Assembly: GCA_002685965.1 (NCBI GenBank)
Contig: NYZE01000005.1
Span: 1,712-65,711, forward strand
Direction: 5' to 3'
DNA from: Planctomycetota bacterium
GTDB lineage: Bacteria > Planctomycetota > UBA1135 > GCA-002748355
DNA length: 64,000 bases
The translations under genes and the position numbers were made by a program. Positions 1-64,000 of this stretch are shown piece after piece. How positions within the stretch are numbered: position 1 is the stretch's first letter; every line of letters starts with the position of its first letter. The notes below the pieces were generated by a model. That model worked only from the letters and a program-made list of their open reading frames with translations, was not told where the DNA came from and searched no databases.

Positions 1-1182
1 GGTCTCCTCGAACAGCCGCGCCGTCGCGTCCGTATTTGGCGTGCGGTCTCCGGCCGTCTCGTCGCCGACCAACTCGATGCCTTGCATGAGCCCCTTGCCG
101 CGCACGTCGCCGATCGTCTTGGGGAAGCGTTTCTGTAGTGCTTCGAGACCCTCGTGAAGTCGCGCGCCCTGGATCTCCGCATTCTCGGTCAGGTTCTCGC
201 CCTCGATGACGTCGATGGTCGCGTTCGCCGCGGCGCACGACATCGGGTTGCCGCCAAAGGTCGAGATGGACAGAGCCTGGAAAGCGTCGGCGATTTCGGG
301 CGTGGCGATCGTGACACCGAGCGGCATGCCGTTCGCGACCCCCTTGGCCATCGTCATGATCTCCGGCTCGACGCCCCAGTGCTCGATGCCGAACATCTTG
401 CTGCCGGTGCGGCCAAAGCCAGTCTGCACCTCGTCGCAGATGAACACGCCGCCGTGCTGGCGCACGATGTCGACGGCGATCGAGAAGTATTCTTTCGGTG
501 GCGTCACGAAGCCGCCGACGCCCTGGATCGGCTCGGCGAGGAAGCCGGCGATGTTGCCGGTCGTCGTCGTCTCGATCAGTTCCTTGAGATCGTGTGCGCA
601 CTTGACGTCGCACGACGGGTAGTCGAGCCCGAACGGGCAGCGATAGCAGTAAGGCGCCGGCGCGTGCTTGATGCCCGCAATCTGGGTTGGGATCGCGCGC
701 CAGTTGGAGTGTGCCGTCAGCGACTGCGCGAGGGTCGACCGCCCGGAGTAGCCGTGCCTGAGTGCGATGACCTCGCTGGCTCCCGTAAACACCTGCGCCA
801 GGACGACGGCCGTCTCGTCGGCCTCTGTCCCCGAAGCCGTGAGCATGCTCTTCTGCAGGCGGCCAGGTGTGATCCGAGCCAGCGTCTCACAGAGGTCGAC
901 GATCGGCAGAGTGGGGTAGAGCGTGGACACGTGACCAAGTCGGTCGATCTGTGCCTTCAAGGGCTCGGTCACCCGCGGGTCGCAGTGCCCGATAGAGACC
1001 GTCAGGATGCCACCAAAGAAGTCGAGGTATTCGCGCCCGTCGGTATCGCGGACGTGCGTGCCCTGGCCGCTCTCGAGCACCACGGACTCGGCGTAGTAGT
1101 TGGCGACCGAGGGGAGGAGGTACTTCGCGTGCTTGTTGCGGACCTCACCTGCCAGGTCGACATTTTGGTCGACGTCACTCAT
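1..1182 (-). CDS. Class III PLP aminotransferase (beta-alanine/beta-aminoisobutyrate:pyruvate, AGXT2-like); C-terminus lies outside window
   Basis: Absent from ORF track because no stop falls inside the window. Own translation from ATG at 1182-1180: MSDVDQNVDLAGEVRNKHAKYLLPSVANYYAESVVLESGQGTHVRDTDGREYLDFFGGI... Class III motifs FICDEVQTGFGRTG and MTMAKGVANG (PLP Lys). Start overlaps the stop of the upstream gene as ATGA (1182-1179). Confidence 0.85.
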   Translation of the reverse strand, partial: MSDVDQNVDLAGEVRNKHAKYLLPSVANYYAESVVLESGQGTHVRDTDGREYLDFFGGILTVSIGHCDPRVTEPLKAQIDRLGHVSTLYPTLPIVDLCETLARITPGRLQKSMLTASGTEADETAVVLAQVFTGASEVIALRHGYSGRSTLAQSLTAHSNWRAIPTQIAGIKHAPAPYCYRCPFGLDYPSCDVKCAHDLKELIETTTTGNIAGFLAEPIQGVGGFVTPPKEYFSIAVDIVRQHGGVFICDEVQTGFGRTGSKMFGIEHWGVEPEIMTMAKGVANGMPLGVTIATPEIADAFQALSISTFGGNPMSCAAANATIDVIEGENLTENAEIQGARLHEGLEALQKRFPKTIGDVRGKGLMQGIELVGDETAGDRTPNTDATARLFEET

Positions 1183-2573
1183 GACCACTCCCTCTGCAGT
1201 CGTTTGACGAACTGGCCACTGCCGGCGCGACCGGCAAACTCGCCGTTGTCGACAACGACCGCGCCACGCGATAGCACGGTCTCGCAGGAGCCCTTGACCT
1301 TGCGGCCTTCGTAGGCGCTGTAGTCGACGTTCATGTGGTGGGTGTCGACCGAGATCACGCTCTCCTTCTCGGTGTCGAAGATCACGATGTCGGCGTCGGA
1401 GCCCGGGGCGATCGTGCCCTTCTTCGGGAACAAGCCAAAGATCTTCGCCGGCGATGTCGACGTCAGCTCGACCCAGCGATTCATCGAGATGCGACCGGCC
1501 GCGACGCCGCCGTCGTAGGTCAGCACCATGCGGTGCTCGATTCCTGGTGCGCCGTTGGGGATCTTGGAGAAGTCGTCCTTGCCGAGTTGCTTGCCTTCCT
1601 TGAAGCAGAATGGGCAGTGATCGGTCGAGATCGCCTGCAGGTCGTTGTACTTGAGTCCACGCCAGAGGTCGGCCTGCGTCTCCTTGGCGCGGAGCGGCGG
1701 GCTCATGACGTACTTGGCGCCGCCGAAGTCCGGCTCTTCGTAGTTGTCGTCGCTCAGGAAGAGATACTGCGGGCAGGTCTCGGCGTAGACCGGCACGCCG
1801 CGGCCGCGGGCGCGCCCGACCTCGAGCAGCGCTTCTGCGGCGGAGAGGTGCACGATGTAGACCGGCACGTCGGCCATCTCGGCCAGACAGATCGCCCGGT
1901 GCGTTGCTTCGGCTTCGGCGCGTGGCGGCCGTGTCAGCGCGTGATAGCGCGGCTCGGTGTGCCCGGCTTTCAGCGCCTGCTCGATCAAGACGTCGATGAC
2001 GAGACCGTTCTCGGCGTGCATGCAGATCGTTGCGCCGATCTCCTTGCTGCGCTGCATCGCGCCGAAGATGCCCGCATCATCGACGTAGAAAACGCCGGGG
2101 TAGGCCATGAACAGCTTGAAGCTGGTCACGCCGGTGTCGACCATCGTGCCCATCTCCTTGCGCAAGCCTTCGTTGAACTCGCGCAGGATCATGTGGAAGC
2201 CGTAGTCGATCGCGGCCTTGCCCTCGGCTTTGCCCATCCAGGTGTCCCACGCCTGCTGCATCGGCAGGCCGTGTTCCTGGATCGCGAAGTCGATGACACA
2301 CGTCGTGCCGCCGTGCGCCGCCGCGATCGTTCCCGTCTTGAAGTCGTCGACCGAGAACGAGCCACCGAACGGCATGTCGAGGTGGGTGTGGCAGTCGATG
2401 CCGCCGGGGATCACGTGCTTGCCGGAGGCGTCGATGGTCTTGTCGACGGGCTGCTCGAGCGTTCCTGCCAGGTCGACGCCGACCGCGGCGACCGTTTCGC
2501 CGTCGATCAGAACGTCACCGACGTAGTGGTCCGTTGCGGTGACGATCGTGCCGCCGGTGATGAGCGTTCTCAT
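1179..2573 (-). CDS. Dihydropyrimidinase / D-hydantoinase (cyclic amidohydrolase)
   Basis: 464 aa. N-terminus MRTLITGGTIVTATD... with GGIDCHTHLDMPFGG metal-binding HxH motif, typical of the dihydropyrimidinase family. Sits inside a pyrimidine-catabolic operon. Confidence 0.9.
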   Translation of the reverse strand: MRTLITGGTIVTATDHYVGDVLIDGETVAAVGVDLAGTLEQPVDKTIDASGKHVIPGGIDCHTHLDMPFGGSFSVDDFKTGTIAAAHGGTTCVIDFAIQEHGLPMQQAWDTWMGKAEGKAAIDYGFHMILREFNEGLRKEMGTMVDTGVTSFKLFMAYPGVFYVDDAGIFGAMQRSKEIGATICMHAENGLVIDVLIEQALKAGHTEPRYHALTRPPRAEAEATHRAICLAEMADVPVYIVHLSAAEALLEVGRARGRGVPVYAETCPQYLFLSDDNYEEPDFGGAKYVMSPPLRAKETQADLWRGLKYNDLQAISTDHCPFCFKEGKQLGKDDFSKIPNGAPGIEHRMVLTYDGGVAAGRISMNRWVELTSTSPAKIFGLFPKKGTIAPGSDADIVIFDTEKESVISVDTHHMNVDYSAYEGRKVKGSCETVLSRGAVVVDNGEFAGRAGSGQFVKRLQREWS

Positions 2574-2583
2574 GCCGCGTCCT

Positions 2584-3456
2584 TCATGGCAGCAACTCGG
2601 TCATGTCGTGGTAGGTCTCGGGTCTCCGATCGCGATAGAACTGCCAGACTCGGCGCACCTCCTCGATCACGTCCAGGTCGAGGTCTGCCGTGATGAGCTC
2701 ACTTTCGTCCTCGCTGCCCTCCGCGAGGAACTTGCCGCGCGGATCGACGAAATAGCTCGAGCCGTAGAACTTGCCGAGGTTCCACGGCTCCTCTGTGCCG
2801 ACGCGGTTGATGCAGCCCATGTAGTAGCCGTTGGCGACGGCGTGCGCGGGTTGCTCGAGCTTCCACAGGTACTGCGACAGCCCGGCGACGGTCGCCGACG
2901 GGTTGAACACGACCTCGGCGCCGTTGAGGCCGAGCAGGCGCGCACCTTCCGGGAAGTGGCGGTCGTAGCAGATGTAGACGCCGACCTTGGCGTAGCGCGT
3001 CTCGAACACCGGATAGCCGAGGTTGCCCGGCTTGAAGAAGTACTTCTCCCAGAACCCCGAGGTGTGCGGGATGTGGATCTTGCGGTACTTACCCAGGTAG
3101 CTGCCGTCCGCGTCGATGACGGCGGCGGTGTTGTAGTAGACACCGGCTTGTTCGCGCTCGTAGACCGGCACGACCATGACCATCTCGTGCTTGCGCGCGT
3201 ACGGTTGCAGCGCTTCGAGCGTTGGGCCGGGGACTGGTTCGGCTGCGTCGTACCAGCGTTTGTCCTGTCCCGGGCAGAAGTAGGGACCGTTGAAGATCTC
3301 TTGCAGACACAGTATCTGCACGCCGGCTGCGCCGGCCTCTTCGATCAGCGGCAGGTGCGCTTCGAGCGCCGCTGCCTGGATGTCGGCAACCGGGCACGTC
3401 TCGTCATTGATCGGGTTCGCGCACTGGATCAGGCCGCCTTTGACGGTTCGTGTCAC
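2584..3456 (-). CDS. Beta-ureidopropionase / N-carbamoyl-beta-amino acid amidohydrolase (CN-hydrolase superfamily)
   Basis: 290 aa. Glu-Lys-Cys triad contexts LCLQEIF, YRKIHIP, VYICYDRHFPE. 10-bp gap to the dihydropyrimidinase gene. Confidence 0.85.
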   Translation of the reverse strand: MTRTVKGGLIQCANPINDETCPVADIQAAALEAHLPLIEEAGAAGVQILCLQEIFNGPYFCPGQDKRWYDAAEPVPGPTLEALQPYARKHEMVMVVPVYEREQAGVYYNTAAVIDADGSYLGKYRKIHIPHTSGFWEKYFFKPGNLGYPVFETRYAKVGVYICYDRHFPEGARLLGLNGAEVVFNPSATVAGLSQYLWKLEQPAHAVANGYYMGCINRVGTEEPWNLGKFYGSSYFVDPRGKFLAEGSEDESELITADLDLDVIEEVRRVWQFYRDRRPETYHDMTELLP

Positions 3457-3469
3457 GTTGCTAGTTCTC

Positions 3470-4909
3470 CTACCAGCGAGAGATGACGACCTTGCGGTCG
3501 GTATAGAAGTCGAACGCCTCGCGCCCGTGCGCTTTCAGGTCGCCGAAGAACGACCCCTTGGCGCCACCGAAGCCGAAGAACGACATCGGTGCTGCGACCC
3601 CGATATTGACGCCGGCCATGCTCGCGTCGATCTCGTAGCGGAACTTGCGCGCCGCGCCGCCGCTTTGTGTGAAGATCGAGCTCGCGTTGGCGAGCGGATG
3701 TTGCTTGGCCATGCTGATGGCCTCGTCGAGGTCGGTCGCTGGCATCAGGCAGAGCACCGGGCCGAAGATCTCGTCGTGGCCGACCTTCATGTCGGCGTTG
3801 ACGTTGTCGAACAGCGTCGGGCCGACGAAGTAGCCTTCGTCCGGGCCGTGACCGCGGCCGTCGACAACCAGTTCGGCGCCTTCCTGGACGCCTTGCTCGA
3901 TGTAGCCGAGCACGCGTTCCTTGGCGCCCTGTGAGATCACGGGGCCCATCGACGTGCCAGTGTCGGCGCCGTTGCCGACCTTCATCTGGCTGATGCGCTC
4001 GATCAGTCCGTTGCGGACCTCGTCGTGACAGGCGCCGACCGGGACCACGATGCTCGCGGCCAGGCAGCGCTCGCCAGCGCAGCCGTAGGCCGACTCGGTG
4101 ATCGCATCCAGCGCCGTGTCCATGTCCGCGTCGGGCATGATGAGCATGAAGTTCTTCGCGCCGCCGAGTGCCTGCACGCGCTTGCCCTTCGCGGCCGCGG
4201 TCTTGTAGACGTGCTCGGCGACCGGGCTCGAGCCCACGAACGAGATCCCCTTGATTAGCGGGTGCTCGCACAGCGCGTTGACGGTGTCCACGCCGCCTTG
4301 CACGAGGTTGAGCACGCCGGGCGGAAAGCCCGCTTCGTGCACGAGTTCCCAGACGAGCTTCTGGGTGAACGGCACCTGCTCGGATGGCTTGGAGATGAAG
4401 GTGTTGCCGCAGGCGGCCGCGAACGGGAAGAACCACATCGGCACCATGGCCGGGAAGTTGAACGGTGAGATGCAGGCGAAGACGCCCATCGGCTGGCGCA
4501 CCGACTCGCAGTCGATGCCGGTCGCGATGTCCTCGAGTGCTTGGCCCATGAGCAGTGAGGGTGCACCGCATGCCACTTCGACCATCTGGATGCCGCGGCG
4601 CACGCTGCCGAGTGCTTCCGACAGCGTCTTGCCGTTCTCGCGCGTGACGATCGTGGCGAGCTCCTCGGCGTTGTCCTCGAGCAGGCTCTTGAGCTTGAAG
4701 AGGTGCTGCACGCGGTTTTCCGCCGGCGTCTTACGCCAGGCCGAAAACGCTTCGTGCGCTGCAGTTGCGGCCAGGTCGACCTCGCTGGCGCCCCCGAGCG
4801 GAGTCAGTCCGATGACTTCGCCAGTAGCAGGGTTGCGTACCTCGTGGTGCGCATCGACGTCGACGTTTTGCCATTCGCCGTTGATGTAGTTCTGTAGGCG
4901 TTCGGGCAT
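3470..4909 (-). CDS. mmsA: Methylmalonate-semialdehyde / malonate-semialdehyde dehydrogenase (CoA-acylating)
   Basis: Track ORF 3470-4987. The family-typical N-terminus MPERLQNYINGEW begins at ATG 4909. Motifs FNFPAMVPMW, VGSSPVAEHV and catalytic Cys in GERCLAAS. Confidence 0.85.
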   Translation of the reverse strand: MPERLQNYINGEWQNVDVDAHHEVRNPATGEVIGLTPLGGASEVDLAATAAHEAFSAWRKTPAENRVQHLFKLKSLLEDNAEELATIVTRENGKTLSEALGSVRRGIQMVEVACGAPSLLMGQALEDIATGIDCESVRQPMGVFACISPFNFPAMVPMWFFPFAAACGNTFISKPSEQVPFTQKLVWELVHEAGFPPGVLNLVQGGVDTVNALCEHPLIKGISFVGSSPVAEHVYKTAAAKGKRVQALGGAKNFMLIMPDADMDTALDAITESAYGCAGERCLAASIVVPVGACHDEVRNGLIERISQMKVGNGADTGTSMGPVISQGAKERVLGYIEQGVQEGAELVVDGRGHGPDEGYFVGPTLFDNVNADMKVGHDEIFGPVLCLMPATDLDEAISMAKQHPLANASSIFTQSGGAARKFRYEIDASMAGVNIGVAAPMSFFGFGGAKGSFFGDLKAHGREAFDFYTDRKVVISRW

Positions 4910-5057
4910 CGCCAGTATCCGACACCTTGACGCGTTGCTTGGCAAGGGCTGGCTGTTCTGACGCAGACCCACGCAGGTGGGTCTCATGGGCGCAACGTGG
5001 GTGGGGGGGGATCGCTCGTCCTCGTGCTCGGCGATGGCGCCGGTGTGCAGGTTCGAA

Positions 5058-5086
5058 GCGCAGGATCGATGCGCAGGATCGATGCG
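5058..5086. repeat. Short intergenic tandem duplication, 13-bp unit gcgcaggatcgat x2 plus gcg
   Basis: Read directly: gcgcaggatcgat gcgcaggatcgat gcg, between the mmsA start and the tRNA-Ala 3' end. Confidence 0.9.
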
Positions 5087-5178
5087 TCGCTAGCTGGCCT
5101 TGCGCCCGCAGGCTTGGCTGTCCTCGCGGTCACCCATGGCCCCGAGGAGCGCGAGTCCGATGCCGTGCGAACCCAGGT

Positions 5179-5254
<76 letters not shown>

Positions 5255-5331
5255 ACACGCGGGCGCGCTCGAGCGCGTGGTCGCAGCGGGTCGCGGCATC
5301 CCGGGAAGGATGGTCGCGTCGCAGGCGGAGA

Positions 5332-5359
5332 ACATTAGCCGGGCGGACTTCCGCGTCAA
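5332..5359 (-). promoter_or_regulatory. Candidate sigma70-type promoter for tRNA-Ala (TTGACG-16 nt-TAATGT)
   Basis: Minus strand reads ggTTGACGcggaagtccgcccggcTAATGTtctcc, about 75 nt upstream of the mature tRNA 5' end. Pattern match only. Confidence 0.3.
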
Positions 5360-5699
5360 CCGTGCGAGCGGTGTCGGCGCTGCAACCGCTGTGCTTTACT
5401 CCGGTTGGCGCAAGGGCTAGGCTCAAGACGAACCGTCGGCGGTGGGTCCAGGGAGGATCCGTGCGCCGTCCCTGGGCTTACCGGGGAGCAGGTCGGGGAG
5501 GGCCTGATGGGCGATGAGTTGTCGGCACACGGTGAACGAGGGAAGTCGCTTCGATCCATACCAGGATTGGCGGTGAGCAGCGTTCGGCGGGCGGCAGGCG
5601 TTCGACAAGGCGCTCGGGGTTCCTCCCGGATCATTCAGGATGACGGAGCCGCGGTCGGCCGTCGCAGAGCTTCCGCTCCCAGGAAGGGAGGCAACGAAC

Positions 5700-6575
5700 A
5701 TGGTTAGGAAGAGTTCTTTCTTGGACAAGCTCTTCGGCAAGCGCAAGGACGTGTCCCAGCTGGAGGAGTCCAAGGCCGACGTGGGTGTCCTGTTGGACAA
5801 GCGCGGGCGTCCGACGCACAAACACGGTCGGAAAGCCGATGTCGGACCGGTCGCGAATCCGCCAACGGCCGCAGCCCCTGGCGTCGACCGGACCAAGCCG
5901 ACCAACGGCGGCAGTGGCGGCGGGGTTCCCCCGGGGGGCCAGCCGGCAACGATGCACCTCGGCAAGCGGGAAGCCACGAACGCTCTCGTGGATGGGTTCC
6001 AGGACCTGTCCGCCCTGCTGCGCGGCCTCGATCGTCGCATGGAGCAGCAAGGCCAGCGAACCGGTGACCTCAACGAGAAGTTCACCGAGCTGCCGGCGAT
6101 GGCGCGGGCCCAGGTCGACTTCATGTCGCAAGTGTCGCGACAACTGTCGGACCAGAAGCAGCGCACGGGCGAGCTTCTGTCCAAGCTCACGGGGCTTCCG
6201 GCCTTGTTTGAGGGCATTCACAAGACGCTCGAGCGGCAGGCTGCGACCGAAGAACGCACCGAGAAGAACCTCACGGACTTTCGCCAGACGATGGACCGGA
6301 TCCACGAGTCGATCGGCACGCTCGCCAAGGGCAATCAAAAGGCGATCAAGGACACGACCGAGTCCTTCGAGCGGTCGAGTACGCGCACGACGCGGGCCTT
6401 CGAGGAGACGCAGAAGCAGGCCTACACGAGCTTCGAAAAGACCCAGTCGGCCCAGCTGGGCCAGCTGGGTCAGATGATCGAAAGCTCGACCCGCGTCAAC
6501 CGCTGGATGATCGTGACGATGGTCATCGTTGCGTTCACGCTCGTTGCCCTCTTGGCGACTCTGGTCTCGCGCTAG
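5700..6575 (+). CDS. Hypothetical tail-anchored coiled-coil protein with Gly/Pro-rich linker
   Basis: Track ORF 5640-6575. ATG at 5700 is preceded by a strong SD (GGAAGGGAGG, 8 nt upstream). MVRKSSFLDKLFGKRK..., a long heptad-like Q/E/K/T-rich region, and a single C-terminal TM (WMIVTMVIVAFTLVALLATLV). No family recognised. Confidence 0.6.
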   Translation: MVRKSSFLDKLFGKRKDVSQLEESKADVGVLLDKRGRPTHKHGRKADVGPVANPPTAAAPGVDRTKPTNGGSGGGVPPGGQPATMHLGKREATNALVDGFQDLSALLRGLDRRMEQQGQRTGDLNEKFTELPAMARAQVDFMSQVSRQLSDQKQRTGELLSKLTGLPALFEGIHKTLERQAATEERTEKNLTDFRQTMDRIHESIGTLAKGNQKAIKDTTESFERSSTRTTRAFEETQKQAYTSFEKTQSAQLGQLGQMIESSTRVNRWMIVTMVIVAFTLVALLATLVSR

Positions 6576-6641
6576 TGCACGAACACCGGAGGACCGGCGT
6601 AGACCGGTCCTCGCGGGACGTTCCCGTGGTAAAACGCAGGC

Positions 6642-7994
6642 ATGCTGGCACGCGACCAAGCGAAGACGTTTTGTGAACGCGTCCTAAGCCGCGCCGATGG
6701 CGATGAGATCGAAGTCATCGTCGGCGCGTCTGAAAGCAACGCGCTTCGCATGGCGGAAAGCGCGCCCAGCGAGCAGAACGCGAGCACCCGCGTGCGCTGT
6801 TCGATCCGAGTCGTGCGCGACGGTCGCCACGGGCGCGCCGAGGTAGAGTCGCTCGGCGATGCGGCCATCGATCGCACGATCGCGGCCGCGCGCGCGGCCG
6901 CGGCCGCGACACCGGTGTCGAGCTTGCCGCCGTTCGCCGGTGCGTCGACTGGCGACGACGGTGGGCAGCCCGAGGATGCGGTGCGCGCCGTTGCTGGCCA
7001 TGCGCCCGCCGCCAAGGTGGCCCAAGTGCGGGGCTACCTCGATCGCGTGCGTGCGAGCGGCGCCGTGGCGACCGGTTTCTACGAGACGAAGGGCGAGTCC
7101 GTCACGTATGCGAACACGGCCGGCTGCTTCCGGCATGCCTTCCAGGGTCGCTCGTGGTTTTCGTCGACTGTCCTCGCTGACGACGGTGCCGGTGTCGCAC
7201 ACGCAGGCGCGACCGGTGAGAATCTCGCGCCCGACCGGATCGATGCTGCTGGCCAACGCGCGCTCGACAAGGCGCTCTCTTCGCGCGCGACGCGCAATAT
7301 CGATCCCGGCGACTACCGAGTCCTGCTCGAACCGATCGCCGTTGCCGAGCTCGTCATGTTCGTGTCGTGGACGGGGATGAGCGGGCGACGGCTGCTCGAT
7401 GGTGCATCGTTCCTCTCGGGCAAGATCGGCGAGCGAGTGCTGTCGGAGCAGCTGACGATCAGGGACGACGCCGGCGACGCGCGCTTCCGTTCGCCGCGCT
7501 TCGACTTGGAAGGGCAAGATCGGCGCGCTGTCACGATCGTCGATGCTGGCATCGGCAAGGGCGTCGTCTGGGACCGCGCGACGGCGCTCGAGGGCCAAAC
7601 CGAAACCACTGGCCATGCGATGCCGCAGCCATGTGCGAGCGGCCCCGAGCCGGACAACGTGATCATGGAAGCGGCGAACGGTGTCGAGTCCGACATGCTG
7701 GCGCGACTCGGCAACGGCCTCCTGGTCACCCAGTTTCACTACACGAACGTGATCGATCCGGTTCCCGTCACGGTGACCGGTATGACACGCAACGGTACGT
7801 TCCTGGTCGAGAACGGCGAGATCGTTGGGCCGGTCAAGAACATGCGCTTCACCCAGAGCATCATTGCGGCGCTGACCAACGTGGATGCCGTGGGCGATGA
7901 CTCGTCGCTTGTCGATGTCTTCTTTGGCGGCACATGCCTTGTTCCGTCGCTGTTGTTGCCCGCGTTCCGCTTCACGAGCGCGACGGAGTTTTGA
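6642..7994 (+). CDS. pmbA: PmbA/TldE-like member of the TldD/PmbA metalloprotease family (no HExxxH seen)
   Basis: 450 aa with a family-like C-terminal half (GHAMPQP..., NGTFLVENGEIVGPVKNMRFT). Immediately precedes tldD with a 2-bp gap. Confidence 0.7.
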   Translation: MLARDQAKTFCERVLSRADGDEIEVIVGASESNALRMAESAPSEQNASTRVRCSIRVVRDGRHGRAEVESLGDAAIDRTIAAARAAAAATPVSSLPPFAGASTGDDGGQPEDAVRAVAGHAPAAKVAQVRGYLDRVRASGAVATGFYETKGESVTYANTAGCFRHAFQGRSWFSSTVLADDGAGVAHAGATGENLAPDRIDAAGQRALDKALSSRATRNIDPGDYRVLLEPIAVAELVMFVSWTGMSGRRLLDGASFLSGKIGERVLSEQLTIRDDAGDARFRSPRFDLEGQDRRAVTIVDAGIGKGVVWDRATALEGQTETTGHAMPQPCASGPEPDNVIMEAANGVESDMLARLGNGLLVTQFHYTNVIDPVPVTVTGMTRNGTFLVENGEIVGPVKNMRFTQSIIAALTNVDAVGDDSSLVDVFFGGTCLVPSLLLPAFRFTSATEF

Positions 7995-7996
7995 GC

Positions 7997-9448
7997 ATGC
8001 TCGCCGACCACGAAGCCATGGCCGCACCGGCGCTGGAATGTGCTGAGAACGCGGGAGCCAGCTACGCCGACGTGCGCATCGTCGAGGAACGGGAGCGAAC
8101 GATCGGCGTTCGCCTCGGTGAGGTCGGTCAGATCCGCCAGAGCGAGAGCCTCGGCACCGGCGTGCGGGTGCTCGTCGATGGCGCCTGGGGCTACGCCGCT
8201 GCGCCCGACCCGACGAGTGACAACGTGCTCGCGTTGTGTCAGCGGGCGCTCGCGCAGGCCCGAGCCAGCGCCACCGCGCGTCCAGAGCCGGTCGTACTGG
8301 CACCAAACGTTGCCGCACGCGGCTCCTGGCAGTCGCCGTTCAAAGAAGACCCGTTCGAGATGTCGCTCGACCAGCAGTTCGCGACGTTGTTCGAAGCTGA
8401 TGCGGTCCTGCGCAGGGCGCCCGAGATTCGTTCGACGAGCGGGCAGATGAGCTTCATCCGCGAACGCCAATGCCTGTTCACGAGCGACGGCACGGCCGTC
8501 GAGCAGGATGCGCTGCGTTCCGGCGCAGGCATTGCCGCGACTGCGGTCGGGGCGGGCGAGGTGCAGACCCGCAGCTACCCCGCGGCGTTCGGTGGGCAGT
8601 ACCTGCAAGGCGGCTACGAGGTCGTGCGCTCGTTCGATCTCGTCGGCAATGCGGAGCGCGTGCGCGAGGAGGCGGTCGAGCTGCTCTCGGCACCGCAGTG
8701 CCCGGCCGGAGTCCATGACCTCGTGCTGGGCGGTAGTCAACTCGCGCTACAGATTCACGAGAGCGTCGGCCATCCAAACGAGTTCGACCGCGTGCTCGGC
8801 TTTGAGGCCGACATGGCGGGGCGCAGCTTCGTCACTCCGGAGAAGCGCAACACGTTCGTCTACGGTTCACCGATCGTCAACCTCGTCGCCGACTGCACCT
8901 TGCCAGGCGGGTTGTCGACGTTCGGCTGGGACGATGACGGCGTCGCAGCGCAGCGCTGGCACGTCGTCGAGGATGGTGTGCATCGAAACTACCTGACCAA
9001 CCGCGAGTTCGCGACGCGACTCGGCGACGCTGCCAGCTTTGGCGCCAACCGGGCCCAGGGTTGGGCCTATCCACCGCAGATTCGTATTCCGAACCTGTCA
9101 CTCATGCCGGGCTCGGGTGCCCCGGAGGATCTCGTTGCCGGCATCGCCCACGGATTCTTCCTCGACACGGTCAAGACCTGGTCGATCGATCAGATGCGCC
9201 TCAACTTCCAGTTCACTTGCGAGATCGCGCACGAGATCAAGGACGGTGAGCTCGGCGCGATCTACAAGAACCCGACCTACCAAGGCATTACCCCGGCCTT
9301 CTGGGGTTCCTGTGACGGGATCGCGGGTCCCGAGCACTGGGTTCCATGGGGAGTCCCCAACTGCGGCAAGGGTCAGCCCATGCAGGTCGCGGAGATGAGT
9401 CACGGTTGTGCGCCGGCGCGGTTTCGCGCCGTGACGTTCGTGGCTTGA
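7997..9448 (+). CDS. tldD: TldD-like zinc metalloprotease
   Basis: Track ORF 7934-9448. ATG at 7997 gives MLADHEAMAAPALECAENAGASYADVRIVE. HExxxH motif in LQIHESVGHPNEFD; GWDDDGV and MSHGCAPARF are family-typical. Confidence 0.8.
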   Translation: MLADHEAMAAPALECAENAGASYADVRIVEERERTIGVRLGEVGQIRQSESLGTGVRVLVDGAWGYAAAPDPTSDNVLALCQRALAQARASATARPEPVVLAPNVAARGSWQSPFKEDPFEMSLDQQFATLFEADAVLRRAPEIRSTSGQMSFIRERQCLFTSDGTAVEQDALRSGAGIAATAVGAGEVQTRSYPAAFGGQYLQGGYEVVRSFDLVGNAERVREEAVELLSAPQCPAGVHDLVLGGSQLALQIHESVGHPNEFDRVLGFEADMAGRSFVTPEKRNTFVYGSPIVNLVADCTLPGGLSTFGWDDDGVAAQRWHVVEDGVHRNYLTNREFATRLGDAASFGANRAQGWAYPPQIRIPNLSLMPGSGAPEDLVAGIAHGFFLDTVKTWSIDQMRLNFQFTCEIAHEIKDGELGAIYKNPTYQGITPAFWGSCDGIAGPEHWVPWGVPNCGKGQPMQVAEMSHGCAPARFRAVTFVA

Positions 9449-9640
9449 AGTCGCGCTAACCGCCTGCAGCGCCCCGGCGTCGGCCCCAAAGGCTCGGATT
9501 ACGGCTTCAGAGCGCCGAGTGCTTGAACAGTCTCCCTCGTTTGCACGCTCCGTGCCATTGCGGCTTCCCTGCACCTTCAAGGAAGTGCTTTGCGGTCGGC
9601 CGAAAGAGACTCCGTCGGAACGGTTAGAGACACAGCGTAG

Positions 9641-10345
9641 ATGGCCAAGGAGCACACAAACGACCGGAATGTCCGCGCTCGGCAGCGCGGCTTCACGATG
9701 ATCGAAATGCTGATCGTTGTCAGCGTCATCGTGATCATCGCGACGATTGCTGTGCCGAACTACTTGAGTAGCAAGGTCGTCGCCAACGAGGCGGCCGTCG
9801 TTGCGACTCTCAGGAAGGTCTCGACTGCCGAGGAGTTGTTCCGGAACGGCCGGTACGTCGACCAGGACGGCAACAGCTGGGGCGAGTTCGGATACCTCGG
9901 CGAGCTGTCGGGGATCACGGCGCTGCGCAGCAACGGGAACTACCTGAAACCCGCGGTGCTGAGCCCGTCGTTCGGCTTCATCGACGCCGAGGGTTTCGGC
10001 ATGCGTCACGGCTACACGTTCCGTCTCTACCTGCCCAACGCTGCTGGCCTCGGCGTGCCCGAGAAGCCATCGACCATCGGCACGGTCGATCCGGCGAACG
10101 CAGCTCAGTACTTCAGCTGCATCGCGTGGCCGCGTGTCTACGGCAAGAGCGGCTACCACACGTACTTCATCAACCAGCAGGGTGAGATCGTCAAGACGAT
10201 CGACACTCACTACAGCGGAACAACAGGCGCGCCGATTGCTAACTGCGCGCTGATCGGCGTTCCGGTCGGGGTCATCGCGGGCAACTCGCTTGCGACCGGC
10301 GGAACGATCGGCGTGGATGGCAACAGGTGGATTTCTGTGCAATGA
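9641..10345 (+). CDS. Prepilin-type N-terminal cleavage/methylation domain protein (type IV pilin / T2SS pseudopilin-like), orphan
   Basis: Leader MAKEHTNDRNVRARQRG followed by FTMIEMLIVVSVIVIIATIAVPN (G-1, F+1, E+5 signature). No secretion or pilus machinery genes adjacent. Confidence 0.85.
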   Translation: MAKEHTNDRNVRARQRGFTMIEMLIVVSVIVIIATIAVPNYLSSKVVANEAAVVATLRKVSTAEELFRNGRYVDQDGNSWGEFGYLGELSGITALRSNGNYLKPAVLSPSFGFIDAEGFGMRHGYTFRLYLPNAAGLGVPEKPSTIGTVDPANAAQYFSCIAWPRVYGKSGYHTYFINQQGEIVKTIDTHYSGTTGAPIANCALIGVPVGVIAGNSLATGGTIGVDGNRWISVQ

Positions 10346-10690
10346 GCCTGCACGAGGACATGAAACAAGGACTACTGACACCGCCTTCTTCGGAGGGTAG
10401 GCGTCGCCCGGTGGCAACCGGGGTAGACGAAGGTCGCGCGGGGAAGGGAGCCTTCGTCGACTACCCGCTTGAGGTTTGGGGAAACCTTAGCGTGGTAGAT
10501 TCAGATCGATGCGTTGTCGGGGGGCTCCGCGCGATCTAGGGGGGGCGACGGTTCACGCGCGGCCGTCGCTCGCATCCCTTTCCTGCAGAGGCAGCACAGA
10601 GGGTAACTCTCGTAATCCTTTGCTCTGCGGTGTTGCCTCTGGCGGACCCAATGGTAGCTCTTTGCGCGCCGACCGGGTCTGCTATCGGGC

Positions 10691-12160
10691 ATGGCCTACC
10701 GAGACCTCCGTGACTTCATCGAGCACCTCGAACGTGAGGGCGAGCTGAAGCGCATCAGTGTCGAAGTCGATCCCGAACTGGAGCTGTGCGAGATCGCCGA
10801 CCGCGTCAGCAAGGACATCGGGCCGGCGCTCTTGTTCGAGCAGGTCAAGGGGTCCGCGATGCCCGTGCTCGTCAACGCTGTCGGCAGCATGCGACGGGTG
10901 TGCATGGCGCTCGGGGTCGAGGACATCGAGGAGGTTGCGGCGCGGTTGTCGTCAATCCTCGACCAGAAGACCCCAGAAGGGTTCCTCGAGAAGGTCAAGC
11001 AGCTGCCGAAGTTGCTCGATCTCGCGAAGATGTTCCCCAAGCTCGTGAAGGCTGGGCCGTGCAAGGACGTGATTCTGCGCGGCGACGACATCGACCTGAA
11101 TGCGTTGCCGATCCTCAGGACCTGGCCACAGGACGCCGGGCGCTTCATCACGATGCCGATGGTGTTCACCAAGAGCTCCAGCGGCGTGCGCAACTGCGGC
11201 ATGTATCGACTGCAGGTCGTCGACGAGCGGCGCACGATGTTCCACACCCATGTGCACCACGATGGAGCCAAGAATGCCGAACAAGATGGACGGCGACGCG
11301 TGCCTGCCGCGGTGGCGATCGGCTGCGATCCGACGACGGTGATGGCGGCGGTGTTGCCGGCGCCGCCGGATCTCGACGAGATGCTGCTGTCCGGGTTCTT
11401 GCGCAACAAACCCGTGCCGATGGTCAAGTGCGAGACGCATGACCTGGACGTTCCGGCCGAGTCCGAGATCGTGCTCGAGGGTTGGGTCGATCTCGACGAC
11501 GTGCGCGTCGAGGGACCGTTCGGCGACCACACTGGCTTCTACTCGCTGCAGGATCGCTTCCCGGTGTTCGAGGTCGAGTGTGTGACCATGCGCGAGAACC
11601 CGATCTACATGACGACGATTGTCGGGCAGCCGCCGATGGAGGACTGCTGGATCGGCAAGGCAATCGAACGCATCTTCCTGCCGCTGATGCGCAAGCAACT
11701 GCCGGAGATCGTCGACGTCTGCATGCCGTTCGAGGGCGTGTTCCACAACCTGATGCTGGTGTCGATCGACAAGCGCTACCCAGGCCATGCGCGCAAGGTC
11801 ATGAACGCGATCTGGAGCCTCGGGCAGGCGATGTTCACGAAGGTTGTTGTCGTCGTCGACAAGGACGTTGACGTCCAGAAGCCGGCCGAGGTCGTGTTTC
11901 ACGCGCTGGCCAACATCGATCCGGAGCGTGACCTTCAGTTCACGATGGGGCCTGCCGAACTGCTCGACCACGCGAGCCGGCTCAAGTGCTACGGCAGCAA
12001 GGTCGGCGTGGACGCGACGCGCAAGTGGAAGGACGAGGGCTTCGATCGGTCGTGGCCGGACCTGATTCGCATGGATCCAGGCACGCGGGCTCTGGTCGAT
12101 CAGCGTTGGGATTCCTATGGTCTAGGCCGCTTCCTGCGGTCCCCCAGCGCCAGAGGTTGA
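10691..12160 (+). CDS. UbiD-family (prFMN-dependent) decarboxylase
   Basis: 489 aa. MAYRDLRDFIEHLEREGELKRISVEVDPELELCEIADRV... and GPFGDHTGFYS are typical of the UbiD family. The substrate (quinone pathway or other) cannot be told from sequence. Confidence 0.85.
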   Translation: MAYRDLRDFIEHLEREGELKRISVEVDPELELCEIADRVSKDIGPALLFEQVKGSAMPVLVNAVGSMRRVCMALGVEDIEEVAARLSSILDQKTPEGFLEKVKQLPKLLDLAKMFPKLVKAGPCKDVILRGDDIDLNALPILRTWPQDAGRFITMPMVFTKSSSGVRNCGMYRLQVVDERRTMFHTHVHHDGAKNAEQDGRRRVPAAVAIGCDPTTVMAAVLPAPPDLDEMLLSGFLRNKPVPMVKCETHDLDVPAESEIVLEGWVDLDDVRVEGPFGDHTGFYSLQDRFPVFEVECVTMRENPIYMTTIVGQPPMEDCWIGKAIERIFLPLMRKQLPEIVDVCMPFEGVFHNLMLVSIDKRYPGHARKVMNAIWSLGQAMFTKVVVVVDKDVDVQKPAEVVFHALANIDPERDLQFTMGPAELLDHASRLKCYGSKVGVDATRKWKDEGFDRSWPDLIRMDPGTRALVDQRWDSYGLGRFLRSPSARG

Positions 12161-12163
12161 ACC

Positions 12164-13603
12164 ATGTCTGAGACGGAAAGCCCGAGCACGGATGGTGCGC
12201 AGCCACCTGCGCCTGAGGCCCCATCGACGCCGGCTCCCGAGCCGACAACAACGCCGGCCCCAGGATCCGCTCCCGAGTCGGTCCCCGCGCCGGCAGCCCT
12301 GGAAGAAGTCGCCAGTCCGGCCGATGCATCGACGCCAACGAGCGAGTCAGCGGCCAGTGCTGGCGAGCCCCGCCCCGGTCGCGACCGAGGCGGCCGTGCG
12401 CAGGGAGACCATCCACCCAAGCAGCGCCGCAAGCGGACCAAGAAGCCCAGTGGTGAGGGTGGCTCCGATGGACCTCGTCGTTCACCGACTGAACTCCTGA
12501 CCGAGGCCCTGCAGCGCTTTCGCAACGCCTACCTCGACATTCGTTCGCGCGCGGGTGGCGGCCGGCTGACGGAATCGGGCAACACGGACTCGGTCGAGCT
12601 GGTGTTGTCTGTGCCGTTGGTCACGTCGAACATCGGCGCCGCGGCGGACAAGCTCGTACGGGACTTGCGCGGCGGCCTCGAGAAGCGTGTGCTCGAAGCG
12701 GGCATGCTCGTCCCGGGACGAGCGTGGTGTTTCAGTACGGCCAGTTTCGACAGCGACTACTCGCGCCCCGAAGATCCGCGCCAGGTACTCGTCGGCTACG
12801 GCCTCGAGGGTCGGCCGCGTTACGCCGACCTGGTCACGCTCGCGATCGAGCGCAAGCACGAGTCAGTCGACGAGTTGCTGGCCGGCAAGGAGGGCGCAGT
12901 CAGCTTCGTCGAGGCGGGTGCCGCGGTCACCGAAGGCGTCAAGCCGGCATTTGATCCGGATGCGATTCCGCATCGACTCGTGGCGCAGTCGATCGCCGGA
13001 CTCTTCGCTTCGGCGGAAGAAGGGCGCCGCGTCGCACTGACGATCCAGGTCCTCGCCCACGACGGCGAGGACGGCAAGCTGCGGTTGGTCGTTCACCCGG
13101 TCAGCGCGGTAGACCTCATGGACCTGCCCGACCCGAACCTGCGCCGCATCCTGCGCAGCTTCCAGACCAACCTGATCCAGATCGCCAAGACGATCGATGG
13201 CGAGCGCGCGGCTGGCAAGGAGGTCGACGTGACGGAAGCCGTGCTCGGGCCGCTGCGCGAACTGACGCGGCAGATGTCCGCAGACGCGCGCAACCGCGAG
13301 CGCAAGACGACGCACGCGCGAGAGCGCGGTGGCGAAGGCGATCGGCCGACGCAACTCGCCTTCCCCGAGGCGCGCAGCGCTCACGATCACCACTTGTACA
13401 TCGACAACGAAGAGCAGACCGTCGTCGTGATCGGCAAGAAGGGGCGCGTGCATGTGTTCTCGCCCGACGGCCGTCATGTGACGACGGTCGTGATGCCGCC
13501 GGCGAACGTGCGTCAGCGCGTCAGCGCAGGTCGTTGGCGTCCGGCCGAGCCACCCGAGCGGGGCGCGTTCCGCGACGCGATCGCGGGCAAGAAGGAGTCG
13601 TAG
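12164..13603 (+). CDS. Hypothetical protein; Pro/Ala/Ser-rich disordered N-terminus, basic patch, unrecognised C-terminal domains
   Basis: 479 aa. Starts 3 bp after the ubiD stop and ends 16 bp before the next gene. GAGG SD 8 nt upstream. High GC3 in this frame. No motif recognised. Confidence 0.6.
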   Translation: MSETESPSTDGAQPPAPEAPSTPAPEPTTTPAPGSAPESVPAPAALEEVASPADASTPTSESAASAGEPRPGRDRGGRAQGDHPPKQRRKRTKKPSGEGGSDGPRRSPTELLTEALQRFRNAYLDIRSRAGGGRLTESGNTDSVELVLSVPLVTSNIGAAADKLVRDLRGGLEKRVLEAGMLVPGRAWCFSTASFDSDYSRPEDPRQVLVGYGLEGRPRYADLVTLAIERKHESVDELLAGKEGAVSFVEAGAAVTEGVKPAFDPDAIPHRLVAQSIAGLFASAEEGRRVALTIQVLAHDGEDGKLRLVVHPVSAVDLMDLPDPNLRRILRSFQTNLIQIAKTIDGERAAGKEVDVTEAVLGPLRELTRQMSADARNRERKTTHARERGGEGDRPTQLAFPEARSAHDHHLYIDNEEQTVVVIGKKGRVHVFSPDGRHVTTVVMPPANVRQRVSAGRWRPAEPPERGAFRDAIAGKKES

Positions 13604-13619
13604 GGCACGAGCTCACCCA

Positions 13620-14498
13620 ATGCCTCTGATCGAAGCCCTTCGGCCCCATCAGTGGGTCAAGAACCTGCTCGTGTTTGCGCCGCTGGTGTTCGCGCGCAAG
13701 CTCATCGACCCCGCGGCATGCTTGCACGCGGCCAGCGCTTTCGTTGCTTTCTGTGCCGTTGCGAGCGGGATCTACCTGCTCAATGACCTGAGCGATATCG
13801 ACGCTGACAAGCTTCACCCCGAGAAGAAGTTGCGGCCGTTGCCGTCCGGTCGCCTGTCCGCCGGAACGGCGAAGGTCACTTTGGTGCTGCTTTGGATCGG
13901 TGGGCTGGCGCTCGCGTTCCTCGGCGCGAACTGGTTCCACTGGCCGCTCGGCGTCTACCTCGTCATCAACATCTTCTATTCGTTGAAGCTCAAACAAGTC
14001 GTGCTGCTCGACACGATGTGCATCGCGCTCGGGTTCTTGCTGAGGATCTACTCTGGCGCGGTCGCCATCGGTGAAGAAGCCTCACCATGGTTGGTGTTGT
14101 GCACGTTCTTCGTCGCGCTCCTGCTCGCGTTCGGCAAGCGCCGTCACGAACTCCATCTGCTCGGCGAAGGCTCACTCGAGCACCGCAAGTCACTCGCCGA
14201 ATACTCGTTGCCCTACCTGGATCAGCTCATCGCTCCGCTCGGCGCGCTGACCGTGATGACTTACGCGATGTACACGGTGTCCGAACGCACGGTCACCGAG
14301 GTCACCGACAAGCTGATCTTCACGGTGCCGTTCGTCGTCTACGGGATCTTCCGCTACCTCTACCTCGTGCACATGCGCGCCGAGGGCGGGAATCCGACCA
14401 GGCTGCTGCTCAAGGATCCGCCCATGTTCATCAACATCGTGCTCTGGTTAGGGGTCAGTGTGTGGGCGGTCTATACCGGCGCGGCTGTCCCGCAATGA
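13620..14498 (+). CDS. UbiA-superfamily prenyl-phosphate phosphoribosyltransferase (decaprenyl-phosphate 5-phosphoribosyltransferase, Rv3806c-like)
   Basis: 292 aa. ALRPHQWVKNLLVFAPL, Asp-rich YLLNDLSDIDADKLHPEKKLRPLPSG (NDxxDxxxD), GKRRHEL, HRKSLAEYS and FRYLYL align by eye with mycobacterial DPPR synthase, not with MenA/UbiA/MqnP N-termini. Confidence 0.8.
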   Translation: MPLIEALRPHQWVKNLLVFAPLVFARKLIDPAACLHAASAFVAFCAVASGIYLLNDLSDIDADKLHPEKKLRPLPSGRLSAGTAKVTLVLLWIGGLALAFLGANWFHWPLGVYLVINIFYSLKLKQVVLLDTMCIALGFLLRIYSGAVAIGEEASPWLVLCTFFVALLLAFGKRRHELHLLGEGSLEHRKSLAEYSLPYLDQLIAPLGALTVMTYAMYTVSERTVTEVTDKLIFTVPFVVYGIFRYLYLVHMRAEGGNPTRLLLKDPPMFINIVLWLGVSVWAVYTGAAVPQ

Positions 14499-14508
14499 CG
14501 CGACCCTG

Positions 14509-15834
14509 ATGAAGTCGCATGCGCCCTTGCTCGCCACGGGCGCCGTGCTCGCTGCCGTGGCGGGGGGCCTGCGCCTGGCCCAGGCCTGGCGAGTGCCAGT
14601 GCCGTCGACCGACGGGGCCTCGTATCTATGGATCGCGGAAGCGCTTGCGCGTGGTGACTTCGTGGCGGGGCTGGACCACGTGTTCCACCCGGGTGCGCCG
14701 CTCGCCTGGGCGCCGCTGATCGCCGTCGGCGTCGACGCGCATCTGGCTGCGAAGCTGGTCGGTGTAGTCTGCGGCGCCGTCGCGGCGGTGTTCGTCTGGC
14801 TGGCAGCGCGCGGGATAAGCGATGACCGCAAGGGACTGTGGGCGGCGCTGCTCTTCGCGGGCTGCTTCCTCGCCGTGCGCCTACCGGCGGATGCATACAG
14901 CGAAGCGGTCTACCTCGTGCCCGCGGCCGCGGCGGTGTGTTTCGCCGTGCGCGGCCGGGTGACAGCTATCGGCTTGGCGGCGGGCATCGCCTTCTGGGTG
15001 CGGCCCGAAGCCCTGTGCCTGGTGCCGCTAGTGTTCGTGCGCGGCGTGCGCCGCGGAACCCTGGGTGTTTTCGTCCTCGTTGCGGTCGCCGCGGTCTATC
15101 CGCTTGCCCGATGGCTGTTCGTCGGCGAGTTGGACCTGACGCCGAAGGCCGATTTCATGGCGTCGATGGGGCCATTGGCGGCGCCAGACGTTGCGGGCGT
15201 ATTGCTGGGTCTCGGGCACAACCTGTTACGAGTTCCGCTCGAAGCGATCCCGGCGCTCGACTGGGTCGTGTTCCCGCTTGGCCTCGCCGGCCTCCTGGTG
15301 GGTCAACGGCGTCAGACGCCGTTGACCCACCAGGCGCGGATGCCGCGGCTCGTGCTGGCCGCCCTCGTGCTTGGCTGGTTGGCGATGATCCCGTTCCAGG
15401 TGAAGCCACGCTTCTTCCTGAGTCAGGCGCCGCTGCTCTTGCCGTTCGCGCCGCTGGCCTTCCGGCATGCGCGGTGGCTCCTGTTCGCGGGTCTCGCTTT
15501 GAGCCTGTGGCGCACCGGGAGCGACATCGTGCGGCCGCCACGCACGGAGAAGCGGGCCGAGCGAGTTACCGGCGAGCAGCTTGCTGAGCGCGGTATCGAG
15601 CAGGGACAACTCGCTACGGACCTGCCGCGGATCGCTTACTACGCGGGCTTGCGGCCACCGCTTCCGGTCGTGTGGACCCCTCTGATGCTCACGGACAGGC
15701 TCGACGATCCCGCAGTTCGGTGGGTCGTCTTCGGCGCTCTCCACGAAGGCAGGCGTGCGTTACTCGGGAGCCGCCGCGACTTTCGTTTGCTCGCCCAACC
15801 CGACCGCCGCCTGTTGCTCGCCGAGCGGCGCTGA
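14509..15834 (+). CDS. GT-C-fold integral membrane glycosyltransferase (PMT_2/ArnT-like)
   Basis: Track ORF 14458-15834. ATG at 14509 avoids overlap with the upstream gene. MKSHAPLLATGAVLAAV..., STDGASYLWIAEALARGDF in the first loop, more than 10 predicted TM segments. Confidence 0.6.
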   Translation: MKSHAPLLATGAVLAAVAGGLRLAQAWRVPVPSTDGASYLWIAEALARGDFVAGLDHVFHPGAPLAWAPLIAVGVDAHLAAKLVGVVCGAVAAVFVWLAARGISDDRKGLWAALLFAGCFLAVRLPADAYSEAVYLVPAAAAVCFAVRGRVTAIGLAAGIAFWVRPEALCLVPLVFVRGVRRGTLGVFVLVAVAAVYPLARWLFVGELDLTPKADFMASMGPLAAPDVAGVLLGLGHNLLRVPLEAIPALDWVVFPLGLAGLLVGQRRQTPLTHQARMPRLVLAALVLGWLAMIPFQVKPRFFLSQAPLLLPFAPLAFRHARWLLFAGLALSLWRTGSDIVRPPRTEKRAERVTGEQLAERGIEQGQLATDLPRIAYYAGLRPPLPVVWTPLMLTDRLDDPAVRWVVFGALHEGRRALLGSRRDFRLLAQPDRRLLLAERR

Positions 15835-17055
15835 CGTGGCGCGGAGGCAGACCACCCAGACCCAAAGAGCACCGAAGGTCACGACGTAGAGCGACTGCAG
15901 GACCTCCTTGCCCTGCCGCCCGATCAGCCAGGGTGCCAGCGCGACACAGGCGACGAAGTAGAGCGCCAGGCCGACCGAGACCGAGCGACGGCGCAGCGCC
16001 AACATCGCGAAGAAGGCCGGGAAGAGCTGCACGTGGTAGGACTTCCATGTGATCGGTGACAACAACAGCGTCAGACAGATGATCGCCGCCACGCCGCCGA
16101 TCTCGACCCACGCGGATGTCGCGCGGCGGCGGCGCCACAGCAACATGGCGGTCACTCCGACGAGCAGCACGCTGGCGAGGAGTCGGATCCCGCCGATCGC
16201 AGCCGTGCCCATGCCGATCCCTTGGAAGAACAGTGGGTTCACCAGCACGAACTCATCCGGCACGGTGCCGCAGTAGCGCGCCAAGCAATAACGCAACGAC
16301 TGGTGCATCCAACTGAAGCGCGGAAACGACAGCGCCGGATCCGCGAACAAGTCGGGTTGCGTTGCGAACCGCCATACGCCTTCGATCCAGCGTGTCTCGA
16401 CGGCCCACCAGCTTTCGGCGCCGAGCGTCAGCATCGGACTCATGTGCAGCGCCACTGCGGTCGCGATGGCCACCGCGAACGACCGGTGTCTGCCGCGCAA
16501 CCAAAGCCAGCCCAGGAACAACACCGGTGTCGGCTTTGCGGCAAGCACGATGCCGAGCAGGGCGCCGCGCCATGGATGTCGATCCTCGCCCGGCGCCTCG
16601 CCCGGCCTGAGGCACGCCATTGCGACGAGAGCGCCGAACACGAGGTTGCCGCCGCCACCGGCAGTGTCGCGCCAGAGGTAACGAGCTACTAGCGCGAACG
16701 CACCGGCCACGAGCCACAGCGGCGGGTCGGTGCCTCCGCTCATGGAACGAAACCAGGACAGGCACAGGACGACCAGCCCGGCCAAGGCGATGACCTGGAG
16801 CACGGCCCACAGCGCACGTGCCGCAGCGAGCGGCAGCACGCTGAGTGGTGCCATGATGATGCCGTAGGACGGCGGATACGGCACGTGCAGGTTGCGCGGA
16901 TCGTCCACCGTGTAAGGGTCGACGCCGTGGGCGACCTTGTCGGCGAACAGCCAGGTGCGTCGCATCGAGCCGCCTTGGCTGCGAGTTGCCCGCGGCACGA
17001 GCACCGCTGCGAGGATCACGGCGGCAACGAGCATGATCCAGCGGTCGCGCGTCAC
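15760..17055 (-). CDS. GT87 / DUF2029-family polyprenyl-phosphate-sugar-dependent glycosyltransferase (PimE-like)
   Basis: 431 aa polytopic protein. N-terminal loop GVDPYTVDDPRNLHVPYPPSYG matches the DUF2029 pattern. Start overlaps the upstream gene's stop by 4 bp. Confidence 0.6.
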   Translation of the reverse strand: MTRDRWIMLVAAVILAAVLVPRATRSQGGSMRRTWLFADKVAHGVDPYTVDDPRNLHVPYPPSYGIIMAPLSVLPLAAARALWAVLQVIALAGLVVLCLSWFRSMSGGTDPPLWLVAGAFALVARYLWRDTAGGGGNLVFGALVAMACLRPGEAPGEDRHPWRGALLGIVLAAKPTPVLFLGWLWLRGRHRSFAVAIATAVALHMSPMLTLGAESWWAVETRWIEGVWRFATQPDLFADPALSFPRFSWMHQSLRYCLARYCGTVPDEFVLVNPLFFQGIGMGTAAIGGIRLLASVLLVGVTAMLLWRRRRATSAWVEIGGVAAIICLTLLLSPITWKSYHVQLFPAFFAMLALRRRSVSVGLALYFVACVALAPWLIGRQGKEVLQSLYVVTFGALWVWVVCLRATSAPLGEQQAAVGLGEQTKVAAAPE

Positions 17056-17699
17056 CCGGCGGCCCCGTAGCGCTCGCGGTCGTGCCGCATGAGCCGCCGG
17101 TCCTTGTCGCGCAGTCGCCGGGAACTACTCGCGCGCAAGTCCGGTTGATCGAGCAGGGTCAGCATGGACGCGTCGTCGGTGCCATGCGTCGGGATCAAGA
17201 TGTTGCGATACTTGGCGCCGAGCAGCACCAGGCCGCGCTCGTGCACGCGGCGCACGAGTTCATCAGCGGCATCGAGGGCTGCCCCAGCATTCTTGGGGCG
17301 ATCGGCGAGCCAACGCACCAGGTCGGTGTGGCCGGCGACCTCTTCGGTGATCAGGACGGCCAGCTTCGGCATTACCAGGCCGCGTGCAGCGCCGGACGCG
17401 ATCAGCTCTGGCGTGCGAAACCCGTGCTGTCGTAGCGTCGTCAATGCCTTTGCTTCGCGCTTGATCGGTGAGCCGCGGAAGGCGTAGCTGGGCCAGCGCG
17501 ACGGGTGCAGCCGTGCCCGTCGCAGGTCCTGCACCTTGATCCAGAACACGCGCTCCCCGAGAGGCAGCCTCGCCAGTCGTCGCGTGCGCGATCGGTCAAC
17601 GATCTCGCCGGTCTCTGCTTCCGCGAACTGTTCGAGGGTCTCGAGTTCGGCGACGCGGAACAACTCGCGTGCTTCCTCGTCGCGCCAGACGACACTCAT
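17052..17699 (-). CDS. Lipopolysaccharide kinase (Kdo/WaaP/InaA) family protein, probably catalytically inactive
   Basis: Track ORF 17052-17780. ATG at 17699 makes an ATGA overlap with the methyltransferase stop. Family-like FWIKVQD..., REAKALTTLRQHGFRTPELIA, LITEEVAG. The HxDLxxxN catalytic loop reads LLGAKYRNIL (His to Leu, Asp to Gly). Confidence 0.6.
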   Translation of the reverse strand: MSVVWRDEEARELFRVAELETLEQFAEAETGEIVDRSRTRRLARLPLGERVFWIKVQDLRRARLHPSRWPSYAFRGSPIKREAKALTTLRQHGFRTPELIASGAARGLVMPKLAVLITEEVAGHTDLVRWLADRPKNAGAALDAADELVRRVHERGLVLLGAKYRNILIPTHGTDDASMLTLLDQPDLRASSSRRLRDKDRRLMRHDRERYGAAG

Positions 17700-18370
17700 T
17701 TGGCGGGCTTCAGCACCGCCACGCTCTGGCCGGAGAAGAGGCCGGACAGGGATCGCGTCGAGACGAGTTCCCAGCCGCATTCGCCGGCGAGCGCTTCGAG
17801 ATCACCGCGCGTCAGCACGGTGCGACGGTTGTCGACGTGTGACAGCGCCCTGCGCTGCGCGTGCACCCACTGCTTGGGCGTCGACGCATCCAGCCAGGTC
17901 AAGACCAGCGGGCCGCGCACGACGCGGCGGAACTCTCGCAGGATCTGTCGCTGCTCGTCCGCGTTGCGAAAGTGGTGGATCAACCGCAAGCAGCAGGCGA
18001 TGTCGAACGCGCCATCGTCGAAGGGCATGTCGCGAGCGTCGGCCTGTTGGAAGTGGGCTATCCGGTCACCAACGACCTCACGGCAAATAGCCAGCATGTG
18101 CGGCGAGTGATCGGCGCCGACGTAGGTATTTGCGTGCTTGACCAGGAGCGGTGCAAAGCGGCCGGCGCCACATGGCAGGTCGAGCAGCACCGGCGAGTTC
18201 GGCGCTCGCAGCACGTCGGGCAGCAGGCCGAGTGCTTCCTTGACAGCCCGGTCCACAAGCGCCCGCTCGCGCCAAGCGCTGAGTCGTCGCGTCCAGCTCT
18301 TCTCGAACTTGTGCCGATATTGCAGCGCTTCGGCAGGGTCGAGATGGCGTTGGCAGTAGGCCTCGCTCAC
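17696..18370 (-). CDS. Class I SAM-dependent methyltransferase
   Basis: 224 aa. Motif I VLLDLPCGAGRFAPLL, then MPFDDGAFDIACCLRLIHHF. Confidence 0.8.
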   Translation of the reverse strand: MSEAYCQRHLDPAEALQYRHKFEKSWTRRLSAWRERALVDRAVKEALGLLPDVLRAPNSPVLLDLPCGAGRFAPLLVKHANTYVGADHSPHMLAICREVVGDRIAHFQQADARDMPFDDGAFDIACCLRLIHHFRNADEQRQILREFRRVVRGPLVLTWLDASTPKQWVHAQRRALSHVDNRRTVLTRGDLEALAGECGWELVSTRSLSGLFSGQSVAVLKPAK

Positions 18371-18409
18371 CCGGGCGAACTTAGCGCCATCCCCGAGGCC
18401 GGAGTAGAC

Positions 18410-19717
18410 CTACCGGGTGCCGGTTCCGATCCCGAAGTAAGTGAAGCCGGCTTCGTCCATCTTGTCGGCGGCGAAGATGTTGCGGCCGTCGAAGATGACC
18501 GGTGCGCTCAGGCGCTGCTTGAGCTCGTCGAGATCCGGGTGGCGGAACTCACTCCACTCGGTGATCACGAGCAGTGCGTCGGCACCGTCGACCGCTTCCA
18601 TGGGCTTCTTGGCGTATTCGATGCGATCGCCGAGCACGCGCCTGGTTTCCTCGATGGCCTCGGGGTCATTGGCGACGATCGTCGCGCCGCGCTCGAGCAA
18701 GGCTGGGATGATGGTCAGACTCGGCGCCTCACGCATGTCGTCGGTACGCGGCTTGAACGAGAGTCCCCACACCGCGAAACGCTTGCCGCGGAGGTCCTCG
18801 CCGTAGTGACCGACGATCTTCTCGACCAGGTACGACTTCTGCGCCGCGTTGACGTTTTCGACAGCCTGTACGATCTTGAAGTCGTAACCGTTCGATTCCG
18901 AGGTGCGCATGATGGCGCGCACGTCCTTCGGGAAGCACGAACCACCGTAGCCGACACCGGCGAACAGGAAGGCTGATCCGAGTCGAGCATCCGTGCCGAC
19001 GCCCTTGCGCACGTGCGAGAAGTTGGCACCGACCTTGTCGCAGAGGCGCGCGATCTCGTTCATGAACGAAATCCTCGTCGCGAGCAGCGCGTTGGCCGCG
19101 TACTTGGTCAGCTCCGCGCTCTCCGGATCCATCACGAGGATCGGCTTGCCGGTGTGCACGAAAGGCCCGTAGAGTTCCTTCATGATCTCGGCTGCGCGTG
19201 AGTCGTTGGCGCCGATGACGACGCGATCCGGCTTCATGAAGTCGTCAATCGCCGTACCTTCCTTCAAGAACTCGGGATTGGACACGACGTCGAACGGTTG
19301 GTTGGTGCGGGACTTGATCATTTCGGCGACCTTGCGCGAGGTGCCGACGGGAACCGTCGACTTGTCGACGATGACCCGGTAGCCGTCCATGTTGTCGCCA
19401 ATCGTCTCGGCGACCTTCAACACGTAGTTGAGATCGGCCGAGCCGTCCTCGTCCATCGGTGTGCCGACCGCGATGAAGATCACGGTCGCGTCCTTGACCG
19501 CTTGCGCGACGTCGGTCGTGAAGGACAGGCGGTCCTCCGAACAATTGCGTCGGATGAGCTCCTCGAGGCCGGGTTCGTAGATCGGGACGCCGCCTGCTTG
19601 CAACATCGCGACCTTTTCGGTGTCGATGTCGGCGCAAACAACGGTGTTACCCGTTTCGGCGAAACAGGTGCCGACGACGAGGCCGACGTAGCCGGTGCCG
19701 ATGACGGAGATTTTCAT
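18410..19717 (-). CDS. ugd: UDP-glucose 6-dehydrogenase
   Basis: 435 aa. MKISVIGTGYVGLVVGTCFAETGN (Rossmann GxGxxG); catalytic Cys context GYGGSCFPKD. Confidence 0.9.
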   Translation of the reverse strand: MKISVIGTGYVGLVVGTCFAETGNTVVCADIDTEKVAMLQAGGVPIYEPGLEELIRRNCSEDRLSFTTDVAQAVKDATVIFIAVGTPMDEDGSADLNYVLKVAETIGDNMDGYRVIVDKSTVPVGTSRKVAEMIKSRTNQPFDVVSNPEFLKEGTAIDDFMKPDRVVIGANDSRAAEIMKELYGPFVHTGKPILVMDPESAELTKYAANALLATRISFMNEIARLCDKVGANFSHVRKGVGTDARLGSAFLFAGVGYGGSCFPKDVRAIMRTSESNGYDFKIVQAVENVNAAQKSYLVEKIVGHYGEDLRGKRFAVWGLSFKPRTDDMREAPSLTIIPALLERGATIVANDPEAIEETRRVLGDRIEYAKKPMEAVDGADALLVITEWSEFRHPDLDELKQRLSAPVIFDGRNIFAADKMDEAGFTYFGIGTGTR

Positions 19718-19823
19718 GTTCGTAGAGCTGGGGGTCCGAGGTCGAAAGGGGCGCCAAGTAGACCCACCACGGGATCCGACGCCAAAGACCTAGTCGGCAC
19801 AAACCGTGGCGAGACTCCAGAAA

Positions 19824-20975
19824 CTACCGATGCTGTGGGATCTTCTCGGCTTTTTGGGCCTGCTGCGCCTTCTTCTCTGCCTCGCGCCGCTTGCGCGCCT
19901 TCCGCTTGAACACATTCCAGCCGAGCCGCGAGGCCCAGGCCAAGAGCTTTTGCTGTGGGGAAGTGTGCAGGCGTGGCGGGTCGAACACGATGCCAGCGGC
20001 GGCCAGGTTCTTCGGGGTCGGAACGCGCTGCGCCTCGAACGAGCCGGTGCCCGGCTTCTCCTGGTTCATGGCGATCCGTAGCAGGCGGCCCGACTCCTCG
20101 ACTACGGTCATCTCGATGCGCCCGGCGTCCCCGAGGAAGAGCCTGCGGGCGTCCGGGCGCGAGCGCCGCTGGCTATGCTTGCGGTGCCAGCCTCGCTTCT
20201 TGCGCTTGGGCCTCTCTTCTTCGACCTCTGTCTGGAGGCGGTACGAGCCGCCCAGCGTTACCGTCGCGCCCGCCGCGGTGTCCGCGCGACCGACGACCTT
20301 CACGTCCAGTTCGTCGAGCAACACTTCGAGGAAGGGCTTGAGTTCGGTGTAGTTCATCACTGGAGCCAGTGCCGTGAGCTCGACTATTTCCGGGCTCTTC
20401 AGCGGTACTTCCATCGCAGGTCCGGTCGGCGACTTGATCCAGAGCACCTTGCCGTCGGAACCCAACTCGGTTGGCCCCCAGTCGCCCTTGTCGAGACGCT
20501 GCCAGTGGAAGCGACGATTTGGCGCGAGCGCGGCCCGCCACCGAGTGTCCCAGCGCCCAATCATCGTGATCTCGTAGACGTGCACGCCTTGGTCGTGCTC
20601 GCGCACGGCGTTCTCGAGCAGCGTCTCGGCGTATGCCGGTGTCCACTTGCGCCACGACGACCAGGCGAGCCAGCTGCCGAGCAGCACGACCGCAGCTGCG
20701 GCCGCGGCTGCGGCGACCATGGGCGCTAGGCGCCGCGGACGCGGTGCTTGCCGCGATGTGTGCACGGTCTTCTCGCCCTCGATGCTGGCCATGACGGCGC
20801 GGATGCGTGCGTCGCCGTGAGACCTCGCGCCGGTCCGGTTCGCGCCGCGTTCGTGCAGCAGCAGACCGTGCACGAACAGCTCGTGCGCGCGCTCTTTGAC
20901 ATCACGATCACGCGCTACGGTGGCGTCGAACTCGCCCGACGCGGGGGGGAAGTCAGTGTGTGCGTCGTCACGCAT
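19824..20975 (-). CDS. Putative membrane-anchored anti-sigma / sigma-partner protein
   Basis: 383 aa, 9 bp downstream of the ECF sigma gene. One TM (MVAAAAAAAAVVLLGSWLAW), a periplasmic domain and a Lys/Arg-rich tail. No ZAS motif; role inferred from position only. Confidence 0.4.
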   Translation of the reverse strand: MRDDAHTDFPPASGEFDATVARDRDVKERAHELFVHGLLLHERGANRTGARSHGDARIRAVMASIEGEKTVHTSRQAPRPRRLAPMVAAAAAAAAVVLLGSWLAWSSWRKWTPAYAETLLENAVREHDQGVHVYEITMIGRWDTRWRAALAPNRRFHWQRLDKGDWGPTELGSDGKVLWIKSPTGPAMEVPLKSPEIVELTALAPVMNYTELKPFLEVLLDELDVKVVGRADTAAGATVTLGGSYRLQTEVEEERPKRKKRGWHRKHSQRRSRPDARRLFLGDAGRIEMTVVEESGRLLRIAMNQEKPGTGSFEAQRVPTPKNLAAAGIVFDPPRLHTSPQQKLLAWASRLGWNVFKRKARKRREAEKKAQQAQKAEKIPQHR

Positions 20976-20984
20976 GCGAATCTC

Positions 20985-21563
20985 CTATGCCCCTCCCTGC
21001 AGGGCCGTGATGCGTTGCTCTATGCAGCGACCGAGCCAGGCCCTGCTCCGTTGCAGCAGCTTCTTGATTGACTCACGCGTGCGTCCCTGACGGTCCGCGA
21101 TCGCATTGCAGCCGAGGTCCTCCTCGTAGTGCAGCCGCAGCACGTCGCGCTGGTGCTCGGGCAGCCCAACGAGGCACTTGCGCAGCGAAACCAGCTGTTC
21201 GTCGAGCGTGTCGCCACTGGCAGTGTCGAGCAGGGCGTAGAGATCTTGCAGATGATCAACGACCGCTTCCTCGACGAAGGTCACCCGCTGGTCTGAGACG
21301 TGGCGGTAGTGGGCGAAGCAAAGGCGGCGGCCAATGCCGCGCAACCAGGGGCCGAACGGCTTGCCACGGTCGTAGCGGTAGAGATTGCGCCAGGCCACGA
21401 GGAACGACTCCTGGACCACGTCGTCGACGCCGGCCGGGTCGCGCACGAGGCTGTTCACGAAGGCCCGGAGCCGGGGCTCGTGTTCGCGTACGAGGATCTC
21501 GAACAGCTCGTGCGGCTGCACGAACGGCTCCTCCAGGGGGGCGAGGCTGGGGCTTTCCGACAT
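20985..21563 (-). CDS. ECF-type RNA polymerase sigma-70 family factor
   Basis: Track ORF 20985-21584 begins at a GTG; ATG at 21563 gives MSESPSLAPLEE. Region 2 DDVVQESFLVAWRNLYRYD; region 4 LPEHQRDVLRLHYEEDLGCNAIADRQGRTRESIKKLLQRSR. Confidence 0.85.
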   Translation of the reverse strand: MSESPSLAPLEEPFVQPHELFEILVREHEPRLRAFVNSLVRDPAGVDDVVQESFLVAWRNLYRYDRGKPFGPWLRGIGRRLCFAHYRHVSDQRVTFVEEAVVDHLQDLYALLDTASGDTLDEQLVSLRKCLVGLPEHQRDVLRLHYEEDLGCNAIADRQGRTRESIKKLLQRSRAWLGRCIEQRITALQGGA

Positions 21564-21628
21564 GTCTCGAAGAGTATTGTGCACCAGGACCTTCAGGGGA
21601 CGTGGATTTAGAGGCCAACGGACCGCTT

Positions 21629-23356
21629 ATGGCGGCCGATGATGAGGGTGTGAGCGACCCGATGCCCAGGCCGAGGCAGGACTCTGACCGAGCCGTGGCA
21701 TGGCGCCTTTTCGGGCTCCTGTTCCTGGTGTTCGGGCTGCTGTCGCAGGGTCACATCGTCAACACCGACGCCGAGGTCGAGTTCCAGTCGGCGCGCTCTC
21801 TCTGGCTGCGGGGGAGTCCGGGGCTGTCGGACAAGCACGCTGACGCCTCGCTGGCCGAGACCTGGATCGCCTCGAATGCCGCCTCGGGGAATAAGCTGCC
21901 GGCGGTCGTCGAGGGTCTCGATGGCGACTACTACACCTGGTTCGGGATCGGCCACACGCTGACGATGGCCCCGTTCTATGCGGTCGGGCGCGAACTCGGG
22001 AAGCTGTTCGCGTCGACCGAAGACGCGCTCGGGCGGTCGTTCGCCGCCGACCCACAGGGGATCGGCGCGGCGATGGGGGACGAGTTCTTCGCGCGGTTGG
22101 CGGTCAGCTTCCATGCGCCGCTGTTCGGGGCGCTGACAGGAGTCGTGCTCTTCCTGCTGCTGGGTTGGTTCGGCTTTTCGACCCGGCACCGCATCATCGC
22201 CGTGTTGCTGGCGGCGTCCACGACGCAGTTCGGACCCGGCACGAAGGAATGCATGAGCAACGTCGTGGACGGTTGCTTCCTGTTACTCGCGGTCGAGCGT
22301 GCCCTCGCCTGGTCGCGCAACGGCAAGCACGTCGCGCTGCTCGCGGCCGGAATCGCGGCCGGCTTTGCGGTCTTGTGCCGCAACGCGCACGCAGTGACGG
22401 TCATCGGTCTGTTCGTCTACGTGGCCTGGATCGCTTGGCGGCGCTCACGCATCGTCGACCTGCGTTGGTTCATCGCCGGTGGAGCGTTGTTCGCAGTGTT
22501 CTTGCTGTGGTTCAACTACGCGCGCTTTGGCAGCGTTACCAAGACCGGCTACCACACGCTGACGAACTACTGGAGCTTCAACCCGTTGTTCGGCTTCCCT
22601 CTGCTCGCGCTGAGTCCAGGCAAGGGGATGCTGTGGTTTTCGCCGCTTTTGTGGCTCGTACCTCTCGGTTTGCGCAGGCTAGGCGCACCGCGCGCCGACA
22701 TGCTCCTCTTGGTTTGGGTGTTGGCTTCGGCGTGGGTGCTCAACTCCTTCACGTCTGGTTGGCACTCGAGCCAGGCATGGGGCTGCCGCTATTTGACCAC
22801 CGGTGTCGTGCTGCTGGTTGCGGTCACGGTGGCGAGTTTGCTGCGCGCCGGGGGCGGGTCGGGCAAGCGGCTGCGTCTACTTGTCGTCGTGGCCACGCTT
22901 GGCGGCCTCGTCACGCTCGGCGGTTGGCTTGCTCCCTATCGTGGCTACTACGAGCTCGGGCACCGTGCGATCGCAGCCAAGTGGCCGCAGGTCCCTGTCG
23001 AGCACCACATCCAGTACCTGGTCTCGGAGCCGCGCATGACGCCGATCTTCGGGCATTGGGCGTATGCGTGGCTGTCGCTCGACGGGGCGATCCCCGATGG
23101 CCCATCGGAGGTCGTCCACGGCCTGATGTTCGGTCGTTCCGAGCAGCTCGAGACCAGGATCACCTGGCCCGAGGACACGGGGTTTCGCCACGTTTGGCCG
23201 ATCGGGCTGTGGCGGCGCCTCGATTCGTCCATGCCGCTGGTCATCGCCGGGCTGCTGGCGGGGCTGGCCGCCCTGCTCGCGTTCAGCGTTGCCGCGGCCG
23301 CGCGTGCACCACGTATGTCGGATCCTGAAAGCTCCCATCCACGTTCGTCAACGTGA
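21629..23356 (+). CDS. Polytopic membrane protein, GT-C-like putative glycosyltransferase
   Basis: Track ORF 21068-23356. Its first 187 codons are antisense to the sigma gene; ATG at 21629 (MAADDEGVSDP...) is in frame. First loop HIVNTDAEVEFQSARSL carries an acidic motif; more than 10 TM segments. Confidence 0.5.
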   Translation: MAADDEGVSDPMPRPRQDSDRAVAWRLFGLLFLVFGLLSQGHIVNTDAEVEFQSARSLWLRGSPGLSDKHADASLAETWIASNAASGNKLPAVVEGLDGDYYTWFGIGHTLTMAPFYAVGRELGKLFASTEDALGRSFAADPQGIGAAMGDEFFARLAVSFHAPLFGALTGVVLFLLLGWFGFSTRHRIIAVLLAASTTQFGPGTKECMSNVVDGCFLLLAVERALAWSRNGKHVALLAAGIAAGFAVLCRNAHAVTVIGLFVYVAWIAWRRSRIVDLRWFIAGGALFAVFLLWFNYARFGSVTKTGYHTLTNYWSFNPLFGFPLLALSPGKGMLWFSPLLWLVPLGLRRLGAPRADMLLLVWVLASAWVLNSFTSGWHSSQAWGCRYLTTGVVLLVAVTVASLLRAGGGSGKRLRLLVVVATLGGLVTLGGWLAPYRGYYELGHRAIAAKWPQVPVEHHIQYLVSEPRMTPIFGHWAYAWLSLDGAIPDGPSEVVHGLMFGRSEQLETRITWPEDTGFRHVWPIGLWRRLDSSMPLVIAGLLAGLAALLAFSVAAAARAPRMSDPESSHPRSST

Positions 23357-24059
23357 ACGTGTTGCGTTCGTCGAGGACCTCGAGGTCGCAGCACTTGAGG
23401 ATCCGGTCGAGGCAGCGAGGGCTCATCTGCCACCAGTTGCACTGATCCCAGTCGCCGACAAAGCGGGCGAGCGAGTCGTCGGTGTCGGGCAACGTCATCG
23501 CGATCGTGACCGTCATGCGACCTGTCGGCTTGAGCACCGATCGCATCGCCTGAATCCCGAGGATCGGATCACGCACGTGCATGAGCATCGAACCGCAGAA
23601 GACGTAGTCGAACATGCCGACCGTCTCTGGTGACAGCTCGTAGATCTGCGCTTCGTGCTTGCGCACGTTCTTGCAGCCCATCGATTCGACCACGAGGTCG
23701 AAGCCGGCGCGCATGGTGATGTCGTCGATGTAGGCTCGCTCTTCGGCCGACTTGCTCTCGAAGTCCGCCCGATACCGTGGTGTCCAATCGTGGTCGCCCC
23801 AGCCGGGCAGGTCGAGCGCGACGACTTCCGCAGCGCCGCGCCGATCCATCTCGCACGCGAAGAAGCCACTGCTGGCACCGACATCGAGCACGCGCTGGCC
23901 GTCGAGCTGGTCAGGAATCCCATACTCCGGCAGGAAGCTCTTCACTTGGAAGACCCCCGGCGTCATGACGCCGTCGCCCAGGTCAATCGCGTGGTACCAG
24001 CTCGTCACCTTGGCGACGCGCTTCTTCAGTGCTTCGATCTGCTCGGAGGAGCGTGACAT
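23283..24059 (-). CDS. Class I SAM-dependent methyltransferase (CmoB C-terminal / DUF1698-like)
   Basis: 258 aa. WYHAIDLGDGVMTPG..., QRVLDVGASSGFFACEMDRRGAAEVVALD motif I. Confidence 0.75.
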   Translation of the reverse strand: MSRSSEQIEALKKRVAKVTSWYHAIDLGDGVMTPGVFQVKSFLPEYGIPDQLDGQRVLDVGASSGFFACEMDRRGAAEVVALDLPGWGDHDWTPRYRADFESKSAEERAYIDDITMRAGFDLVVESMGCKNVRKHEAQIYELSPETVGMFDYVFCGSMLMHVRDPILGIQAMRSVLKPTGRMTVTIAMTLPDTDDSLARFVGDWDQCNWWQMSPRCLDRILKCCDLEVLDERNTFTLTNVDGSFQDPTYVVHARPRQR

Positions 24060-24118
24060 GTCCGTGCTTGAGGGGTGAGGGCCAAAGCTGGGCTGCCCGA
24101 AGTGGGTTCCCCGCGTTC

Positions 24119-25738
24119 TCAGGGTCTGCGGCGAGTGAAGAGCATGCGGCGAGCACGGCGGGTGCTGACGCGGACGCCAGTGATTCGATCGGCATCATCG
24201 CGTTCAAACTCGAGCAAGCCACCGCGGATCGTGAACATCAGATCGCGGGTGAGCGGCTGGTGGGCGACGCCGTCGAAGGCCAGGGCGGCCTTGCGCCGGC
24301 GGACCTGGATGGTCCGATCGAGTTCGACGCTGTGGTATTGGCCTTCGTAGTCCTTCCAGGTCCTGGCCGGCATCGTGAACGGCGGCAGCGCGGTGAATCG
24401 ACGCGCGTTCTCGTTGGCGACCTGCAGCTTCAGTCCGGACACCGAGCCGTTGGCTGCGCGCAGGACTTCGCCTGCGACGGGTAGGGCCGTGCCGATCGAA
24501 CGCAACTTGTCGCCCTTGTTACTCACGAGGTCGATCTGCCAGGAGAGGGTGACTAGGCGCATCCGGTCTCGTTGTGGCGCCAGCCGCGCCAGGTCGCCGC
24601 TGTCGTCATCCACGAGGAGGGCCGGTGCATCGATCGGCTGCTTGCCGGCCGGTGCCTTCGCGGGTGGCTGGAGCCTGTCGCCGAGGAATACGGCCGCTGT
24701 CGCCATGGCGAGCCGTGACGCGTCGATGTTCGCCGCGTTGCCGAGCAACGCGACGCAGAGCCCTTGGTCAGGGAAGAAGGCACTGTGGGCGCGGAAGCCG
24801 AACGAGCTGCCCGCGTGCTGGACTACACGCACGCCGCGGTATCGCCCGACCCTGAGCCCGGCGGCGTAGTCGCCGGTCCGCGGACTGCGGCGTTGTGACC
24901 CGTCGAGCTTGGGTGCTGTCAGCATGCGGCGCACGAACGAATCGCTCGCTCCCTTCGCCTGCATGCTCTCGAGCCAGCGCAAGAGGTCCATGACGGATAT
25001 GAACAGACCTCCCGAACCCACCATGGCGAAGCGCGTGCGGTGTGGCACATACCGCTTGCCGCGTCGTTGGTGCCCGACCGCCGCCTGCGGCACGTCGTGA
25101 TCGGAGCTGTCCTTGAACACCGAGTTCTTCATGCCGTGCGGTTCGAACAGCGCCTTCGTCGCATACTCGCGCAACGAGCTCTTCGTGAGCCTGCCGATGA
25201 TGACGCCAAGCAGGAAGTAGCCGCTGTTGCAGTAGAGATAGTCCGAGCCCGGCGCGAAGTTGAGGTCACGCTGTTTGGCGAGCAACGCGACCACGTCGTC
25301 GGCGCTTTGATCGCGATCGAAGTCGAGCTTCGCGAACCTTCCCAGCTCGAAGTAGTCACGCAGCCCGCTGCGGTGATGCACGAGGTCGCCGATCGAAATG
25401 CCTCCACCAACTGCAGTGAACTCCGTCAAGTGCGTTTGCAGCGAGTCACTCCACTTCAGCTTGCCTTCTGCTTCCAGCATGACGGCGCACGCGGCGACGA
25501 ACTGCTTTGACACCGACGCTGCGTAGAAACGTGTCGTCTTGGTGATCGATCCACCCTTCTCGACGTCTGCCAAGCCGTAGCAGCCGACGTGCAAGAGCTT
25601 GCCGCCCCTGGACAGGGCGACTGCAACGCCAGGGGTCTTCTCGTTCCAGCTGGCAAAGAGCGCGTCCACCTTGGCCTCGTGCGGATCCTGCGCCGGGGCC
25701 GCGAGGGCGAGGGCGAGGGCGAGGATTGCGGTTTGCAT
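24119..25738 (-). CDS. Secreted serine hydrolase of the beta-lactamase / penicillin-binding (class C-like) family
   Basis: Track ORF to 25780; signal peptide begins at MQTAILALALALAAPAQDP (ATG 25738). SxxK motif in FYAASVSKQF. C-terminal extension of about 180 aa. Confidence 0.75.
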   Translation of the reverse strand: MQTAILALALALAAPAQDPHEAKVDALFASWNEKTPGVAVALSRGGKLLHVGCYGLADVEKGGSITKTTRFYAASVSKQFVAACAVMLEAEGKLKWSDSLQTHLTEFTAVGGGISIGDLVHHRSGLRDYFELGRFAKLDFDRDQSADDVVALLAKQRDLNFAPGSDYLYCNSGYFLLGVIIGRLTKSSLREYATKALFEPHGMKNSVFKDSSDHDVPQAAVGHQRRGKRYVPHRTRFAMVGSGGLFISVMDLLRWLESMQAKGASDSFVRRMLTAPKLDGSQRRSPRTGDYAAGLRVGRYRGVRVVQHAGSSFGFRAHSAFFPDQGLCVALLGNAANIDASRLAMATAAVFLGDRLQPPAKAPAGKQPIDAPALLVDDDSGDLARLAPQRDRMRLVTLSWQIDLVSNKGDKLRSIGTALPVAGEVLRAANGSVSGLKLQVANENARRFTALPPFTMPARTWKDYEGQYHSVELDRTIQVRRRKAALAFDGVAHQPLTRDLMFTIRGGLLEFERDDADRITGVRVSTRRARRMLFTRRRP

Positions 25739-25826
25739 CGTGCTCAACTTACCCACGCTGGAATACCGCAACTCGAACATCTCGCTTGACGAACGGAGGT
25801 TCCCGCACGAGTCTCACTGGAGGTCG

Positions 25827-25903
25827 GGGCGATTAGCTCAGCTGGTTAGAGCACCTGCTTTACACGCAGGAAGTCGGCGGTTCGAGTCCGTCATCGCCCA
25901 CCA
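25827..25903 (+). tRNA. tRNA-Val (anticodon TAC)
   Basis: GGGCGATTAGCTCAGCTGGTTAGAGCACCTGCTTTACACGCAGGAAGTCGGCGGTTCGAGTCCGTCATCGCCCACCA. Acceptor GGGCGAT/ATCGCCC, anticodon loop TT-TAC-AC, encoded CCA. Confidence 0.95.
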
Positions 25904-25905
25904 CT
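25893..25905 (+). repeat. Direct repeat copy 1 (candidate attL): ATCGCCCACCACT, last 11 nt of tRNA-Val plus 2 nt
   Basis: Exact 13-mer recurs at 28989-29001 in the same orientation. Confidence 0.7.
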
Positions 25906-26086
25906 AGACCTTTGTCGATTCCGACTTTACGGAAACCCGCTCGAGGCGAGCGGCGCGACACACACCGGAGGCGATGGACTTGGTCCACTTCCAGGAGCGT
26001 GACGCGATGAGCAAGACGAAGAAGAAGAGCAGCAACGACGACGTGCCCGAGCTGCGCGTGAAACGACGGCCGCCCAATAAGAAGAC

Positions 26087-26680
26087 GTGCGAGAACCGCG
26101 ACACCTGCTACGCCACTTCAACGGCATCAAGGTCTGGTTCGGGAGAGCAGACGATCCCGGAACCAGGAAGACCTTCGACGCCTACCTGGCGCGGTGGCTC
26201 GCGAACGATCGCCGCTCGCTCGAGGAGCACGAAGACGACGAGCACCTCACAGTCGAGGAGCTCGTCGACCGCTTCCAGGCGTGGGCCGATGCCTACTACG
26301 TCAAGGACGGCGAGCCGACCCGCGAAGCCAGCATCATCGAGTTCGCATGCAAGCCGCTGACCATGCTCTATGGCACGGAATCCGCGGCGACGTTCGGGCC
26401 CCAAGCACTACGCGCGGTCCGCGAGGACATGATCCGGCGCAAGTGGTCCCGCAAGAACATCAACCGACAGGTCGGCCGCGTGCGACGGGTCTTCAAGTGG
26501 GCCGTCGAACGTGAGCTGGTTCCGCCGAGCATCTCGCACGCACTCGCGTGCGTTGCCCCACTCAAGCGAGGACGAACCGAAGCCAAAGAGCGCAAGCCGG
26601 TCGCGCCGATCGCGTGGGCCGACGTGGAAGCGGTGTTGCCCTGCGTCTCGAACGAGGTCCGCGCCATCGAGCTGGGGTAG
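26087..26680 (+). pseudogene. Tyrosine recombinase / phage integrase, N-terminal (arm plus core-binding) half only; catalytic domain missing
   Basis: 197 codons from GTG: REPRHLLRHFNGIKVWFGRADDPGTRKTFDAYLARWLAN... AYYVKDGEPT ... VGRVRRVFKWAVERELVPPS ... VRAIELG, then stop. The ORF ends where the catalytic domain (LTGxRxxE, R-H-R-Y residues) should begin, 9 bp from the convergent astacin stop. Upstream frame (MSKTKKKSSNDDVPELRVKRRPPNKK, from about 26007) may be a frameshifted leader. Confidence 0.7.
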
Positions 26681-26688
26681 TGCGCGAC

Positions 26689-28929
26689 TCATCGCGCGAT
26701 CGTCAACGGCGCCGCGTTGGTCGCGAACTGGAGACCGGCACCGAGCACCGCGAACGAGTGGTAGAGAGTCAACGGTCGCACGGCCTGGGCAACCGTGAGC
26801 GGCATCGACCATGTCGCCGTTGCGCGTCCGAGGCTGTCGAGGCGCGGGATCGCGGGGTTCAGCAGAGCGCCGGGCGCCGCGAGCAGCAGGCTCGTGTACG
26901 CGTCGAACTGCACCGGCAAGCGGACCTTGCCCGCCAGGACACCTGGACGCGTGCCGGTAAAGCTGCCGAGCAGGACGGCGAAGCCTCCGGCATGGACAGC
27001 ACCGGCCTCGATCTTCATCTGCACGGTCGACCAACTGCGCGTTCGATCCAAGACGAGGCTCGGCGCGAGCGCCGGTCGCCCCGAGATCAGATGCACTGCG
27101 CCCGCATCACTGGCTGCCCCTGCTGCGCCAACGGCGAAGTCCGGGGTGCCATCGCCGTTCCCATCACCACACCCAGCGACGGTGCCGCCGAACTCGCCCT
27201 TGTCTGCGATGCCGGTGAAGCGCGCCAGGGTGTAACCGTCCCGACTGGAAAAGACGTAGGCGATGCCGCGGTGCCCGGTGGCGACATTGGCGCGCGGTGC
27301 GCCGACCACCAAGTCGGGCCGGCCATCGCCATCGCTGTCGGCAATCCCACCGACACTGGTGCCGAACCGATCGCCGAGGCTTTCGCCCTCCAGGAGCAAC
27401 AGCTCCGTCAGGTCCTTGCCCGACAACAAACGTGCCCGACCCCGACCTGCGGTCTGTGGCGCGCCAGCGATCACGTCATCGACGCCATCGTTGTTGGCGT
27501 CGCCGGCGTTGGCGATCGAAGTGCCGAGCGAGTCCCCGATCGCAGCACCACGGCGGCGCCGCAGCACCGTACCGTCGCGCCCGGATAACAGATACACCGA
27601 GCCGTCAGCGGCGAGGGCACGCCCGGGTTCGCCCGCTGCGACATCGGGCACGCCGTCGGTATTGCCATCCCCGATGATCGCGACTCCGGTGCCGAGTTCG
27701 AACAGGGAGACACCGGTCCGGCGCCACAACTCGGCGCCGGTCTTCCCCGAGTAGGCGATGACCCGGCCCGCGCTGGGAAAGTTGCCGACCGCGAGCGGCG
27801 CGCCGACCACGACGTCGGGCACCTTGTCGGCATCGAGGTCCACGCCACCGGCGGCCGCGTGACCGAAGCTCGGCCCGCTGGCGGCGTCGCGCAGCGTGCG
27901 CAGCACTCGTGGCCCTGACGCGTCGCGCAGCCACTTGCCCGAGACGACCTCGACCAATCCGTTGCCGCCCACCAGAAGGTCGTCGATCGAGTCGCCGTTG
28001 ACGTCGCCTGCACTCGCCAATGCCACGCCGAGGCCGTTGCCAGCCGCTGCGCCGGTGAAGCATCTGAGCGCCGCACCGTTGGCCCCTGACCAGACCGTGA
28101 CACGGCCGGCGTCCTTGCCGCCGCCGTCGTCACCGGGAGCGCCGCCCGCGAAGTCCGGCACCTTGTCGCCGTCCACGTCGTGCAGTCCCACCACCGCCGC
28201 ACCCAGCTGATCCCCGATGCTTGCGCGGCCATGCTCGAACAACTGACCGACCTGGGGCCTGGGGTACAGGACGTTCATCCGTCGCACGTCGAGCGCGCTC
28301 AAATAGATGCGCTGGCCGAGCAGCGGCGTGTACTTCTTGTCCCACGGTGGCCGCACCGTCATCGTCGGCTGGGCGTTGCTCGAACACTGGAAGCGGTGGT
28401 AGTGCATGATCGACTCGAAGTCGTACGGCACGTCGAACAGCTCCACATTCGTCAAGATCCTGTACTGGCTCGCGCAGTTGATGTTGGCGCTGTGCACCTG
28501 GATGTAGGTGTCGCGATCGGCACGCATGTGCTCGTGCCAGAACCCGACCGCGTGACAGATCTCGTGCATGATCGTGTACTTGCGTTCCCAGTTCGCGATG
28601 TTGATGAACTGCTGACCGCCTGTGCGTCCGATCGAAGAGCTGTTGTTGCCGGAGTTGCGGATGTGGATGTAGGCCGCCTCGGTCGTGCGCGGGATGAAGC
28701 GCAGCCCCGACACCTTCTCCCACGATCGCATCGAGTGCAGCGACCGGGCGTGGTTCTGCGGGTTGACGGCCGGATCGATGACGAAGTGCACGATGCCGTT
28801 GGGCCAGGGCCTGCCCGCCCACGTCGCGGGGCCGGGGTCGATGTGGATGCAGCCATCGACGCATCTGGCGCCCTGTGCCGGCACCGTGACTGGCAGAAGG
28901 GCCAGGACCAGCAGGGAGAGAGGGCGCAT
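26689..28929 (-). CDS. Secreted astacin-family (M12A) zinc metalloprotease fused to FG-GAP / integrin-alpha-like repeats
   Basis: 746 aa. Signal peptide MRPLSLLVLALLPVTVPAQG. Full astacin signature HEICHAVGFWHEHMRADRD and Met-turn SIMHY. At least six FG-GAP/Ca-binding units follow (DVDGDKVPDFAGGAPG, GDVNGDSIDDLLVGG, DLDADKVPDVVVGAP, GDGNTDGVPDVAAGEPG, GDANNDGVDDVIAGAP, DSDGDGRPDLVVGAP, GDGNGDGTPDFAVGAAG), then a C-terminal domain of about 130 aa. Confidence 0.85.
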   Translation of the reverse strand: MRPLSLLVLALLPVTVPAQGARCVDGCIHIDPGPATWAGRPWPNGIVHFVIDPAVNPQNHARSLHSMRSWEKVSGLRFIPRTTEAAYIHIRNSGNNSSSIGRTGGQQFINIANWERKYTIMHEICHAVGFWHEHMRADRDTYIQVHSANINCASQYRILTNVELFDVPYDFESIMHYHRFQCSSNAQPTMTVRPPWDKKYTPLLGQRIYLSALDVRRMNVLYPRPQVGQLFEHGRASIGDQLGAAVVGLHDVDGDKVPDFAGGAPGDDGGGKDAGRVTVWSGANGAALRCFTGAAAGNGLGVALASAGDVNGDSIDDLLVGGNGLVEVVSGKWLRDASGPRVLRTLRDAASGPSFGHAAAGGVDLDADKVPDVVVGAPLAVGNFPSAGRVIAYSGKTGAELWRRTGVSLFELGTGVAIIGDGNTDGVPDVAAGEPGRALAADGSVYLLSGRDGTVLRRRRGAAIGDSLGTSIANAGDANNDGVDDVIAGAPQTAGRGRARLLSGKDLTELLLLEGESLGDRFGTSVGGIADSDGDGRPDLVVGAPRANVATGHRGIAYVFSSRDGYTLARFTGIADKGEFGGTVAGCGDGNGDGTPDFAVGAAGAASDAGAVHLISGRPALAPSLVLDRTRSWSTVQMKIEAGAVHAGGFAVLLGSFTGTRPGVLAGKVRLPVQFDAYTSLLLAAPGALLNPAIPRLDSLGRATATWSMPLTVAQAVRPLTLYHSFAVLGAGLQFATNAAPLTIAR

Positions 28930-28988
28930 CCGCCCATCATAGACGGGTTACTGCACGAGGATGTCCAGCGCATCGCCGGCGCTTCCAG

Positions 28989-29001
28989 TATCGCCCACCA
29001 C
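28989..29001 (+). repeat. Direct repeat copy 2 (candidate attR): ATCGCCCACCACT
   Basis: Exact copy of 25893-25905. Lies in the 193-bp spacer between the astacin start (28929) and the HIT start (29123). Confidence 0.7.
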
Positions 29002-29122
29002 TCGGTGCGAATCCGACATCGCGCGAGTTGCGCGCAGCGTGAGGGAGGTGGTCAGGGTTTTTCGAGAGCTGCCCACCGGGGTGGGTGTGTGGCGTTCCAT
29101 GTGGCGGTCCTATGCTGACCAT

Positions 29123-29509
29123 ATGGCCAGCATCTTTGCGCGTATCGTTGCCGGTGAGATCCCCTGCCACAGGGTGTGGGAGGATGAGGATCACCTCGCC
29201 TTTCTCGATCTCAATCCGATCCAGCCCGGGCACACGCTGGTGATCCCGAAGGTGGAGGTCGCCTACCTCTTCGATCTGGAAGCGGAGGCGTTTGCGGCGC
29301 TGTGGGGGGCGGTCCGGGCTGTCGAGGCCAAGGTGCGCGCTGCGACGGCGGCGAAGCGAGTCGTCGTGGAGGTCGTTGGGTACGAGGTTCCGCACGTCCA
29401 CGTGCACCTGATCCCGACGAGGCAGCTCTCGGACTATCCGGTGCCGCCGCGCGGGAAGATGGCCGACGAGGAGCTCGCGGCGATGGCTGCGGGGATGCGC
29501 GAGGCGTAG
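29123..29509 (+). CDS. HIT-family (histidine triad) nucleotide hydrolase/transferase
   Basis: Track ORF 28961-29509. Family N-terminus MASIFARIVAGEIPCHRVWEDEDHLAFLD begins at ATG 29123. Histidine triad VPHVHVHLIP. Confidence 0.85.
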   Translation: MASIFARIVAGEIPCHRVWEDEDHLAFLDLNPIQPGHTLVIPKVEVAYLFDLEAEAFAALWGAVRAVEAKVRAATAAKRVVVEVVGYEVPHVHVHLIPTRQLSDYPVPPRGKMADEELAAMAAGMREA

Positions 29510-29878
29510 GGCGGCGTTGGCACGGAGTTCAGCCGGAGGGTGAGCTCCTGTCGAAGGCCTCGGCCCACACCGAGCTCCTCGGTGGTCGATCTGGCGGCAG
29601 GTGCCGACCCATCCTCGAAGCGGGGCCGGAAGCGGACAAGGGCTGATCTTGGCCGGTCGCCCCGGAGTTGGCCCAGAGCCCGGCGAGAAAAGCCAGTGGG
29701 ATAACCCGATTGGCGGCCCGGGCTTGCGTTTGCGCGGGCGGCCGATTGCAAGAACGTGGATTACTCGGGAGACCGGAGCCGCCCACGCCCGTTATCCTGC
29801 CCCCCCAATTCTCTGAGCGGATCCTCGCCCGACGATCCGGGGAATCTCGTCTTTCGTTAGTGAGTAAGGAGTGCCGTA

Positions 29879-30076
29879 ATGGCCAAAGGAACGATCAAGA
29901 AGTTAGTTTCCGACAAAGGGTTCGGTTTCATCGAAGGTGATGGAGTTGAGCTCTTCTTCCACAGCTCGGCCTTGCAGAACTGCAGGTTCGACGAGCTCCG
30001 TGAGGGGCAGGCCGTGGAGTACACGGCAGGCGACGGCCCCAAGGGTCCGCGCGCCGAGAGCGTCGAAATCGTCTAA
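29879..30076 (+). CDS. Cold-shock domain protein (CspA family)
   Basis: 65 aa. MAKGTIKKLVSDKGFGFIEGDG (RNP1 KGFGFI), LFFHSS (RNP2-like). AAGGAG SD 8 nt upstream. 369-bp upstream non-coding leader. Confidence 0.9.
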   Translation: MAKGTIKKLVSDKGFGFIEGDGVELFFHSSALQNCRFDELREGQAVEYTAGDGPKGPRAESVEIV

Positions 30077-30171
30077 GTAACGCCCTGGCGGCCCCACCCA
30101 CCCGTGCGATGGGGGCCACCAACGACTGGGCACGGTTTTGCACGGAACGCCCGGCGTATGTCGGAGCGCTG

Positions 30172-30200
30172 CCAACAAACGAGCCTGGCTCGTTTGTTGG
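30172..30200. terminator. Perfect hairpin between convergent csp and GDSL genes (12-bp stem after opening a 5-nt loop); no U-tract
   Basis: ccaacaaacgagcc t ggctcgtttgttgg read directly, 96 nt after the csp stop. Candidate bidirectional terminator or RNA-stability element. Confidence 0.4.
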
Positions 30201-30218
30201 TGACAACCATGAGTGAGT

Positions 30219-30252
30219 TACCGGGTCAGATTGTGTACCGGGTCAGATTGCG
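30219..30252. repeat. Short intergenic tandem duplication, 17-bp unit taccgggtcagattg(t/c)g x2
   Basis: Read directly; 16/17 identity between copies. Lies between the convergent csp and GDSL genes. Confidence 0.9.
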
Positions 30253-30303
30253 CCGAGAGCAGAGCGCGGGCGCACACGTCGGCCAGCTTCTCCCATGGCA
30301 GCT

Positions 30304-31275
30304 TTACTTCGCGAGCTTGGTGCGCAGCCAAGCGACGACTTCCCTTGCTAGCTCGAGGTGTCCCGCGGCGTTCGGATGTGGATCGCTCGGAGCAACTGCA
30401 TAGCGGGCCATGTAGTCAGTGTGGTCGATAAACGCCTCGATGTGCGGGATGCCGCGCGTGCGCGTCGCTTCGGCGATGCCCGGTGCAGCGGGCTTGCCCT
30501 TCTCGCCGATCGTGTCGATCAGCGCGAACTGGATGTCGCCACACAGCGTCTTGAACAGCTCGAGGACGTCGGCGACGTGTTTCACGCCGCTCGCAGTCAG
30601 GTCGTGTCCGATCCAGTATTCCGGCCGAACGCGGCGCCATCGGTCCAGTCCGGTCTGCGCGAAACGGCCGAGGTACGCCGTGCGAACCCACGACGGCAGC
30701 AGGACGCGCCGCTCTGTGGCCTCGGCCAGTTTGTCGACAGCGGGCACGTCGTTGTTGACCAAGGTCAGGAGTACCAGGTCCGGCTGGAAAGCCAGGCCGC
30801 GCTCCTTGAGGAAGAGGTAGCTGTTGACGAGGTTCCAGCCGGGGACGCCGGCGTTGATGACTTCGACTCGCGGATGGCCAGCGCGCAGCGTGTGATCGCG
30901 CAACTGCCGCTCCACGACACGAGGAAAGGCGTCTTTCTCGGCGACGCCGAAGCCGAATGCGATCGAATCCCCGAGCACGAGGATCCGGTACGTGTCCGGC
31001 GGCTTGGCGATGGGTGTCTCACGGTTGCGCATGCCGTGACTGCCGATGACGATCTCGTGGCCGAGGTAGCTCGCGCGTCCACCCGGCACGAGTTCGAGGC
31101 CGGCCTTGCCATTGCGGATGACCTTGCCCGCGAGCGCTTCGCGCTGCGCGACATCCTCGGCGCCGAGCGGGTCGAGCGCGCGTAGCAAGACCTCAGCCAA
31201 CGCTAGCGCGACGAACGTCGCGATTGTCGCCGCGAGCAAACGCTTCAGCAGGCGCTTGGTCTTCCCGGTCGCCAC
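30304..31275 (-). CDS. SGNH/GDSL-family hydrolase (esterase / acyl-hydrolase), membrane-anchored or secreted
   Basis: 323 aa. N-terminal TM/signal LLAATIATFVALALAEVLL; block I ILVLGDSIAFGFG. Confidence 0.75.
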   Translation of the reverse strand: MATGKTKRLLKRLLAATIATFVALALAEVLLRALDPLGAEDVAQREALAGKVIRNGKAGLELVPGGRASYLGHEIVIGSHGMRNRETPIAKPPDTYRILVLGDSIAFGFGVAEKDAFPRVVERQLRDHTLRAGHPRVEVINAGVPGWNLVNSYLFLKERGLAFQPDLVLLTLVNNDVPAVDKLAEATERRVLLPSWVRTAYLGRFAQTGLDRWRRVRPEYWIGHDLTASGVKHVADVLELFKTLCGDIQFALIDTIGEKGKPAAPGIAEATRTRGIPHIEAFIDHTDYMARYAVAPSDPHPNAAGHLELAREVVAWLRTKLAK

Positions 31276-31362
31276 TCAATGAGCCTAGTGGCGTGAGCCA
31301 GGAGTACGCCACAGATCTTTCGCGCCGAGCGCGCGGATCGTGTTCCAGCTACCCTGGCAGAC

Positions 31363-32067
31363 GTGACCGATGCGGCGCGTCATCTGGTATCGCTGAGCTT
31401 CGACGACGGCTTCCGCGCCTCGAGCATCCGCACCGCTGAGATCTTCGAGCGTCGCGGGCTCGCCGCGAGCTTCAACGTGATCGCGACGGGTCACCACGCG
31501 GACTTCTCTTCGCCGGATGCCTACCAGGACGCGATCGAGAAGGGGGACTTCGGTCTGTGGCGCGACCTCGCCGAGCGCGGCCACGAGATCATGCCGCACG
31601 GCTATCGGCACGCGAACAAGGGCGAGCTACCGTTCGCCGAAGCCCGAGACCTGGTCGAGCGCTGTCTCGAGGTGTTCGCCGCCGAGTTGCCCGCGTTTCG
31701 CGCCGAGGAGGCCGTACTGGGGCTGCCCTACAACGCGGCCAGTGACGAGCTCGCTGCCTGGCTGCCCTCTGTCGTTCGCGCTTACCGCGTCGGCGGCGAT
31801 GGCATCAACGACATGCCCGACGCGACGCTGGTGCGTTTGTCGTCTACGGTCTTCGGTCCGCGCAACGGTAACGAGGCTCACTTCTTCGCCAAGATCGATG
31901 AGCTCACCGCACGCGAGTCGGGTTGGCTCGTGTACCTGCTGCACGGCCTCGGCGAAGAAGGCTATGGCCCGGTTAGCGAGGACTTCCTCGAGGAGATGCT
32001 CGACGCCCTGTGTGAGATCGACAGCGTGGACCTCGTCACGCCGGCGCGCGCGCTCGCCCGAGCGTGA
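31363..32067 (+). CDS. Polysaccharide deacetylase (NodB-homology / CE4-like) family protein
   Basis: 234 aa. LVSLSFDDGFRASS (DD motif), IMPHGYRHANKG (His motif). Confidence 0.7.
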   Translation: MTDAARHLVSLSFDDGFRASSIRTAEIFERRGLAASFNVIATGHHADFSSPDAYQDAIEKGDFGLWRDLAERGHEIMPHGYRHANKGELPFAEARDLVERCLEVFAAELPAFRAEEAVLGLPYNAASDELAAWLPSVVRAYRVGGDGINDMPDATLVRLSSTVFGPRNGNEAHFFAKIDELTARESGWLVYLLHGLGEEGYGPVSEDFLEEMLDALCEIDSVDLVTPARALARA

Positions 32068-33415
32068 CGGCGACAACGATGCCAGCGACGAGCCCGATGC
32101 TGGAGCCAATGCCCGGGTTCCCGCCGTTGAGCCCGGTGAAGTGCATGCCGAAGTGGATCGTCAGTGCAGTCGTGGCGCTGCAGAATGCGGCGAGCGCCGA
32201 GAGGCGGCCGCGCAGATAGAGGCCGGCCACGAGCGGTCCACCAGACGCGGCGATGAGTGCGAAGATGCCTATCTGGGCGGAGATCTGCACGAGCTCCGGT
32301 GGATGGAGTGCGAGCACGGCGGTCGCGATGGCGATGAGCGTAAGCACGATGCGATTCGTCGAGACGGTCGCGCGTTTGCCGATCAGATCACCTGAAAGGG
32401 ATGCCGACAGCGCCACGATCAGTCCGTCGAGGGTGGACATCGAGGCGGCGAGGATCGTGACAGTGACTGCGGCGCCCACAGGCGCCGAGAGGAACGCCGT
32501 CGCGTAGTAGCGCGAAGCGGCTTGGTCCTGTGGAACCACCTCGTCGAGCCCGAGGCGAGCGTAGGCGCCCGCGAACAGCACCAGTGTGTAGACGGCCACG
32601 GCGGCGATCGCCGTCAGGAGCATGATGCCGACGTGCTTGCGCCCGTCGACATAGAGTGCCTTCGACAAGAGTTGCGGTTGCGTGCAAAAACCGATGACCA
32701 TGATGGTCTGTACGATCCAGACTTCGGCGTGGGTCGAGAAGAGTTGCGATTCGGGCGCCACGAGGCCGGTCGAGGCAAGGTCTTTCCAGAGGCTGCCGTC
32801 GAGCCACCATTCGATGCCGGACGCGAAGATCACGATTGCAAGGACCAGCATGATCGCGCCCTGCAACGAGTTCGTCAGCGCGTGTGCCCACGCACCACCG
32901 AAACCCGTATAGCCGAACACGAACACGACGATCAGCACGACACTCATCTGGTAGCTGATGCCGAGCGAGTCGCGCATGACGTAGCCGCAGCCGACGACGA
33001 CGAGCACCAGGTAGGAGATCTGCAGCAGTCCGAGCCCAGCGAACACGCGGCGCAGTAGCGGGCTCCGGTAGCGCTCTCCGATCCAGTGAGGCACCGTCAG
33101 TGCGCCAACGTCGGCACCGATCTCCTGGAACCGTGGGGCGAAGACCCAGAAGCCGAGACTGAGTCCGACGATCAACGAAACCCCGAAGCCGAGCAGCGCT
33201 GGCAGTCCGTCGGCGTAGACCCAGCCCGGCATGATCACGAACAACGAACTCGATGCCGTGCATGCGCCGAGCGTCAGCCCGGCCATCCATGGGTTCATAC
33301 GCCCGGAGCCGATCGCAAAGCTCTGAGTGCTCGTCGTCTTGCGGCCACCGTGCCAGGCGAGCAACGCCGTCACGAACAGGTAGACCCCGAATAGCGACCA
33401 GGCCCAAGCGAGCAC
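32036..33415 (-). CDS. Sodium:solute symporter (SSS) family transporter
   Basis: 459 aa with about 12-13 TM. N-terminus LLAWHGGRKTTSTQSFAIGSGRMNPWMAGLTLGACTASSSLF fits the SSS pattern. Begins 2 bp after the stop of the upstream GT-C gene. Confidence 0.7.
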   Translation of the reverse strand: MLAWAWSLFGVYLFVTALLAWHGGRKTTSTQSFAIGSGRMNPWMAGLTLGACTASSSLFVIMPGWVYADGLPALLGFGVSLIVGLSLGFWVFAPRFQEIGADVGALTVPHWIGERYRSPLLRRVFAGLGLLQISYLVLVVVGCGYVMRDSLGISYQMSVVLIVVFVFGYTGFGGAWAHALTNSLQGAIMLVLAIVIFASGIEWWLDGSLWKDLASTGLVAPESQLFSTHAEVWIVQTIMVIGFCTQPQLLSKALYVDGRKHVGIMLLTAIAAVAVYTLVLFAGAYARLGLDEVVPQDQAASRYYATAFLSAPVGAAVTVTILAASMSTLDGLIVALSASLSGDLIGKRATVSTNRIVLTLIAIATAVLALHPPELVQISAQIGIFALIAASGGPLVAGLYLRGRLSALAAFCSATTALTIHFGMHFTGLNGGNPGIGSSIGLVAGIVVAVTLGRARAPA

Positions 33416-33417
33416 GA

Positions 33418-34881
33418 CTACTTCTTCTTCCTGCGCATCAACAGCAATCGCTTGAGCGGGTCCGGGTGCGAACGCTCTTCGAAGAGCTCATACTTGGCGT
33501 GGAAGTCCGTCAGGGAAGCGACCGCAAGTTCGGGGCCGCGCCAGAAGGGGTTGTGGAACAGCACGAAGTCGGGCTCGGTCTCGCGGAACCACCAGGCAAA
33601 GTCGCCGCGCGACATGGCGTCGACGCCACCTTTGGTCACCAATCCCCACATGTCGATGATGCGCCAGTTCTCGAGTTCGTAGCCGAGCACGCCGATCTCG
33701 GCACACGCGATCGACGCGCCTTCGGGAAAGCGTTCGCGCAGCGACTTCGCGAGACTCGCGTAGTGTGGGTAGTAGGACACCGACTTGTAGTGCAGCGCGT
33801 TGGCGTCGCGCACGACGATCGGGCTCGGTGCGACGGGGTAGAGGTAGCCGATCACGAGGCAAGCGGCCACCGTGCGTGCCACGGCGCGCTGGTGCCATAG
33901 AACCTCGACGATCACCGCGATGCCGAGGGTCAGCGTCAGGTTGAGCGGTATGTAGTACCAGAGGTAGTTGGGCAGGTTGAGCACGGCGTAGAGCGTTGAC
34001 TGCCCGAGACCGAAGACGACCAGCGGCCAGCAAGGGTGGCGCCGTGCCAGCGCCACCGCAGAGCCGACTGCGCCAAGCGAAATGAAGCCGACTTGCCAGA
34101 CCGTGTTCCATGGCTTGTCGAGCCGGATGTTCGCGAAGTTGCCGAGCTGGCCGACGACGTTCTTGACGAAGATCCAGCCTTCGCCGTGCAGGCCGGACTC
34201 GGTCTGTGCGAGCTTGGCGCCGAGGGTCTTCGGCACGAAAGAGCCGAACAGGGACCATGAGATCGTCGCCCAGGTCAGCAGCGGGACGACGAACAGCAAC
34301 AGGGCGAACCCGAACTCGCGCCACTGCGACTTCGGCTGCGTCCAGAGATAGTGCACGCAGATCGTTGTCGCCAGGACGACGCCATCACCTCGCGTCAGGC
34401 AGAGCGCCGCGAGCAAGATGGCGCATAGCTTGAATCGCCGGCGGGTGTAGCACCACGTCGCGGCGGTCGCGAAGCCGAGGATCAGCGGCGCGTCCATGCC
34501 GATCAGCCAATAGAGATACGGCAGGGACATGACGCACGCGCATGCGACGATCGCCGCGACCCACCCGCGCGCGCTGAACAGCAGGAAGGTGAACGTCCCG
34601 GTGGCGCCGACACCGAGGCCGAAGAGCAGGACTTGCGCAAGCTCGTAGCGGCCGCCGCTGAGCCACGACGCGAGTGTCAGCAGCAGCGTGTTGCCGGTCG
34701 AGGTTGCGCCGTCGACCCATTCACCCGGGTTGTAGACCCAGCCGCGTCCCTCGAGCAGGTTGCGCGCATAGCGCAGGTAGATCATCGAGTCGTCGACCTG
34801 GCACGGTTGCTTGAGCCATGCGAGGTACAGTGCGGCCCCTGTCGTCAGCGCTACGAGGGCTACTAGGCGTCGCACGGCCAC
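33418..34881 (-). CDS. GT-C-like polytopic membrane glycosyltransferase (arabinofuranosyl/mannosyl-transferase-like N-terminal motif)
   Basis: 487 aa. CQVDDSMIYLRYARNLLEGRGWVYNPGEWVDGATSTGNTLLL (DD motif plus conserved loop seen in uncharacterised GT-C proteins), about 11 TM, soluble C-terminal domain. Confidence 0.55.
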   Translation of the reverse strand: MAVRRLVALVALTTGAALYLAWLKQPCQVDDSMIYLRYARNLLEGRGWVYNPGEWVDGATSTGNTLLLTLASWLSGGRYELAQVLLFGLGVGATGTFTFLLFSARGWVAAIVACACVMSLPYLYWLIGMDAPLILGFATAATWCYTRRRFKLCAILLAALCLTRGDGVVLATTICVHYLWTQPKSQWREFGFALLLFVVPLLTWATISWSLFGSFVPKTLGAKLAQTESGLHGEGWIFVKNVVGQLGNFANIRLDKPWNTVWQVGFISLGAVGSAVALARRHPCWPLVVFGLGQSTLYAVLNLPNYLWYYIPLNLTLTLGIAVIVEVLWHQRAVARTVAACLVIGYLYPVAPSPIVVRDANALHYKSVSYYPHYASLAKSLRERFPEGASIACAEIGVLGYELENWRIIDMWGLVTKGGVDAMSRGDFAWWFRETEPDFVLFHNPFWRGPELAVASLTDFHAKYELFEERSHPDPLKRLLLMRRKKK

Positions 34882-35120
34882 CCTGTCGGTGCGTTGACGG
34901 GACCGACGATCCGGTAGCGTGCGACGACGACTGTACCGGGAACGGAGCGGGTTTTGGGTGCCAAGGCGGAGCGAGACTAATCGCCGGTCGGCCTCGCTGC
35001 CAGCGCCAGGACCCAGCGGCCTGTGTCCGGCCGATGACAGCGGCGGAGATTCTGGCCGAGATCAGCGACAACTCAGGCCTGGCATCGCGGGCTCCTCTGC
35101 GGGGGCCGGTAGCTTCGACC

Positions 35121-35154
35121 CGTCAGAAGCGATACGTCAGAAGCGATACGTCAG
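35121..35154. repeat. Short tandem duplication, 14-bp unit cgtcagaagcgata x2.4, overlapping the radical-SAM stop codon
   Basis: Read directly: cgtcagaagcgata cgtcagaagcgata cgtcag. The last partial copy contains the TGA (35153-35151, minus strand). Confidence 0.9.
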
Positions 35155-36809
35155 GCTGCCGCTTCTTCTGTCTTCTTCTTCTTCCCGCTGAACCATCCCT
35201 TGATGTTCACCCGCACCTTCCTGCGGATGTCGATCAGGAAGGTCTCCATCTTGCGGGTCTCCTTGCCGACGAGCGAGTTCCACAGTGTCGAGACGAGCCG
35301 CCACGGCCGCACTCCATAGGAAACAGCGTAGAAGTTGAGCAACGTCCAGACGCGCCAGCGTGAGAGCTGTTTGGCGGTCATGGTGTAGCTGTAGTTGTTG
35401 TCCTCACGCACGCCGCCTTCGTTGGCGAAGATCGGCGTCAACAGGAAGTCGTCGTTGAGCGTGATGTGCCCTTCGGCCTTGAGCTGGTCGTAGAGTTCGG
35501 TGTTCGGAATCGGGAAGAAGAAGCCGAACGCCATGTCGGTGATGCCGAGCCAGGCGAGCTTGCGCGCGAGTCGGACCGTCTGCTTGAGATCCTTGGGCGT
35601 GTCCTCGGGGAAGCCGGCGATGAAGAACGCAGCGACGACGAGCTTGTGCTTGGATGCCGCCCTGACCGCGCGGACCAGCGACTCCTCTTTCATCTGCTTC
35701 TTGACCCGCTTGCGAGTCTCGGCGCTGCCGCTCTCAGGCGCGTAGTTGAGCGACTTGCCGTTGGTCTTGGCCAGCCACATGGCGACTTCGTCGTCGATGA
35801 CCTCGACGCGGGTGCCCGACGGTAGCTGCCAGATGATCTTCTCGTGCAGGCCGCGGTCGTAGAGCTCCTTGCAGAAATCGATGATCCACTGCTTCTTGAG
35901 GATTGCGGTCAGGTCGTGGAACGGGAAGTTGTTGGCCCCGTACTTCGCGTGCATGTGCTCGATCTCGTCACACACATCGACGGGGTCGCGGGCATACCAC
36001 CGGGTCGTCCACATCCTGGGCGAGGAGCAATACGTGCACTGGTAGGGGCAGCCGCGCGTCGCCATCAGCGGCACGGTCATCCCGTAGTGGATGCCGGTAA
36101 CGAGGCGTCGCTCGTCGTAGGTCTTGATGTCGAAGAGGTCCCACGCTGGCCACGGCAGTTCGTCGACCGCTTTGGTGCGGTCGCGAGCCTTCAAGCTCTT
36201 GGTGGGCATGCCGTTGGCATCGCGGTACCAGATGCCTTCGACGTTCGCCCACTTGGCATCGTTGCCGCTTCGTACCAAATCCTCGAGGGCCGCGAACAAC
36301 TCGACCGCGCCTTCTTCGCCCTCGCCTAGCACGATGTAGTCGATCGGAGACTCGGCCATCGAGTAGTCGGGCAGTCCGGTGAAGTGCTCGCCGCCGCACA
36401 CGATCGGCGTGTCCGGGAAGCGCTCTTTCATCTTGATGATGATCTCGCGCACGATCGGCCACGAGAACGACCACATGTTGGTCACGCCGAACGCTTCGGC
36501 TTCCGGGTCGAGGCGGTCGACGAGCTGGTCGGGTGTCAGGCCGAGCGCCGAGATCTGTTTGCGCAACCCGGGCGTGACCTGGTCGGGTGCTTCGCCGACC
36601 GCATCGGCGACGGACACATCATGTCCGGCCTTCTGCAAAGCAGCCGCGATGTATGCCAGTCCGAGAGGCAGGCTCGGACGCAAGGCGGTCATCGCGTAGA
36701 CATTCAGGTAGACCGGCGGATGGATCAGTTGGATCTTCACGTACGGCTCAGGATGTGGCTGTCTCTGGTGGCGCTTCGATCGGGTAGATCGAAGGTGGTG
36801 AGGCGGCAT
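35151..36809 (-). CDS. B12-binding-domain radical SAM enzyme (class B rSAM; substrate unknown)
   Basis: 552 aa. N-terminal cobalamin-binding-like domain (IQLIHPP..., LGLAYIAAALQKAGHDVSV); rSAM cluster motif ATRGCPYQCTYCSSP (CxxxCxxC). Confidence 0.8.
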   Translation of the reverse strand: MPPHHLRSTRSKRHQRQPHPEPYVKIQLIHPPVYLNVYAMTALRPSLPLGLAYIAAALQKAGHDVSVADAVGEAPDQVTPGLRKQISALGLTPDQLVDRLDPEAEAFGVTNMWSFSWPIVREIIIKMKERFPDTPIVCGGEHFTGLPDYSMAESPIDYIVLGEGEEGAVELFAALEDLVRSGNDAKWANVEGIWYRDANGMPTKSLKARDRTKAVDELPWPAWDLFDIKTYDERRLVTGIHYGMTVPLMATRGCPYQCTYCSSPRMWTTRWYARDPVDVCDEIEHMHAKYGANNFPFHDLTAILKKQWIIDFCKELYDRGLHEKIIWQLPSGTRVEVIDDEVAMWLAKTNGKSLNYAPESGSAETRKRVKKQMKEESLVRAVRAASKHKLVVAAFFIAGFPEDTPKDLKQTVRLARKLAWLGITDMAFGFFFPIPNTELYDQLKAEGHITLNDDFLLTPIFANEGGVREDNNYSYTMTAKQLSRWRVWTLLNFYAVSYGVRPWRLVSTLWNSLVGKETRKMETFLIDIRRKVRVNIKGWFSGKKKKTEEAAA

Positions 36810-36979
36810 GAACTCCGGATGGTGCAGGCTCCCCCCGACTCGAAGGCAAGTCTACCTCGAAAAGCGCCCACGGGGCGATGCAAGCGGGCTATTGCCGCAC
36901 CGTTGCCCAAGACTCCGGCGCAGGCGAGAGTCCGGCGCACTCGCCCCAGCCAGACTACGCCGAGGACCTGGACTCAGCT

Positions 36980-38095
36980 TCATCTTGCGAGGGCGTCTCG
37001 TAGTGCGGTGACGACGCGGCGGACGGAGGTCTCGCGGGCGCCGTGACCCATGAGGCCGATGCGCCACACCTTGCCCTTGAGGGTGCCGAGCCCGCCGCCG
37101 ACCTCGATGTGGTGTGCACTGCGCAGGTGTTTCTGCACGGCGCCGGGGTCGACGCCGTCGGGTACGACGACGGATGTCAGCATGGGCGTGCGCAGGTTTT
37201 CCGGGACGAGGCACGATAGGCCGATGGTCTCGAGTTCGGTGTACAGTGACTGCGCGGCCGCACGGTGTCGTTCGAAGCGCGCTTCCATTCCCTCGTCGAA
37301 CACGTCGTCGAGGCCGGCGGCGAGGCCGTAGATCGAGCTGATAGGTGCCGTGTGGTGGTAGACCCGGTCGCTGCCCCAGTAAGACGACAGCAGGTTCACG
37401 TCCAGGTACCACGACGTTGGCTTGTTCTTGCGGTTGCGCGCCTTCTCGAGCGCTGCTTCCGAGAAGCTCACCGGCGATAGACCTGGTGGGACACCGAGGC
37501 ACTTCTGCGTTCCCGAGTACGCCGCGTCGACTCCCCATTCGTCGAGTGCGACGCGCGTGCCGCCGAGGCTCGTGACGCAGTCCATGAGTACTAGCGCGCC
37601 GGCGCCCTTGGCTGCGGCGCAGATCGGCTCGGGTGGTTGCAGCACACCGGTCGACGTCTCGGCGTGCACGAAGCAGACGAGCTTGGTGTCGCCGTTGGCG
37701 ATCGCCTGCGCCATCGCCGCAGAGTCGAGCGCCGTGCCGTAGTCGGCCCTTACCTCGATGGCGTTGCCGCCCTGGCGCTGGACGAGGTCCTTCATCCGCT
37801 CGCCGAACACGCCGTGGATGCCGACAACGACGCGGTCGCCCGGCTCGACAAGGTTGACGATGCACGCCTCCATGCCGGCGCTGCCGGTCGCCGAGATCGG
37901 CAGCGTGAAGTCGTTCTCGGTCGAGAACAGCGCGCGCAGGTCCGCCTTGACCCGGTCCATCAAGCCGAGGAATTCGGGGTCGAGGTGCCCGAGCACGGGT
38001 GCGGACTGGGCGGCGAGCACGCGATGCGACACGGGCGAGGGCCCCGGTCCGAGCAGTAGCACTTCGGTCGGATGGAACGGTGCTCTCTCGGTCAT
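36980..38095 (-). CDS. Class V aminotransferase (alanine-glyoxylate / serine-pyruvate aminotransferase-like)
   Basis: 371 aa. LLLGPGPSPVSHRVL..., PLP-Lys context YSGTQKCLGVPPGLS. Confidence 0.8.
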   Translation of the reverse strand: MTERAPFHPTEVLLLGPGPSPVSHRVLAAQSAPVLGHLDPEFLGLMDRVKADLRALFSTENDFTLPISATGSAGMEACIVNLVEPGDRVVVGIHGVFGERMKDLVQRQGGNAIEVRADYGTALDSAAMAQAIANGDTKLVCFVHAETSTGVLQPPEPICAAAKGAGALVLMDCVTSLGGTRVALDEWGVDAAYSGTQKCLGVPPGLSPVSFSEAALEKARNRKNKPTSWYLDVNLLSSYWGSDRVYHHTAPISSIYGLAAGLDDVFDEGMEARFERHRAAAQSLYTELETIGLSCLVPENLRTPMLTSVVVPDGVDPGAVQKHLRSAHHIEVGGGLGTLKGKVWRIGLMGHGARETSVRRVVTALRDALAR

Positions 38096-38192
38096 GGCAG
38101 GGAGGATAGCGTCACTTGTTGTCAGCTAGCCAGTCGTCATTGCCGGGGGCCGCGACGCTCGGTGATGGTGGCGACTACCTCCGCCCACGACA

Positions 38193-40310
38193 TCAGATGT
38201 AGCGCACGTACCTGCCGCCGCTCTCCTTGGCCAGCTGCTTCAACAGCTCGCTGTCGTGACCGAACGAGATCGTGTGAATGACAATGCGGCGTTCGTGGTT
38301 CCAGCGGCGGACCGCGTCGCCGAGCGCGCGGGGTTGGATGATCTTGCCGACGCTGGGACGGCCGTCGGACAGCAAGTAAATCGTGTCAACGCCGACGTCA
38401 TCGAAGGCGCGACGTAGGGCGTCATGGATGTTGGTGCCCCCGGCCGCCACGAGATTGCGGACGAAGGCCTTCGCCTCTTCCTTGTTTGTCTTGCTCGCTT
38501 CCTTGAGGGACCTGACCCAGGACCGCGTGCCATCGCTGAACGGAATCACGTTGAACCAGAGGTCGGGGGAGCAAGCGGTGATGACCTGCTCCAGGGCCTT
38601 CTTGACGGAGTAGAGCTTGGTCGAGCGCGCCGTGCCGATGCGTTGTCTCATGCTGCCCGAGACATCGACGACAAAGCACGCGCGGTTGGTCAGAATGGGG
38701 ATGCCGTAGTAGGTGACGACGCCGCGCCTGCGCGCCGCCTTCTCTGACTCGTCGCCCCTCCCCTTCCTTTTTCCCGTTCGCTTCCTGGACGCTTTCGCCA
38801 GCCTCGGCAGCTCGAACGTCTCGCCCGCCGTGGACCACCAGCTTTTCCAGTACTCGTGCGCGGGATACGTGCGGTCGGTTAGCGCGACGAGCGTGCCGAG
38901 GACTTCGCCTTCGAGCCGCCCGCTCTCGTGCTCGAGGGCGGTGATCAGTACGGGCACCGAACTCTTGTGGCGGACTCGACGCAGGTAGCCGTAGGCCGCC
39001 GAACGCACCTGGAAGTCCTGCGACGAGCACAGCGCTTGCACGTGCGGTAGCGCCTGCGCATATCCCAGGTCCTTCAACAGGTCGACCGCGCGACAACGGA
39101 TCCCGATCTTCGGCGAATCCAGGAGCTTGAGGAGGTGCTTTGGCCAGCTCGAGTCCTTCTTTCGGAACCCGTGCATCGCCCACATGGCTTCGAGGCGTAG
39201 CTCCGGGTGGCGGCCTTCGAATAACTTGCGCAGGCGGGGCAGCCCTTGTTTGAGGCGGCGCCGCGACACTGGACCGATGGCGGCGAGCACGACCGCCGTC
39301 GAATGGTCGCCGAGCGCCTTCACGAGGGCTTGGTTTGCTTCCGGTGTCTTGAAGTGGCCCAACAGCTCGACCGCGGTCAGCCGTTCGACGGCTCCTTCGA
39401 GCTCGTCGAGGGCGGCGTGGAGTTTCCTGATCAGCCGCGCAGCGTGCTTGGGCAGGCGGCCGATCTGTATCATCGCGAGACGCACCACCTGGTTGCCCTG
39501 CATCGCCAGGCCGAGCAGAACGGGCAGCGTGTCCGCATCCGGGATCGATGCCAGCGCGAACAGGGTTGCGTTGCGCATCCCGGGCGGTTTGAGTGCCGAC
39601 TCGTCTGCCGCGATCGTGAGCAACTTGGCCTTCATGCCCTTGTAGGCAGCGCTGCCGAGCTGGCGCAGCGCTTCAGCGCGGATCTTATGATTGGGATCGA
39701 CGAGAAGTTCGACGAGGGAATCCAGGAGTGGCGCTGTCTTCTTGACCGTGGTCAACGCGCGCAGCGCCTGCTCGCGTTGACGCCCGGTCAGATGCTTCAA
39801 GGCATCGGCGAGGGCACGGGCCGCGTGCTTCTCGGTGGGTGCGGCGCCGCACAGGGCCGGCAGGACAGCGGCCTGAAGGCTGTCGTTGCCGCTGCGCAGC
39901 GCCCGCACGAGCACCTGGATACCGGGCCGCTTCTGCGTCGCCAGGCCGAAGGCCGCCGAGCGGCGCATGCCGTTGTTGGGCGTCGTCAGTAGCACGTTAC
40001 GCATGACGGCGAACACAGCTGGGTTGGCGTGGCGGGTCAGTAACTGCAAGACAGTGGCGCGGATGCGCGTATCGGTCTCGTCTCCCCAGAGGTCTAGCAG
40101 TAAGCGCCGTACCTGCGGATTGACCACGGCGTGCAGCCGCTTCAGCGTGCGGATGCGTTGCTGCGCCGGTCGTCCCTTCTCGTTCTCGATCTGCCGGCGC
40201 AGTGCAGTGAAGTCGATCTTCTTCTTCTGCGCAGTAGCGGGCGTGACTGGCCCGGCTACGAGCGCGCTGAGAAGCAAGGTGAGGATTCGCACCTTCATCA
40301 CCGGCTCCAT
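38193..40310 (-). CDS. Secreted HEAT/ARM-repeat protein with C-terminal von Willebrand factor A domain
   Basis: 705 aa. Signal MKVRILTLLLSALVAGPVTPATAQ; long repetitive helical region; VWA MIDAS motif CFVVDVSGSMRQ (DxSxS), later GGTNIHDAL and LLSDGRPS. Confidence 0.75.
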   Translation of the reverse strand: MEPVMKVRILTLLLSALVAGPVTPATAQKKKIDFTALRRQIENEKGRPAQQRIRTLKRLHAVVNPQVRRLLLDLWGDETDTRIRATVLQLLTRHANPAVFAVMRNVLLTTPNNGMRRSAAFGLATQKRPGIQVLVRALRSGNDSLQAAVLPALCGAAPTEKHAARALADALKHLTGRQREQALRALTTVKKTAPLLDSLVELLVDPNHKIRAEALRQLGSAAYKGMKAKLLTIAADESALKPPGMRNATLFALASIPDADTLPVLLGLAMQGNQVVRLAMIQIGRLPKHAARLIRKLHAALDELEGAVERLTAVELLGHFKTPEANQALVKALGDHSTAVVLAAIGPVSRRRLKQGLPRLRKLFEGRHPELRLEAMWAMHGFRKKDSSWPKHLLKLLDSPKIGIRCRAVDLLKDLGYAQALPHVQALCSSQDFQVRSAAYGYLRRVRHKSSVPVLITALEHESGRLEGEVLGTLVALTDRTYPAHEYWKSWWSTAGETFELPRLAKASRKRTGKRKGRGDESEKAARRRGVVTYYGIPILTNRACFVVDVSGSMRQRIGTARSTKLYSVKKALEQVITACSPDLWFNVIPFSDGTRSWVRSLKEASKTNKEEAKAFVRNLVAAGGTNIHDALRRAFDDVGVDTIYLLSDGRPSVGKIIQPRALGDAVRRWNHERRIVIHTISFGHDSELLKQLAKESGGRYVRYI

Positions 40311-40441
40311 GTTAGCACGGCCCCTTCCTGGGGAGGGTCGTCAGGGCCGAACTGACCACCACCAGCGCCTTCGTGCTGCGCACGAAGAAGAAGAGCAAGC
40401 TCAACATCATGGTCGTCTAGATCGTCGATCGTCCCCCGAGC

Positions 40442-42160
40442 TCACGAACGAAGTTTCGATAACAGCGCCTGACCCTCGCGATGGTCAGGCGCTCTTTCGA
40501 GGAGCTTCCGCAAGGCCGCGCGTGCCTTCGGCTTGTCGGAGGCACGTAACCAGTGCTGGGCAAGCTCGAACCACGCATCGTCTTGGCCACCGGCTGCGGC
40601 AGTCTCGAGGTGGCGCACAGCTGCCGTGGTGTCTCCGAGCCGGGAGCAAATCCCGCCCATGAGCAGCGACGCGTTCGGGTGCTTCGGAATGGCTGCCAGC
40701 AACTTGGCGAGCTCGGCGCGCGCCTCGACGAAGCGGCCTCGTGCGGCAGACCCATCGCCGCGCTCTGCGGCGGCTTGACCGGCCCGGACAAGCGCTCTGG
40801 CTGCGTTGAGCCGCACCTCGGGCTTGTCCGGTGCCAGGTCGGCGGCGACTCGGTAGGCTTCCGCGGCATCGGTGAGTTGCCCGAGCCTCGTGTGCGCTTG
40901 AGCAAGTCCGCAGCGCAGGAAGCCATCGTTGGGGTGGAGCCGCGTGACCTGTTGCCAGTAAGTCACGTCGTCGTGCCACACGTAGCACTGGGCAAACGCC
41001 AGTGCCCCCAAGGCGATCGTCGACGCAAGGGATGCGGTCAGCCACATGCTGGCGCGACGTCCAGACAGTAGCCGCGCGAGGCCGGCCGCTGCGAGCGCCG
41101 TCAGCGGGATTAGCGACAGGTATGCGTAGCGGTCTGCGGTGATCTGTCTGCCACTCTGCAAGAGGCCCAACACTGGCGATACGATGACGACGTAGCTCGC
41201 CCACGCTGCCCAGACCCCACTGTGCTTGCGTCGCAGCAAGAACGTCATCAACGTCACCGCGATGACTCCCGCTGCGCAGGCCAGGTACAGGGGGTCGGCC
41301 CACGACAGGCTGTGGTCGCCCAGCTGGTACAGCGGTGAAAGGTCGAGGGGGAACAGCGTCTTCCACGGGTAGAACACGAGAGCGAAGCTCGCCTGCGCGA
41401 GTCGCGCCGGTAGCGGATGTTGCTCGATCGTCATCGCCGCCTGCTCACTCTGCGCAAAGGCCGCGAGAATGGCGGTGACGGCCGACAAGGCGAGGAAGGG
41501 CAGTAGCTCCGCGGCGCGACGTTGCCAGCTTGCGCGGTGCCGTAGGACGTAGACGTCGACCAGCACGAGCACGACCGGCAGCGTGATGCCCCAAGCCTTG
41601 GCGGCGAGGGAGGCCGTGTAGCTGATCAGGGCCAACTTGTAGAAGCGACTCGGACTGTCCGTCCCGGACCGCGAGCGAACCCAGAACAACAGAGTTAGTA
41701 GCCAGAAGACGCCCGACAAGACGTCGCGTCGCTCGGTGACCCAGGCGACCGACTCGACCCGTAGCGGATGGACCGCGAACCAGAGCGCGCCGACGGCGGC
41801 CGCTGTCATCGCAGGTGGCGACTTGCCCAATAACGCAAGAAGGAGGCGAAAGCAGAGCGTGGCTGCGACGGCATGCAGCACGACGTTCGTCAGGTGATAG
41901 CCGAATGGCGTCAGGCCCCAGACCGCGTGGTCGACGGCGAAGCTCAGCCAGGTCAGCGGGTGGAAGTGGCCGCCCCGAGGATCGAACCACGCTGCGAGGT
42001 TGGCCAACGACAACCCGTGCACGTGCTGATTGCCGGTGACGTTGAGCTCATCGTCGACCGACACGATGAAGTCTGCCGACAGCGCTGGAGCGAAGGCCAG
42101 GAACGCGGCAGCGGCGACGGCGGCCGATAGCCAGAGTTCTAGCCGTGGCTGCCGGTTCAC
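40442..42160 (-). CDS. TMTC-like GT-C O-glycosyltransferase with C-terminal TPR repeats
   Basis: Track ORF extends to 42997, but its first 279 codons are antisense to the amidase gene. In-frame GTG at 42160 forms a GTGA overlap with the amidase stop (42159-42157). N-terminus VNRQPRLELWLSAAVAAAAFLAF, loop motif FIVSVDDELNVTGNQHV (DD motif), about 11 TM, then TPR-like C-terminus. Confidence 0.7.
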   Translation of the reverse strand: MNRQPRLELWLSAAVAAAAFLAFAPALSADFIVSVDDELNVTGNQHVHGLSLANLAAWFDPRGGHFHPLTWLSFAVDHAVWGLTPFGYHLTNVVLHAVAATLCFRLLLALLGKSPPAMTAAAVGALWFAVHPLRVESVAWVTERRDVLSGVFWLLTLLFWVRSRSGTDSPSRFYKLALISYTASLAAKAWGITLPVVLVLVDVYVLRHRASWQRRAAELLPFLALSAVTAILAAFAQSEQAAMTIEQHPLPARLAQASFALVFYPWKTLFPLDLSPLYQLGDHSLSWADPLYLACAAGVIAVTLMTFLLRRKHSGVWAAWASYVVIVSPVLGLLQSGRQITADRYAYLSLIPLTALAAAGLARLLSGRRASMWLTASLASTIALGALAFAQCYVWHDDVTYWQQVTRLHPNDGFLRCGLAQAHTRLGQLTDAAEAYRVAADLAPDKPEVRLNAARALVRAGQAAAERGDGSAARGRFVEARAELAKLLAAIPKHPNASLLMGGICSRLGDTTAAVRHLETAAAGGQDDAWFELAQHWLRASDKPKARAALRKLLERAPDHREGQALLSKLRS

Positions 42161-43800
42161 AGGTCCGGGTGACGGTGGTGGTGCTTCGTCTGTGCTTGCC
42201 AGGTTGCTGCGATTGCTAGCAGGCGCGCGTCGTCGTCGAGTTGCCCGGTCAAGCAGATCGAACGCGGCGGGCCGTTCGGTCGGAAGCCGGACGGCGCGAT
42301 GAATGTCGGATGTCCAGTGAGGTTGGTGAGCGCGAGGATGCCGCCGGCGAACGGTGGATGGACCAGCACGTCGATGTTGCGCATCACCTTGTCGAAGTCG
42401 CGCATCAGCCGTGTACGCAGGCGGTTGGCCTGGATGTACTCGACGGCAGGGATCAGGCGTGCGGCGCGGAAGACGTTCGGCCACGCTTGTGCGACCTGGC
42501 GCACGAGTTCGTCGTCGCGATTGGACCGCGTGAACTCGTCGAACGCTGCCGCTGCTTCGGCATTGAGCACGAACATCATGTCCCCGGTCGGATAGCTTGG
42601 CAGTTCGACCTCGACCAGTTCGCAGCCGAGCGCGCTCAGGTTGTCGAGCACCTTCTGACCCGGCTCGTTGTTGCGGAACGCGCTCTCCCAGTAGCCAACG
42701 CGCAACCCCTTCATGTTGGCGGTCTTGGCCATCGCGAACGGTTTGGTGCGTGCGCTCGGGTCCTTGCCGTCGGCGCCGTGAATTGCCGCCATGACGAATG
42801 CGCAGTCGGTGGCTGAGCGGCAGATCGGGCCCAGCTTGTCGAGGGACCACGAGAGTGTCATCGCGCCGTGTCGGCTGATGCGACCGAAAGTCGGGCGCAG
42901 TCCCGTCGTGCCGCACCGGGATGACGGCGACACGATCGACCCGTAGGTCTCCGAGCCGATCGCGAATGGCACGCCACCGGCGGCCGTCGCTGAGCACGGC
43001 CCGGCCGAAGAACCCGACGAACCCTGTTGCGGGTTCCAGGGGTTGCGCGTCTTACCTCCGAACCACACATCACCCCAGGCGAGCGCACCGAGCGTGAGCT
43101 TGGCGATCAGCACCGCGCCCGCTTGCTCCAGCCTCTGTACGACGGTCGCGTCGTAGTCGAGCATTTGATTCTCGAACGGCTTCGCGCCCCAGGTCGTGCG
43201 CGTGCCGCGCGCCGCGAGGAGATCCTTGGCGCCGTAAGGAATCCCGTGCAGCGGACCGCGATACTTACCGGCGGCGATCTCTTGGTCGAGTTGGCGCGCG
43301 GTCTTGAGCGCGCGCTTCTCGGTCAGCGTGATGACGCAATGCAGAGACTTGTCGAGGCGAGTGAGCCGTTTCAAGAACATCTGCGTCAGCTCGACGCAGC
43401 TGACTCGCTTGGACTTGATCAGACTAGCGAGAGTCTCGATGTCCGCGAACGCGAGCGCTTTGAGATCGTCCGGTCGCTCGCGAGTCGGCAGCGCGAGCTC
43501 GCGCGCCGGTAACGCCACCGATCGATCCACGATCCCCGGCAGAAAGGGATTGAAGGCTAGCGCCGGGTAGAGCTCGTTCGGCAGGACCTCACGGCGCAGC
43601 CGTTTGAACGAGCGCAAGTTGGCGCCGACCTTGCGCATCATCAGCTCGAGCTCCGCATCAGTGAACTGGAGACCGATCAACCGAGCCGCGGCGTCCGCTT
43701 GCGTCTTGCGCTCACCTTGAGCTTCAAGCCGTCCATTCACGGTGAGCGCCACGCCAAGGAGAAGGGGAACCGACGTTGCTTGTAGCCACACATGCCCCAT
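42157..43800 (-). CDS. Amidase-signature (AS) family amidase, probably exported
   Basis: Track ORF to 43863. ATG at 43800 gives a signal-like MGHVWLQATSVPLLLGVALTV. AS motifs GSSGSSAG and GSETYGSIVSPSS. The alternative start at 43863 would place a perfect 12-bp inverted repeat inside coding sequence. Confidence 0.75.
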   Translation of the reverse strand: MGHVWLQATSVPLLLGVALTVNGRLEAQGERKTQADAAARLIGLQFTDAELELMMRKVGANLRSFKRLRREVLPNELYPALAFNPFLPGIVDRSVALPARELALPTRERPDDLKALAFADIETLASLIKSKRVSCVELTQMFLKRLTRLDKSLHCVITLTEKRALKTARQLDQEIAAGKYRGPLHGIPYGAKDLLAARGTRTTWGAKPFENQMLDYDATVVQRLEQAGAVLIAKLTLGALAWGDVWFGGKTRNPWNPQQGSSGSSAGPCSATAAGGVPFAIGSETYGSIVSPSSRCGTTGLRPTFGRISRHGAMTLSWSLDKLGPICRSATDCAFVMAAIHGADGKDPSARTKPFAMAKTANMKGLRVGYWESAFRNNEPGQKVLDNLSALGCELVEVELPSYPTGDMMFVLNAEAAAAFDEFTRSNRDDELVRQVAQAWPNVFRAARLIPAVEYIQANRLRTRLMRDFDKVMRNIDVLVHPPFAGGILALTNLTGHPTFIAPSGFRPNGPPRSICLTGQLDDDARLLAIAATWQAQTKHHHRHPDL

Positions 43801-43837
43801 GTGAGCACTTTGGCCCTCATGCCCGAAGTGCTCACAT
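43799..43837. promoter_or_regulatory. Perfect inverted repeat ATGTGAGCACTT-N15-AAGTGCTCACAT overlapping the amidase start codon
   Basis: Arms 43799-43810 and 43826-43837 are exact reverse complements. The A and T of the ATG at 43800 lie in one arm. Either an operator or an mRNA hairpin that occludes the start. Confidence 0.55.
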
Positions 43838-43880
43838 GAGCAAAAGTTCCTGTGCCGGTCCATTCTCGCTCTGGCTAACC

Positions 43881-43897
43881 TACTACAAAGTGTAGTA
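43881..43897. promoter_or_regulatory. Perfect palindrome TACTACA-AAG-TGTAGTA (TACA/TGTA core), candidate BlaI/MecI/CopY-family operator
   Basis: AT-rich 17-mer in a GC-rich spacer, 25 bp upstream of the BlaI-family gene's ATG and between the divergent genes. The TACA...TGTA dyad is the known core of this repressor family's operators. Confidence 0.6.
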
Positions 43898-43922
43898 GTA
43901 CCGCCCCCGGGAGACTTCGCGC

Positions 43923-44366
43923 ATGAGTCCGCTCTGCCGATCGATCAGCGACACCGAACTCGCAGTCCTCAAGGCGCTCTGGGAGGTCGGCGAGGCGACT
44001 GTGCGTGACCTGCAAGAGCACTTGAGCGTCGCAGGTTTCAACTGGGCCTACACGACCGTGCAGACGCTGCTCAATCGTCTGGAGCAAAAGGAATGCGTCG
44101 CCAGCACCAAGCACGGTCGCGCGTTCCGCTTCTGCGTCACGACTACCCGTGACGACCTGCTCCACCGCGAACTCGGCGACTTGGCCGAGCGTGTCTGCGG
44201 CGGCGCGGCGCTGCCGCTTGTCATGAGCCTCGTGGAGCACACGCGTTTCTCCAAGGTGGAGATCAAGCGTCTCCGTGACCTGCTCGATGACCTCGAGCAA
44301 CCATCGAAGAAGAAAAGCAAGCGCAAGCCGCGGACTCACTCATTGGCGAGGCGAAGCGCGAGATAG
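43923..44366 (+). CDS. BlaI/MecI/CopY-family winged-helix transcriptional repressor (no adjacent BlaR1/M56 sensor)
   Basis: 147 aa. ISDTELAVLKALWEVGEATVRDLQEHL...WAYTTVQTLLNRLEQKECV...GRAFRF is family-typical. GGGAGA SD 9 nt upstream. Confidence 0.85.
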   Translation: MSPLCRSISDTELAVLKALWEVGEATVRDLQEHLSVAGFNWAYTTVQTLLNRLEQKECVASTKHGRAFRFCVTTTRDDLLHRELGDLAERVCGGAALPLVMSLVEHTRFSKVEIKRLRDLLDDLEQPSKKKSKRKPRTHSLARRSAR

Positions 44367-45718
44367 GCGATGGCGGCGGCACCGAGCGCGAGTTCGCGCG
44401 GGTGCACGGCGTCGATCGTGTCACGCTTGGAGTGGTGGTAGTCGAAGTAGCGGTTCCATGCCGGCAGTAGGCCGAACAGCGGCACGCCCTGTAGACCGAG
44501 CGGGCCGATGTCGGCGCCACCGCCGCCGGGGATCAGCACGCCCATGCCGAACGGCCGCAGGTCGTCGACGATCGCCTTGTAGCGAGCGAACGCGTCCCCT
44601 CTGGCCGAACTCGTGAAGCCCTTCGGCTCGAAGCCGCCGCGGTCCGACTCGATGGCGGCGACGTGCTTGTGGTTGGCGTGGTCCTTGGCGTAGGCAAGCG
44701 CGCCGCGCAGACCGTTCTCTTCGTTCATGAAGAAGACGACACGGATCGTTCGCTTTGGGCGTAGCCCAGCCGCGATCAGCAAGCGTGCGGCCTCGAGGCA
44801 TTCGATCGAACCCGAGCCGTCGTCGTGCGCACCCTGCCCGACGTCCCAACAGTCGAGGTGGCCGCCGATCACGACGACTTCGTCCGGCTTTTCACTGCCG
44901 ACGATCTCGCCAATGACGTTGGACGACTCGACGTCGGCGAGCATCCTGCACGATGCGCGTACGCGCACCCAAGTCGGCCCGGCCTTGGCCATCTTCGCGA
45001 GTTCCTCTGCCGCCATCGTGCTGACTGCGAGCGCCGGGATCTTTGGCACGTCGGGGGCGTAACGCATCCCGCCCGTGTGCGGCACATCGTCGATGCGTGT
45101 TGTCATCGACCGCACCAGGGCTGCGATCGCGCCATGCTTGGCTGCTCGCGATGCGCCACTGACGCGTTGCGGAACGGAAGCGCCGTAGGCAGCGAACGTA
45201 TTGCGCAGGGCGCGCGGCATCGGGCGATTGAACAGGACGATCTTGCCCCTGACGGCAGTGCCGAGCGCCTCGAGTTGGCTCGACGTGCGCACGACGACGA
45301 TCTCTCCTTCGACGCCTGCGGCGGGGGTGCCGACGCTGCCGCCGAGCGCCAGGCACGCGAGGGCGTGTGCTGGCGCTGGTTTGAGCACGCGGACTTGTTC
45401 GGGTGCACCGCGTTCCCAGCGGGGCACCATGCATCTGTGCAGTCGCACGTTGGCGAGGCCGAGTCTCTGCATCGTTGCTTGCGCCCATGTCACTGCGCGG
45501 GCGGCGCCATCCGAGCCTGACAATCGGTGCGGTGCTTGGGTGACGAGTTCGCGCAGCAGTTCGTACGCGCGTCCTTCGGATAGAGATAGGTCGACGATGT
45601 GGGCGGCGAGTCCCCGTTCGGATTCGCGCGACGGGTCGGCCTTGGCATCCCGGGTTCGTTCCGTTCCCGTGCAACTGGCAATGAGTAGGAGTATCCAGGG
45701 CGCGGGGAGGGCTCTCAT
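44336..45718 (-). CDS. M28-family aminopeptidase lipoprotein
   Basis: Track ORF to 45877. ATG at 45718 gives MRALPAPWILLLIASCTG (lipobox IASC). Metal-binding contexts VVVIGGHLDCWDVGQGAHDDGSG and FFMNEENG. Confidence 0.8.
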   Translation of the reverse strand: MRALPAPWILLLIASCTGTERTRDAKADPSRESERGLAAHIVDLSLSEGRAYELLRELVTQAPHRLSGSDGAARAVTWAQATMQRLGLANVRLHRCMVPRWERGAPEQVRVLKPAPAHALACLALGGSVGTPAAGVEGEIVVVRTSSQLEALGTAVRGKIVLFNRPMPRALRNTFAAYGASVPQRVSGASRAAKHGAIAALVRSMTTRIDDVPHTGGMRYAPDVPKIPALAVSTMAAEELAKMAKAGPTWVRVRASCRMLADVESSNVIGEIVGSEKPDEVVVIGGHLDCWDVGQGAHDDGSGSIECLEAARLLIAAGLRPKRTIRVVFFMNEENGLRGALAYAKDHANHKHVAAIESDRGGFEPKGFTSSARGDAFARYKAIVDDLRPFGMGVLIPGGGGADIGPLGLQGVPLFGLLPAWNRYFDYHHSKRDTIDAVHPRELALGAAAIAYLALRLANE

Positions 45719-45755
45719 TCTTGCATCTTCCGGCGCAGGTCTTATGCCTGCACGC

Positions 45756-46940
45756 ATGAACCGAATCGGCGCGGCACTATCAACGGATTCCAGTGTGGAT
45801 GCGGCGGTCGTCGACTGCGCGGAACGAGCCATGGAGCAGCTCGGTGGCGAGACGCCGCACGTAGGACTCCTGTTCACGACGCCGCACCACGCGTCGCAGT
45901 CGATCGCCAGCGACGTCGCCCGCCGTACCGGACTGGGTCACCTGTTTGGTTGCTCTGGGGAGAGCATTGTCGGGGCGGACAAGGAGGTGGAGGGAACACC
46001 GGGGATGGTGCTCTGGCTCGCGCACCTCCCGGACGCCGTGGTCTCGCCGTTCCGGCTCGGGGTTGTCCGTAATGACGAGGGCGGAGTCGAGGTGCAAGGC
46101 ATGCCCGGGATCGGGCAGCGCACGGCCGAGCAGTTTGTTGCCGATGGCGCCGCGATGTTCATCGTCGGTGATCCCTTCTCCTTCCCCGTGGACGCGTGGG
46201 TTCGCGACATGAACGAGCACTTCGAGGGATTGCCGGTGCTCGGTGGCATCGCCAGCGGCGGGCATGCTCCGGGGCAGAGTCGGCTCTACTACGGCGACCA
46301 CGTCGTGGATGATGGCGCGGTCGGAGTGCTGCTCGAAGGCGCGCGTATCGAGACGATCGTGTCCCGGGGATGCCGCCCGATCGGCAAGCCAATGGTGATC
46401 ACGAAAGCGCATGAGAACGTGATCGAGGAAGTCGCCGGCCGGCCACCGCTGGCGCAGTTGCAGTCGTTCTTCGACGAAGCTGACGAAGCTGAGAAGGCGT
46501 TGATCCAGCGTGCTGCCCAAGGCGGTTTGCAGGTTGGGCAGGTGGTGGATGAGCACATCAGCAGTCCGAGTGGCGGTGACTATCTCGTGCGTAACGTCAT
46601 GGGCGCCGACCAGGAGACCGGGTCGATGCTGATCAGTGACTACGCCCGCGTCGGGCGTACGGTGTGCTTTCACGTCAGGGATGCCGAGGCCGCCGATGAG
46701 GACCTCAAGGAGATGCTCGCCGAGGTGTCGGCCGAGGGTGCGGCCGGCGCACTGATGTTCTCGTGCAACGGTCGCGGCTCGCGTCTGTTCGATGCTCCTG
46801 ACCACGACGTTGGCTGCATGCGCGACCGCTTTGGTGACCTGCCGCTCGCCGGGTTTTTTGCCGCGGGCGAGATCGGCCCCGTCGGTAGCAAGAACTTCCT
46901 GCACGGCTTCACGGCTTCGATTGCGCTCTTCCTCGAGTGA
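45756..46940 (+). CDS. Stand-alone FIST-domain (FIST_N plus FIST_C) sensory protein
   Basis: Track ORF 45201-46940; upstream part is antisense to the M28 gene. ATG at 45756 gives MNRIGAALSTDSSVDAAVV... FIST_C-like ending ALMFSCNGRGSRLF...LAGFFAAGEIGPVG. Confidence 0.7.
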   Translation: MNRIGAALSTDSSVDAAVVDCAERAMEQLGGETPHVGLLFTTPHHASQSIASDVARRTGLGHLFGCSGESIVGADKEVEGTPGMVLWLAHLPDAVVSPFRLGVVRNDEGGVEVQGMPGIGQRTAEQFVADGAAMFIVGDPFSFPVDAWVRDMNEHFEGLPVLGGIASGGHAPGQSRLYYGDHVVDDGAVGVLLEGARIETIVSRGCRPIGKPMVITKAHENVIEEVAGRPPLAQLQSFFDEADEAEKALIQRAAQGGLQVGQVVDEHISSPSGGDYLVRNVMGADQETGSMLISDYARVGRTVCFHVRDAEAADEDLKEMLAEVSAEGAAGALMFSCNGRGSRLFDAPDHDVGCMRDRFGDLPLAGFFAAGEIGPVGSKNFLHGFTASIALFLE

Positions 46941-47056
46941 GGTTGCGATGAACCTCAACCACCGGCACGTGCACGCCACTGACCTCGACTAGCACCGCGT
47001 CTTTGTCGACCTGGGTGGTCGCGCCGCCTGCAGCGTCGGCAGGAGCGCTGGCGCGA

Positions 47057-47716
47057 TCATCGGACGATCATGGATTGCTCGAGCTGTTTACGGACGATCG
47101 CGGCCTCGGGCACGACGCAGTCGTCGCTCGGGTAGCCGACGGGGATCAGCAGGAAGGGGCGTTCATTGTCCGGGCGGTCGAGGATGCTGCACAGGAAGCG
47201 CATCGGACTCGGCGTGTGCGTCACCGTGGCGAGGCCGGCGGTGTGCGCGGCCGCGAGCAGCAGGCCACACGCCAGCCCGACCGATTCGTCGGTGTAGTAG
47301 ACCTGCGAGCCATCGTCGCCGTGCGCCAGCTTGAACACGACGATTAGCCACGGCGCGATCTCGAGGAAGTCCTTGTGCTCGTCGGTGCCGAGCGGTGCGA
47401 GGTCTTCGAGCCACTTGCTATTGGCGCGCCGGTAGTAGAACGAGCGCTCTTCCTCCTCGGCGCCGAGCCGGATCTCGCGCTTGAGCGCGGGGTCCTGGAC
47501 GCACACGAAACGCCATGGCTGCTTGTTGGCGCCGGATGGCGCGGAGCAGGCCGTGCGCACGAGCCACTCGATCGTCTCCAACGACACCGCCGTGTCCGCG
47601 AACATGCGCACCGTGCGTCGAGAACTCATGGTCTTGTAGAAACCTTGCGCCGCTTGTTCCGGTGTGGTGCCCGGATCGAAGCGCGGTGGCAGTGGTACGA
47701 AACTTGGCTTGCCCAT
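47057..47716 (-). CDS. Nitroreductase-superfamily flavoprotein of the iodotyrosine deiodinase (IYD) subclass
   Basis: 219 aa. Aligns by eye along its whole length with human IYD: RRTVRMF, SAPSGANKQPWRFVCV, EEEERSFYYRR..WLEDL, HKDFLEIAPWLIVVFK, VYYTDESVG, LLIPVGYPS..VVP...VRK. Confidence 0.75.
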   Translation of the reverse strand: MGKPSFVPLPPRFDPGTTPEQAAQGFYKTMSSRRTVRMFADTAVSLETIEWLVRTACSAPSGANKQPWRFVCVQDPALKREIRLGAEEEERSFYYRRANSKWLEDLAPLGTDEHKDFLEIAPWLIVVFKLAHGDDGSQVYYTDESVGLACGLLLAAAHTAGLATVTHTPSPMRFLCSILDRPDNERPFLLIPVGYPSDDCVVPEAAIVRKQLEQSMIVR

Positions 47717-48513
47717 CAGACTCGGATCACACCTTCGAGATAGGGGACGACGTTGCCGGTCAGCATCACGCGGTCATCCATGTGCTCGCAGTAGACGTCA
47801 CCGCCGCGCTGCGACAGCTGGCGTGCGTGCAGGGTTGTCTTCTCGAGTTTTCTGGACCAGTAAGGAACCAACGTGCAATGAGCGGCGCCGGTCACCGGAT
47901 CCTCGGGCACGCCGACCGCGGGTGCGAAGTACCGCGACACGAAGTCGACCTCGTCGCCGGGCGCCGTGACCGAGACACCTTCTTTGGGCAGCTGTTCGAG
48001 CAGCCCGAGGTTTGGCTCGAACTCACGCACCGCGGCTTCGTTCTCGAGCTCGACGACAAAGCGGCGGTGGTCGCTGACGACGGTGACGAGCGAGGTGTTC
48101 TCGCCGAGGCAGGCGAGCAGGTCTTCCGGGTGCTCGCAGGGGTCCGGGCGACTCGCCGGCAGATTGATCGCGTAAAGGTCGTCCGACCGTTCGACCGCGA
48201 TCTGGCCGCTTTGTGTCGCGAAGAGGATCTGATCGCGCTCTGGCTCGCGATGAAACACGACCCAGCCGGCAGCAAGCGTCGCGTGACCGCACAGCGGGAC
48301 CTCCACGCGAGGGGTGAACCAGCGGAGCGCATACTCGTGGGCTTCTGGCACGTAGAAGGCCGTCTCCGAGAGGTTGTTCTCGGCCGCGATCTGTTGCAGC
48401 ACCTCGTCCGGCAGCCACTGGTAGAGCGGGCACACGGCAGCGGGGTTGCCGGCGAATGGCTGGTCCGTGAACGCATTCACCTGGTAGATCGGGATCTCTA
48501 CGGGCATGCCCAC
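47716..48513 (-). CDS. PhzF-family isomerase/epimerase-like protein
   Basis: 265 aa. IYQVNAFTDQPFAGNPAAV and catalytic Glu context NLSETAFYV. Its stop overlaps the start of the IYD-like gene by 1 nt (TGATG). Confidence 0.8.
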   Translation of the reverse strand: MGMPVEIPIYQVNAFTDQPFAGNPAAVCPLYQWLPDEVLQQIAAENNLSETAFYVPEAHEYALRWFTPRVEVPLCGHATLAAGWVVFHREPERDQILFATQSGQIAVERSDDLYAINLPASRPDPCEHPEDLLACLGENTSLVTVVSDHRRFVVELENEAAVREFEPNLGLLEQLPKEGVSVTAPGDEVDFVSRYFAPAVGVPEDPVTGAAHCTLVPYWSRKLEKTTLHARQLSQRGGDVYCEHMDDRVMLTGNVVPYLEGVIRV

Positions 48514-48706
48514 ATGGTAGAGCGACCTGGCGCCTGCGCTCGCCTCCCGAACGCTGGCGCTTCTCTCTGCAACCGTCGATGCCCAGTCGCCGATGTGGCG
48601 GGGTCCTCTCGGGCCCTGGGTCCTCCTGCCTGGACCCGCCTGGTGAGCGGGTCTTGTCGAAGTGGCCCGCCACCTTGTCCTGGCCGTTGTTGCTGCGCGC
48701 GCTGTC

Positions 48707-48734
48707 TTGCCTCAGAAAGGGCCAGACCTATACT
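48707..48734 (+). promoter_or_regulatory. Candidate sigma70-type promoter for tRNA-Asp (TTGCCT-16 nt-TATACT)
   Basis: cTTGCCTcagaaagggccagaccTATACTccgg. The -10 ends 16 nt before the mature tRNA 5' end. Pattern match only. Confidence 0.4.
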
Positions 48735-48750
48735 CCGGCGCCCTCCGCGT

Positions 48751-48827
48751 GGGGACGTAGCTCAACTGGTTAGAGTACTGGACTGTCGATCCAGTGGTTG
48801 CGGGTTCGAGTCCCGTCGTCCTCGCCA
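48751..48827 (+). tRNA. tRNA-Asp (anticodon GTC)
   Basis: GGGGACGTAGCTCAACTGGTTAGAGTACTGGACTGTCGATCCAGTGGTTGCGGGTTCGAGTCCCGTCGTCCTCGCCA. Acceptor GGGGACG/CGTCCTC (one G:U), anticodon loop CT-GTC-GA, encoded CCA. Confidence 0.9.
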
Positions 48828-49092
48828 AGAAGGCCGTAGCTCGTAGCGAGTTGCGGCCTTGTCCATGTACCGGCCACTTGGCCGGGCGCCCAGAATCCCG
48901 CGATTCGCGCGCTATCCGATCAAGCCAGGCCAGAACCTCGCCAGCCTGTCGAAGCGGGTGCGGGATGGTCGACGGGTCGATACCTGCAAGGACACGTGGC
49001 ACTGCTTGCGGCCGGTGCCCGAGGCGGTCACCGCGTATCTGGCGGCGGTCGACCGGGGCGAGGGTCGCCAGCGTGCCGCCTTGGTTGCATTG

Positions 49093-50898
49093 CTACTTCG
49101 GCAACAGGGTGATCCTGAACGGACCTGTCTTGCTGGTGACCCTGTCGATTCGCGTTAGCTTCTCCGCCGCGTTCGGGCCGGCCGCGTCCGGCTGTGCGAC
49201 CAGGTCGAGGTTGCCAGAGGCTTCGTAGCACCAGACGGAGAACTTCCCGTCCGCGCCGGTCTTCGTCGATGTCGGGTACTTGTCAGCCGGGAAGTCGGTC
49301 TTCTTGAACTCCTCGACAATGAAGTCCGACCAGTCGGACGAGCCGCTGGAATCGGTTGCGCCAGCAGGGAGGATCGAGACCTTGACGCCGCTCGCCGGCT
49401 TGCCGTTGGCAGACTGGACCGTGCCCGAGATCAACCGCATCTTGCGCAGCGTCAGCGCCTCGAGCTGTGTCATGCGCTGCCGTGGGTCGTTCTTGTAGTC
49501 GAACGCCTTGCGCACGTAGCCGTAGGTCTTCGAGTAGCCCGCGATCATGTAAGCCCCCTCGTCGAGGCAGTCACTGATCCAGGTCCCCTTCTTCGTCTCG
49601 ACGAACGGGCGCCAACGCATCATGTCGGCGGCGCGACGCGGGCCCCAAATGCGCACGGAGAGATCGGCGGGTCGGCCGTCGGCGAACTGCAGCGACAACT
49701 CGATTCGATTGCTACCGATGCGGAAGTTGCCGAGGTCTTTCTTGCCGTCGAGCGGTCGCACGTGCGCGATGACCTGCTGCTCTGCGTTGGGGCGAACCAC
49801 TCGAATCACGTAGAGCGTGGATGGGTCCAACGTCGTGAACGTATACCTACCGTCCGCCCCGGTACGGGTTGCCTGCGACGTGTGCTGCGGATGGACGCCG
49901 GTCATGTGCACCAACCCAGTGGCCAGCACCGCCGCGCGTTTCATGGGCGTGCCGCGGGGATCGGTGACCACGCCCGTAATGGAACGCCCTGCCGGGACGA
50001 CGACGGTCACCTGCGGTGCCGGGCTATCCGGTGAGTGGCCTGGCGGAGTGACGAGGACACGGTAAGCGTGTCCGGTCGGCTGAATGAGGATGCGCTGTCC
50101 TGGGCCTACTTCGCCGCCAGGAAGCCGAAAGCGACCGGTCATGTCCGAGACGGTGGAATAGAAGTGCCGGTGGTCGATGAGCTCGATTCGTGCGTTGGTC
50201 ACGGGGGGGCCCGCCGGTCCGTCCTCTGGTCCCATGACGCGGACCTGGCAGTCGAGTGTGATGGCCGGCAACAGGTTGATTTGCTTCGGGCCCTTGCCGT
50301 CGCCGAACACCGCTGGCTCCTTCATGCGCCAGTCGCCAGCTTGGATCTCGAGTTGCCATAGGCCGGGCGGCAACTTGTCAAAGCGCAACTCGCCGTTCAC
50401 GCCCGTAGTTGCTTCGAATCGGACTGACACCCCATGCTTCTCCGGGGTGATGCGCTCGAGGCGCGTCTTGTGTCCAGCGATCCCCTTGCCGTTGGCGACG
50501 AGGCGCGTCGCTACTCTGGTAGTGGCCTCGAGCACGATCGAGACTCCTCCGACGGGCGCCATGAGATCGTCAACAAACTTGCTGGCCTGGTCGCCCTTGG
50601 TCGCATACACGCTCGCGTAGCGCCACGGCGGGGCGACAGCTGAGAATCGCCCGTCCGCGCCTGTCTTGACCGTGTGGTGTTCGGTCTCGTGGGACATGTC
50701 GGTCGTGCCATTCCACAACGGCGCACGCTGGCGCAGGATGTGAAGGGTGGCCCCGGCGACTGGGCCGGAGGCGTCCGTGACGATCCCGCTCAGTGTCACG
50801 GGTGGGGTCACCGAGGTGCCGAGGTCAGGAAGCGGACCGGGCCCCTGGGCCGACAGGGACGTGAGCAGTGGGAGGACGGCAAGAAGAGGGCGCGTCAT
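49093..50898 (-). CDS. Secreted protein built from repeated carboxypeptidase-regulatory-like (CarboxypepD_reg) beta-sandwich domains
   Basis: Track ORF to 51156. ATG at 50898 gives signal MTRPLLAVLPLLTSLSAQG. Recurrent G(I/V/T)V.D..G.P..GA.V units (GIVTDASGPVAGATLHIL, GVVTDPRGTPMKRAAVLA, GTVQSANGKPASGVKVSIL). Confidence 0.6.
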   Translation of the reverse strand: MTRPLLAVLPLLTSLSAQGPGPLPDLGTSVTPPVTLSGIVTDASGPVAGATLHILRQRAPLWNGTTDMSHETEHHTVKTGADGRFSAVAPPWRYASVYATKGDQASKFVDDLMAPVGGVSIVLEATTRVATRLVANGKGIAGHKTRLERITPEKHGVSVRFEATTGVNGELRFDKLPPGLWQLEIQAGDWRMKEPAVFGDGKGPKQINLLPAITLDCQVRVMGPEDGPAGPPVTNARIELIDHRHFYSTVSDMTGRFRLPGGEVGPGQRILIQPTGHAYRVLVTPPGHSPDSPAPQVTVVVPAGRSITGVVTDPRGTPMKRAAVLATGLVHMTGVHPQHTSQATRTGADGRYTFTTLDPSTLYVIRVVRPNAEQQVIAHVRPLDGKKDLGNFRIGSNRIELSLQFADGRPADLSVRIWGPRRAADMMRWRPFVETKKGTWISDCLDEGAYMIAGYSKTYGYVRKAFDYKNDPRQRMTQLEALTLRKMRLISGTVQSANGKPASGVKVSILPAGATDSSGSSDWSDFIVEEFKKTDFPADKYPTSTKTGADGKFSVWCYEASGNLDLVAQPDAAGPNAAEKLTRIDRVTSKTGPFRITLLPK

Positions 50899-51046
50899 TT
50901 CTCGGATTGGAGGGATTTTGCGGTGGGTGAGGTCATGCCTGCCGTGGCCGAGAGGGCGGCGGGGCCGACACGGTAGGAAACTTATCGACCAAACGGCCAG
51001 CAGGCGGCGGGATTCCCGAAAAGTCCCCCCTACTCTGGTTTGCCGC

Positions 51047-52204
51047 ATGGCGCGCAAGACCCCCAAGCCCCAGTTCGTCGACTCACCCCAAGGGCTGAGT
51101 GACTTCCTTGGGCACATCGACGGGGAGCCCGGTCTGGCGGTCGACACCGAGGCCAACCCGATGTTCGCCTATCGCGAGCGCCTGTGTCTGATCCAGGTTG
51201 CGGCCGGCAGGCGCATCTGGCTGATCGATCCGCTCGCGGAGTTGGACCTGACTCCTTTTCTCGATGTCCTCGCCGACCCGGACGTGACCAAGGTCTTCCA
51301 CGACGCCGAGTTCGACATCGTCCAGGTGGGGCGATGCTTCGGGACGCGTGTTCTCGGGTTGTTCGATACCAAGGTGGCTGCCGTTGCGTGCGGTGAGAAG
51401 TCCGTCGGGCTCGCTGGCCTATGCGAACGCCATTTCGGCATCGAGCTCGACAAGAGCCAGCAGCGCAGCGATTGGGGCCGCCGGCCGTTGGATGCGCGCC
51501 AGCTCGAGTATGCCGGTCTCGACGTGCACTACCTGCTGCCGCTTGCCGAGGTGTGCAAGAAGAACCTGGCGCGACTCGATCCGATCGTATCGCTGGAAGT
51601 GGGAGCGGAACTGCAGAGGCTCGAGAAGCTGGACACGGCAGAGCCCGAGCGAGACCCGTTCCCGTGGCGTCGCATCAAGGGTTCGTCGCGCCTCGACCCA
51701 AAGGGGATGCGTGTGATCAGTAAACTCTGGTCCTGGCGCGAGGGTGAAGCGGAGCGCCGCGATCTGCCGCCGTTCAAGGTGCTCGCCAGCCCCGTGATCC
51801 TGACGCTTGCGCAACGACGACCGAAGTCGATGTCGGCGATTGCCGAACTCGTGCCCCGCGCGATTGCAAACCGCCACGCGAAAGCCCTGCTCGGAGTGTT
51901 GCAAGAAGCTGCTGAGATGTCCGGCCTGACGCTGCCACGCGGCACCACCCTGCCGAGGGAGGAACGCAAGCGCGCCGAAGAGGACCACCGTCTGCTCGAC
52001 CGCCTCAAGCGCTGGCGCAAGCGCGTTGCCGAGAGTCGTCCGACCGATCCTTCACTGATTCTCAACCGCGACATCATGGAAGAGCTCTCCCAGGTGTGCC
52101 CGCGTCCGACCAACCGGGCTGAGCTGGCGGCTACTGGTCTTCTCGAGAGCTGGCGCCTCGACGCCCACTGCGAAGAGTTGCTGTCGGCCATGAGGAAGCG
52201 CTGA
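51047..52204 (+). CDS. rnd: Ribonuclease D (DEDD 3'-5' exonuclease plus HRDC domain)
   Basis: Track ORF 50747-52204; ATG at 51047 gives MARKTPKPQFVDSPQGLSDFL. ExoI LAVDTEANPMFAYRERLCLIQV, KVFHDAEFD, YAGLDVHYLL. Confidence 0.85.
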   Translation: MARKTPKPQFVDSPQGLSDFLGHIDGEPGLAVDTEANPMFAYRERLCLIQVAAGRRIWLIDPLAELDLTPFLDVLADPDVTKVFHDAEFDIVQVGRCFGTRVLGLFDTKVAAVACGEKSVGLAGLCERHFGIELDKSQQRSDWGRRPLDARQLEYAGLDVHYLLPLAEVCKKNLARLDPIVSLEVGAELQRLEKLDTAEPERDPFPWRRIKGSSRLDPKGMRVISKLWSWREGEAERRDLPPFKVLASPVILTLAQRRPKSMSAIAELVPRAIANRHAKALLGVLQEAAEMSGLTLPRGTTLPREERKRAEEDHRLLDRLKRWRKRVAESRPTDPSLILNRDIMEELSQVCPRPTNRAELAATGLLESWRLDAHCEELLSAMRKR

Positions 52205-52222
52205 GAGCAAGCCGGGCGCTGG

Positions 52223-53362
52223 CTAGGGCGCGAGGTTTGCTCTGCCTGCCGCAGCATCGTTGTAGAGCTGTCGATACCGCTCAACGGTATTGGCCAGCGG
52301 ATAGGTCCGGGCCACGTGATCGTGGTTGGCATGCCCCAGGCGGTCGCGCAGGACAGGGTCGCGTAGTAGCTCGTGCATGCGGTCGCGGTAGAGGTCCTCG
52401 TGGTCCACGGGCACGACGCAGCTGCTGCTCTCGGGTGGGAGCATGGCGGCGACGTCGCCGACTGCAGTGCTGAGCACCGGGAGGCGCATCGCCATGGCCT
52501 CGAGGATCGACATGGGCATTTGCTCTGTCTTCGAGGAGAGGGCGAACACGTCGAGCGTACTGTAGGCCACTTGGACGTCCTCGGTGTGGCCGGGAAAGTG
52601 GACGCGGTCGCGGATGCCGAGTTGGTCTGCTGCCGTGACGAGTTCTTTCTTGTCGGGGCCGTCGCCGAAGAAGACCAGGTGCGGGCAGTCGGGCGCGCTG
52701 GCGAATGCACGCAGGAGAGTCATGTAGCTCTTCTCGCCACGGAGTCCGCCGACGCTGCCGATGATCATGGCGTCCTGTGGTAGGTCAAAGCGTTCGCGCG
52801 CCGTGGTCTTGGCGATGGGCTGGAAGCGGTCGACGTCGATGCCGTTGGGCACGAAGTGCACCAGCTTGCGGGGGACGCGCCAGCTCTCGAGCGCAGTGCG
52901 TTCGAGGCGTTGCGACGGTACGACGAGCGCATGAACCGACTTGAGTAGCACGCGGCGAGCGAGCACACGGCGGCGCTTCTGTGCGACCATCTCGTCGGGG
53001 CGGAAGCCTTCCTCGTGGTGAATGACGCCGCGGATCTTGGCGAGCCACGCACCGAGCACTGCCTCGATCGCGCCCCAGTTATAAGTCAGCACGATGTCAG
53101 GTTTCTTCGACTCGATGAAGCTGCCCAGTCGTCGCGCGATGAGTAGGCCCTTCTTGAGGTCGACCGGTCCGCATTCGCGGACGAGCTCGCACGGTAATCG
53201 GCTCGCATACCCCGTGCGCCCGTCCATCGCGAACACGCTGTGCTCGAAGCCGTCCCCTAGCTCGGCGATCAGCTGCGCGGTGCGGACCTGCGGTCCACCC
53301 GCGTCGAAGGTCGCGAACACATGGCAGCAGTGAAGCGTCTTGGTCATGACGGCGTCCATCAC
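52223..53362 (-). CDS. GT4-family (GT-B fold) glycosyltransferase
   Basis: 379 aa. C-terminal E..... E region FALSSKTEQMPMSILEAMAMRLPVLSTAVGD. N-terminal half resembles the PEP-CTERM/EpsH1-associated sugar transferase pattern from memory (unverified). Confidence 0.75.
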   Translation of the reverse strand: MMDAVMTKTLHCCHVFATFDAGGPQVRTAQLIAELGDGFEHSVFAMDGRTGYASRLPCELVRECGPVDLKKGLLIARRLGSFIESKKPDIVLTYNWGAIEAVLGAWLAKIRGVIHHEEGFRPDEMVAQKRRRVLARRVLLKSVHALVVPSQRLERTALESWRVPRKLVHFVPNGIDVDRFQPIAKTTARERFDLPQDAMIIGSVGGLRGEKSYMTLLRAFASAPDCPHLVFFGDGPDKKELVTAADQLGIRDRVHFPGHTEDVQVAYSTLDVFALSSKTEQMPMSILEAMAMRLPVLSTAVGDVAAMLPPESSSCVVPVDHEDLYRDRMHELLRDPVLRDRLGHANHDHVARTYPLANTVERYRQLYNDAAAGRANLAP

Positions 53363-53429
53363 CCGTCACCTATCGGTCGTGCGGGGCGTGGGGTTACAGT
53401 GACAGTCGCAACCGCCCACTCTCAACGCC

Positions 53430-53711
53430 ATGCCGAAACAGCGAAAACCCGCCCTGACCGTCGTCTGCCCGCACTGCGGCACGACCTTCGATCCAGAGCG
53501 GCTGGCCTGTCCAGAGTGTGGCAGCGACGAGCGGACCGGCTGGAAGTCGGCCGAAGAGATCGACTATCAATCGCTCGACCTGCCCGAAGGCGACGAACTA
53601 GGCACCGGGCGGCGCATGCCGCGTTGGATGTTCGTGCTGATCGTGATCCTGCTCTTGTGGGCCATGTTGGAGTCGGTTGGCGCAGGGCCGTTAGCGTGGC
53701 TGGTCAGCTGA
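53430..53711 (+). CDS. Small zinc-ribbon protein with C-terminal TM helix (hypothetical)
   Basis: 93 aa. CPHCGTTF...CPECGS (CxxC-N12-CxxC), then WMFVLIVILLLWAML. Confidence 0.5.
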   Translation: MPKQRKPALTVVCPHCGTTFDPERLACPECGSDERTGWKSAEEIDYQSLDLPEGDELGTGRRMPRWMFVLIVILLLWAMLESVGAGPLAWLVS

Positions 53712-54501
53712 GGTGACGCAGGCGTCCGCGCGGATCCAGGAGCGCGCTGCGGAGCCAGACGACCGCGATCCCCGACCCGAGGGCTGTGCTGCCAGCCAAC
53801 AGGAACATGATCAGGATCTGGTAGCGGACCGCGAGTTCGGGCGGCGAGCCGCCGAGGATCTGACCGGTCATCATGCCGGGCAGTGAGACGAGACCGACGA
53901 CGGTCATCGCGTTGAGCATCGGCGTCATGCCGGTGCGAATGCCGTCCTTGGTGAGGGAGTGCACGGCTTCGGCCGGAGTCGCGCCGAGGCACAGTAGGGC
54001 GTCGACTTCGCGCCGCCGTTCGAGCATCGCGTTCGTGAAGCGGTCCATGGCCAGCGAGATCGCGGTGAGGCTGTTGCCGAGCACCATGCCACCGATCGGG
54101 ATCAGGTAGGCGGGGTCCGACCAGTCCGGCGGCTGGATGACGACGAACACCGCATAGGTCAGCATCAGGAAGCACGGCACCAGGATCGATCCCGTCGCGA
54201 TCCAGCGCACGCCACGGAAGCGTCGCTTCATGCGACCGACCGTGGCCTGACCGGCGAGCAGACTCATGCCGGTCAAGATGGCCACGACGAGCCACGGCGA
54301 TCCGATCGCAAACACGTGGTGCAAGACGTAGCCGATCAACAGCAACTGGACCAGCGTCCGCAAGCTCGCGATCAGAAGCTCGCCTTCCATGCGCAGGCGG
54401 AACCAGAGGGACAGCGCAGCGTTGACCAGGACGCACAGCGAGATCAGCGTCAGGTCGAACCAATCGAGTGCGACCGGGCCAGCTTGCAAGAGAGCCATCA
54501 T
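53704..54501 (-). CDS. fetB: ABC transporter permease, YbbM/FetB (UPF0014) family
   Basis: 265 aa with about 7 TM. LIASLRTLVQLLLIGYVLHHVF and GMMTGQILGG are family-like. ATGA overlap with the upstream ATPase gene. Confidence 0.7.
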   Translation of the reverse strand: MMALLQAGPVALDWFDLTLISLCVLVNAALSLWFRLRMEGELLIASLRTLVQLLLIGYVLHHVFAIGSPWLVVAILTGMSLLAGQATVGRMKRRFRGVRWIATGSILVPCFLMLTYAVFVVIQPPDWSDPAYLIPIGGMVLGNSLTAISLAMDRFTNAMLERRREVDALLCLGATPAEAVHSLTKDGIRTGMTPMLNAMTVVGLVSLPGMMTGQILGGSPPELAVRYQILIMFLLAGSTALGSGIAVVWLRSALLDPRGRLRHLS

Positions 54502-55130
54502 GCCGCCTTGACCTCGAACGTCTGCGCGTCGTCGTACGTGCCACCATCGTATGTCACCCAGACAACCGCGGTGCCGTTGGCTCGGCGATCGGCGATGATG
54601 CGGTTGACTATCCCCATACGCTGTTCATCGAGCCCGCTCGTTGGTTCGTCGAGCAACAGCACCTCCGGTGACAGCTGCAATGCGTTGACGAGGGCCACGC
54701 GTCGGTTCTCGCCGCCGGAGTACTCCAACATCGGTCGATCGACGACGTCTGTGAGGTCGAGTGCATCGAGCCAGCTTTGGAGTGCGGCACGCGGCGCGAC
54801 GTGGTCGCGGTTGCCGAGCAGTTGCCGCACGCGTTCGATGAGCTCTTGCCCGGTTCCCTCGAAGCGCACCGGATCTTGCGGCATGTACGTGACACGGCGG
54901 CGTAGCTCGGCACACGGGATGTCGCTGACAGCCGTGCCGCGAAAGCGGATATCACCGACCGGTTCCGGGTCCAGGTCGATCATGCGTCGCAGTAGGCGCG
55001 ACTTGCCGGCGCCCGACTTACCTCGAACGACGATCATCTCGCCGGGGCCGAGTCGCAGCACGCCGTCGCCGTGTGGCCCGCAGAGGCCCGGGTAGTCCCC
55101 GATGGTCAGAAGTGGCGTGTCAGACGTCAT
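54498..55130 (-). CDS. fetA: ABC transporter ATP-binding protein, YbbL/FetA-like
   Basis: Track ORF to 55541; ATG at 55130 gives MTSDTPLLTIGD. Walker A GKSGAGKS, signature YSGGENRR, Walker B LLLDEPTSGLD. Start lies 11 nt inside the end of hpnE. Confidence 0.8.
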   Translation of the reverse strand: MTSDTPLLTIGDYPGLCGPHGDGVLRLGPGEMIVVRGKSGAGKSRLLRRMIDLDPEPVGDIRFRGTAVSDIPCAELRRRVTYMPQDPVRFEGTGQELIERVRQLLGNRDHVAPRAALQSWLDALDLTDVVDRPMLEYSGGENRRVALVNALQLSPEVLLLDEPTSGLDEQRMGIVNRIIADRRANGTAVVWVTYDGGTYDDAQTFEVKAA

Positions 55131-56457
55131 TGGTGACTTGTCCGAGAGGATCCAGGGAGCTGCGCGCCGCGCCCTCGAGCGTCGAGGGGAGGCCTGTGGC
55201 GGTCCAATCACCGGCGAGCCAGAGTCCTTCGATGTGGGTTGGGCCTGGCGTCGGGCGCAGGTCGTCGATGCTCGGGCGGGGCGCGATCGTTGCGCGTGGT
55301 TCGCGGACCACGAGCGCCGAGGCGTGCGTTTCCTCGGGCCAGGGAGCCGTACGACCGAGGTGGTTGGCGAGCTGCCCGAGTGCGAGCGAGACGATGCGCG
55401 CCGCCGGCATGCCATCGAGATCGGTAGCGCCGCCGGCGAGCAGGCTCGCTGGGACGTCGGCCCGCACTGCGCCATCCAACCGTGGTCGCCGACACAGGAA
55501 ATGAAAGGGCTGGCCGCCGAGCAGCGCGACGATCGGATCATCGAACGGCACAGCTGTGGGCGGTAAGGCGACGTGCACCGTCACGAGGGGTGAGTTCGGT
55601 ATCCGGTCTGCGGCCGGCGCCACGGCGAAGCGCTTGGTGAGTGAGTGAGCGCTGCGCCAATCCAGGGCGACCACGAGTCGATCATGGTCAGCGAGCAGCG
55701 TGCCGTCGTCGAGGCGCACGGATGGCGCCGGTCGCCGGGCTTCGAGTGTGGTTGCGCGGTGGCCGAGTAGCACACGGTGCCCGTGCCGACCGAGCCAATC
55801 GCGGGCCGGTTTATCCAGGATGGCGTCCCAAGGCTCAACGGGAATCCACATCGCGCTGTGCGCGCGGTTACCCGCGAATGCCTCGCGCAGGGTCCCAACG
55901 AACAGCCCTGCATCGCACTGGTCTGGCTCGGCGTTCATGACCGCGCGGCACAACGGATCGAAGAGATACGTGCGCGCAGTTCCGTCGAAGCCGGCGTGGC
56001 GCAGCCATGTGGCGACAGTCACGCCACCCCGCGGCAATGGCAGAAACGGGGCAAGGCCTGCCAGCAGCAACTCGAAGCGTTGGGTCAGCTCGAGGCCACG
56101 GATGCCGAGAAAGCCGGCGACGAGGTGCAGCGGCGCTGGCAAGCGCTTCCCCGTCATTCGTTCGACTCTGCCCCCCTTGGAGAGCCAGGTCAGTTGGAGC
56201 GCGTCGGGGCGATGGAAGCTCTGCTCGGCGCCAAGCGCCCGCAGCACGCGACGGAATGCGCGGTAGCAGCCGAGCAGAACGTGGGGCCCGTTGTCGATTT
56301 TTTGACCGAGCCGACGCGCTGCCAGGGAGAACGCCCGTCCGCCGAGGTGGCGTCGTGCTTCGACCAGGGTGATGCGGAACCCAAGCTCGTGATGCCCGAC
56401 CGCCGCTGCGATTCCCGCAACGCCGCCGCCGAGTACGACGACACTGCGCTGGCTCAT
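55120..56457 (-). CDS. hpnE: Hydroxysqualene dehydroxylase (FAD-dependent amine-oxidase-like), HpnE
   Basis: Track ORF to 56781; ATG at 56457 gives MSQRSVVVLGGGVAGIAAAVG (GxGxxG), ...EARRHLGGRAFS. ATGA overlap with the hpnD stop. Adjacent to two squalene/phytoene-synthase paralogues. Confidence 0.75.
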   Translation of the reverse strand: MSQRSVVVLGGGVAGIAAAVGHHELGFRITLVEARRHLGGRAFSLAARRLGQKIDNGPHVLLGCYRAFRRVLRALGAEQSFHRPDALQLTWLSKGGRVERMTGKRLPAPLHLVAGFLGIRGLELTQRFELLLAGLAPFLPLPRGGVTVATWLRHAGFDGTARTYLFDPLCRAVMNAEPDQCDAGLFVGTLREAFAGNRAHSAMWIPVEPWDAILDKPARDWLGRHGHRVLLGHRATTLEARRPAPSVRLDDGTLLADHDRLVVALDWRSAHSLTKRFAVAPAADRIPNSPLVTVHVALPPTAVPFDDPIVALLGGQPFHFLCRRPRLDGAVRADVPASLLAGGATDLDGMPAARIVSLALGQLANHLGRTAPWPEETHASALVVREPRATIAPRPSIDDLRPTPGPTHIEGLWLAGDWTATGLPSTLEGAARSSLDPLGQVTNDV

Positions 56458-57311
56458 ATGCCGAACAGCGCCAAGTAAACCTTTCGCCACAACGGCACAC
56501 GCACGGGTGGCTGGACGAGTGATTGCGCACCGCGTGCTTCGACGCGTCTTCGCAGGTCGCGGTAGATCGTGCCCATGATGCGCGCCGGGCGTAGCGCACC
56601 CCGGTCGGCTTGGGGCAACAACTCTGCTGCCTCGTCGTAGAGTCGGTCGGCGCGCTGGTGTTCCGCGGCGAGCAGCTTCTCGATCGGCCCGCCGTCGGCT
56701 ATCGCGTGGCCAGGCGGCGTGCTGCACAGCCAAGATGGGTCGACGTTGTGTTCCTGCAGCGCGTCGAGCGGTAGGTAGCAACGTCCGTTGTCACAGTCTT
56801 CGCCGATGTCGCGCAGGATGTTCGTGTACTGCAACGCGATGCCCAGGCGCTCGGCGTAGCCGCGTGAGCGCTCACGGTCGGCGCCGAACACCGGGAGGCA
56901 GGCAACGCCGACCGCGGAGGCGACCCGTCGCATGTACGACTCGAGCTCGGCAAACGTGGCGTAGGTGCGGTCAGCGAGATCCATGCGTACGCCGGCGCAG
57001 ACCTCGTCGAACGGCTCGCGATCGAGGCCGAACTGCGCTGCGGCGCGATGCAGGGCGTAGCCGAGGGGAGTCTGCGGTGTGGCCGCGAACGCGGCTTCGA
57101 GCTCATTCTCCCAGAACACGAGATGTTCGTTTGCCTGGTCTCGGTCGCCGAGATCGACCGCATCGTCGACGACCCGGCAGAAGCCATAGACTGCGAGCAG
57201 AGCCCGCCGCCGTCCCGGCGACAGGAAGGCGAACGAGATCAGGAAATTCGAGCCGGCCGCTCGTGCGATTTCGAGCGGGCTGCGTTTGGCTGCGACGGGG
57301 ACTACAGGCAT
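56454..57311 (-). CDS. hpnD: Presqualene diphosphate synthase, HpnD (squalene/phytoene synthase family)
   Basis: Track ORF to 57542; ATG at 57311 gives MPVVPVAAKRSPLEIARAAGSNFLISFAFLSPGRRRALLAVYGFCRVVDDAVD (first Asp-rich motif). YTNILRDIGEDCDNGRCYLP (second). Confidence 0.75.
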   Translation of the reverse strand: MPVVPVAAKRSPLEIARAAGSNFLISFAFLSPGRRRALLAVYGFCRVVDDAVDLGDRDQANEHLVFWENELEAAFAATPQTPLGYALHRAAAQFGLDREPFDEVCAGVRMDLADRTYATFAELESYMRRVASAVGVACLPVFGADRERSRGYAERLGIALQYTNILRDIGEDCDNGRCYLPLDALQEHNVDPSWLCSTPPGHAIADGGPIEKLLAAEHQRADRLYDEAAELLPQADRGALRPARIMGTIYRDLRRRVEARGAQSLVQPPVRVPLWRKVYLALFGI

Positions 57312-57401
57312 CGGTTCGTCAGGGTACACGAGTCTGATCGCCACTTCGATTGATGCGAAGCCTCGATATGCTGCTGTGTTCCCGGATGCGAGCTCACCGA
57401 C

Positions 57402-58238
57402 ATGACGACGGCTTGCCCAATCTGCACGAGCGACACGGTTTCCCTTTGGAAGACCGACGAGGCGGATTATCGGCGTTGCCCGAAGTGTGACTACCTGAAG
57501 CCCTGTGCCACGGGGCTCAAGCCCCTCGAGCTCAACGTCCAAATCTACACCGAGAAGTTCGACGAACGGCTCAGCACCGTGTCGGTCGTCGATCCCAAAC
57601 GCGCGCGCAAGTATGGCCGGCTACTCGCCGCGGTCGCGTCCAGGCGGAGCACCGGGAACTTCCTCGACATCGGTTGCGGCGCGGGTCGCCTGCTGCAGGT
57701 CGCCGCAGCGCGGCAGTGGCAAGCGTTCGGCGCCGACCCGGCTATGACGAATGCAGCGAGTCAGAAACGGGATGGCATCACCATTGTCCCGCGCGTGCTG
57801 CAGGAGTGCGGCTTCGAGGACGGCTTCTTCGATGTCGTCCACGCCAACGAGGTCGCCGAGCACGTGCCTGACGTGTCCGACTTGGTCGGCGAAATCGCAC
57901 GCATTCTTCGGCCCGGTGGCGTCGTGGTCTTTCGTACGCCCCACTACCGCAGCTGGTCCGCACGACTCGTCGGGTCACGTTGGCGCCAGTACGGCCTCTG
58001 GGGCAAGGGACACGTCGGCTTCCTGTCGGTGAAGACCTTTCGCTACCTATTCAGTCAACACTCGCTGCGGCTCAATCGAGTCGAGACGCAACACTTCTCG
58101 GTGCGTGACTGGTGGGGTGAGAAGCGAAGCCCGTTGCGCAGGATCGTGCACAGAGTCTGTCGCCTCGTCGAGCCAATCGTGCGCCTGACGCACAATGGCG
58201 AGAGGCTGACGGTGTGGGGCGAGAAGCCTTCCGCCTGA
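57402..58238 (+). CDS. Class I SAM-dependent methyltransferase with N-terminal zinc ribbon
   Basis: 278 aa. CPICTS...CPKCDY (CxxC-N17-CxxC), motif I FLDIGCGAGRLLQV, VVHANEVAEHVPD, LRPGGVVVFRTP. Confidence 0.8.
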   Translation: MTTACPICTSDTVSLWKTDEADYRRCPKCDYLKPCATGLKPLELNVQIYTEKFDERLSTVSVVDPKRARKYGRLLAAVASRRSTGNFLDIGCGAGRLLQVAAARQWQAFGADPAMTNAASQKRDGITIVPRVLQECGFEDGFFDVVHANEVAEHVPDVSDLVGEIARILRPGGVVVFRTPHYRSWSARLVGSRWRQYGLWGKGHVGFLSVKTFRYLFSQHSLRLNRVETQHFSVRDWWGEKRSPLRRIVHRVCRLVEPIVRLTHNGERLTVWGEKPSA

Positions 58239-59078
58239 TCAAAGCCGCGGCTTCCAGGGCAACAGCGTGCGCAGCAAGAGCTCCGGTGCATCGGCCTTGT
58301 GAATCGTCGGTCGCCGGCGTGCTACGTCGTAGTTCATGGTCCGCATGCGGTCCACGATGACACAGGCGGCCTGAAGGACCGCACGGATCTCGAGACCGGA
58401 GCGGCCACCGAGGCGTCGCGGCAACTCGAACCCCTCCGCGAAACGCGCGGCACAATCGTCGACCAGTTCGGCGACGACACGTTGGAGGCCGCGCGATGTA
58501 GTGTCCGCAGCGAGGTCGTCCACGCTCACGCCGAAGTGGAGCATGCGGTCGGCGGGCAAGTAGACGCGGTCACGTTCCAGGTAGTCGGAGCGAACGTCCT
58601 GACAGTGGTTGAGGATCTGCAGGCCCGTGCAAATGCGATCCGAGAGGTGTTCGTTGACGGCGTCGGCGCGTCGGAACAGGTGCAGCATCAGGCGCCCGAC
58701 AGGATCGGCGCTGTCGCGGCAATAGGAGAGCAGGTCGTCCATGTCGGTGTAGCGACCCTGGGCGAGGTCACGCTCGAACGCATCGAGCAACCGAAACAGC
58801 AGTGTTTCGGGCAGCGCGAACTCGCGCACGGTGCTCGCCAGGTTGACCAGTAGCTGAATCGACGGGCGTCCGTCGAGTGCATCGCGCGTGGCACTGCGCC
58901 ACTCGTGCAAGGCGGCGAGGTCGCCCGCTTCATCGACGAGGTCGTCCGCGACGCGTGCGAAGGCATAGAGACGGTGCACGTGCGGCCGCAGCGCTTTCGG
59001 TAGGAATCGAGAGCCCACCGGGAAGTTCTCGTAGTGCTCCTGTGCGAGCCTGGTTGCGTTGTCGACGTCTGATCCCAT
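58239..59078 (-). CDS. hpnC: Hydroxysqualene synthase, HpnC (squalene/phytoene synthase family)
   Basis: Track ORF to 59183; ATG at 59078 gives MGSDVDNATRLAQEHYENFPVGSRFLPKALRPHVHRLYAFARVADDLVDE (HYENFPV is HpnC-typical). ILNHCQDVRSDYLERDRVYLP. Confidence 0.75.
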   Translation of the reverse strand: MGSDVDNATRLAQEHYENFPVGSRFLPKALRPHVHRLYAFARVADDLVDEAGDLAALHEWRSATRDALDGRPSIQLLVNLASTVREFALPETLLFRLLDAFERDLAQGRYTDMDDLLSYCRDSADPVGRLMLHLFRRADAVNEHLSDRICTGLQILNHCQDVRSDYLERDRVYLPADRMLHFGVSVDDLAADTTSRGLQRVVAELVDDCAARFAEGFELPRRLGGRSGLEIRAVLQAACVIVDRMRTMNYDVARRRPTIHKADAPELLLRTLLPWKPRL

Positions 59079-59173
59079 GGCGGTCCGCCCCGAAGTTACC
59101 GGGTGGACGGCATCACGTCGCCGTTCAGCGCCGTCGGAAGAGAACCTTGAGCTCACTGAGCTGGTCGCGGCCG

Positions 59174-59215
59174 ACAGAGTCACTCAAGAACAGAGTCACT
59201 CAAGAACAGAGTCAC
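59174..59215. repeat. Short intergenic tandem repeat, 16-bp unit acagagtcactcaaga x2.6
   Basis: Read directly. Lies 96-137 bp upstream of the hpnC start (minus strand) and downstream of the C-methyltransferase-like gene. Confidence 0.9.
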
Positions 59216-59328
59216 GGGGAACTCGGCTGTCAGGAGTGTGCGCAGACCGATGTCAGCCCTCAGCGTTTCTGGCGTGATCCCGTGCGCACCTAGGCACAGG
59301 GCTGCCGCCGTCCAATGGCCGCGTGCTG

Positions 59329-60483
59329 CTACACGGCGACGATCTCGGCCTCGAGCCCTAGCTGTGCGCACTCTGCCTCGATCTCGGCACTGTAGATAGG
59401 GTTCATGACGACGATGCGATCGGGCCGAACAGGCAACGCACCCTCGGGCCCCGTCACCTCCTGCCCCGTGCCGGGCACGAAGCGCCCTTGCTTGCGTGGG
59501 TTCTTGTCGATCACGCACGCGATTTCGCTACCACCCTGCACGACATTGAGGAAGGTCACGCCCTTGGAGCCCGCACCCCAGATCGCAACCTTGTGCCCCT
59601 GCTCGCGCCAGTCCGCGAGGCGCTCACCCCAAACGCGTTGCCGCTCCGCGAACCTCTCGCCGAAGACCTCGCACAGGGCGGCGACTTCGCGCACCGCCTC
59701 GTCGGCCACGTCGGGTGGTTCGGGCACGGCCGTCGGACGCGCATCGATACAGAGGAACTGCTCGTCGTAGGCTGTCCAGACAGCGTCGACTTTGAAGCCA
59801 CATGCGACGAACAACCGCGTCAGTGACGCGGGCGTGTAGTAGGCGACGTGCTCGTAGATCACGTCCCAGACACCGAGGTCGCGCAGGGTCCAGAGCCCGT
59901 TCGGTACCTCGAAGTAGAGCGGCGTCGCGCCGGGTAGGGCGGCGTCGTGGATCTGCCCCAGGAAGTCGCGCGGGGCGGACACGTGCTCGAGCACGTGCTG
60001 CGACACGATCAGGTCGGCGTGCTGACTTCTGTCGTCGGCGCTGAAACGCTCCTTCACGATCGTGGTCGCCGTGCTCGCCGGGTCACCGACGAAGCTCTCG
60101 TCGAAGCCGATCCCCGTGTTTTGGCCCGCCTCGCACAGCATGGCGAGGAACTCGCCCTTGCCCGAACCGACCTCGATGACTGTCTTCTCGGTCAGGGCGT
60201 GTTTCTCGACCAGTCGTTGCACGAGCGTTCGCGCGTAGTCGAGGAAGGTGTCGGAGAAGTGCAGCGACGTTTCATAGTCGGGTGAGTAGCGGACGAGCTC
60301 TTCGTCGAAAGCGCTGTTCCACACGAGCCCGCTCAGCGGGCAGTAGCCGAGCTCGATGTCGCCGCGCGGCGCTTCCAGTGCATGCTCACGGGTCGGCCAC
60401 AGCACGTTGCAATAGACCGGCACGCGTGCGAGCCAGAAGAACGGGATCAGGTCGACGTCGGAGAAGATCGGTGAAGCGGTCAC
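59329..60483 (-). CDS. Three-domain SAM-dependent methyltransferase resembling NDP-hexose C-methyltransferases (TylCIII-like), Zn-binding Cys pairs degenerate
   Basis: 384 aa. Motif I VIEVGSGKGEFLAML; C-terminal Rossmann-like VAIWGAGSKGVTFLN. The N-terminal region that normally carries CxxC...CxxC reads PIFSDV...VYCNVLW...LGYCPLSGLVW. Confidence 0.65.
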   Translation of the reverse strand: MTASPIFSDVDLIPFFWLARVPVYCNVLWPTREHALEAPRGDIELGYCPLSGLVWNSAFDEELVRYSPDYETSLHFSDTFLDYARTLVQRLVEKHALTEKTVIEVGSGKGEFLAMLCEAGQNTGIGFDESFVGDPASTATTIVKERFSADDRSQHADLIVSQHVLEHVSAPRDFLGQIHDAALPGATPLYFEVPNGLWTLRDLGVWDVIYEHVAYYTPASLTRLFVACGFKVDAVWTAYDEQFLCIDARPTAVPEPPDVADEAVREVAALCEVFGERFAERQRVWGERLADWREQGHKVAIWGAGSKGVTFLNVVQGGSEIACVIDKNPRKQGRFVPGTGQEVTGPEGALPVRPDRIVVMNPIYSAEIEAECAQLGLEAEIVAV

Positions 60484-60601
60484 TTATTTGGACCAGCGGC
60501 TCTTGGTCAGAGCCCGGATGTGCTGCGAGGCGCGCTGGTCGTATTGCATCGTCCGCAGCGCAGGGTCGGCGTACAGCGCGTCCACCCTGCCCACAGCGGG
60601 G

Positions 60602-61462
60602 CTACCGGCGGCCGCGTCGACGGTCGCCGATGCGCGTTGCCTTCTCGTCGCGAACCGGCAGCTTGGCGCGGTCCAGTAGCTTCTTCTCGGCCTTGAGCAG
60701 CTTCTTTTCCAGCGCGACGAGGGCGGCGGTGTCCTTGTCGAGCTTGGCCTTCTTTGCGACCGGAATCGTCCCTTTCTTGGCCAAGCGCGCCATCTTGTTC
60801 TGCAGTGTCCTCTGCTTGCCTTCGTACAGCATGTAGTCGTTGAGGAAGTTGCGGTACTGCTTCACGAACTTGGGCAGCTGCACCTTGCCCTTGGCGAAGG
60901 TCTTGGCGGCGCGTGTGACCAGTGCGACCAACACCCTCGGCTTGCCCTTGTAACCCTTCATCGAGGCATTGCCCGCGACCTTGCCCTTCTCGTTGAACGC
61001 TACGAACATCGGCGACTTCTTGCCGAACATGCCGCGAGCCATTTCGTCTTGTGAAAGGTCGACTCGGCCACACTTGTAGTAGCGGAGCGCGATGGCGATG
61101 TTCGATGGCGCGCGGAACATGAGGCTCTCAAAGTTCTCGTGCTTGCGCTTGTCGGTGCGCGGGTCGAACAGGTAGAGCAGCGACAGATGCCCATCCTTGC
61201 TGGCGCTCTTGACGAGCGTCGTTTCGGCCAGGCCGTTCATGCCTTTGAAGAGCATCTGTTCTGACAGCGTGACGTCGACGAAGTAGGTCCCCATCCGGCC
61301 CAGGATGGCCTCAGATGGGCCGAAGCCGCGGCCACCGCCTGGACCGCCCTGCGCGCCCTGCCCGCCGGCCCCGCCGCGCTGGGCCGGCAGGGCGATGCAC
61401 GAGAGCAGAGCTACCAGAGCCCAAGACAACGGGGAGCGGGGGAGGTTCGTCATCGGTGACAC
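60602..61462 (-). CDS. Hypothetical secreted protein; Gly-rich linker, unrecognised globular domain, Lys-rich C-terminal helix
   Basis: 286 aa. Signal LSWALVALLSCIALPAQ, then GGAGGQGAQGGPGGGRGFG. C-terminus KKAKLDKDTAALVALEKKLLKAEKKLLDRAK. High GC3 in frame. Confidence 0.55.
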   Translation of the reverse strand: MSPMTNLPRSPLSWALVALLSCIALPAQRGGAGGQGAQGGPGGGRGFGPSEAILGRMGTYFVDVTLSEQMLFKGMNGLAETTLVKSASKDGHLSLLYLFDPRTDKRKHENFESLMFRAPSNIAIALRYYKCGRVDLSQDEMARGMFGKKSPMFVAFNEKGKVAGNASMKGYKGKPRVLVALVTRAAKTFAKGKVQLPKFVKQYRNFLNDYMLYEGKQRTLQNKMARLAKKGTIPVAKKAKLDKDTAALVALEKKLLKAEKKLLDRAKLPVRDEKATRIGDRRRGRR

Positions 61463-61779
61463 TCCGGAATAGGACGACTGCGATGGCCCCCCTTATACGT
61501 GCTGATCCTTGCGTTGGTCAGTAGTTCGAGCCTGTTGATACATCGCGGAAATAGCCTCCGGTGGCTCCCGGGGACAGAGACAGGTTGACCCTCGAGCGAG
61601 GTCTACACGAGCAGAGACCTCGCTGTCAGGCGTCGGATAAGTGCTCCAATGGGGTCGCTGTTGCGCCGCTGGCCAGCGCGGGGTGAGTTGGTTGTGTGCC
61701 CTTGGGTTGGCCGTAAGATCTAGGTTCGCGACTCGATCTACTGCAAATCGCCTCGTCGCTCCTGGCCCTTGGAGACTCC

Positions 61780-64000
61780 ATGACCATGTTCCGCTCTCTC
61801 GCCGTTGTGGCCGCTGTGACCACGCTCCTTCCAAGTCCCTGCGCGTTGGCCCAAGGCCCGATCGACGCGGGACCACCTCGCACGGTCGTCATCCCCATCG
61901 AGCCGGCGCGGCCTGCCGGAAAAGACGCCTACCTTCCTCAGGCGCCGGCGTCGTTGCTCGAGGAGATGAAGTTCAACAAGCACAAGCACCGAGTCGTTCC
62001 CGAAGGGCAAGGCGGCTTACCGCTTCCCAATAGCGCGGAGGTCCAGCCGGCCGAGCACTCTCCACAGGCGGGTCCCGGAGACTTCAGGTACTTCCTGAAC
62101 GAGCCCGTACAGCCCGCGGGGGCCGGAATCAGCGGCTCTCTCGTCGAGCCCGCCGGCGCGGTCAACCGCGATGTCGTTCTCTACACCGGCAACACGTTCG
62201 CTGCGCTGTCCAAGGACTCCGGCAAGTCATGGACCCACATCAACCCGAGCACGCGCTTCCCCGCTCCCGACGGGCCGATGTGCTGTGACCAGCGTGTCAT
62301 CCACGTGCCGAGCCCGAACATGACGCTGTGGCTCCTCGAGTATCGCTACAGTTCGTCCAAGGGCACCGGGAGCCTCCGCATTGCCTTTGCGAAGGGTCGG
62401 GACGAGCTAAGAAAGAACGTGTTCGCCTCGTTCGTCGTCAACCCGAAGACCTTCGGCTTCGGCAACGGGTTCTTCCTCGACTACAGCGACCTCACGTACG
62501 GCTCCAAGCACCTGTACGGCTCCGCCATCGTCGCCCCCGGTGGCACGACGGGGAGCATCTCCTACGTCCTGTGGCGCGCGGCTCTCACCGATGTCTACGA
62601 CGGTGGCAATGTGGCCATCTCGTACTACACGGCGGCCGCCCTCGGCGGCTACGGCAACTACCGCTTCGCCCAGGGCTCGACCTCGAACATGTACTGGGCC
62701 GCCCACGAGAGCACGACCATCCTGCGCGTCTACAAGTGGAACGAGACCTCGGGCAACGCGTCGATCTTCCGCAAGACCATCAGCAAGTGGAGCGCGACGC
62801 CCACGCCGGCGCCGGGCCCCGATGCGCGGGACTGGACGGGGTTCCGCTGGACGAACAACTGCGTGCTCGGGGGTTACGCCAACTCGTCGGAGGTCGGGTT
62901 CCTCTGGACCTCCGGCAGCGTGAGTGGGCGGCCGCGGAACTTCGTCCGCGTTGCGCGGTTCAACCCGACCACCCTTGCGCTGATCGGCCAACGGGACATC
63001 CACAGCGCGAACGTTGCCTACCACTTCCCCTATGCCGCGACCAACAGCAGCGGCCACATCGGGGTGACGATCTGCTTCGGCGGGGGGAAGTGGTACCCCT
63101 CGGCCGGCGCGTTCATCATCGACAACTACACCTCCTGGGCGGGTCTATCCGCGGTGGAGACGATGCGCACGGGCAAGGCGGGTCCGCCGAGCAACCGTTG
63201 GGGGGACTACTTCCACTGCTGGCGCAACTCCAATCTCACGTCGACCTGGAGCGGGATGGGGTTCACGAAACAATCGGCGACCGGCTCCGGAGAGCCCCGC
63301 TACGTCTGGTTCGGTCGTGAGGTAAACCAGCCGACCTGGGTCAACCTCTACGTGCAGTCGACGCCTGCCACCGGCGTCAAGATCACCCTGCCCCAACTCG
63401 ATCGCTTAGGGCGCGGGGATGGTCTGACAAACTTCTCGCGCAGCTACGCTCCCAACCAAGGCTACGAGTTGACCGCGCCGCTCACGCATCTCGTGGGTCG
63501 CACCACATACGCCTTCGAGCGGTGGTTGCTGCGGACGGCACCGACCGCGGGCTTCGTCAATCAACCCATCGGGAAACTTGACCTCTCGGTTTCGAACATC
63601 GTGTCGCTCGACGACACGGCAATCGCGCGCTACGTAATCCGACGTGTGTTGAACGTTCGCTCGCTCTACGCGAGCAACGTGCCGATCACGGTCAGCGTCA
63701 CCGACATCAACGGGAAGAAGAACGGCGCGACGAACTTCACGCGTTTCTATCGCAACGCCCAGGCGCTCACGCTTACGGCACCGGCCATCGTCGGCGGGCG
63801 GCGCTTCTACCGCTGGCGTTTGAACAACGCCAACCAACCCGCGGGCAACAAGACGCTGTCCGTGTCGATGACCGCCACCCACACCGCCGATGCGGTCTAC
63901 GGGTACCAGACCGTGGGGACCTACGCGAGCTTCGGCGTGGGCTGCGCCGGCAGCAACGGGACTCCCAGCCAGAAGGCCTCCGGAACCCCGGAGGTCGGGT
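61780..64000 (+). CDS. Large secreted protein with BNR/Asp-box (sialidase-like propeller?) N-terminal region; continues beyond window
   Basis: Not in ORF track (no stop in window). Own translation from ATG 61780: MTMFRSLAVVAAVTTLLPSPCALAQGP... with no stop through 63999. Asp-box ALSKDSGKSW (SxDxGxxW). High GC3 in this frame. The track ORF 62328-63320 is in a different frame. Confidence 0.75.
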   Translation, partial: MTMFRSLAVVAAVTTLLPSPCALAQGPIDAGPPRTVVIPIEPARPAGKDAYLPQAPASLLEEMKFNKHKHRVVPEGQGGLPLPNSAEVQPAEHSPQAGPGDFRYFLNEPVQPAGAGISGSLVEPAGAVNRDVVLYTGNTFAALSKDSGKSWTHINPSTRFPAPDGPMCCDQRVIHVPSPNMTLWLLEYRYSSSKGTGSLRIAFAKGRDELRKNVFASFVVNPKTFGFGNGFFLDYSDLTYGSKHLYGSAIVAPGGTTGSISYVLWRAALTDVYDGGNVAISYYTAAALGGYGNYRFAQGSTSNMYWAAHESTTILRVYKWNETSGNASIFRKTISKWSATPTPAPGPDARDWTGFRWTNNCVLGGYANSSEVGFLWTSGSVSGRPRNFVRVARFNPTTLALIGQRDIHSANVAYHFPYAATNSSGHIGVTICFGGGKWYPSAGAFIIDNYTSWAGLSAVETMRTGKAGPPSNRWGDYFHCWRNSNLTSTWSGMGFTKQSATGSGEPRYVWFGREVNQPTWVNLYVQSTPATGVKITLPQLDRLGRGDGLTNFSRSYAPNQGYELTAPLTHLVGRTTYAFERWLLRTAPTAGFVNQPIGKLDLSVSNIVSLDDTAIARYVIRRVLNVRSLYASNVPITVSVTDINGKKNGATNFTRFYRNAQALTLTAPAIVGGRRFYRWRLNNANQPAGNKTLSVSMTATHTADAVYGYQTVGTYASFGVGCAGSNGTPSQKASGTPEVG

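Follow-up and report, generated by a model that had tools for sequence, protein, structure and literature searches.

Biochemical work in Citrobacter has demonstrated pentofuranosylation by a polyprenyl-phosphate 5-phosphoribosyltransferase (PPPRS) and a GT-C glycosyltransferase, and a wide distribution of such systems has been proposed (Kelly et al., 2024; PMC11127046). Lipid-linked pentose pathways in Gram-negative bacteria are already published (PMC11127046), and the idea is not new. The three-component system of Citrobacter youngae O1/O2 consists of ORF15, ORF14, and ORF12, and in Pseudomonas aeruginosa type IV pilin receives arabinofuranose from the TfpW system (PMC11127046). For this pilin arabinosylation, P. 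aeruginosa PA7/Pa5196 has the PPPRS homolog PsPA7_6246, DprE1/E2 homologs, and the GT-C enzyme TfpW. The mycobacterial decaprenyl-phospho-arabinose pathway comprises the UbiA-family enzyme Rv3806c, Rv3807c, DprE1/DprE2, Rv3789, AftB, and other arabinosyltransferases.

The locus described here lies in a 64-kb stretch of DNA, hereafter the window. The description of its source in an earlier note as a Gram-negative-type genome is reasonable because it is a metagenome-assembled genome of an uncultured marine planctomycete (Planctomycetota). A synthase/GT-C gene pair in the window fits the scheme that Kelly et al. (2024) put forward for extracytoplasmic pentofuranose glycosylation.

Gene organization and the phosphoribosyltransferase

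Four plus-strand open reading frames, separated by spacers of 3, 16, and 10 nt, encode a UbiD-family decarboxylase (10691–12160; 489 aa), a protein termed ORF2 (12164–13603; 479 aa), a UbiA-family synthase (13620–14498; 292 aa), and a GT-C protein (14509–15834; 441 aa counted from ATG; the longest reading frame begins at GTG 14458). This arrangement, as noted earlier, is real. All four genes have a GC3 of 0.79–0.86, which is the coding signature of a 65% GC genome, and the same boundaries were called independently on metagenome contigs of identical sequence.

By sequence, the UbiA-family gene belongs to the decaprenyl-phosphate phosphoribosyltransferase (DPPR synthase) clade rather than to the quinone prenyltransferases, as the earlier note had proposed. 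Its product matches NF008977 of NCBIfam with 275.6 bits (cut-off 234), whereas every model for a quinone, heme, or chlorophyll prenyltransferase stays below 50 bits (17–49 bits). It aligns over its full length with Rv3806c (PDB 8j8j, E = 5e-30), and the second-best PDB match is DGGGPS (E = 3e-4). The motifs quoted in the earlier note are all present in the translation (RPHQWVKN, NDLSDIDAD followed by HPEKKLRPLPSG, GKRRHEL, and RKSLAEY). In Rv3806c, 11 residues are in contact with Mg2+, ribose, the 5-phosphate, or pyrophosphate, and nine of them are identical in the planctomycete protein (R22, K28, Y70, N73, D77, K87, R90, Y138, and K143). The other two are substituted (Y157 to F and Q135 to N), and F at the former position also occurs in mycobacteria. 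According to the Rv3806c structure paper, the 5-phosphate/ribose contacts K28 and Y70 are not conserved in prenyltransferases; both are retained here. The substrate-contact positions are invariant across 18 homologs. The naming is not new, as the NCBI pipeline already calls these Planctomycetota proteins DPPR synthase.

The GT-C partner and its conservation

The 441-aa protein has a polytopic N-terminal part and an alpha/beta C-terminal domain of roughly 100 aa, with an invariant acidic motif (PSxDGxxYLWxA) after TM1. Its sole sequence match is a sub-threshold one to PMT_2 (E = 0.0016; 19 bits, cut-off 26). A sequence search of the PDB gave no match, and no similarity to AftB could be detected at the sequence level. 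An AF2 model built on a five-sequence alignment reached a pLDDT of 74 and a pTM of 0.76. The best 31 Foldseek matches of this model in the PDB are all polytopic ER or envelope enzymes, and 29 of them are GT-C glycosyltransferases. These include STT3 (2e-5), AftB (7e-4; rank 12 among many GT-C structures), ArnT (1e-3), AglB, PglB, ALG12/9, AftA, EmbB, PimE, and Pmt. The earlier assignment of a GT-C fold is thus borne out by the predicted structure, which points to a GT-C glycosyltransferase of an unclassified family, GT-C being the only glycosyltransferase class matched.

The pairing of the two enzymes is kept in each of the six Planctomycetota relatives whose genomes were compared (L007, L008, L009, L093, L094, and L095). 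In these relatives, the synthase shares 60–68% amino acid sequence identity with that of the window, and the GT-C ortholog directly 3' of it shares 34–41%. Across the window and the six relatives, the two genes are 0–120 nt apart or overlap slightly. Among 80 distant members of the synthase family from other phyla, a GT-C neighbor is not the rule and the neighbors are heterogeneous (DUF362 at 10 of 52 loci, EamA at 6, and PMT_2 at only 4); therefore, the family is not universally tied to a GT-C gene in cis. Taken jointly with the pathway proposed below, a two-gene rather than a four-gene functional unit has somewhat better than even chances of being correct.

Proposed pathway and the surrounding envelope-glycan locus

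Polyprenyl-phospho-pentose-dependent periplasmic glycosylation, suggested earlier, is still the best reading and has a published precedent (PMC11127046). On balance, we consider it slightly more probable than not that the synthase/GT-C module carries out such glycosylation of an envelope acceptor and that UbiD and ORF2 are unrelated to it. The 292-aa enzyme would act at the cytoplasmic face of the inner membrane and transfer 5-phosphoribose from PRPP to polyprenyl phosphate. Once proteins encoded elsewhere had removed the 5-phosphate and flipped the lipid, polyprenyl-phospho-ribofuranose would be the donor, or an epimer of it should the genome encode epimerases at other sites. On the periplasmic side, the 441-aa protein may then pass the pentofuranose on to an envelope glycoconjugate; Asp35, in its first periplasmic loop, would be the likely catalytic base.

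Among about 50 window reading frames scanned, no match was found to FAD_binding_4/ALO (DprE1-like) or short-chain dehydrogenase (DprE2-like) proteins, as the earlier note had stated for such epimerases, to PAP2 or HAD proteins (candidate 5-phosphate phosphatases of the PAP2 or HAD-PRP type), or to GtrA/SMR or MATE proteins (candidate flippases). With phosphatase, flippase, and epimerase not found in the 64 kb, two of the three components that define the published pentofuranose system (Kelly et al., 2024; PMC11127046), the synthase aside, are therefore lacking in cis.

Around the pair is a conserved envelope-glycan locus that includes genes for GT87, a WaaP-like kinase, and UDP-glucose dehydrogenase. 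Convergent with the GT-C gene, and overlapping its 3' end by 75 nt, is a minus-strand gene for a GT87-family GT-C glycosyltransferase of the polyprenyl-phosphate-sugar-dependent type (15760–17055; PF09594, E = 3e-22). The minus strand further encodes a Kdo/WaaP-family lipopolysaccharide-type kinase (17052–17699; PF06293, E = 2.8e-11; gene call from L001), a SAM-dependent methyltransferase (17696–18370; Methyltransf_11 and Methyltransf_25 matches), and a UDP-glucose 6-dehydrogenase (18410–19717; three UDPG_MGDP_dh domains; TIGR03026, 456 bits). The kinase and the methyltransferase are each kept in four of the six relatives (L007, L008, L093, and L094), and the dehydrogenase in three (L008, L093, and L094). 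An ECF sigma factor (20985–21584; Sigma70_r2 and r4_2 domains) and a 383-aa protein (19824–20975) head this minus-strand operon, and the pair is kept in L008, L093, and L094. The 383-aa protein has one predicted TM segment and no match in a Pfam search; its position suggests that it is likely the anti-sigma factor. The acceptor would most likely be a lipopolysaccharide-core-type or other envelope glycan. This convergent, co-conserved operon combines genes for the sigma factor, the likely anti-sigma factor, UDP-glucose dehydrogenase, methyltransferase, kinase, and GT87.

Three GT-C-type genes lie within 9 kb, the third being a plus-strand gene for a 584-aa PMT_2/ArnT-like protein (21602–23356; gene call from L001) that matches PF13231 just above the cut-off (E = 5e-6; 27.2 bits against 26.1). 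Donor specificity is not readable from the fold of the 441-aa protein, and the GT87 and PMT_2 enzymes could equally use the lipid-linked pentose. One of them may then be the user of the synthase product, and the 441-aa protein may use another polyprenyl-phosphate sugar, such as a hexose, or a uronic acid made from the product of the UDP-glucose dehydrogenase. GT87 orthologs (45–52% identity) are found at the same position in five of the six relatives (all except L009), and in L096 GT87 is near the synthase although the 441-aa family is absent. However, no family other than the 441-aa one immediately follows the synthase on its strand in all six relatives, the gene of this family overlaps the synthase stop codon in L008, L093, and L094, and L009 keeps the pair with no GT87. 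We regard this alternative as rather unlikely.

Upstream genes

UbiD contains three Pfam UbiD domains, in agreement with its earlier identification, and fits the TIGR03701 mena_SCO4490 equivalog (575 bits; cut-off 496), indicating an MqnL-like decarboxylase of futalosine-type menaquinone biosynthesis. ORF2 is a soluble protein with a disordered, P/A/S-rich N-terminus that includes a polybasic stretch, followed by a conserved domain of roughly 375 aa and of unknown function. Its description as an unknown ORF holds in that it has no match in Pfam, NCBIfam, or the PDB, and its AF2 model (in which most of residues 105–479 have a pLDDT above 90) has no structural match in the PDB or BFVD. It belongs to a large uncharacterized family (at least 645 clusters at 50% identity) that also occurs in other contexts, with no UbiD or UbiA gene nearby (L010, L091, and L092), in Myxococcota and elsewhere.

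If all four genes served one pathway, UbiD and ORF2 might act on the same polyprenyl-linked intermediate or on the finished glycolipid; one example would be a decarboxylation that helps to build an unusual head group. With spacers as tight as 3 and 16 nt, co-transcription of the pair with UbiD and ORF2 is likely in this genome, and UbiD followed by ORF2 recurs in L007, L009, L095, and L099. However, UbiD is conserved like a housekeeping gene (76–81% identity in L007, L009, and L095) and is missing from the corresponding position of L008 and L094, which retain ORF2, synthase, and GT-C. Furthermore, in every relative 1.5–6 kb of intervening genes, some of them on the opposite strand, separate ORF2 from the synthase, and neither UbiD nor ORF2 is near any of the 80 distant synthase loci. 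A single four-gene pathway is thus quite improbable, and the conserved functional operon envisaged earlier is contradicted. Lack of conserved gene order had been set beforehand as grounds for rejection; the four-gene order is not conserved, whereas the synthase/GT-C order is. UbiD is probably co-transcribed here but is a neighbor outside the glycosylation module, and ORF2 is a neighbor that is not demonstrably part of it. The two upstream genes adjoin the pair in the source genome only, where loss of intervening genes may have brought them, though probably unrelated in function, against the module.

A prepilin-type gene (9641–10345; N_methyl, E = 1.5e-7) precedes UbiD by 345 nt and is syntenic in L007, L008, and L094, and the Pseudomonas precedent likewise combines a PPPRS homolog with a GT-C enzyme (PMC11127046). 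O-glycosylation of this pilin-like protein by the module, parallel to TfpW, is nevertheless very improbable. The gene is 4 kb from the GT-C gene and is followed by a structured element with a terminator-like hairpin, no DprE1/E2 is present, and no pilin match was found near the pair in L009 or L095. Planctomycetota carry very many prepilin-like genes, so the adjacency is weak evidence.

Between the pilin-like gene and UbiD lies a conserved structured non-coding RNA element (10395–10600, plus strand), found once per related locus by nhmmer. RNAalifold on 10 sequences gave 50 base pairs, 22 of them with compensatory changes, and the 3' end is a GC-rich, terminator-like hairpin with a U-rich tract. 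The element has no Rfam match at E ≤ 1 and is possibly a leader, a terminator, or a small RNA.

In Streptomyces, the UbiD-like and UbiA-like genes of the futalosine pathway are adjacent, but the alternative that the UbiA-family protein is an MqnP-type prenyltransferase partnering the futalosine-type UbiD in a menaquinone operon is extremely improbable and effectively refuted by the model scores (17–49 against 276 bits), by Rv3806c being the closest solved structure by 26 orders of magnitude in E-value, and by the conserved phosphoribose-specific contacts, and no UbiX is present in the window.

Comparison with known systems

As in Citrobacter youngae, a UbiA-superfamily polyprenyl-phosphate phosphoribosyltransferase is next to a GT-C gene in a didermic bacterium, and the predicted logic is the same, with PRPP leading to lipid-linked Ribf and periplasmic transfer and with epimerases optional. 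Unlike in Citrobacter, the planctomycete synthase is not fused to a HAD phosphoribose-phosphatase domain, the surroundings of the pair encode neither a separate phosphatase nor a MATE flippase nor an epimerase, and the GT-C protein has no assignable family. Moreover, the planctomycete module is lineage-conserved with core-type genes, whereas that of Citrobacter is in a variable O-antigen locus.

Compared with the mycobacterial pathway, the synthase is a clear Rv3806c homolog with conserved substrate residues, and its position before the GT-C gene mirrors the mycobacterial order Rv3806c–Rv3805c (aftB). However, no PAP2 phosphatase, DprE1/E2, or GtrA-like flippase is present in the planctomycete 64 kb, and the GT-C protein, dissimilar to AftB in sequence, is structurally no closer to it than to STT3 or ArnT. 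With P. aeruginosa PA7/Pa5196, the locus shares a PPPRS homolog, a GT-C gene, a Gram-negative host, and a prepilin-like gene in the neighborhood. It differs in the lack of epimerase genes, in the terminator-like element and two unrelated genes between the pilin and GT-C genes, and in a pilin association that is not kept in all relatives.

Finally, the 441-aa protein resembles the ArnT/PMT_2 (GT83/GT39-like) lipid A and protein glycosyltransferases in its GT-C fold, the acidic motif after TM1, the sub-threshold PMT_2 match, and the presence of ArnT among its structural matches. Unlike these enzymes, it falls below the Pfam gathering threshold, has no sequence match to ArnT structures, is shorter, and has a distinct C-terminal alpha/beta domain. 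The marine planctomycete pair most likely produces a lipid-linked sugar of the ribose type and adds it to the cell envelope, through a kind of pathway already described in other bacteria.

Gene Order and Synteny

The four plus-strand genes are closely packed in the window, which has a GC content of 65%. UbiD (10691–12160), ORF2 (12164–13603; 479 aa), the UbiA-family synthase (13620–14498; 292 aa), and the 441-aa GT-C protein (14509–15834) are separated by spacers of 3, 16, and 10 nt, respectively. All four ORFs have the third-position GC bias that is typical of genuine genes in this genome, and their boundaries agree with those called on identical contigs in public metagenomes. A consensus scan of the operon for promoters and terminators provided no informative result.

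Based on this arrangement, the earlier note had proposed a four-gene operon for polyprenyl-phospho-pentose-dependent periplasmic glycosylation. Comparison with six related Planctomycetota genomes, which have UbiA-family proteins 60–68% identical to that of the window, supports only one part of this grouping. The synthase gene is followed directly and on the same strand by a GT-C orthologue (34–41% amino acid sequence identity) in all six relatives, whereas UbiD is missing from the syntenic position in two of them (L008 and L094), and ORF2 is separated from the synthase in every relative by 1.5–6 kb of other genes. These intervening genes encode an opposite-strand alpha/beta hydrolase and MFS protein, a MobB-like P-loop protein, a GT9 protein, and a radical SAM enzyme. 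The compact four-gene order is therefore specific to the genome of the window and arose through loss of intervening genes, and the comparison of the six related loci rules out the four-gene operon as the conserved unit. Rather, the conserved unit is the synthase/GT-C pair together with the convergent minus-strand operon (15760–21584). Within this operon, the GT87 gene is present in five of the six relatives, the WaaP/Kdo-type kinase and methyltransferase genes in four, and the UDP-glucose dehydrogenase gene and the ECF sigma factor gene with its membrane-protein partner in three. The link between UbiD and the UbiA-family gene is accordingly a product of local gene loss and not a new pathway, which is a useful negative finding.

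Several other features of these loci vary. A gene for the MobB-like P-loop protein lies directly upstream of the synthase in four relatives (L007, 13025–13561; L008, 12231–12866; L093, 2822–3361; L094, 8389–8991) and has no counterpart in the window; the L093 gene shares 4 nt with the start of the synthase gene. Where the convergent GT-C and GT87 genes meet in the window, their 3' ends have 75 nt in common (15760–15834); this overlap is 18 nt long in L008, and L007 has none. At the head of the minus-strand glycan operon are the genes for the ECF sigma factor and for a membrane protein with a single transmembrane pass, which is likely an anti-sigma factor. The 584-aa PMT_2 gene, the third of the GT-C type, is divergent from this pair (19824–23356 for this region).

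Identity of the UbiA-Family Synthase

The synthase scores 275.6 bits against NF008977, the NCBIfam model for decaprenyl-phosphate phosphoribosyltransferase (curated cut-off 234), and 213.4 bits against a second such model, NF008978 (cut-off 207). Models for quinone, heme, chlorophyll, and archaeal-lipid prenyltransferases all score below 50 bits, and the best of them, at 49 bits, falls short of its cut-off of 269. The sole strong sequence match in the PDB is Rv3806c (8j8j; E = 5e-30, full length), followed by DGGGPS (E = 3e-4). In Rv3806c, N73 and D77 are Mg2+ ligands, Q135 contacts the ribose, K28, Y70, and Y157 contact the 5-phosphate, and R22, K87, R90, Y138, and K143 contact the pyrophosphate; the phosphoribose contacts are not conserved among prenyltransferases, and Phe at position 157 is a natural variant in some mycobacteria (PMC10994848). 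When mapped through a HMMER alignment, nine of these 11 residues are identical in the synthase, the exceptions being Y157 (Phe) and Q135 (Asn), and an alignment of 18 homologues shows no variation at the substrate-contact positions.

These sequence comparisons place the synthase in the DPPR synthase/PPPRS clade of the UbiA superfamily (decaprenyl-phosphate 5-phosphoribosyl type and polyprenyl-phosphate 5-phosphoribosyltransferase, respectively). The by-eye assignment to this type in the earlier note is therefore correct, and the alternative of a menaquinone or ubiquinone prenyltransferase in a quinone operon is refuted by the model scores, the match to Rv3806c in the PDB, and the conservation of the substrate contacts. 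Considered alone, the formation of polyprenyl-phospho-(5-phospho)ribose by this enzyme is highly probable.

A single search found more than 5,500 proteins of the DPPR-synthase-like clade. This very large group occurs in Acidobacteriota, Ignavibacteria, Bacteroidota, Myxococcota, Bacillota, and Chloroflexota. The analysis of gene neighborhoods also covered 80 loci outside the Planctomycetota in which the synthase homologue is 41–52% identical; these come from Acidobacteriota, Ignavibacteria, Myxococcota, Bacillota, Chloroflexota, and further phyla. UbiD, ORF2, and the 441-aa GT-C family were not found near the synthase in any of these loci by phmmer or iterated HMM searches. In a Pfam census, the immediate neighbors are heterogeneous and include DUF362, EamA, a few PMT_2, two DprE1-like, and one HAD protein. 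DUF362 is the commonest downstream neighbor (10/52), followed by EamA transporters (6/52). Polytopic proteins are only mildly enriched near the synthase according to a crude hydrophobicity screen, and most DPPR-synthase-like members in the 80 loci have no obvious GT-C neighbor.

The Downstream GT-C Protein

The only Pfam match of the 441-aa protein is to PMT_2 (ArnT/PMT-like GT-C enzymes), at 19.1 bits and thus below the gathering threshold of 26.1. Sequence and profile searches against all PDB chains, including AftB, AftA, and Emb, found no match at E ≤ 1, and only five word-indexed homologues were found. Among the top 31 Foldseek matches of its AlphaFold2 model (pLDDT 74, pTM 0.76) in the PDB, 29 are GT-C glycosyltransferases, namely STT3/OST, AglB, AftB, ArnT, PglB, ALG9/12, AftA, EmbB, PimE, and Pmt. 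Both remaining matches, at ranks 21 and 23, correspond to chain U of the human GPI transamidase complex, and the list is noise beyond rank 31. In addition, an invariant PSxDGxxYLWxA motif follows the first transmembrane helix, which is where the catalytic acid of GT-C enzymes is located. Taken together, the Foldseek matches and this acidic motif identify the protein as a GT-C enzyme, one that does not stand nearer to AftB than to the rest of this fold. The GT-C fold suggested in the earlier note thus agrees with the predicted structure, the top matches of which are nearly all GT-C. The mycobacterial parallel drawn there holds for fold similarity, but not for membership in the AftB/Emb/Aft families.

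UbiD and ORF2

UbiD scores 575 bits against the equivalog model TIGR03701 for menaquinone biosynthesis decarboxylases of the SCO4490 type (cut-off 496). Its identity across the related genomes is 76–81%, in contrast to 34–41% for the GT-C protein; this difference in sequence conservation is consistent with a housekeeping UbiD beside a fast-evolving GT-C of surface glycans. In ORF2, the N-terminus is disordered, rich in Pro/Ala/Ser, and contains a polybasic run; the conserved domain of about 375 aa that comes after it is modeled with pLDDT > 90 over most of its length. ORF2 has no match in Pfam, NCBIfam, or the PDB (sequence and profile searches), nor in Foldseek searches against the PDB and BFVD. 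With an exhaustive profile search (E ≤ 1e-3), the family grew to at least 645 clusters at 50% identity, with members in Planctomycetota, Myxococcota, and elsewhere, and this enlarged family provided no clue to function. Its members occur in unrelated settings; for instance, one neighbors SpoIID and a class A PBP, and another an acyl-CoA dehydrogenase. Distant members have a CxxC...CxH motif (GRxYCFxCxSxxCxH) that was lost in the lineage of the window, and the C-terminal region has the invariant signature RxTxHA..R..RPT ... GRxHxF...GRHVTS ... GRWR.

A Structured RNA Element Upstream of UbiD

The 345-nt gap upstream of UbiD holds an element of about 200 nt (10395–10600, plus strand) that lies between a pilin-like gene and UbiD. 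All related loci have a conserved copy (e.g., L007, 7973–8162; L008, 9589–9822; L009, 6831–6991; L094, 5569–5809; L095, 1500–1661), as do further metagenome contigs (L098, L099, L100, and L102), usually 50–100 nt past the pilin-like gene and 100–250 nt ahead of UbiD or ORF2. RNAalifold analysis of 10 sequences predicted 50 base pairs, 22 of which have compensatory changes. The apical sequence, UCGCGC(G)GGGGAAGGGAGC, is invariant, and the element closes with a GC-rich hairpin and then a U-rich tract. Searches against Rfam found no match even at E ≤ 1. A pattern scan of metagenomes returned seven loci, of which L101 and L103 share only a 21-nt pattern with the element and are probably unrelated. 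The element is a candidate new RNA that may serve as a leader, as a small RNA, or as the 3' UTR and terminator of the pilin-like gene.

Elsewhere in the window, a minus-strand gene (33418–34881) immediately preceding a sodium:solute symporter gene encodes a 487-aa polytopic membrane protein with about seven predicted transmembrane segments and no Pfam match. Three tRNA genes were identified by Rfam at 5182–5254 (minus strand), 25827–25900, and 48751–48824 (both plus strand).

A Proposed Pathway and Its Alternatives

A Pfam scan of about 50 ORFs in the 64-kb window found no epimerase of the DprE1 (FAD oxidase)/DprE2 (reductase) type, as the earlier note had stated, and also no flippase (GtrA, SMR, or MATE) or phosphatase (PAP2 or HAD). 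No small polytopic ORF was found near the cluster. The 292-aa synthase has no extra domain, and its score against NF006088, a model of the HAD-fused type, is below the cut-off.

According to a published scheme, undecaprenyl-phospho-Ribf is formed from PRPP by a polyprenyl-phosphoribose synthase, the sugar is converted by optional epimerases and exported by a flippase, and a GT-C enzyme transfers it. Biochemical work in Citrobacter youngae demonstrated this extracytoplasmic addition of pentofuranose, which was proposed to occur widely; arabinan synthesis in mycobacteria and pilin arabinosylation in Pseudomonas are related systems (PMC11127046). The synthase/GT-C pair fits this scheme. The synthase would produce polyprenyl-phospho-(5-phospho)ribose, and the adjacent GT-C would transfer a pentofuranose to an envelope glycan. 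The sugar would be ribofuranose by default because no epimerase was seen. The genes for a WaaP-type kinase and GT87, together with GT9 genes in relatives, make an LPS-core-like acceptor probable, and a phosphatase and a flippase would act in trans. As a whole, this chain of steps is judged on balance to be the probable one.

The main rival keeps the synthase and assigns its product to GT87 or to the 584-aa PMT_2-type enzyme. The convergent GT87 gene is retained in most of the relatives and the adjacent GT-C gene in all of them, and this explanation is possible at a distinctly lower level of confidence. A more ambitious interpretation, which we regard as doubtful, is that the pair and the GT87, WaaP-like kinase, methyltransferase, and UDP-glucose dehydrogenase genes under the ECF sigma factor represent lineage-wide, vertically conserved machinery, not variable side-chain decoration. 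Its product would be a structural envelope polymer that contains pentofuranose, the Gram-negative equivalent of mycobacterial arabinan/ribofuranan, made through a GT-C family so far outside any classification. Separately, the upstream RNA could represent a new regulatory class. A true four-gene pathway is unlikely, with the short spacers of the window on one side and the gene orders of the relatives on the other. Pilin glycosylation, suggested by the pilin-like gene upstream of UbiD, is quite unlikely. A menaquinone operon, suggested by UbiD and refuted by the synthase, is extremely improbable.

If the proposed pathway of pentofuranose transfer by the adjacent GT-C is correct, lipid-linked pentofuranose glycosylation reaches the marine Planctomycetota, in which envelope glycans are almost unstudied, and an unclassified GT-C family gains a clear candidate donor. 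Heterologous expression would then allow experimental tests of envelope chemistry in an uncultured lineage.

Comparison With Known Systems

The pathway type is already known from mycobacterial arabinan, Pseudomonas pilin arabinosylation, and the Citrobacter O-antigen. Moreover, the NCBI pipeline already gives these Planctomycetota proteins a name, and the synthase carries an automatic annotation in public genomes. With the concept established and the synthase annotated automatically, the gain is therefore incremental. What is new here is an instance conserved within a lineage, with a GT-C family that is unclassified and without genes in cis for a phosphatase, flippase, or epimerase.

Compared with the late steps of the futalosine menaquinone pathway (MqnP/MqnL/UbiX-like), the locus shares a UbiD of the SCO4490 type, but the adjacent UbiA-family gene does not encode an aromatic prenyltransferase. 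The mycobacterial DPA pathway differs in its DprE1/DprE2 pair, which the 64-kb window lacks, and the GT-C of the window resembles AftB/Emb/Aft at the fold level only. Relative to the three-component system of Kelly et al. (2024; PMC11127046), the locus has neither a dedicated MATE or SMR/GtrA flippase nor a phosphoribose 5-phosphatase, whether as a fused HAD-PRP or a separate protein. However, it resembles that system in encoding an enzyme of the PPPRS clade and, with it, a GT-C-fold transferase, the two genes being adjacent in all six relatives.

Follow-up and report, generated by a model that had tools for sequence, protein, structure and literature searches.

A tRNA-Val gene, an integrase remnant and a secreted astacin protease in an uncultured planctomycete: a probable degenerate and fixed tDNA islet

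Remnants of cryptic or degenerate prophages and genomic islands with truncated integrase genes occur at tRNA genes, with the cryptic elements of E. coli K-12 as an example. The signature used in the Islander approach is a tRNA gene (tDNA) together with its displaced fragment, and a crossover subsite is recognised at the junction of the T-stem and the acceptor-stem (Hudson, Lau & Williams 2015, PMC4383910). In that scheme, an island is called from an intact tRNA or tmRNA gene, a 3’ fragment in the same orientation that lies outside conserved coding sequences, a tyrosine integrase and a length of 2–200 kb (PMC4383910).

The locus described here lies in a 64-kb stretch of DNA (the window, to which all coordinates refer). 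Like the Islander islands, it presents an intact tRNA gene, a 3’-terminal fragment downstream in the same orientation and integrase sequence between the two, with a length above 2 kb (here 3.1 kb) and a fragment that is outside coding sequence. It differs from them in having an integrase stump only, a fragment of 13 nt, a single gene and a size near the lower limit; since the integrase is reduced to an N-terminal stump, a Pfam-based integrase filter would reject the locus. With cryptic remnants at tRNA sites it shares decay by deletion, an integrase pseudogene beside the tRNA, the retention of few genes, immobility and vertical inheritance, whereas its host is a marine planctomycete from an uncultured lineage that lacks close database relatives, and its decay has gone almost to the one-gene minimum. 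Taken together, the locus is probably a degenerate, fixed tDNA islet, that is, a tRNA-targeting element at tRNA-Val that was internally deleted and kept one gene.

The tRNA-Val(TAC) gene (25827–25903, forward strand) is intact and has an encoded CCA (ARAGORN; Rfam RF00005 at 71.6 bits). Its last 11 nt and the next 2 nt constitute the proximal copy of a 13-bp repeat, ATCGCCCACCACT (25893–25905, forward strand), which comprises the 3’ strand of the acceptor stem, the discriminator, the CCA and 2 further nt, and which starts exactly at the T-stem/acceptor-stem junction. The distal copy, a putative attR that would hold the displaced original 3’ end of tRNA-Val, is found in direct orientation 3.1 kb away at 28990–29002 (forward strand). 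The preliminary description had correctly reported the exact recurrence and the orientation, with coordinates (28989–29001) that were one base off. Three nucleotides upstream of the 13-mer, three more bases match (TCCnnnATCGCCCACCACT, 16/19). The window contains exactly two copies of the 13-mer even with one mismatch allowed, and it is thus not a dispersed word. In shuffled sequence, 0.09 matches to this exact word are expected with up to one mismatch. A fairer test of chance considers any direct repeat of at least 13 nt that ends at a pseudo-tRNA 3’ end and recurs downstream in this sequence, and gives, for an exact repeat, P = 0.0026 over 3.5 kb and P = 0.0083 over 10 kb; dropping the terminal constraint raises these values to 0.0045 and 0.014, respectively. 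It follows that the repeat is real and improbable by chance, albeit less extreme, once offsets are allowed, than the earlier rough estimate of one occurrence per 1000 windows.

With regard to its surroundings, the distal copy falls within one of the window’s few non-coding stretches. The spacer at 28930–29122 has a codon-position GC of 0.61/0.61/0.70, with no periodicity, compared with 0.74/0.41/0.85 in the HIT gene; because of this lack of periodicity the copy can be placed in non-coding DNA ahead of the HIT gene, as had been proposed. The 50 nt to its left bear a weak likeness to the tRNA (p = 0.02–0.1), and the Rfam tRNA model finds no tRNA-like match to the left of the copy at E values up to 1. 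A longer, decayed attR was also considered, and gapped tRNA alignments to the 65 nt on the left, likewise with p = 0.02–0.1, were not taken as evidence for it.

Downstream of the tRNA, a spacer without coding GC periodicity (25906–26006, forward strand) leads to the original integrase start codon and is presumably the remnant of an attP arm. The integrase gene originally started at the ATG at 26007; its first part (26007–26117, forward strand) has a GC3 of 0.89 in the frame of that ATG and no longer shares a frame with the remainder, as the coding frame switches beyond about position 26117 to that of the ORF at 26087–26680, which reveals a 1-nt frameshift near 26117. This forward-strand ORF has 197 codons and corresponds to a tyrosine integrase of which the N-terminal (SAM-like/core-binding) half is left. 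It matches PHROG 1 ‘integrase’ (E = 3.7e-7) and shares 35–50% identity, along about 185 aa, with the N-terminal portion of proteins that have a C-terminal PF00589 domain, while no match to Pfam, PF00589 included, or to NCBIfam was obtained for the remnant itself. The full-length homologues, at a median of 416 aa, carry PF00589 in their C-terminal half, and the homology of the remnant is confined to their N-terminal half. The ORF ends with ‘VRAIELG*’, directly before the catalytic Arg of the ‘LTGxRPxE’ motif of the homologues, so that it holds none of the catalytic residues R-K-H-R-H-Y. This second lesion agrees with the earlier observation that the integrase stops where its catalytic domain should start; the term ‘beheaded’ used for it is nonetheless misplaced, since the head was kept and the tail, which is the catalytic domain, was lost. 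A relocation of the catalytic domain was considered and rejected, as no similarity to it was found anywhere in the 64-kb window. Together with the frameshift, this absence bears out the description of the element as fossilised and immobilised. Integrase homology ends at 26674, the stop codon occupies 26678–26680 and the stop codon of the convergent astacin gene occupies 26689–26691, which confines the deletion junction to 26675–26688 and leaves 8 nt between the two stops, rather than 9 bp.

The wider family of this integrase was followed in metagenomes, where a same-strand tRNA gene precedes the integrase match in 51 of 80 homologous loci. This location just downstream of a same-strand tRNA makes the attL half of the reading solid, in which the element targeted tRNA-Val(TAC) and restored that gene at attL. 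The distance from tRNA to match is mostly 175–195 nt in the family and 214 nt in the window, and family members likewise begin about 100 nt after the tRNA. Their target tRNAs cover ten amino-acid specificities, among which Val is present without being exclusive. Compared with the metagenomic members (L019–L118), which are about 416 aa long, the remnant resembles them in its N-terminal 190 aa (35–48% identity) and in its position downstream of a same-strand tRNA; they differ in possessing a complete catalytic domain (R, K, HxxR, H, Y) and in belonging to elements that are mostly larger than 10 kb. The family is large, uncharacterised and common in Planctomycetota-like metagenomic contigs. An earlier look at its closest protein-database homologues (P0004, P0007, P0010 and P0013) had found no convincing adjacent tRNA in the three loci with available DNA (L012–L014), a result superseded by the larger metagenome scan. 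In those three loci ARAGORN makes a single call, within the integrase gene used as query, and the integrase genes are split, probably by assembly indels.

The tDNA fragments of three family members could be read, with lengths of 48 bp (L035), 56 bp (L094) and roughly 45 nt (L099, by eye). All three are of the anticodon-loop type, at about 45–56 bp versus 13 bp in the window, and 13 bp is atypically short for this integrase family. In L035 and L094 the block of identity likewise ends 2 nt past the tRNA end given by ARAGORN. L094 is a tandem array, with an intact tRNA-Pro that lies 7.6 kb ahead of the 56-bp fragment, after which comes the integrase. A scan of IMG/VR yielded 20 loci, most of them cut off at the integrase, and contributed the attP-like fragment of L099 and no example of a short one. 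Across 100 family loci no other element carried an astacin gene, and no FG-GAP cargo was found in other family elements. One FG-GAP-like match was seen, upstream of the tRNA of its locus (L082) and hence outside the element.

The single gene between the repeats (26689–28929, reverse strand) is intact. Its 746-aa product, first described as an astacin/FG-GAP protein, is a secreted metalloprotease of the astacin type (M12A) joined to a complete FG-GAP beta-propeller protein (PF01400 at 133.9 bits, cut-off 22.5; PF01839 at 94.8 bits). Astacins are recognised by the zinc-binding motif HExxHxxGxxHxxxRxDR and a Met-turn (SxMHY), and the translation contains both, as HEICHAVGFWHEHMRADRD and SIMHY. 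The protein resembles Legionella LegP (NF045530) in its catalytic domain, zinc motif and Met-turn, with a score of 122 bits to the LegP model that is far under the equivalog cut-off of 300. Residues 240–746 align end-to-end with complete FG-GAP proteins of 561–562 aa (P0098 and P0101, whose names come from Planctomycetota or JGI), and the gene is complete at both ends by Pfam and by this alignment. The fusion to FG-GAP was seen in this astacin protein only, the best relatives of the astacin domain carrying other C-terminal domains. An exhaustive search with the astacin domain returned no relative above 49% identity, with mixed partner domains and one named match, from Planctomycetota, and such homologues are uninformative on transfer. 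If the gene is cargo, the 60-bp spacer between its start codon and the distal repeat (28930–28989) must hold its promoter. A promoter scan found no sigma-70-like consensus or other promoter-like site, and a terminator scan gave four terminator-like matches, no more than in shuffles (mean 2.7).

All 11 public contigs of the species carry the islet, and these contigs, which come from different samples, are collinear and 99.8–99.98% identical; the islet is thus fixed in the species. Both copies of the repeat are present where covered, and 10 contigs encode astacin/FG-GAP proteins with 100% identity. The predicted empty-site junction, TCCGTCATCGCCCACCACTCGGTG, has no match in metagenome contigs. 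The upstream beta-lactamase-like gene yielded no relative in genome contigs, and its best non-self protein match is 46% identical and lies on a 2.2-kb contig without a tRNA. A 35-nt pattern from the 3’ part of the tRNA occurs in four genomes, one Planctomycetota MAG (L016) and three from Chloroflexota or Dehalococcoidia; synteny is lacking in all four, and no integrase follows the tRNA in L016. No syntenic relative was found in the genome, protein and metagenome collections searched.

In the reading that we favour, a tyrosine-integrase element of the tRNA-targeting family would have integrated into the 3’ part of tRNA-Val(TAC), regenerating the tRNA at 25827–25903 (attL) and displacing the old 3’ end to 28990–29002 (attR). 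An internal deletion would then have taken the catalytic domain of the integrase, about 600 bp, together with the remainder of the element, up to 1–14 nt past the astacin stop codon, so that one gene, for the secreted astacin/FG-GAP protease, was retained; selection for the protease may have set this boundary. The 1-nt frameshift would have added further damage to the integrase stump, leaving a 3.1-kb islet no longer able to excise and fixed in the species. The attL/attR layout initially proposed thus holds firmly for attL, whereas the identity of the distal 13-mer as attR is probable, given the chance level of the repeat (P 0.0026–0.0083). Likewise, the proposed fixation of the protease in the chromosome stands, while its arrival as cargo is probable rather than proven. 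The repeat is the one feature that argues for cargo status, since composition is native-like, the fragments of the family are longer and no empty site was found. The astacin gene probably came with an element, either the present one or an older one in tandem. Sixty base pairs of putative element DNA upstream of the astacin ATG and the likeness of the FG-GAP module to ordinary Planctomycetota proteins count against cargo.

A different history, which we regard as unlikely, would make the astacin gene native, with element DNA confined to 25904–26688, a single deletion running from mid-integrase through the true attR and some chromosomal DNA to just past the astacin stop, and a distal 13-mer that is coincidental. 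One deletion suffices for it, the tDNA fragments of the family (about 45–56 bp, not 13 bp) agree with it, the distal site shows no sign of a pseudo-tRNA, and the 193-bp spacer between the astacin and HIT genes resembles an ordinary divergent intergenic region. The gene is also native-like in GC3 and codon usage, and its FG-GAP module is of the Planctomycetota type. The deviation in composition that might have marked an islet against its flanks did not materialise, as GC profile, GC3 and Karlin codon bias gave none relative to the window: for the two genes GC3 is 0.83/0.84, typical of the window, and codon-bias z scores of -0.8/+0.3 by simulation are within its range. However, composition cannot separate the two readings because the integrase remnant is equally native-like, and a native gene requires a coincidence of P about 0.003–0.008, in non-coding DNA and at the exact tRNA stem junction.

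The short repeat and the long fragments of the family would both be explained by a variant of the favoured reading, a single deletion in a tandem array. Here an older island of the T/acceptor-junction type introduced the astacin gene and left the 13-mer as its attR, the remnant comes from a younger, anticodon-loop-type element that inserted at the same tRNA, and the deletion took whatever else remained of both, including the younger element’s own fragment of roughly 50 bp. Such arrays occur in the family (L094), and Islander records 125 tandem-array cases (PMC4383910), but nothing at the locus points directly to an older island and the sequence in hand fits a single element equally well; we consider this quite improbable. 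It is far less probable again that the islet is the end-point of a selection-driven domestication, where deletions on both sides trimmed an element to one gene, the unique fusion was fixed as a secreted protease or adhesin, and the N-terminal integrase ORF was perhaps kept as a DNA-binding protein acting, for example, on the adjacent convergent gene or on att remnants. Hardly credible at all is a 13-mer that is a regulatory site or a member of a repeat family unrelated to integration: its one hint, and no real support, is a 9/10 match to the right of each copy (GATTCCGAC versus GAATCCGAC), at differing offsets and with p about 0.08, and against it stand the two lone copies in the window, where the word is no commoner than expected, and the lack of any repeat family or Rfam match that covers the 13-mer.

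Read as a degenerate tDNA islet, the locus is an ordinary kind of genome scar of a known island type, with no new mechanism, and it leaves the current understanding of how tDNA islands form and decay unchallenged. Its value lies mainly in annotation: in this uncultured lineage of marine planctomycetes it marks a scar of horizontal transfer and an integrase pseudogene, and it flags the astacin/FG-GAP protease as a trait that may have been acquired and later fixed. Furthermore, the integrase family outlined here could seed the mapping of islands in Planctomycetota-like metagenomic contigs.

The intact tRNA-Val(TAC) at 25827-25903 on the forward strand, called by both ARAGORN and Rfam, contributes its 3' end to a 13-mer, ATCGCCCACCACT (25893-25905, forward strand), made up of the 3' strand of the acceptor stem, the discriminator, the encoded CCA and two bases beyond. 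The 13-mer recurs in the same orientation at 28990-29002, so the direct repeat of the tRNA end reported in the preliminary description stands, although its second coordinate was one base off. No third copy exists in the 64 kb window, even with one mismatch permitted. From the distal copy it is 60 bp to the start codon of the astacin/FG-GAP gene (28929, reverse strand) and 120 bp to the start of the HIT gene (29123), and the copy is upstream of both. The spacer between these genes has a codon-position GC of 0.61/0.61/0.70, without periodicity, versus 0.74/0.41/0.85 in the HIT gene, and the distal copy is therefore placed in non-coding DNA, in agreement with the earlier proposal. Of note, position 27 of the tRNA (25853), flanked by the D and anticodon stems, is A in the window and G in 8/8 other conspecific contigs covering the site.

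The ORF that follows the tRNA (26087-26680, 197 codons) is homologous to the N-terminal half of integrases. It has no Pfam or NCBIfam match; it shows 35-50% identity to proteins with a C-terminal PF00589 domain, in an alignment of ~185 residues that takes in their N-terminal half, and matches PHROG 1 "integrase" (E=3.7e-7). In full-length relatives (median 416 aa) the catalytic residues fall within LTGxRPxE, HKTE, LRHxxAT, LGH and YAE, and the window ORF terminates at VRAIELG*, directly before the first catalytic Arg. Homology ends at 26674, the astacin stop codon starts at 26689, and similarity to the catalytic domain is absent throughout the 64-kb window; therefore, about 600 bp of integrase and any DNA that followed were deleted, with the junction within 26675-26688. 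The gene had been described as beheaded, and as stopping where the catalytic domain should begin, but it is the tail that was lost and the head that was retained. Furthermore, the coding signal from the ATG at 26007 to ~26117 (GC3 0.89) is in a frame other than that of the downstream ORF (GC3 0.84), and the joined translation, …RRPPNKKTCENRDTCYAT followed by FNGIKVWFGR…, lines up by eye with homologue N-termini; the stump therefore has a 1-nt frameshift and is a pseudogene. This second lesion, near 26117 (window 26007-26120), had not been mentioned before. The closest protein-database homologues (on contigs L012, L013, L014 and that of P0007) present an N-terminal ORF and a separate short PF00589 ORF, a split that probably reflects assembly indel errors and not biology.

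An alignment-based scan of metagenome contigs found 282 integrase relatives, of which 80 were kept. A same-strand tRNA was present upstream of the match in 51/80 of these loci, which supports the claim that the integrase targets tRNAs, that is, the attL (tRNA-side) half of the original idea. The end of the tRNA and the start of the match are mostly 175-195 nt apart, versus 214 nt in the window, and the tRNAs cover ten specificities (Arg, Pro, Gly, Met, Val, Ala, Asn, Asp, Lys and Thr). These proteins (~416 aa; loci L019-L118) constitute a large, uncharacterised tyrosine integrase family, some members of which are themselves cut down to 199-298 aa (L025/26, L070, L086, L094 and L030). Three loci contain a readable tRNA fragment, carried or displaced by the element and in all cases of the anticodon-loop type: a 48-bp tRNA-Asn copy (-45..+2) 7.2 kb downstream in L035, a 56-bp tRNA-Pro copy (-53..+2) in a tandem arrangement in L094, and a 3' fragment of ~45 nt directly upstream of the integrase in L099, the closest relative (48% identity), which by eye resembles tRNA-Arg(CCG) from the anticodon loop onward. 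Like the window repeat, the identity blocks of L035 and L094 end 2 nt beyond the tRNA. The three fragments are 3-4x longer than the window's 13 bp, a length out of keeping with the members of this family that could be sampled. The Islander study describes three crossover subsites, namely the anticodon loop, the T loop and the T/acceptor junction, and reports cases of damaged fragments and of tandem arrays as well (PMC4383910). The window repeat begins exactly at the T/acceptor junction, which places a 13-bp block inside the range of known behaviour.

With regard to chance, the shuffle expectation for ATCGCCCACCACT with at most one mismatch is 0.09 matches. A fairer null is provided by random 'pseudo-tRNA ends' in the window, with offset choice allowed for, scoring exact direct repeats of at least 13 nt that end within -3..+5 of the pseudo-tRNA end and recur downstream. 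Under this null, a terminal repeat is expected in 0.26% of cases for a range of 3.5 kb and in 0.83% for 10 kb; lifting the terminal constraint raises these values to 0.45% and 1.4%. Chance is thus an improbable origin of the repeat, though not astronomically so. No comparable repeat is found at the window's other two tRNAs. Five nucleotides left of the distal copy, CGGCGCTTCCAGT matches the T-arm CGGCGGTTCGAGT at 11/13 positions, and a permissive gapped alignment lengthens the tRNA likeness on this side. A longer decayed tRNA fragment was nonetheless discounted, given p=0.02-0.1 against random genomic segments and no match to the Rfam tRNA model at the distal site; uniform decay to ~62% identity would not spare 13/13 bases. 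Just right of the respective 13-mer copies, GATTCCGAC (25918-25926) and GAATCCGAC (29011-29019), at offsets of 13 vs 9 nt, agree at 9/10 positions counting the preceding C (p ~0.08), and could be integrase core-type sites or a chance match.

The astacin/FG-GAP ORF (26689-28929, reverse strand) encodes a hydrophobic N-terminal leader, which may be a signal peptide, an astacin domain whose zinc motif and Met-turn are both intact, and at least five FG-GAP repeats. It is annotated in a marine "Planctomycetes bacterium" MAG as CMJ85_00735. Residues 240-746 align end-to-end with the complete 561-562-aa FG-GAP proteins P0098 and P0101, whose names come from Planctomycetota or JGI; the 3' end of the gene is therefore intact, the deletion having halted just outside it. 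The best astacin-domain relatives in an exhaustive search share at most 49% identity and have other partner domains, and no second astacin-FG-GAP architecture was present among the matches examined in two large database searches. The protein is an entire ~560-aa Planctomycetota-type FG-GAP protein that has an astacin domain grafted N-terminally. The codon-usage deviation envisaged earlier was not seen: GC3 is 0.83 and 0.84 in the stump and the astacin gene, versus 0.73-0.91 across the window's genes, with codon-bias z of -0.8 and +0.3. Composition does not decide whether astacin is cargo, since the undoubted integrase remnant is equally native-like.

The islet between the two repeat copies is present in 11/11 contigs from Tara, other metagenomes and MAGs with 99.8-99.98% identity to the window, and both copies, equally spaced, occur in every conspecific contig covering both. 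It is fixed in the species. Across about 10 contigs, the astacin gene has 0 variable sites; the stump of the integrase has one, nonsynonymous. No empty site was found in the metagenome collection and no syntenic relative via the upstream beta-lactamase-like gene (no homologue >46% identity), while the only Planctomycetota genome found with the same 35 nt of tRNA 3' end has unrelated neighbours. Elsewhere, a 39-bp tandem duplication in the GDSL-lipase gene (31226-31264, reverse strand) is polymorphic within the species, the segment being doubled in contigs L002 and L003 (336 aa vs 323 aa). Contig L009 ends inside the tRNA, and its last 25 nt (25848-25872) differ at 6 sites, among them a compensatory exchange of G-C for C-G in the anticodon stem; they probably belong to another organism's tRNA-Val, joined in the assembly graph at a shared 31-mer. 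A (GAGGGC)n run (25700-25727) encodes LALALALA in the N-terminal leader, a putative signal peptide, of the beta-lactamase-like protein (reverse strand).

The attL side is secure: behind the tRNA comes what is left of a tRNA-targeting integrase. That the distal 13-mer is attR and astacin the cargo is a probable reading, if well short of certain; it includes a variant in which an older island gave the 13-mer and astacin, and the integrase came from a younger element at the same tRNA. This reading owes an explanation for the short 13-bp fragment, and there are three candidates: crossover of the junction type, a second deletion, on the promoter side, or an older island in tandem. The alternative is a deletion that went past the element, into the chromosome, and ended behind an astacin gene that was native, the 13-mer being fortuitous. 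This seems unlikely, as it requires a coincidence of ~0.3-0.8%, and the chance 13-mer must also land in non-coding DNA and start at a tRNA stem junction. All other explanations together are very improbable.

The locus is a tDNA islet that is degenerate, immobilised and fixed, or at the least the scar of an integrase at tRNA-Val; its kind is well known, and it is not mechanistically novel. The earlier view of a fossilised, immobilised islet holds for the dead integrase and for fixation, while its attR and cargo half is a likelihood only. The islet is of value for annotation, and a by-product of its analysis is a first account of a large family of tRNA-targeting integrases in Planctomycetota-like contigs.

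Follow-up and report, generated by a model that had tools for sequence, protein, structure and literature searches.

The pairing of an astacin protease with an integrin-like propeller in a single bacterial protein is confirmed here as real, and it is rare. The gene that encodes it runs from 26689 to 28929 on the minus strand of the 64,000-nucleotide stretch of Planctomycetota DNA analyzed here (the window) and is complete, with 746 codons and a stop. Its product consists, in order, of a signal peptide, a pro-segment of about 14 residues, an astacin (M12A) catalytic domain, seven FG-GAP blades, and a C-terminal beta-sandwich of about 128 residues. From its sequence, it is predicted to act as a secreted, modular zinc endopeptidase of MEROPS family M12A. 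The explanation that we favor, and consider somewhat better than an even bet, is that of a Sec-secreted M12A zymogen held by a cysteine switch, equipped with the propeller and sandwich as a binding module, assembled by a fusion among Planctomycetota genes and carried in a tRNA-Val islet.

The integrity of the gene is the first point to be considered. The frame is the one from the first start to the stop, and its N terminus cannot be extended because an in-frame TAA lies six codons 5′ of the ATG. The 746-aa protein is identical to the NCBI entry "hypothetical protein CMJ85_00735 [Planctomycetes bacterium]". The 2241-nt open reading frame (ORF) was recovered 14 times at full length and several more times in part, in data from different samples and assemblers, and is present on at least 10 independently assembled contigs from differing marine samples; it is therefore not an assembly chimera. 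Since the gene is invariant (100% identical) in the 14 full copies, with just three singleton differences elsewhere, a test for selection from population polymorphism has no power. A promoter and terminator scan gave nothing useful, and no paralogue of any of the three modules was found elsewhere in the window. One might still ask whether the fusion is an artifact, produced by chimeric assembly or by frameshifted neighbors, or whether the protein is an inactive pseudo-protease. Only the scarcity of such an architecture would favor these ideas; the identical ORF copies speak against an artifact and the intact catalytic, metal-binding, and family-invariant propeller positions against a pseudo-protease, and we give this reading hardly any credence.

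The catalytic domain spans residues 35 to 226 (28252 to 28827, minus strand), as delimited from Pfam, solved astacins, the AF2 model, and alignment A4. An HMM scan for the two modules named in the preliminary description, Astacin (PF01400) and FG-GAP, matched both, with E values of 7.2e-39 and 2.3e-27, respectively; the astacin match, over residues 42 to 222, scored 133.9 bits against a cutoff of 22.5. The metzincin/astacin signature and the SIMHY Met-turn, both of which had been described as complete, can be read directly. The zinc motif, HEICHAVGFWHEHMRADRD, occupies residues 122 to 140 (28510 to 28566, minus strand) and reads H122-E-I-C-H126-A-V-G-F-W-H132-E133-H-M-R-A-D-R-D, in agreement with the extended consensus HExxHxxGFxHExxRxDRD; both the general-base Glu and, after the third His, the Glu specific to the family are in place. 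The Met-turn, S173-I-M175-H-Y177 (28399 to 28413, minus strand), fits SxMHY with its tyrosine fifth zinc ligand. In alignment A4, H122, E123, H126, G129, H132, R136, and D138 are invariant, as are S173, M175, H176, and Y177 of the Met-turn, and E133 is nearly so (≥90%). All of the residues expected by sequence to bind metal or take part in catalysis (H122, E123, H126, H132, E133, M175, and Y177) are thus intact, which shows that the domain is complete. Among solved astacins, sequence matches were found to BMP-1 (E=2.3e-27, 98 bits), astacin (E=9e-22), and meprin beta (4e-20), and AF2 confidence is high across residues 41 to 222 (pLDDT >90). Animal astacins have two conserved disulfides, C42-C198 and C64-C84 in astacin numbering. 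Both are absent here: in the alignment with BMP-1, these Cys positions face non-Cys residues, and the cysteines of the 746-aa protein are at positions 23, 27, 125, 152, 182, 290, and 587.

The protein had been described as a secreted one, and this view stands, at least by inspection. Residues 1 to 20, MRPLSLLVLALLPVTVPAQG (28870 to 28929, minus strand), have a positive n-region, a hydrophobic core, and a VPA/AQG cleavage motif, and have no lipobox; we infer a Sec-type signal peptide and secretion of the protein.

What lies between the signal peptide and the catalytic domain is of particular interest. Residues 21 to 34, ARCVDGCIHIDPGP (28828 to 28869, minus strand), form a putative minimal pro-segment, proposed from alignment A4, a BLASTP comparison with the relative P0147, and the motifs of relatives. 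A long pro-peptide is indeed absent, as had been reported; the further suggestion that a pro-segment might be missing altogether did not hold up, as residues 21 to 34 carry a short motif in latency register. In both alignment A4 and the P0147 comparison, V24-D-G-C27-I28 (28846 to 28860, minus strand) lies in register with the astacin latency motif F-E-G-D-I, and Cys27 falls in the column that holds, in the closest relatives, the switch Asp of their xEGDIxVP motif. The distance from V-D-G-C-I to W42 is 14 residues, compared to about 16 in relatives. The A4 clade profile aligns to pro-astacin (3lq0) beginning at chain residue 18, which we take to be the start of F18-E-G-D21-I, and from the motif onward its alignment likewise reaches into the pro-peptides of pro-meprin beta and of Limulus pro-astacin. 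The [ED]-G-C-[IV] variant was seen in about 10 other Planctomycetota astacins, and its recurrence in several lineages argues for selection on that Cys.

Taken together, these alignments point to a cysteine-switch zymogen with Cys27 at the zinc-capping position. We imagine that removal of the signal peptide would leave a zymogen whose pro-segment, at about 14 residues, is unusually short; in it, V-D-G-C-I would lie in the active-site cleft as F-E-G-D-I does in animal pro-astacins, and Cys27, not Asp, would cap the catalytic zinc; this would be a cysteine switch inside an aspartate-switch scaffold. Cleavage near residues 33 to 35, a maturation site suggested by alignment with BMP-1 and astacin, would then open the cleft, and the new N terminus would anchor to E133.

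It is also conceivable that the enzyme has no latent stage. Residues 21 to 34 might be a plain N-terminal tail or a Cys23-Cys27 disulfide loop, with control exerted solely by secretion and by the availability of calcium or zinc. The segment is far below the 34 to 486 aa described for astacin pro-segments, and with six residues between the signal peptide and Cys27, the 14-mer may not hold latency. It is also undocked in the AF2 model, where pLDDT is <50 for residues 1 to 26 and 31 to 36, and the CxxxC spacing of Cys23 and Cys27 is such that the pair could form a disulfide instead of a zinc cap. However, V-D-G-C-I and its spacing to W42 are in register with a latency motif found across the clade, the [ED]GC[IV] form recurs across several lineages, and the family-specific E133, which would receive a newly cleaved N terminus, is kept. 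We therefore consider the absence of latency unlikely and prefer the cysteine-switch zymogen.

The literature describes both an F-E-G-D-I aspartate switch, in astacins, and a cysteine switch, in myroilysin. The F-x-G-D-I motif itself is not found in our protein, where Cys27 replaces the Asp; this is no bar to membership in the astacin family, because myroilysin lacks F-x-G-D-I too. Myroilysin, an M12A enzyme of bacterial origin in which a cysteine of the pro-segment blocks the zymogen, is the obvious comparison, and here such a block is suggested by the position of Cys27. Unlike our protein, in which the Cys sits inside an animal-type motif, myroilysin has no F-E-G-D-I-type motif, has a large flap, and consists of a single domain. 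It is a distant relative: the A4 clade profile matches it with E=3.5e-8, versus 1e-53 for BMP-1/TLL1. With the animal astacins (crayfish astacin, BMP-1/tolloid, meprins, and hatching enzymes), the protein shares the zinc motif, the SxMHY Met-turn, the family-specific Glu, a pro-segment motif in the F-E-G-D-I register, and a modular plan of signal, pro-segment, catalytic domain, and binding domains. It differs from them in the Cys that replaces the switch Asp, in its pro-segment of about 14 aa, in the loss of both canonical disulfides, and in what follows the protease, an FG-GAP propeller and beta-sandwich rather than CUB, EGF, MAM, TRAF, or ShK domains; its host, unlike theirs, is a free-living bacterium, a marine member of the Planctomycetota. 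LegP, a Legionella Dot/Icm effector, likewise has a bacterial catalytic domain of the astacin-like type. The LegP equivalog model (NCBIfam NF045530) scored 122 bits against a cutoff of 300; given this score, the Sec signal, and the extra domains, the protein is not a LegP equivalog.

About 5 residues, modeled at low confidence by AF2, link the catalytic domain to the propeller, which spans residues 232 to 616 (27082 to 28236, minus strand). Motifs, Pfam, AF2, and Foldseek all identify this region as a seven-bladed FG-GAP propeller of the integrin-alpha type. Six to seven units with DxDxDG-type loops had been anticipated, and a motif scan gave seven, starting at residues 242, 300, 355, 412, 468, 522, and 580. 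Blades 4 to 7 have canonical D-x-[DN]-x-D-G-x-x-D loops, namely, DGNTDGVPD (421), DANNDGVDD (477), DSDGDGRPD (531), and DGNGDGTPD (589); in blades 1 to 3, the Asp/Asn ligands are kept, and K or S takes the place of the Gly. Most of the Asp positions of the predicted calcium loops are invariant in alignment A1. Pfam placed FG-GAP (PF01839) on five stretches here, compared to seven repeats in the homologue P0113, and also matched FG-GAP_3 (E=6e-10). Structure prediction, proposed earlier as a means of counting the blades, settled on seven of four strands each, with 27 strands and one bridge residue in all, the seventh blade consisting of three strands and the bridge residue. The best matches among solved structures were integrin alpha headpieces (Foldseek E of about 1e-20; for 8tcg_A, the rmsd was 5.1 Å and the target-normalized TM score was 0.63), and by sequence, integrin alpha4, alphaV, and alpha5 were matched at E values of 1e-17 to 1e-14. 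Sequence and model thus show a seven-bladed integrin-alpha-type propeller, with predicted calcium-loop motifs in all seven blades.

The likeness to integrin alpha extends to the position of the loops: the blades that bear DxDxDG-type loops here, 4 to 7, are those that bear them in alphaV, alphaIIb, alpha5, and alpha8. Unlike integrin alpha, this protein keeps acidic loop ligands in all seven blades, has its propeller behind a protease, and has no beta subunit, calf domains, transmembrane segment, or cytoplasmic tail. A true integrin alpha subunit was considered and rejected; the chain ends at residue 746 in a soluble beta-sandwich, with no hydrophobic C-terminal segment. Integrin-type propellers of bacteria were described by Chouhan et al. 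(2011; PMC3192720).

That sandwich, which the preliminary description had not mentioned, is a conserved domain of about 128 aa at residues 619 to 746 (26692 to 27075, minus strand), defined from alignments A1 and A3, HMM matches, and the AF2 model, in which its pLDDT is 80.7. In 10 of 10 carriers, the HMM matches end 0 to 2 residues from the end of the protein. The domain alone had no match in Pfam, in NCBIfam (sorting domains included), or among PDB sequences, and a word-index search with its profile gave one fragment match only. Among solved structures, no significant relative was found, the best Foldseek hit being a generic Ig-like one at E=0.028. Over 611 to 666 columns, the full-length model does align to integrin headpiece or ectodomain chains comprising propeller and thigh. 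Identification of the sandwich as an integrin thigh domain was nonetheless rejected, the similarity being generically Ig-like with no specific match.

What might these two C-terminal parts do? That it is fused to a protease speaks for the propeller being a binding module that works outside the cell. We envision the propeller, stabilized by calcium, and the beta-sandwich acting as a noncatalytic binding module through which the protease would stay attached to its target, be it a macromolecular substrate, a particle, or the surface of the producing cell. Comparable modules (CBM, TIG, PKD, dockerin, Ig, Kelch, PD40, and FG-GAP_2) come after the catalytic domain in related bacterial astacins, and by this analogy, targeting of the protease by the propeller, as suggested earlier, is plausible. 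The same parts could instead serve as an envelope anchor, as a secretion or sorting module, or in oligomerization or steric regulation. A domain so consistently at the extreme C terminus is what one would expect of a sorting or anchor domain, no more than about 5 residues separate the propeller from the catalytic domain, and the literature has assigned no function to bacterial integrin-type propellers. Yet the protein has neither a transmembrane segment nor a lipobox, and it lacks any known sorting signal; no NCBIfam or Pfam domain matches the C-terminal domain, and the whole protein matches LegP alone in NCBIfam; and bona fide carbohydrate- or protein-binding modules occupy the same position in related astacins. 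We regard such roles as quite improbable and substrate targeting as the better account.

Both modules were noted at the outset as best known from the extracellular matrix of animals. Their relatives, however, give no sign of an animal origin. The nearest catalytic domains, 45 to 49% identical, are from environmental bacteria, mostly Planctomycetota, and this phylum accounts for 63 of the best 80 astacin genome loci. One strict peptide pattern, applied to species-representative genomes, gave 467 confirmed astacin loci. Together, the propeller and C-terminal module can be aligned over their full length, at 33 to 39% identity, with Planctomycetota proteins of 555 to 566 aa, and the alignment begins where the mature chains of these proteins begin. 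Such stand-alone homologues (for example, P0113, P0085, P0090, and P0067, of about 560 aa and named "integrin alpha / FG-GAP repeat" proteins) have the same seven blades and C-terminal domain; they have a signal peptide only, where our protein has signal, pro-segment, and astacin. Other stand-alone forms, of about 950 to 1000 aa, have 13 to 14 repeats. No conservation was seen in the gene neighborhoods of the stand-alone homologues. We propose that a Planctomycetota-type astacin, complete with signal and pro-segment, may have been joined to a stand-alone protein of about 560 aa at the point where the mature chain of the latter begins, the partner being a Planctomycetota protein with a signal, seven FG-GAP blades, and the C-terminal domain.

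Similar fusions have apparently arisen more than once. Among 149 related clusters, three others combine astacin with an FG-GAP-type module: P0176 (astacin, TIG, FG-GAP, and LTD, with an Asp-type motif) and P0196 and P0268 (astacin with seven FG-GAP_2 units). In all three, as here, a propeller of seven blades, from the FG-GAP superfamily, comes after the astacin; the propeller subfamily or the extra domains differ from those of our protein. Their catalytic domains are 37 to 40% identical to this one and rank 24th to 62nd among its neighbors. None of these catalytic domains is the nearest neighbor of another or of the one described here, which suggests that the fusions arose independently.

The bacterial nearest catalytic domains and the Planctomycetota homologues of the propeller lead us to reject an animal origin, and we find it very improbable that the gene was recently acquired by transfer from an animal or another eukaryote. 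In favor of such transfer are the prominence of both kinds of domain among Metazoa, the position of the gene in an islet beside a tRNA gene with a remnant of an integrase, and a review that argues for transfer of astacins from holozoans to bacteria. Against this, identity to nematode and tick astacins is at most 37%, and BMP-1 reaches 98 bits, compared with the 45 to 49% identity of bacterial neighbors; the genome loci are dominated by Planctomycetota; the propeller and C-terminal module have homologues in that phylum; the GC3 equals the host mean; and both canonical animal disulfides are absent.

The locus itself was described earlier as a tRNA islet with the gene as its only cargo, suggestive of horizontal acquisition. 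In support of this are a tRNA-Val, an integrase remnant, and two degenerate repeats; native codon composition and the lack of a recovered empty site count against it. The tRNA-Val (TAC; 25827 to 25903, plus strand) is the proposed integration site. Starting 184 nt downstream of it, a 197-aa ORF (26087 to 26680, plus strand) encodes the N-terminal, core-binding part of a tyrosine integrase; it matches the PHROG 1 integrase (E=3.7e-7, profile positions 120 to 277 of 611) and has no match in Pfam or NCBIfam. Truncated, with its catalytic half missing, this integrase is nonfunctional. It converges with the astacin gene, and the two stops are 8 nt apart. Beyond the astacin start, two adjacent degenerate copies of the tRNA-Val 3′ end (28984 to 29022, plus strand) make a candidate attR relic. 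The first (28984 to 29000) agrees at 14 of 17 positions, with an 11-nt exact run, ATCGCCCACCA, and the second (29003 to 29022) agrees at 17 of 20; both are intergenic, between the astacin start and the HIT gene. Each by itself is near noise (score of 25, versus 22 to 24 for other matches in the window), and an equally good 14/17 match occurs inside the astacin gene at 27958. The adjacency, strand, and intergenic position of the pair are suggestive.

The GC3 of the astacin gene is 0.84, versus a window mean of 0.825 ± 0.035, and its composition is thus native. Exact lookups of both flanking proteins gave the occupied arrangement only, and the arrangement is identical on all contigs with the flanking genes that extend far enough. 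A scan of genome contigs with the neighboring beta-lactamase-family protein found no relative. Metagenome pattern scans for an empty junction and for the junction of the upstream flank with tRNA-Val gave 0 matches each; the second zero, although a JGI contig carries the tRNA-Val/astacin locus, suggests that the collection lacks this population, so these scans are uninformative as to an empty site. We imagine that the astacin gene would be the only intact gene of a decayed tRNA-Val islet of 3.1 kb, whose donor, if any, was probably a related bacterium.

As both parts are common in Planctomycetota, this protein is a notable variant rather than a new kind of system. It is nonetheless a small construct made by nature: a protease domain of a well-understood type is joined to a bacterial integrin-type propeller and provides an assay handle for a type of module that has had no known function since its first description. 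Its Cys-bearing latency motif is intermediate between the aspartate switch of animal astacins and the cysteine switch of myroilysin and comes with a pro-segment of about 14 residues.

In the published view, bacterial astacins are few, sporadic xenologues acquired from animal hosts, with a divergent latency mechanism. The numerous astacins of environmental Planctomycetota sit uneasily with this picture of a rare and animal-associated group. We tentatively raise the possibility of a large, undescribed clade of astacins, from free-living Planctomycetota among other environmental bacteria, that keeps F-E-G-D-I and is much nearer to the animal astacins than myroilysin is, with a switch from Asp to Cys having occurred inside it; the protein described here would then have the shortest pro-segment of that clade. 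If so, the picture of sporadic xenologues from animal hosts would need revision, and both the Asp-to-Cys transition and the ligand of a bacterial propeller would become testable in one small protein. For the organism itself, the protein is probably one of those hydrolases that marine Planctomycetota secrete to act on particulate organic matter.

The minus-strand ORF at 26689-28929 encodes 746 aa and is a genuine, intact, uncharacterised modular astacin. Its N-terminus is fixed by an in-frame TAA 6 codons 5' of the ATG, with no other start between, and the NCBI entry [quoted passage not shown] is identical to it. The same ORF recurs, in constant context, on many contigs that were assembled independently from Tara Oceans and further marine samples; across 14 full-length copies (among loci L001-L024) from different ocean samples and assemblers, the DNA of the 2241-nt gene is 100% identical. 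Thus, the astacin-propeller fusion is real and no assembly artefact. Only three differences occur in the gene region of these loci, all singletons and all nonsynonymous. The population is close to clonal and widespread. A 50-aa ORF annotated publicly 5' of the gene looks spurious.

The preliminary description, made from the sequence alone, read the domains correctly. Pfam places Astacin (PF01400) at residues 42-222 (E=7.2e-39, 133.9 bits against a cut-off of 22.5), FG-GAP in five stretches (E=2.3e-27) and FG-GAP_3 at E=6e-10. That description quoted two strings, and both are present: HEICHAVGFWHEHMRADRD spans residues 122-140 and SIMHY spans 173-177. The catalytic domain (residues 35-226) is modelled by AF2 with pLDDT above 90 and is followed by a low-confidence linker of about 5 residues (pLDDT below 50 at 225-230 and 234-236). 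Since every catalytic and metal-binding position is intact in the 746-aa protein, the straightforward reading is that the product would be an active, secreted zinc endopeptidase.

Six to seven FG-GAP units had been counted by eye; a motif scan gives seven, starting at residues 242, 300, 355, 412, 468, 522 and 580. Structure prediction likewise models seven four-stranded blades over residues 232-616, with 27 strands and one bridge residue. Canonical D-x-[DN]-x-D-G-x-x-D loops occur in blades 4-7, while blades 1-3 keep the acidic ligands and replace the Gly with Lys or Ser. Foldseek of the full AF2 model against the PDB returned integrin alpha headpieces (E about 1e-20), and the propeller-only chain 8tcg_A gave an rmsd of 5.1 A and a target-normalised TM of 0.63; by sequence search, blades 4-7 match integrin alpha4, alphaV and alpha5 (E=1e-17 to 1e-14). 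Overlooked at first was a beta-sandwich at residues 619-746, which when folded alone is Ig-like (AF2 pLDDT 80.7). Searches with this domain gave neither a significant structural match in the PDB (Foldseek, best E=0.028) nor a family in Pfam or NCBIfam, nor any PDB relative by sequence.

Pairing a catalytic domain with a binding module at the C-terminus is usual in this bacterial clade, given the variety of modules in other astacin relatives: TIG, CBM_4_9, CBM_5_12, dockerin, PKD, CARDB, cadherin-like, Ig, Kelch and PD40. Among these relatives, P0191 joins an astacin domain to a PD40 (WD40-like) propeller, and P0154 (2300 aa) carries subtilase S8 and astacin domains in a single chain. An FG-GAP-type propeller as the partner is rare but recurrent. 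Apart from the protein itself, the 120 best full-length matches all lack an Astacin domain, and around the 80 best genome loci no related propeller lies within 4 kb. In the literature searched, no paper describes an astacin/FG-GAP fusion, and only two name astacin together with FG-GAP, neither of them treating bacterial proteins. Such propellers do occur in three of the 149 best astacin cluster representatives, P0176 (Astacin+TIG+FG-GAP+LTD) and P0196 and P0268 (Astacin plus seven FG-GAP_2 repeats). Their catalytic domains are 37-40% identical to the query and rank 24th to 62nd as its neighbours, and that of P0176 is 68% identical to the domain of locus L026, near which (within 4 kb) there is no related FG-GAP propeller. 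The fusions thus seem to have arisen independently. This recurrence supports a functional partnership. By likeness to the binding modules of relatives and to integrin propellers, the propeller and sandwich may form a calcium-stabilised binding platform that would keep the protease on a substrate, particle or cell surface. The sandwich is strictly C-terminal, ending 0-2 residues from the C-terminus in 10 of 10 proteins that carry it, and could conceivably be an anchor or sorting module instead. The gene neighbourhoods of stand-alone propeller homologues gave no clue to function.

Both modules had been noted as best known from animal matrix biology; their provenance is bacterial. Residues 228-746 match, end to end and at 33-39% identity, Planctomycetota proteins of 555-566 aa made up of a signal peptide, seven FG-GAP repeats and this C-terminal domain, and the junction in the fusion protein is the start of the mature chain in these stand-alone proteins. 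Longer Planctomycetota forms, about 950-1000 aa in length and bearing 13-14 FG-GAP repeats, are very numerous, and some share the C-terminal domain at their end. These longer proteins (among P0002-P0120), annotated "integrin alpha", have two propellers, with TPR repeats or sigma-70 regions fused to some of them. On the catalytic side, an exhaustive HMMER scan (E<=1e-3) found 16,791 astacin-domain proteins among 1.84 billion cluster representatives. The best single-domain relatives (P0147, P0149 and P0150) are only 45-49% identical to the query, and the named ones among the best relatives are "M12 family metallopeptidase [Planctomycetota bacterium]". The single strict 8-residue pattern YDF[DE]S[VLI]MH, run against one genome for each species of bacteria or archaea, yielded 467 confirmed astacin loci. 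Planctomycetota MAGs make up 63 of the best 80 (mainly Phycisphaerae, Isosphaeraceae, Pirellulales and Planctomycetaceae), with nine Chloroflexota, three Verrucomicrobiota and a few others. A rough neighbour-joining tree, with no bootstrap, sets six eukaryotic sequences apart as a clade and places the query, on a long branch by itself, within a 90-member bacterial group; by BLOSUM62-based distance, the query lies at least 0.53 from bacterial and at least 0.67 from eukaryotic sequences. Taken with a native GC3 (0.84 against a window mean of 0.825 +/- 0.035), the relatives and tree placement indicate that both modules are at home in Planctomycetota. We see no sign that an animal was a recent donor: the catalytic relatives are bacterial, the eukaryotes stand apart and GC3 is native.

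The gene lies in what had been proposed to be a horizontally acquired tRNA islet. On the plus strand, 184 nt past tRNA-Val (25827-25903), is a 197-aa ORF (26087-26680), convergent with the astacin gene with stops 8 nt apart. Its match covers only the core-binding, N-terminal half of tyrosine integrases (PHROG 1, E=3.7e-7, profile positions 120-277 of 611); the catalytic half was probably lost by deletion, together with the remainder of what was once a larger island. Past the astacin start, in the spacer ahead of a HIT-family hydrolase gene (29123-29509, plus), two degenerate plus-strand copies of the tRNA-Val 3' end stand in tandem, 2 nt apart, at 28984-29000 (14/17, 11 exact) and 29003-29022 (17/20). 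Each copy alone is near noise, with another 14/17 match inside the gene and other window matches at 22-24 versus 25; their adjacency, strand and position fit an attR relic. They may also be relics of two successive integrations. The astacin gene is the only intact gene in the 3.1-kb islet so delimited. This supports the proposed islet, read as a decayed, old insertion, while a recent foreign origin is disfavoured by native composition, same-phylum relatives and the failure to find an empty integration site among the genome contigs, contigs with the flanking genes and metagenomes scanned. In two samples (L005/L009, SRR28208100; L006/L011, ERZ28654154), astacin-side and beta-lactamase-side contigs both end within or near tRNA-Val. 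These ends (about 25780-25990) suggest a branching assembly graph, due either to a repeat or to variation among strains. The flanking genes are of ordinary kinds, among them a 553-aa beta-lactamase-family (PF00144) protein (24119-25780, minus) and, past the HIT gene, a cold-shock-domain protein (29879-30076, plus).

That leaves the N-terminal region. A Sec-type signal peptide is recognised by inspection at residues 1-20 (MRPLSLLVLALLPVTVPAQG), with no lipobox, because Arg precedes Cys23. BMP-1 mature residue 8 aligns to query residue 39 (E=2.3e-27), so the mature N-terminus is expected at about residue 32-35. The earlier observation of no long pro-peptide was correct, yet a short putative one (residues 21-34, ARCVDGCIHIDPGP) is present, in register with the latency motif. 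About 16 residues N-terminal to W-P-x-G, relatives have either x-E-G-D-I-x-V-P (or V-D-D-x-x-x-P) or a segment with a Cys. The query's V24-D-G-C27-I-H-I-D lies column for column over I-E-G-D-I-I-V-P, with Cys27 on the Asp, both in A4 (our alignment of the catalytic domain and pro-segment with relatives) and in BLASTP with P0147. The A4 profile aligns to zymogen structures from the motif onward, to pro-astacin 3lq0 from chain residue 18 (which we take to be the F of F18-E-G-D21-I), and its match reaches into the pro-peptides of pro-meprin beta and Limulus pro-astacin. In the literature, F-E-G-D-I is the "PP motif" of astacins, whose Asp caps the zinc. From this sequence correspondence, we infer that the query is a cysteine-switch zymogen. 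AF2 is unconfident at residues 1-36, with only 27-30 above pLDDT 50. An [ED]-G-C-[IV] variant occurs in about ten further Planctomycetota astacins (P0211, P0237, L045, L053, L063, L064, L066, L070, L092 and L100). In P0225, an EGC and an EGD motif stand in tandem ("EGCIIIEGDIVVP"), and many of the best 80 of the 467 loci (L025-L104) keep the "animal" E-G-D-I.

Myroilysin, the one bacterial astacin whose structure has been studied, is described as the sole astacin proven to use a cysteine switch and is without the F-E-G-D-I motif, whereas the query's Cys sits inside the latency motif. The A4 profile scores E=1e-53 against BMP-1/TLL1 and only 3.5e-8 against myroilysin; the bacterial enzymes of this clade are therefore much nearer to animal astacins than myroilysin is. 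Published astacin pro-segments span 34-486 residues, compared with about 14 in the query after signal peptide removal. The main interest of the protein lies in this Cys-for-Asp latency motif, in the minimal pro-segment and in what the Planctomycetota clade means for published accounts of astacin evolution. Bacterial astacins have been regarded as few and animal-associated, a view with which 467 astacin loci, the best dominated by environmental Planctomycetota, conflict.
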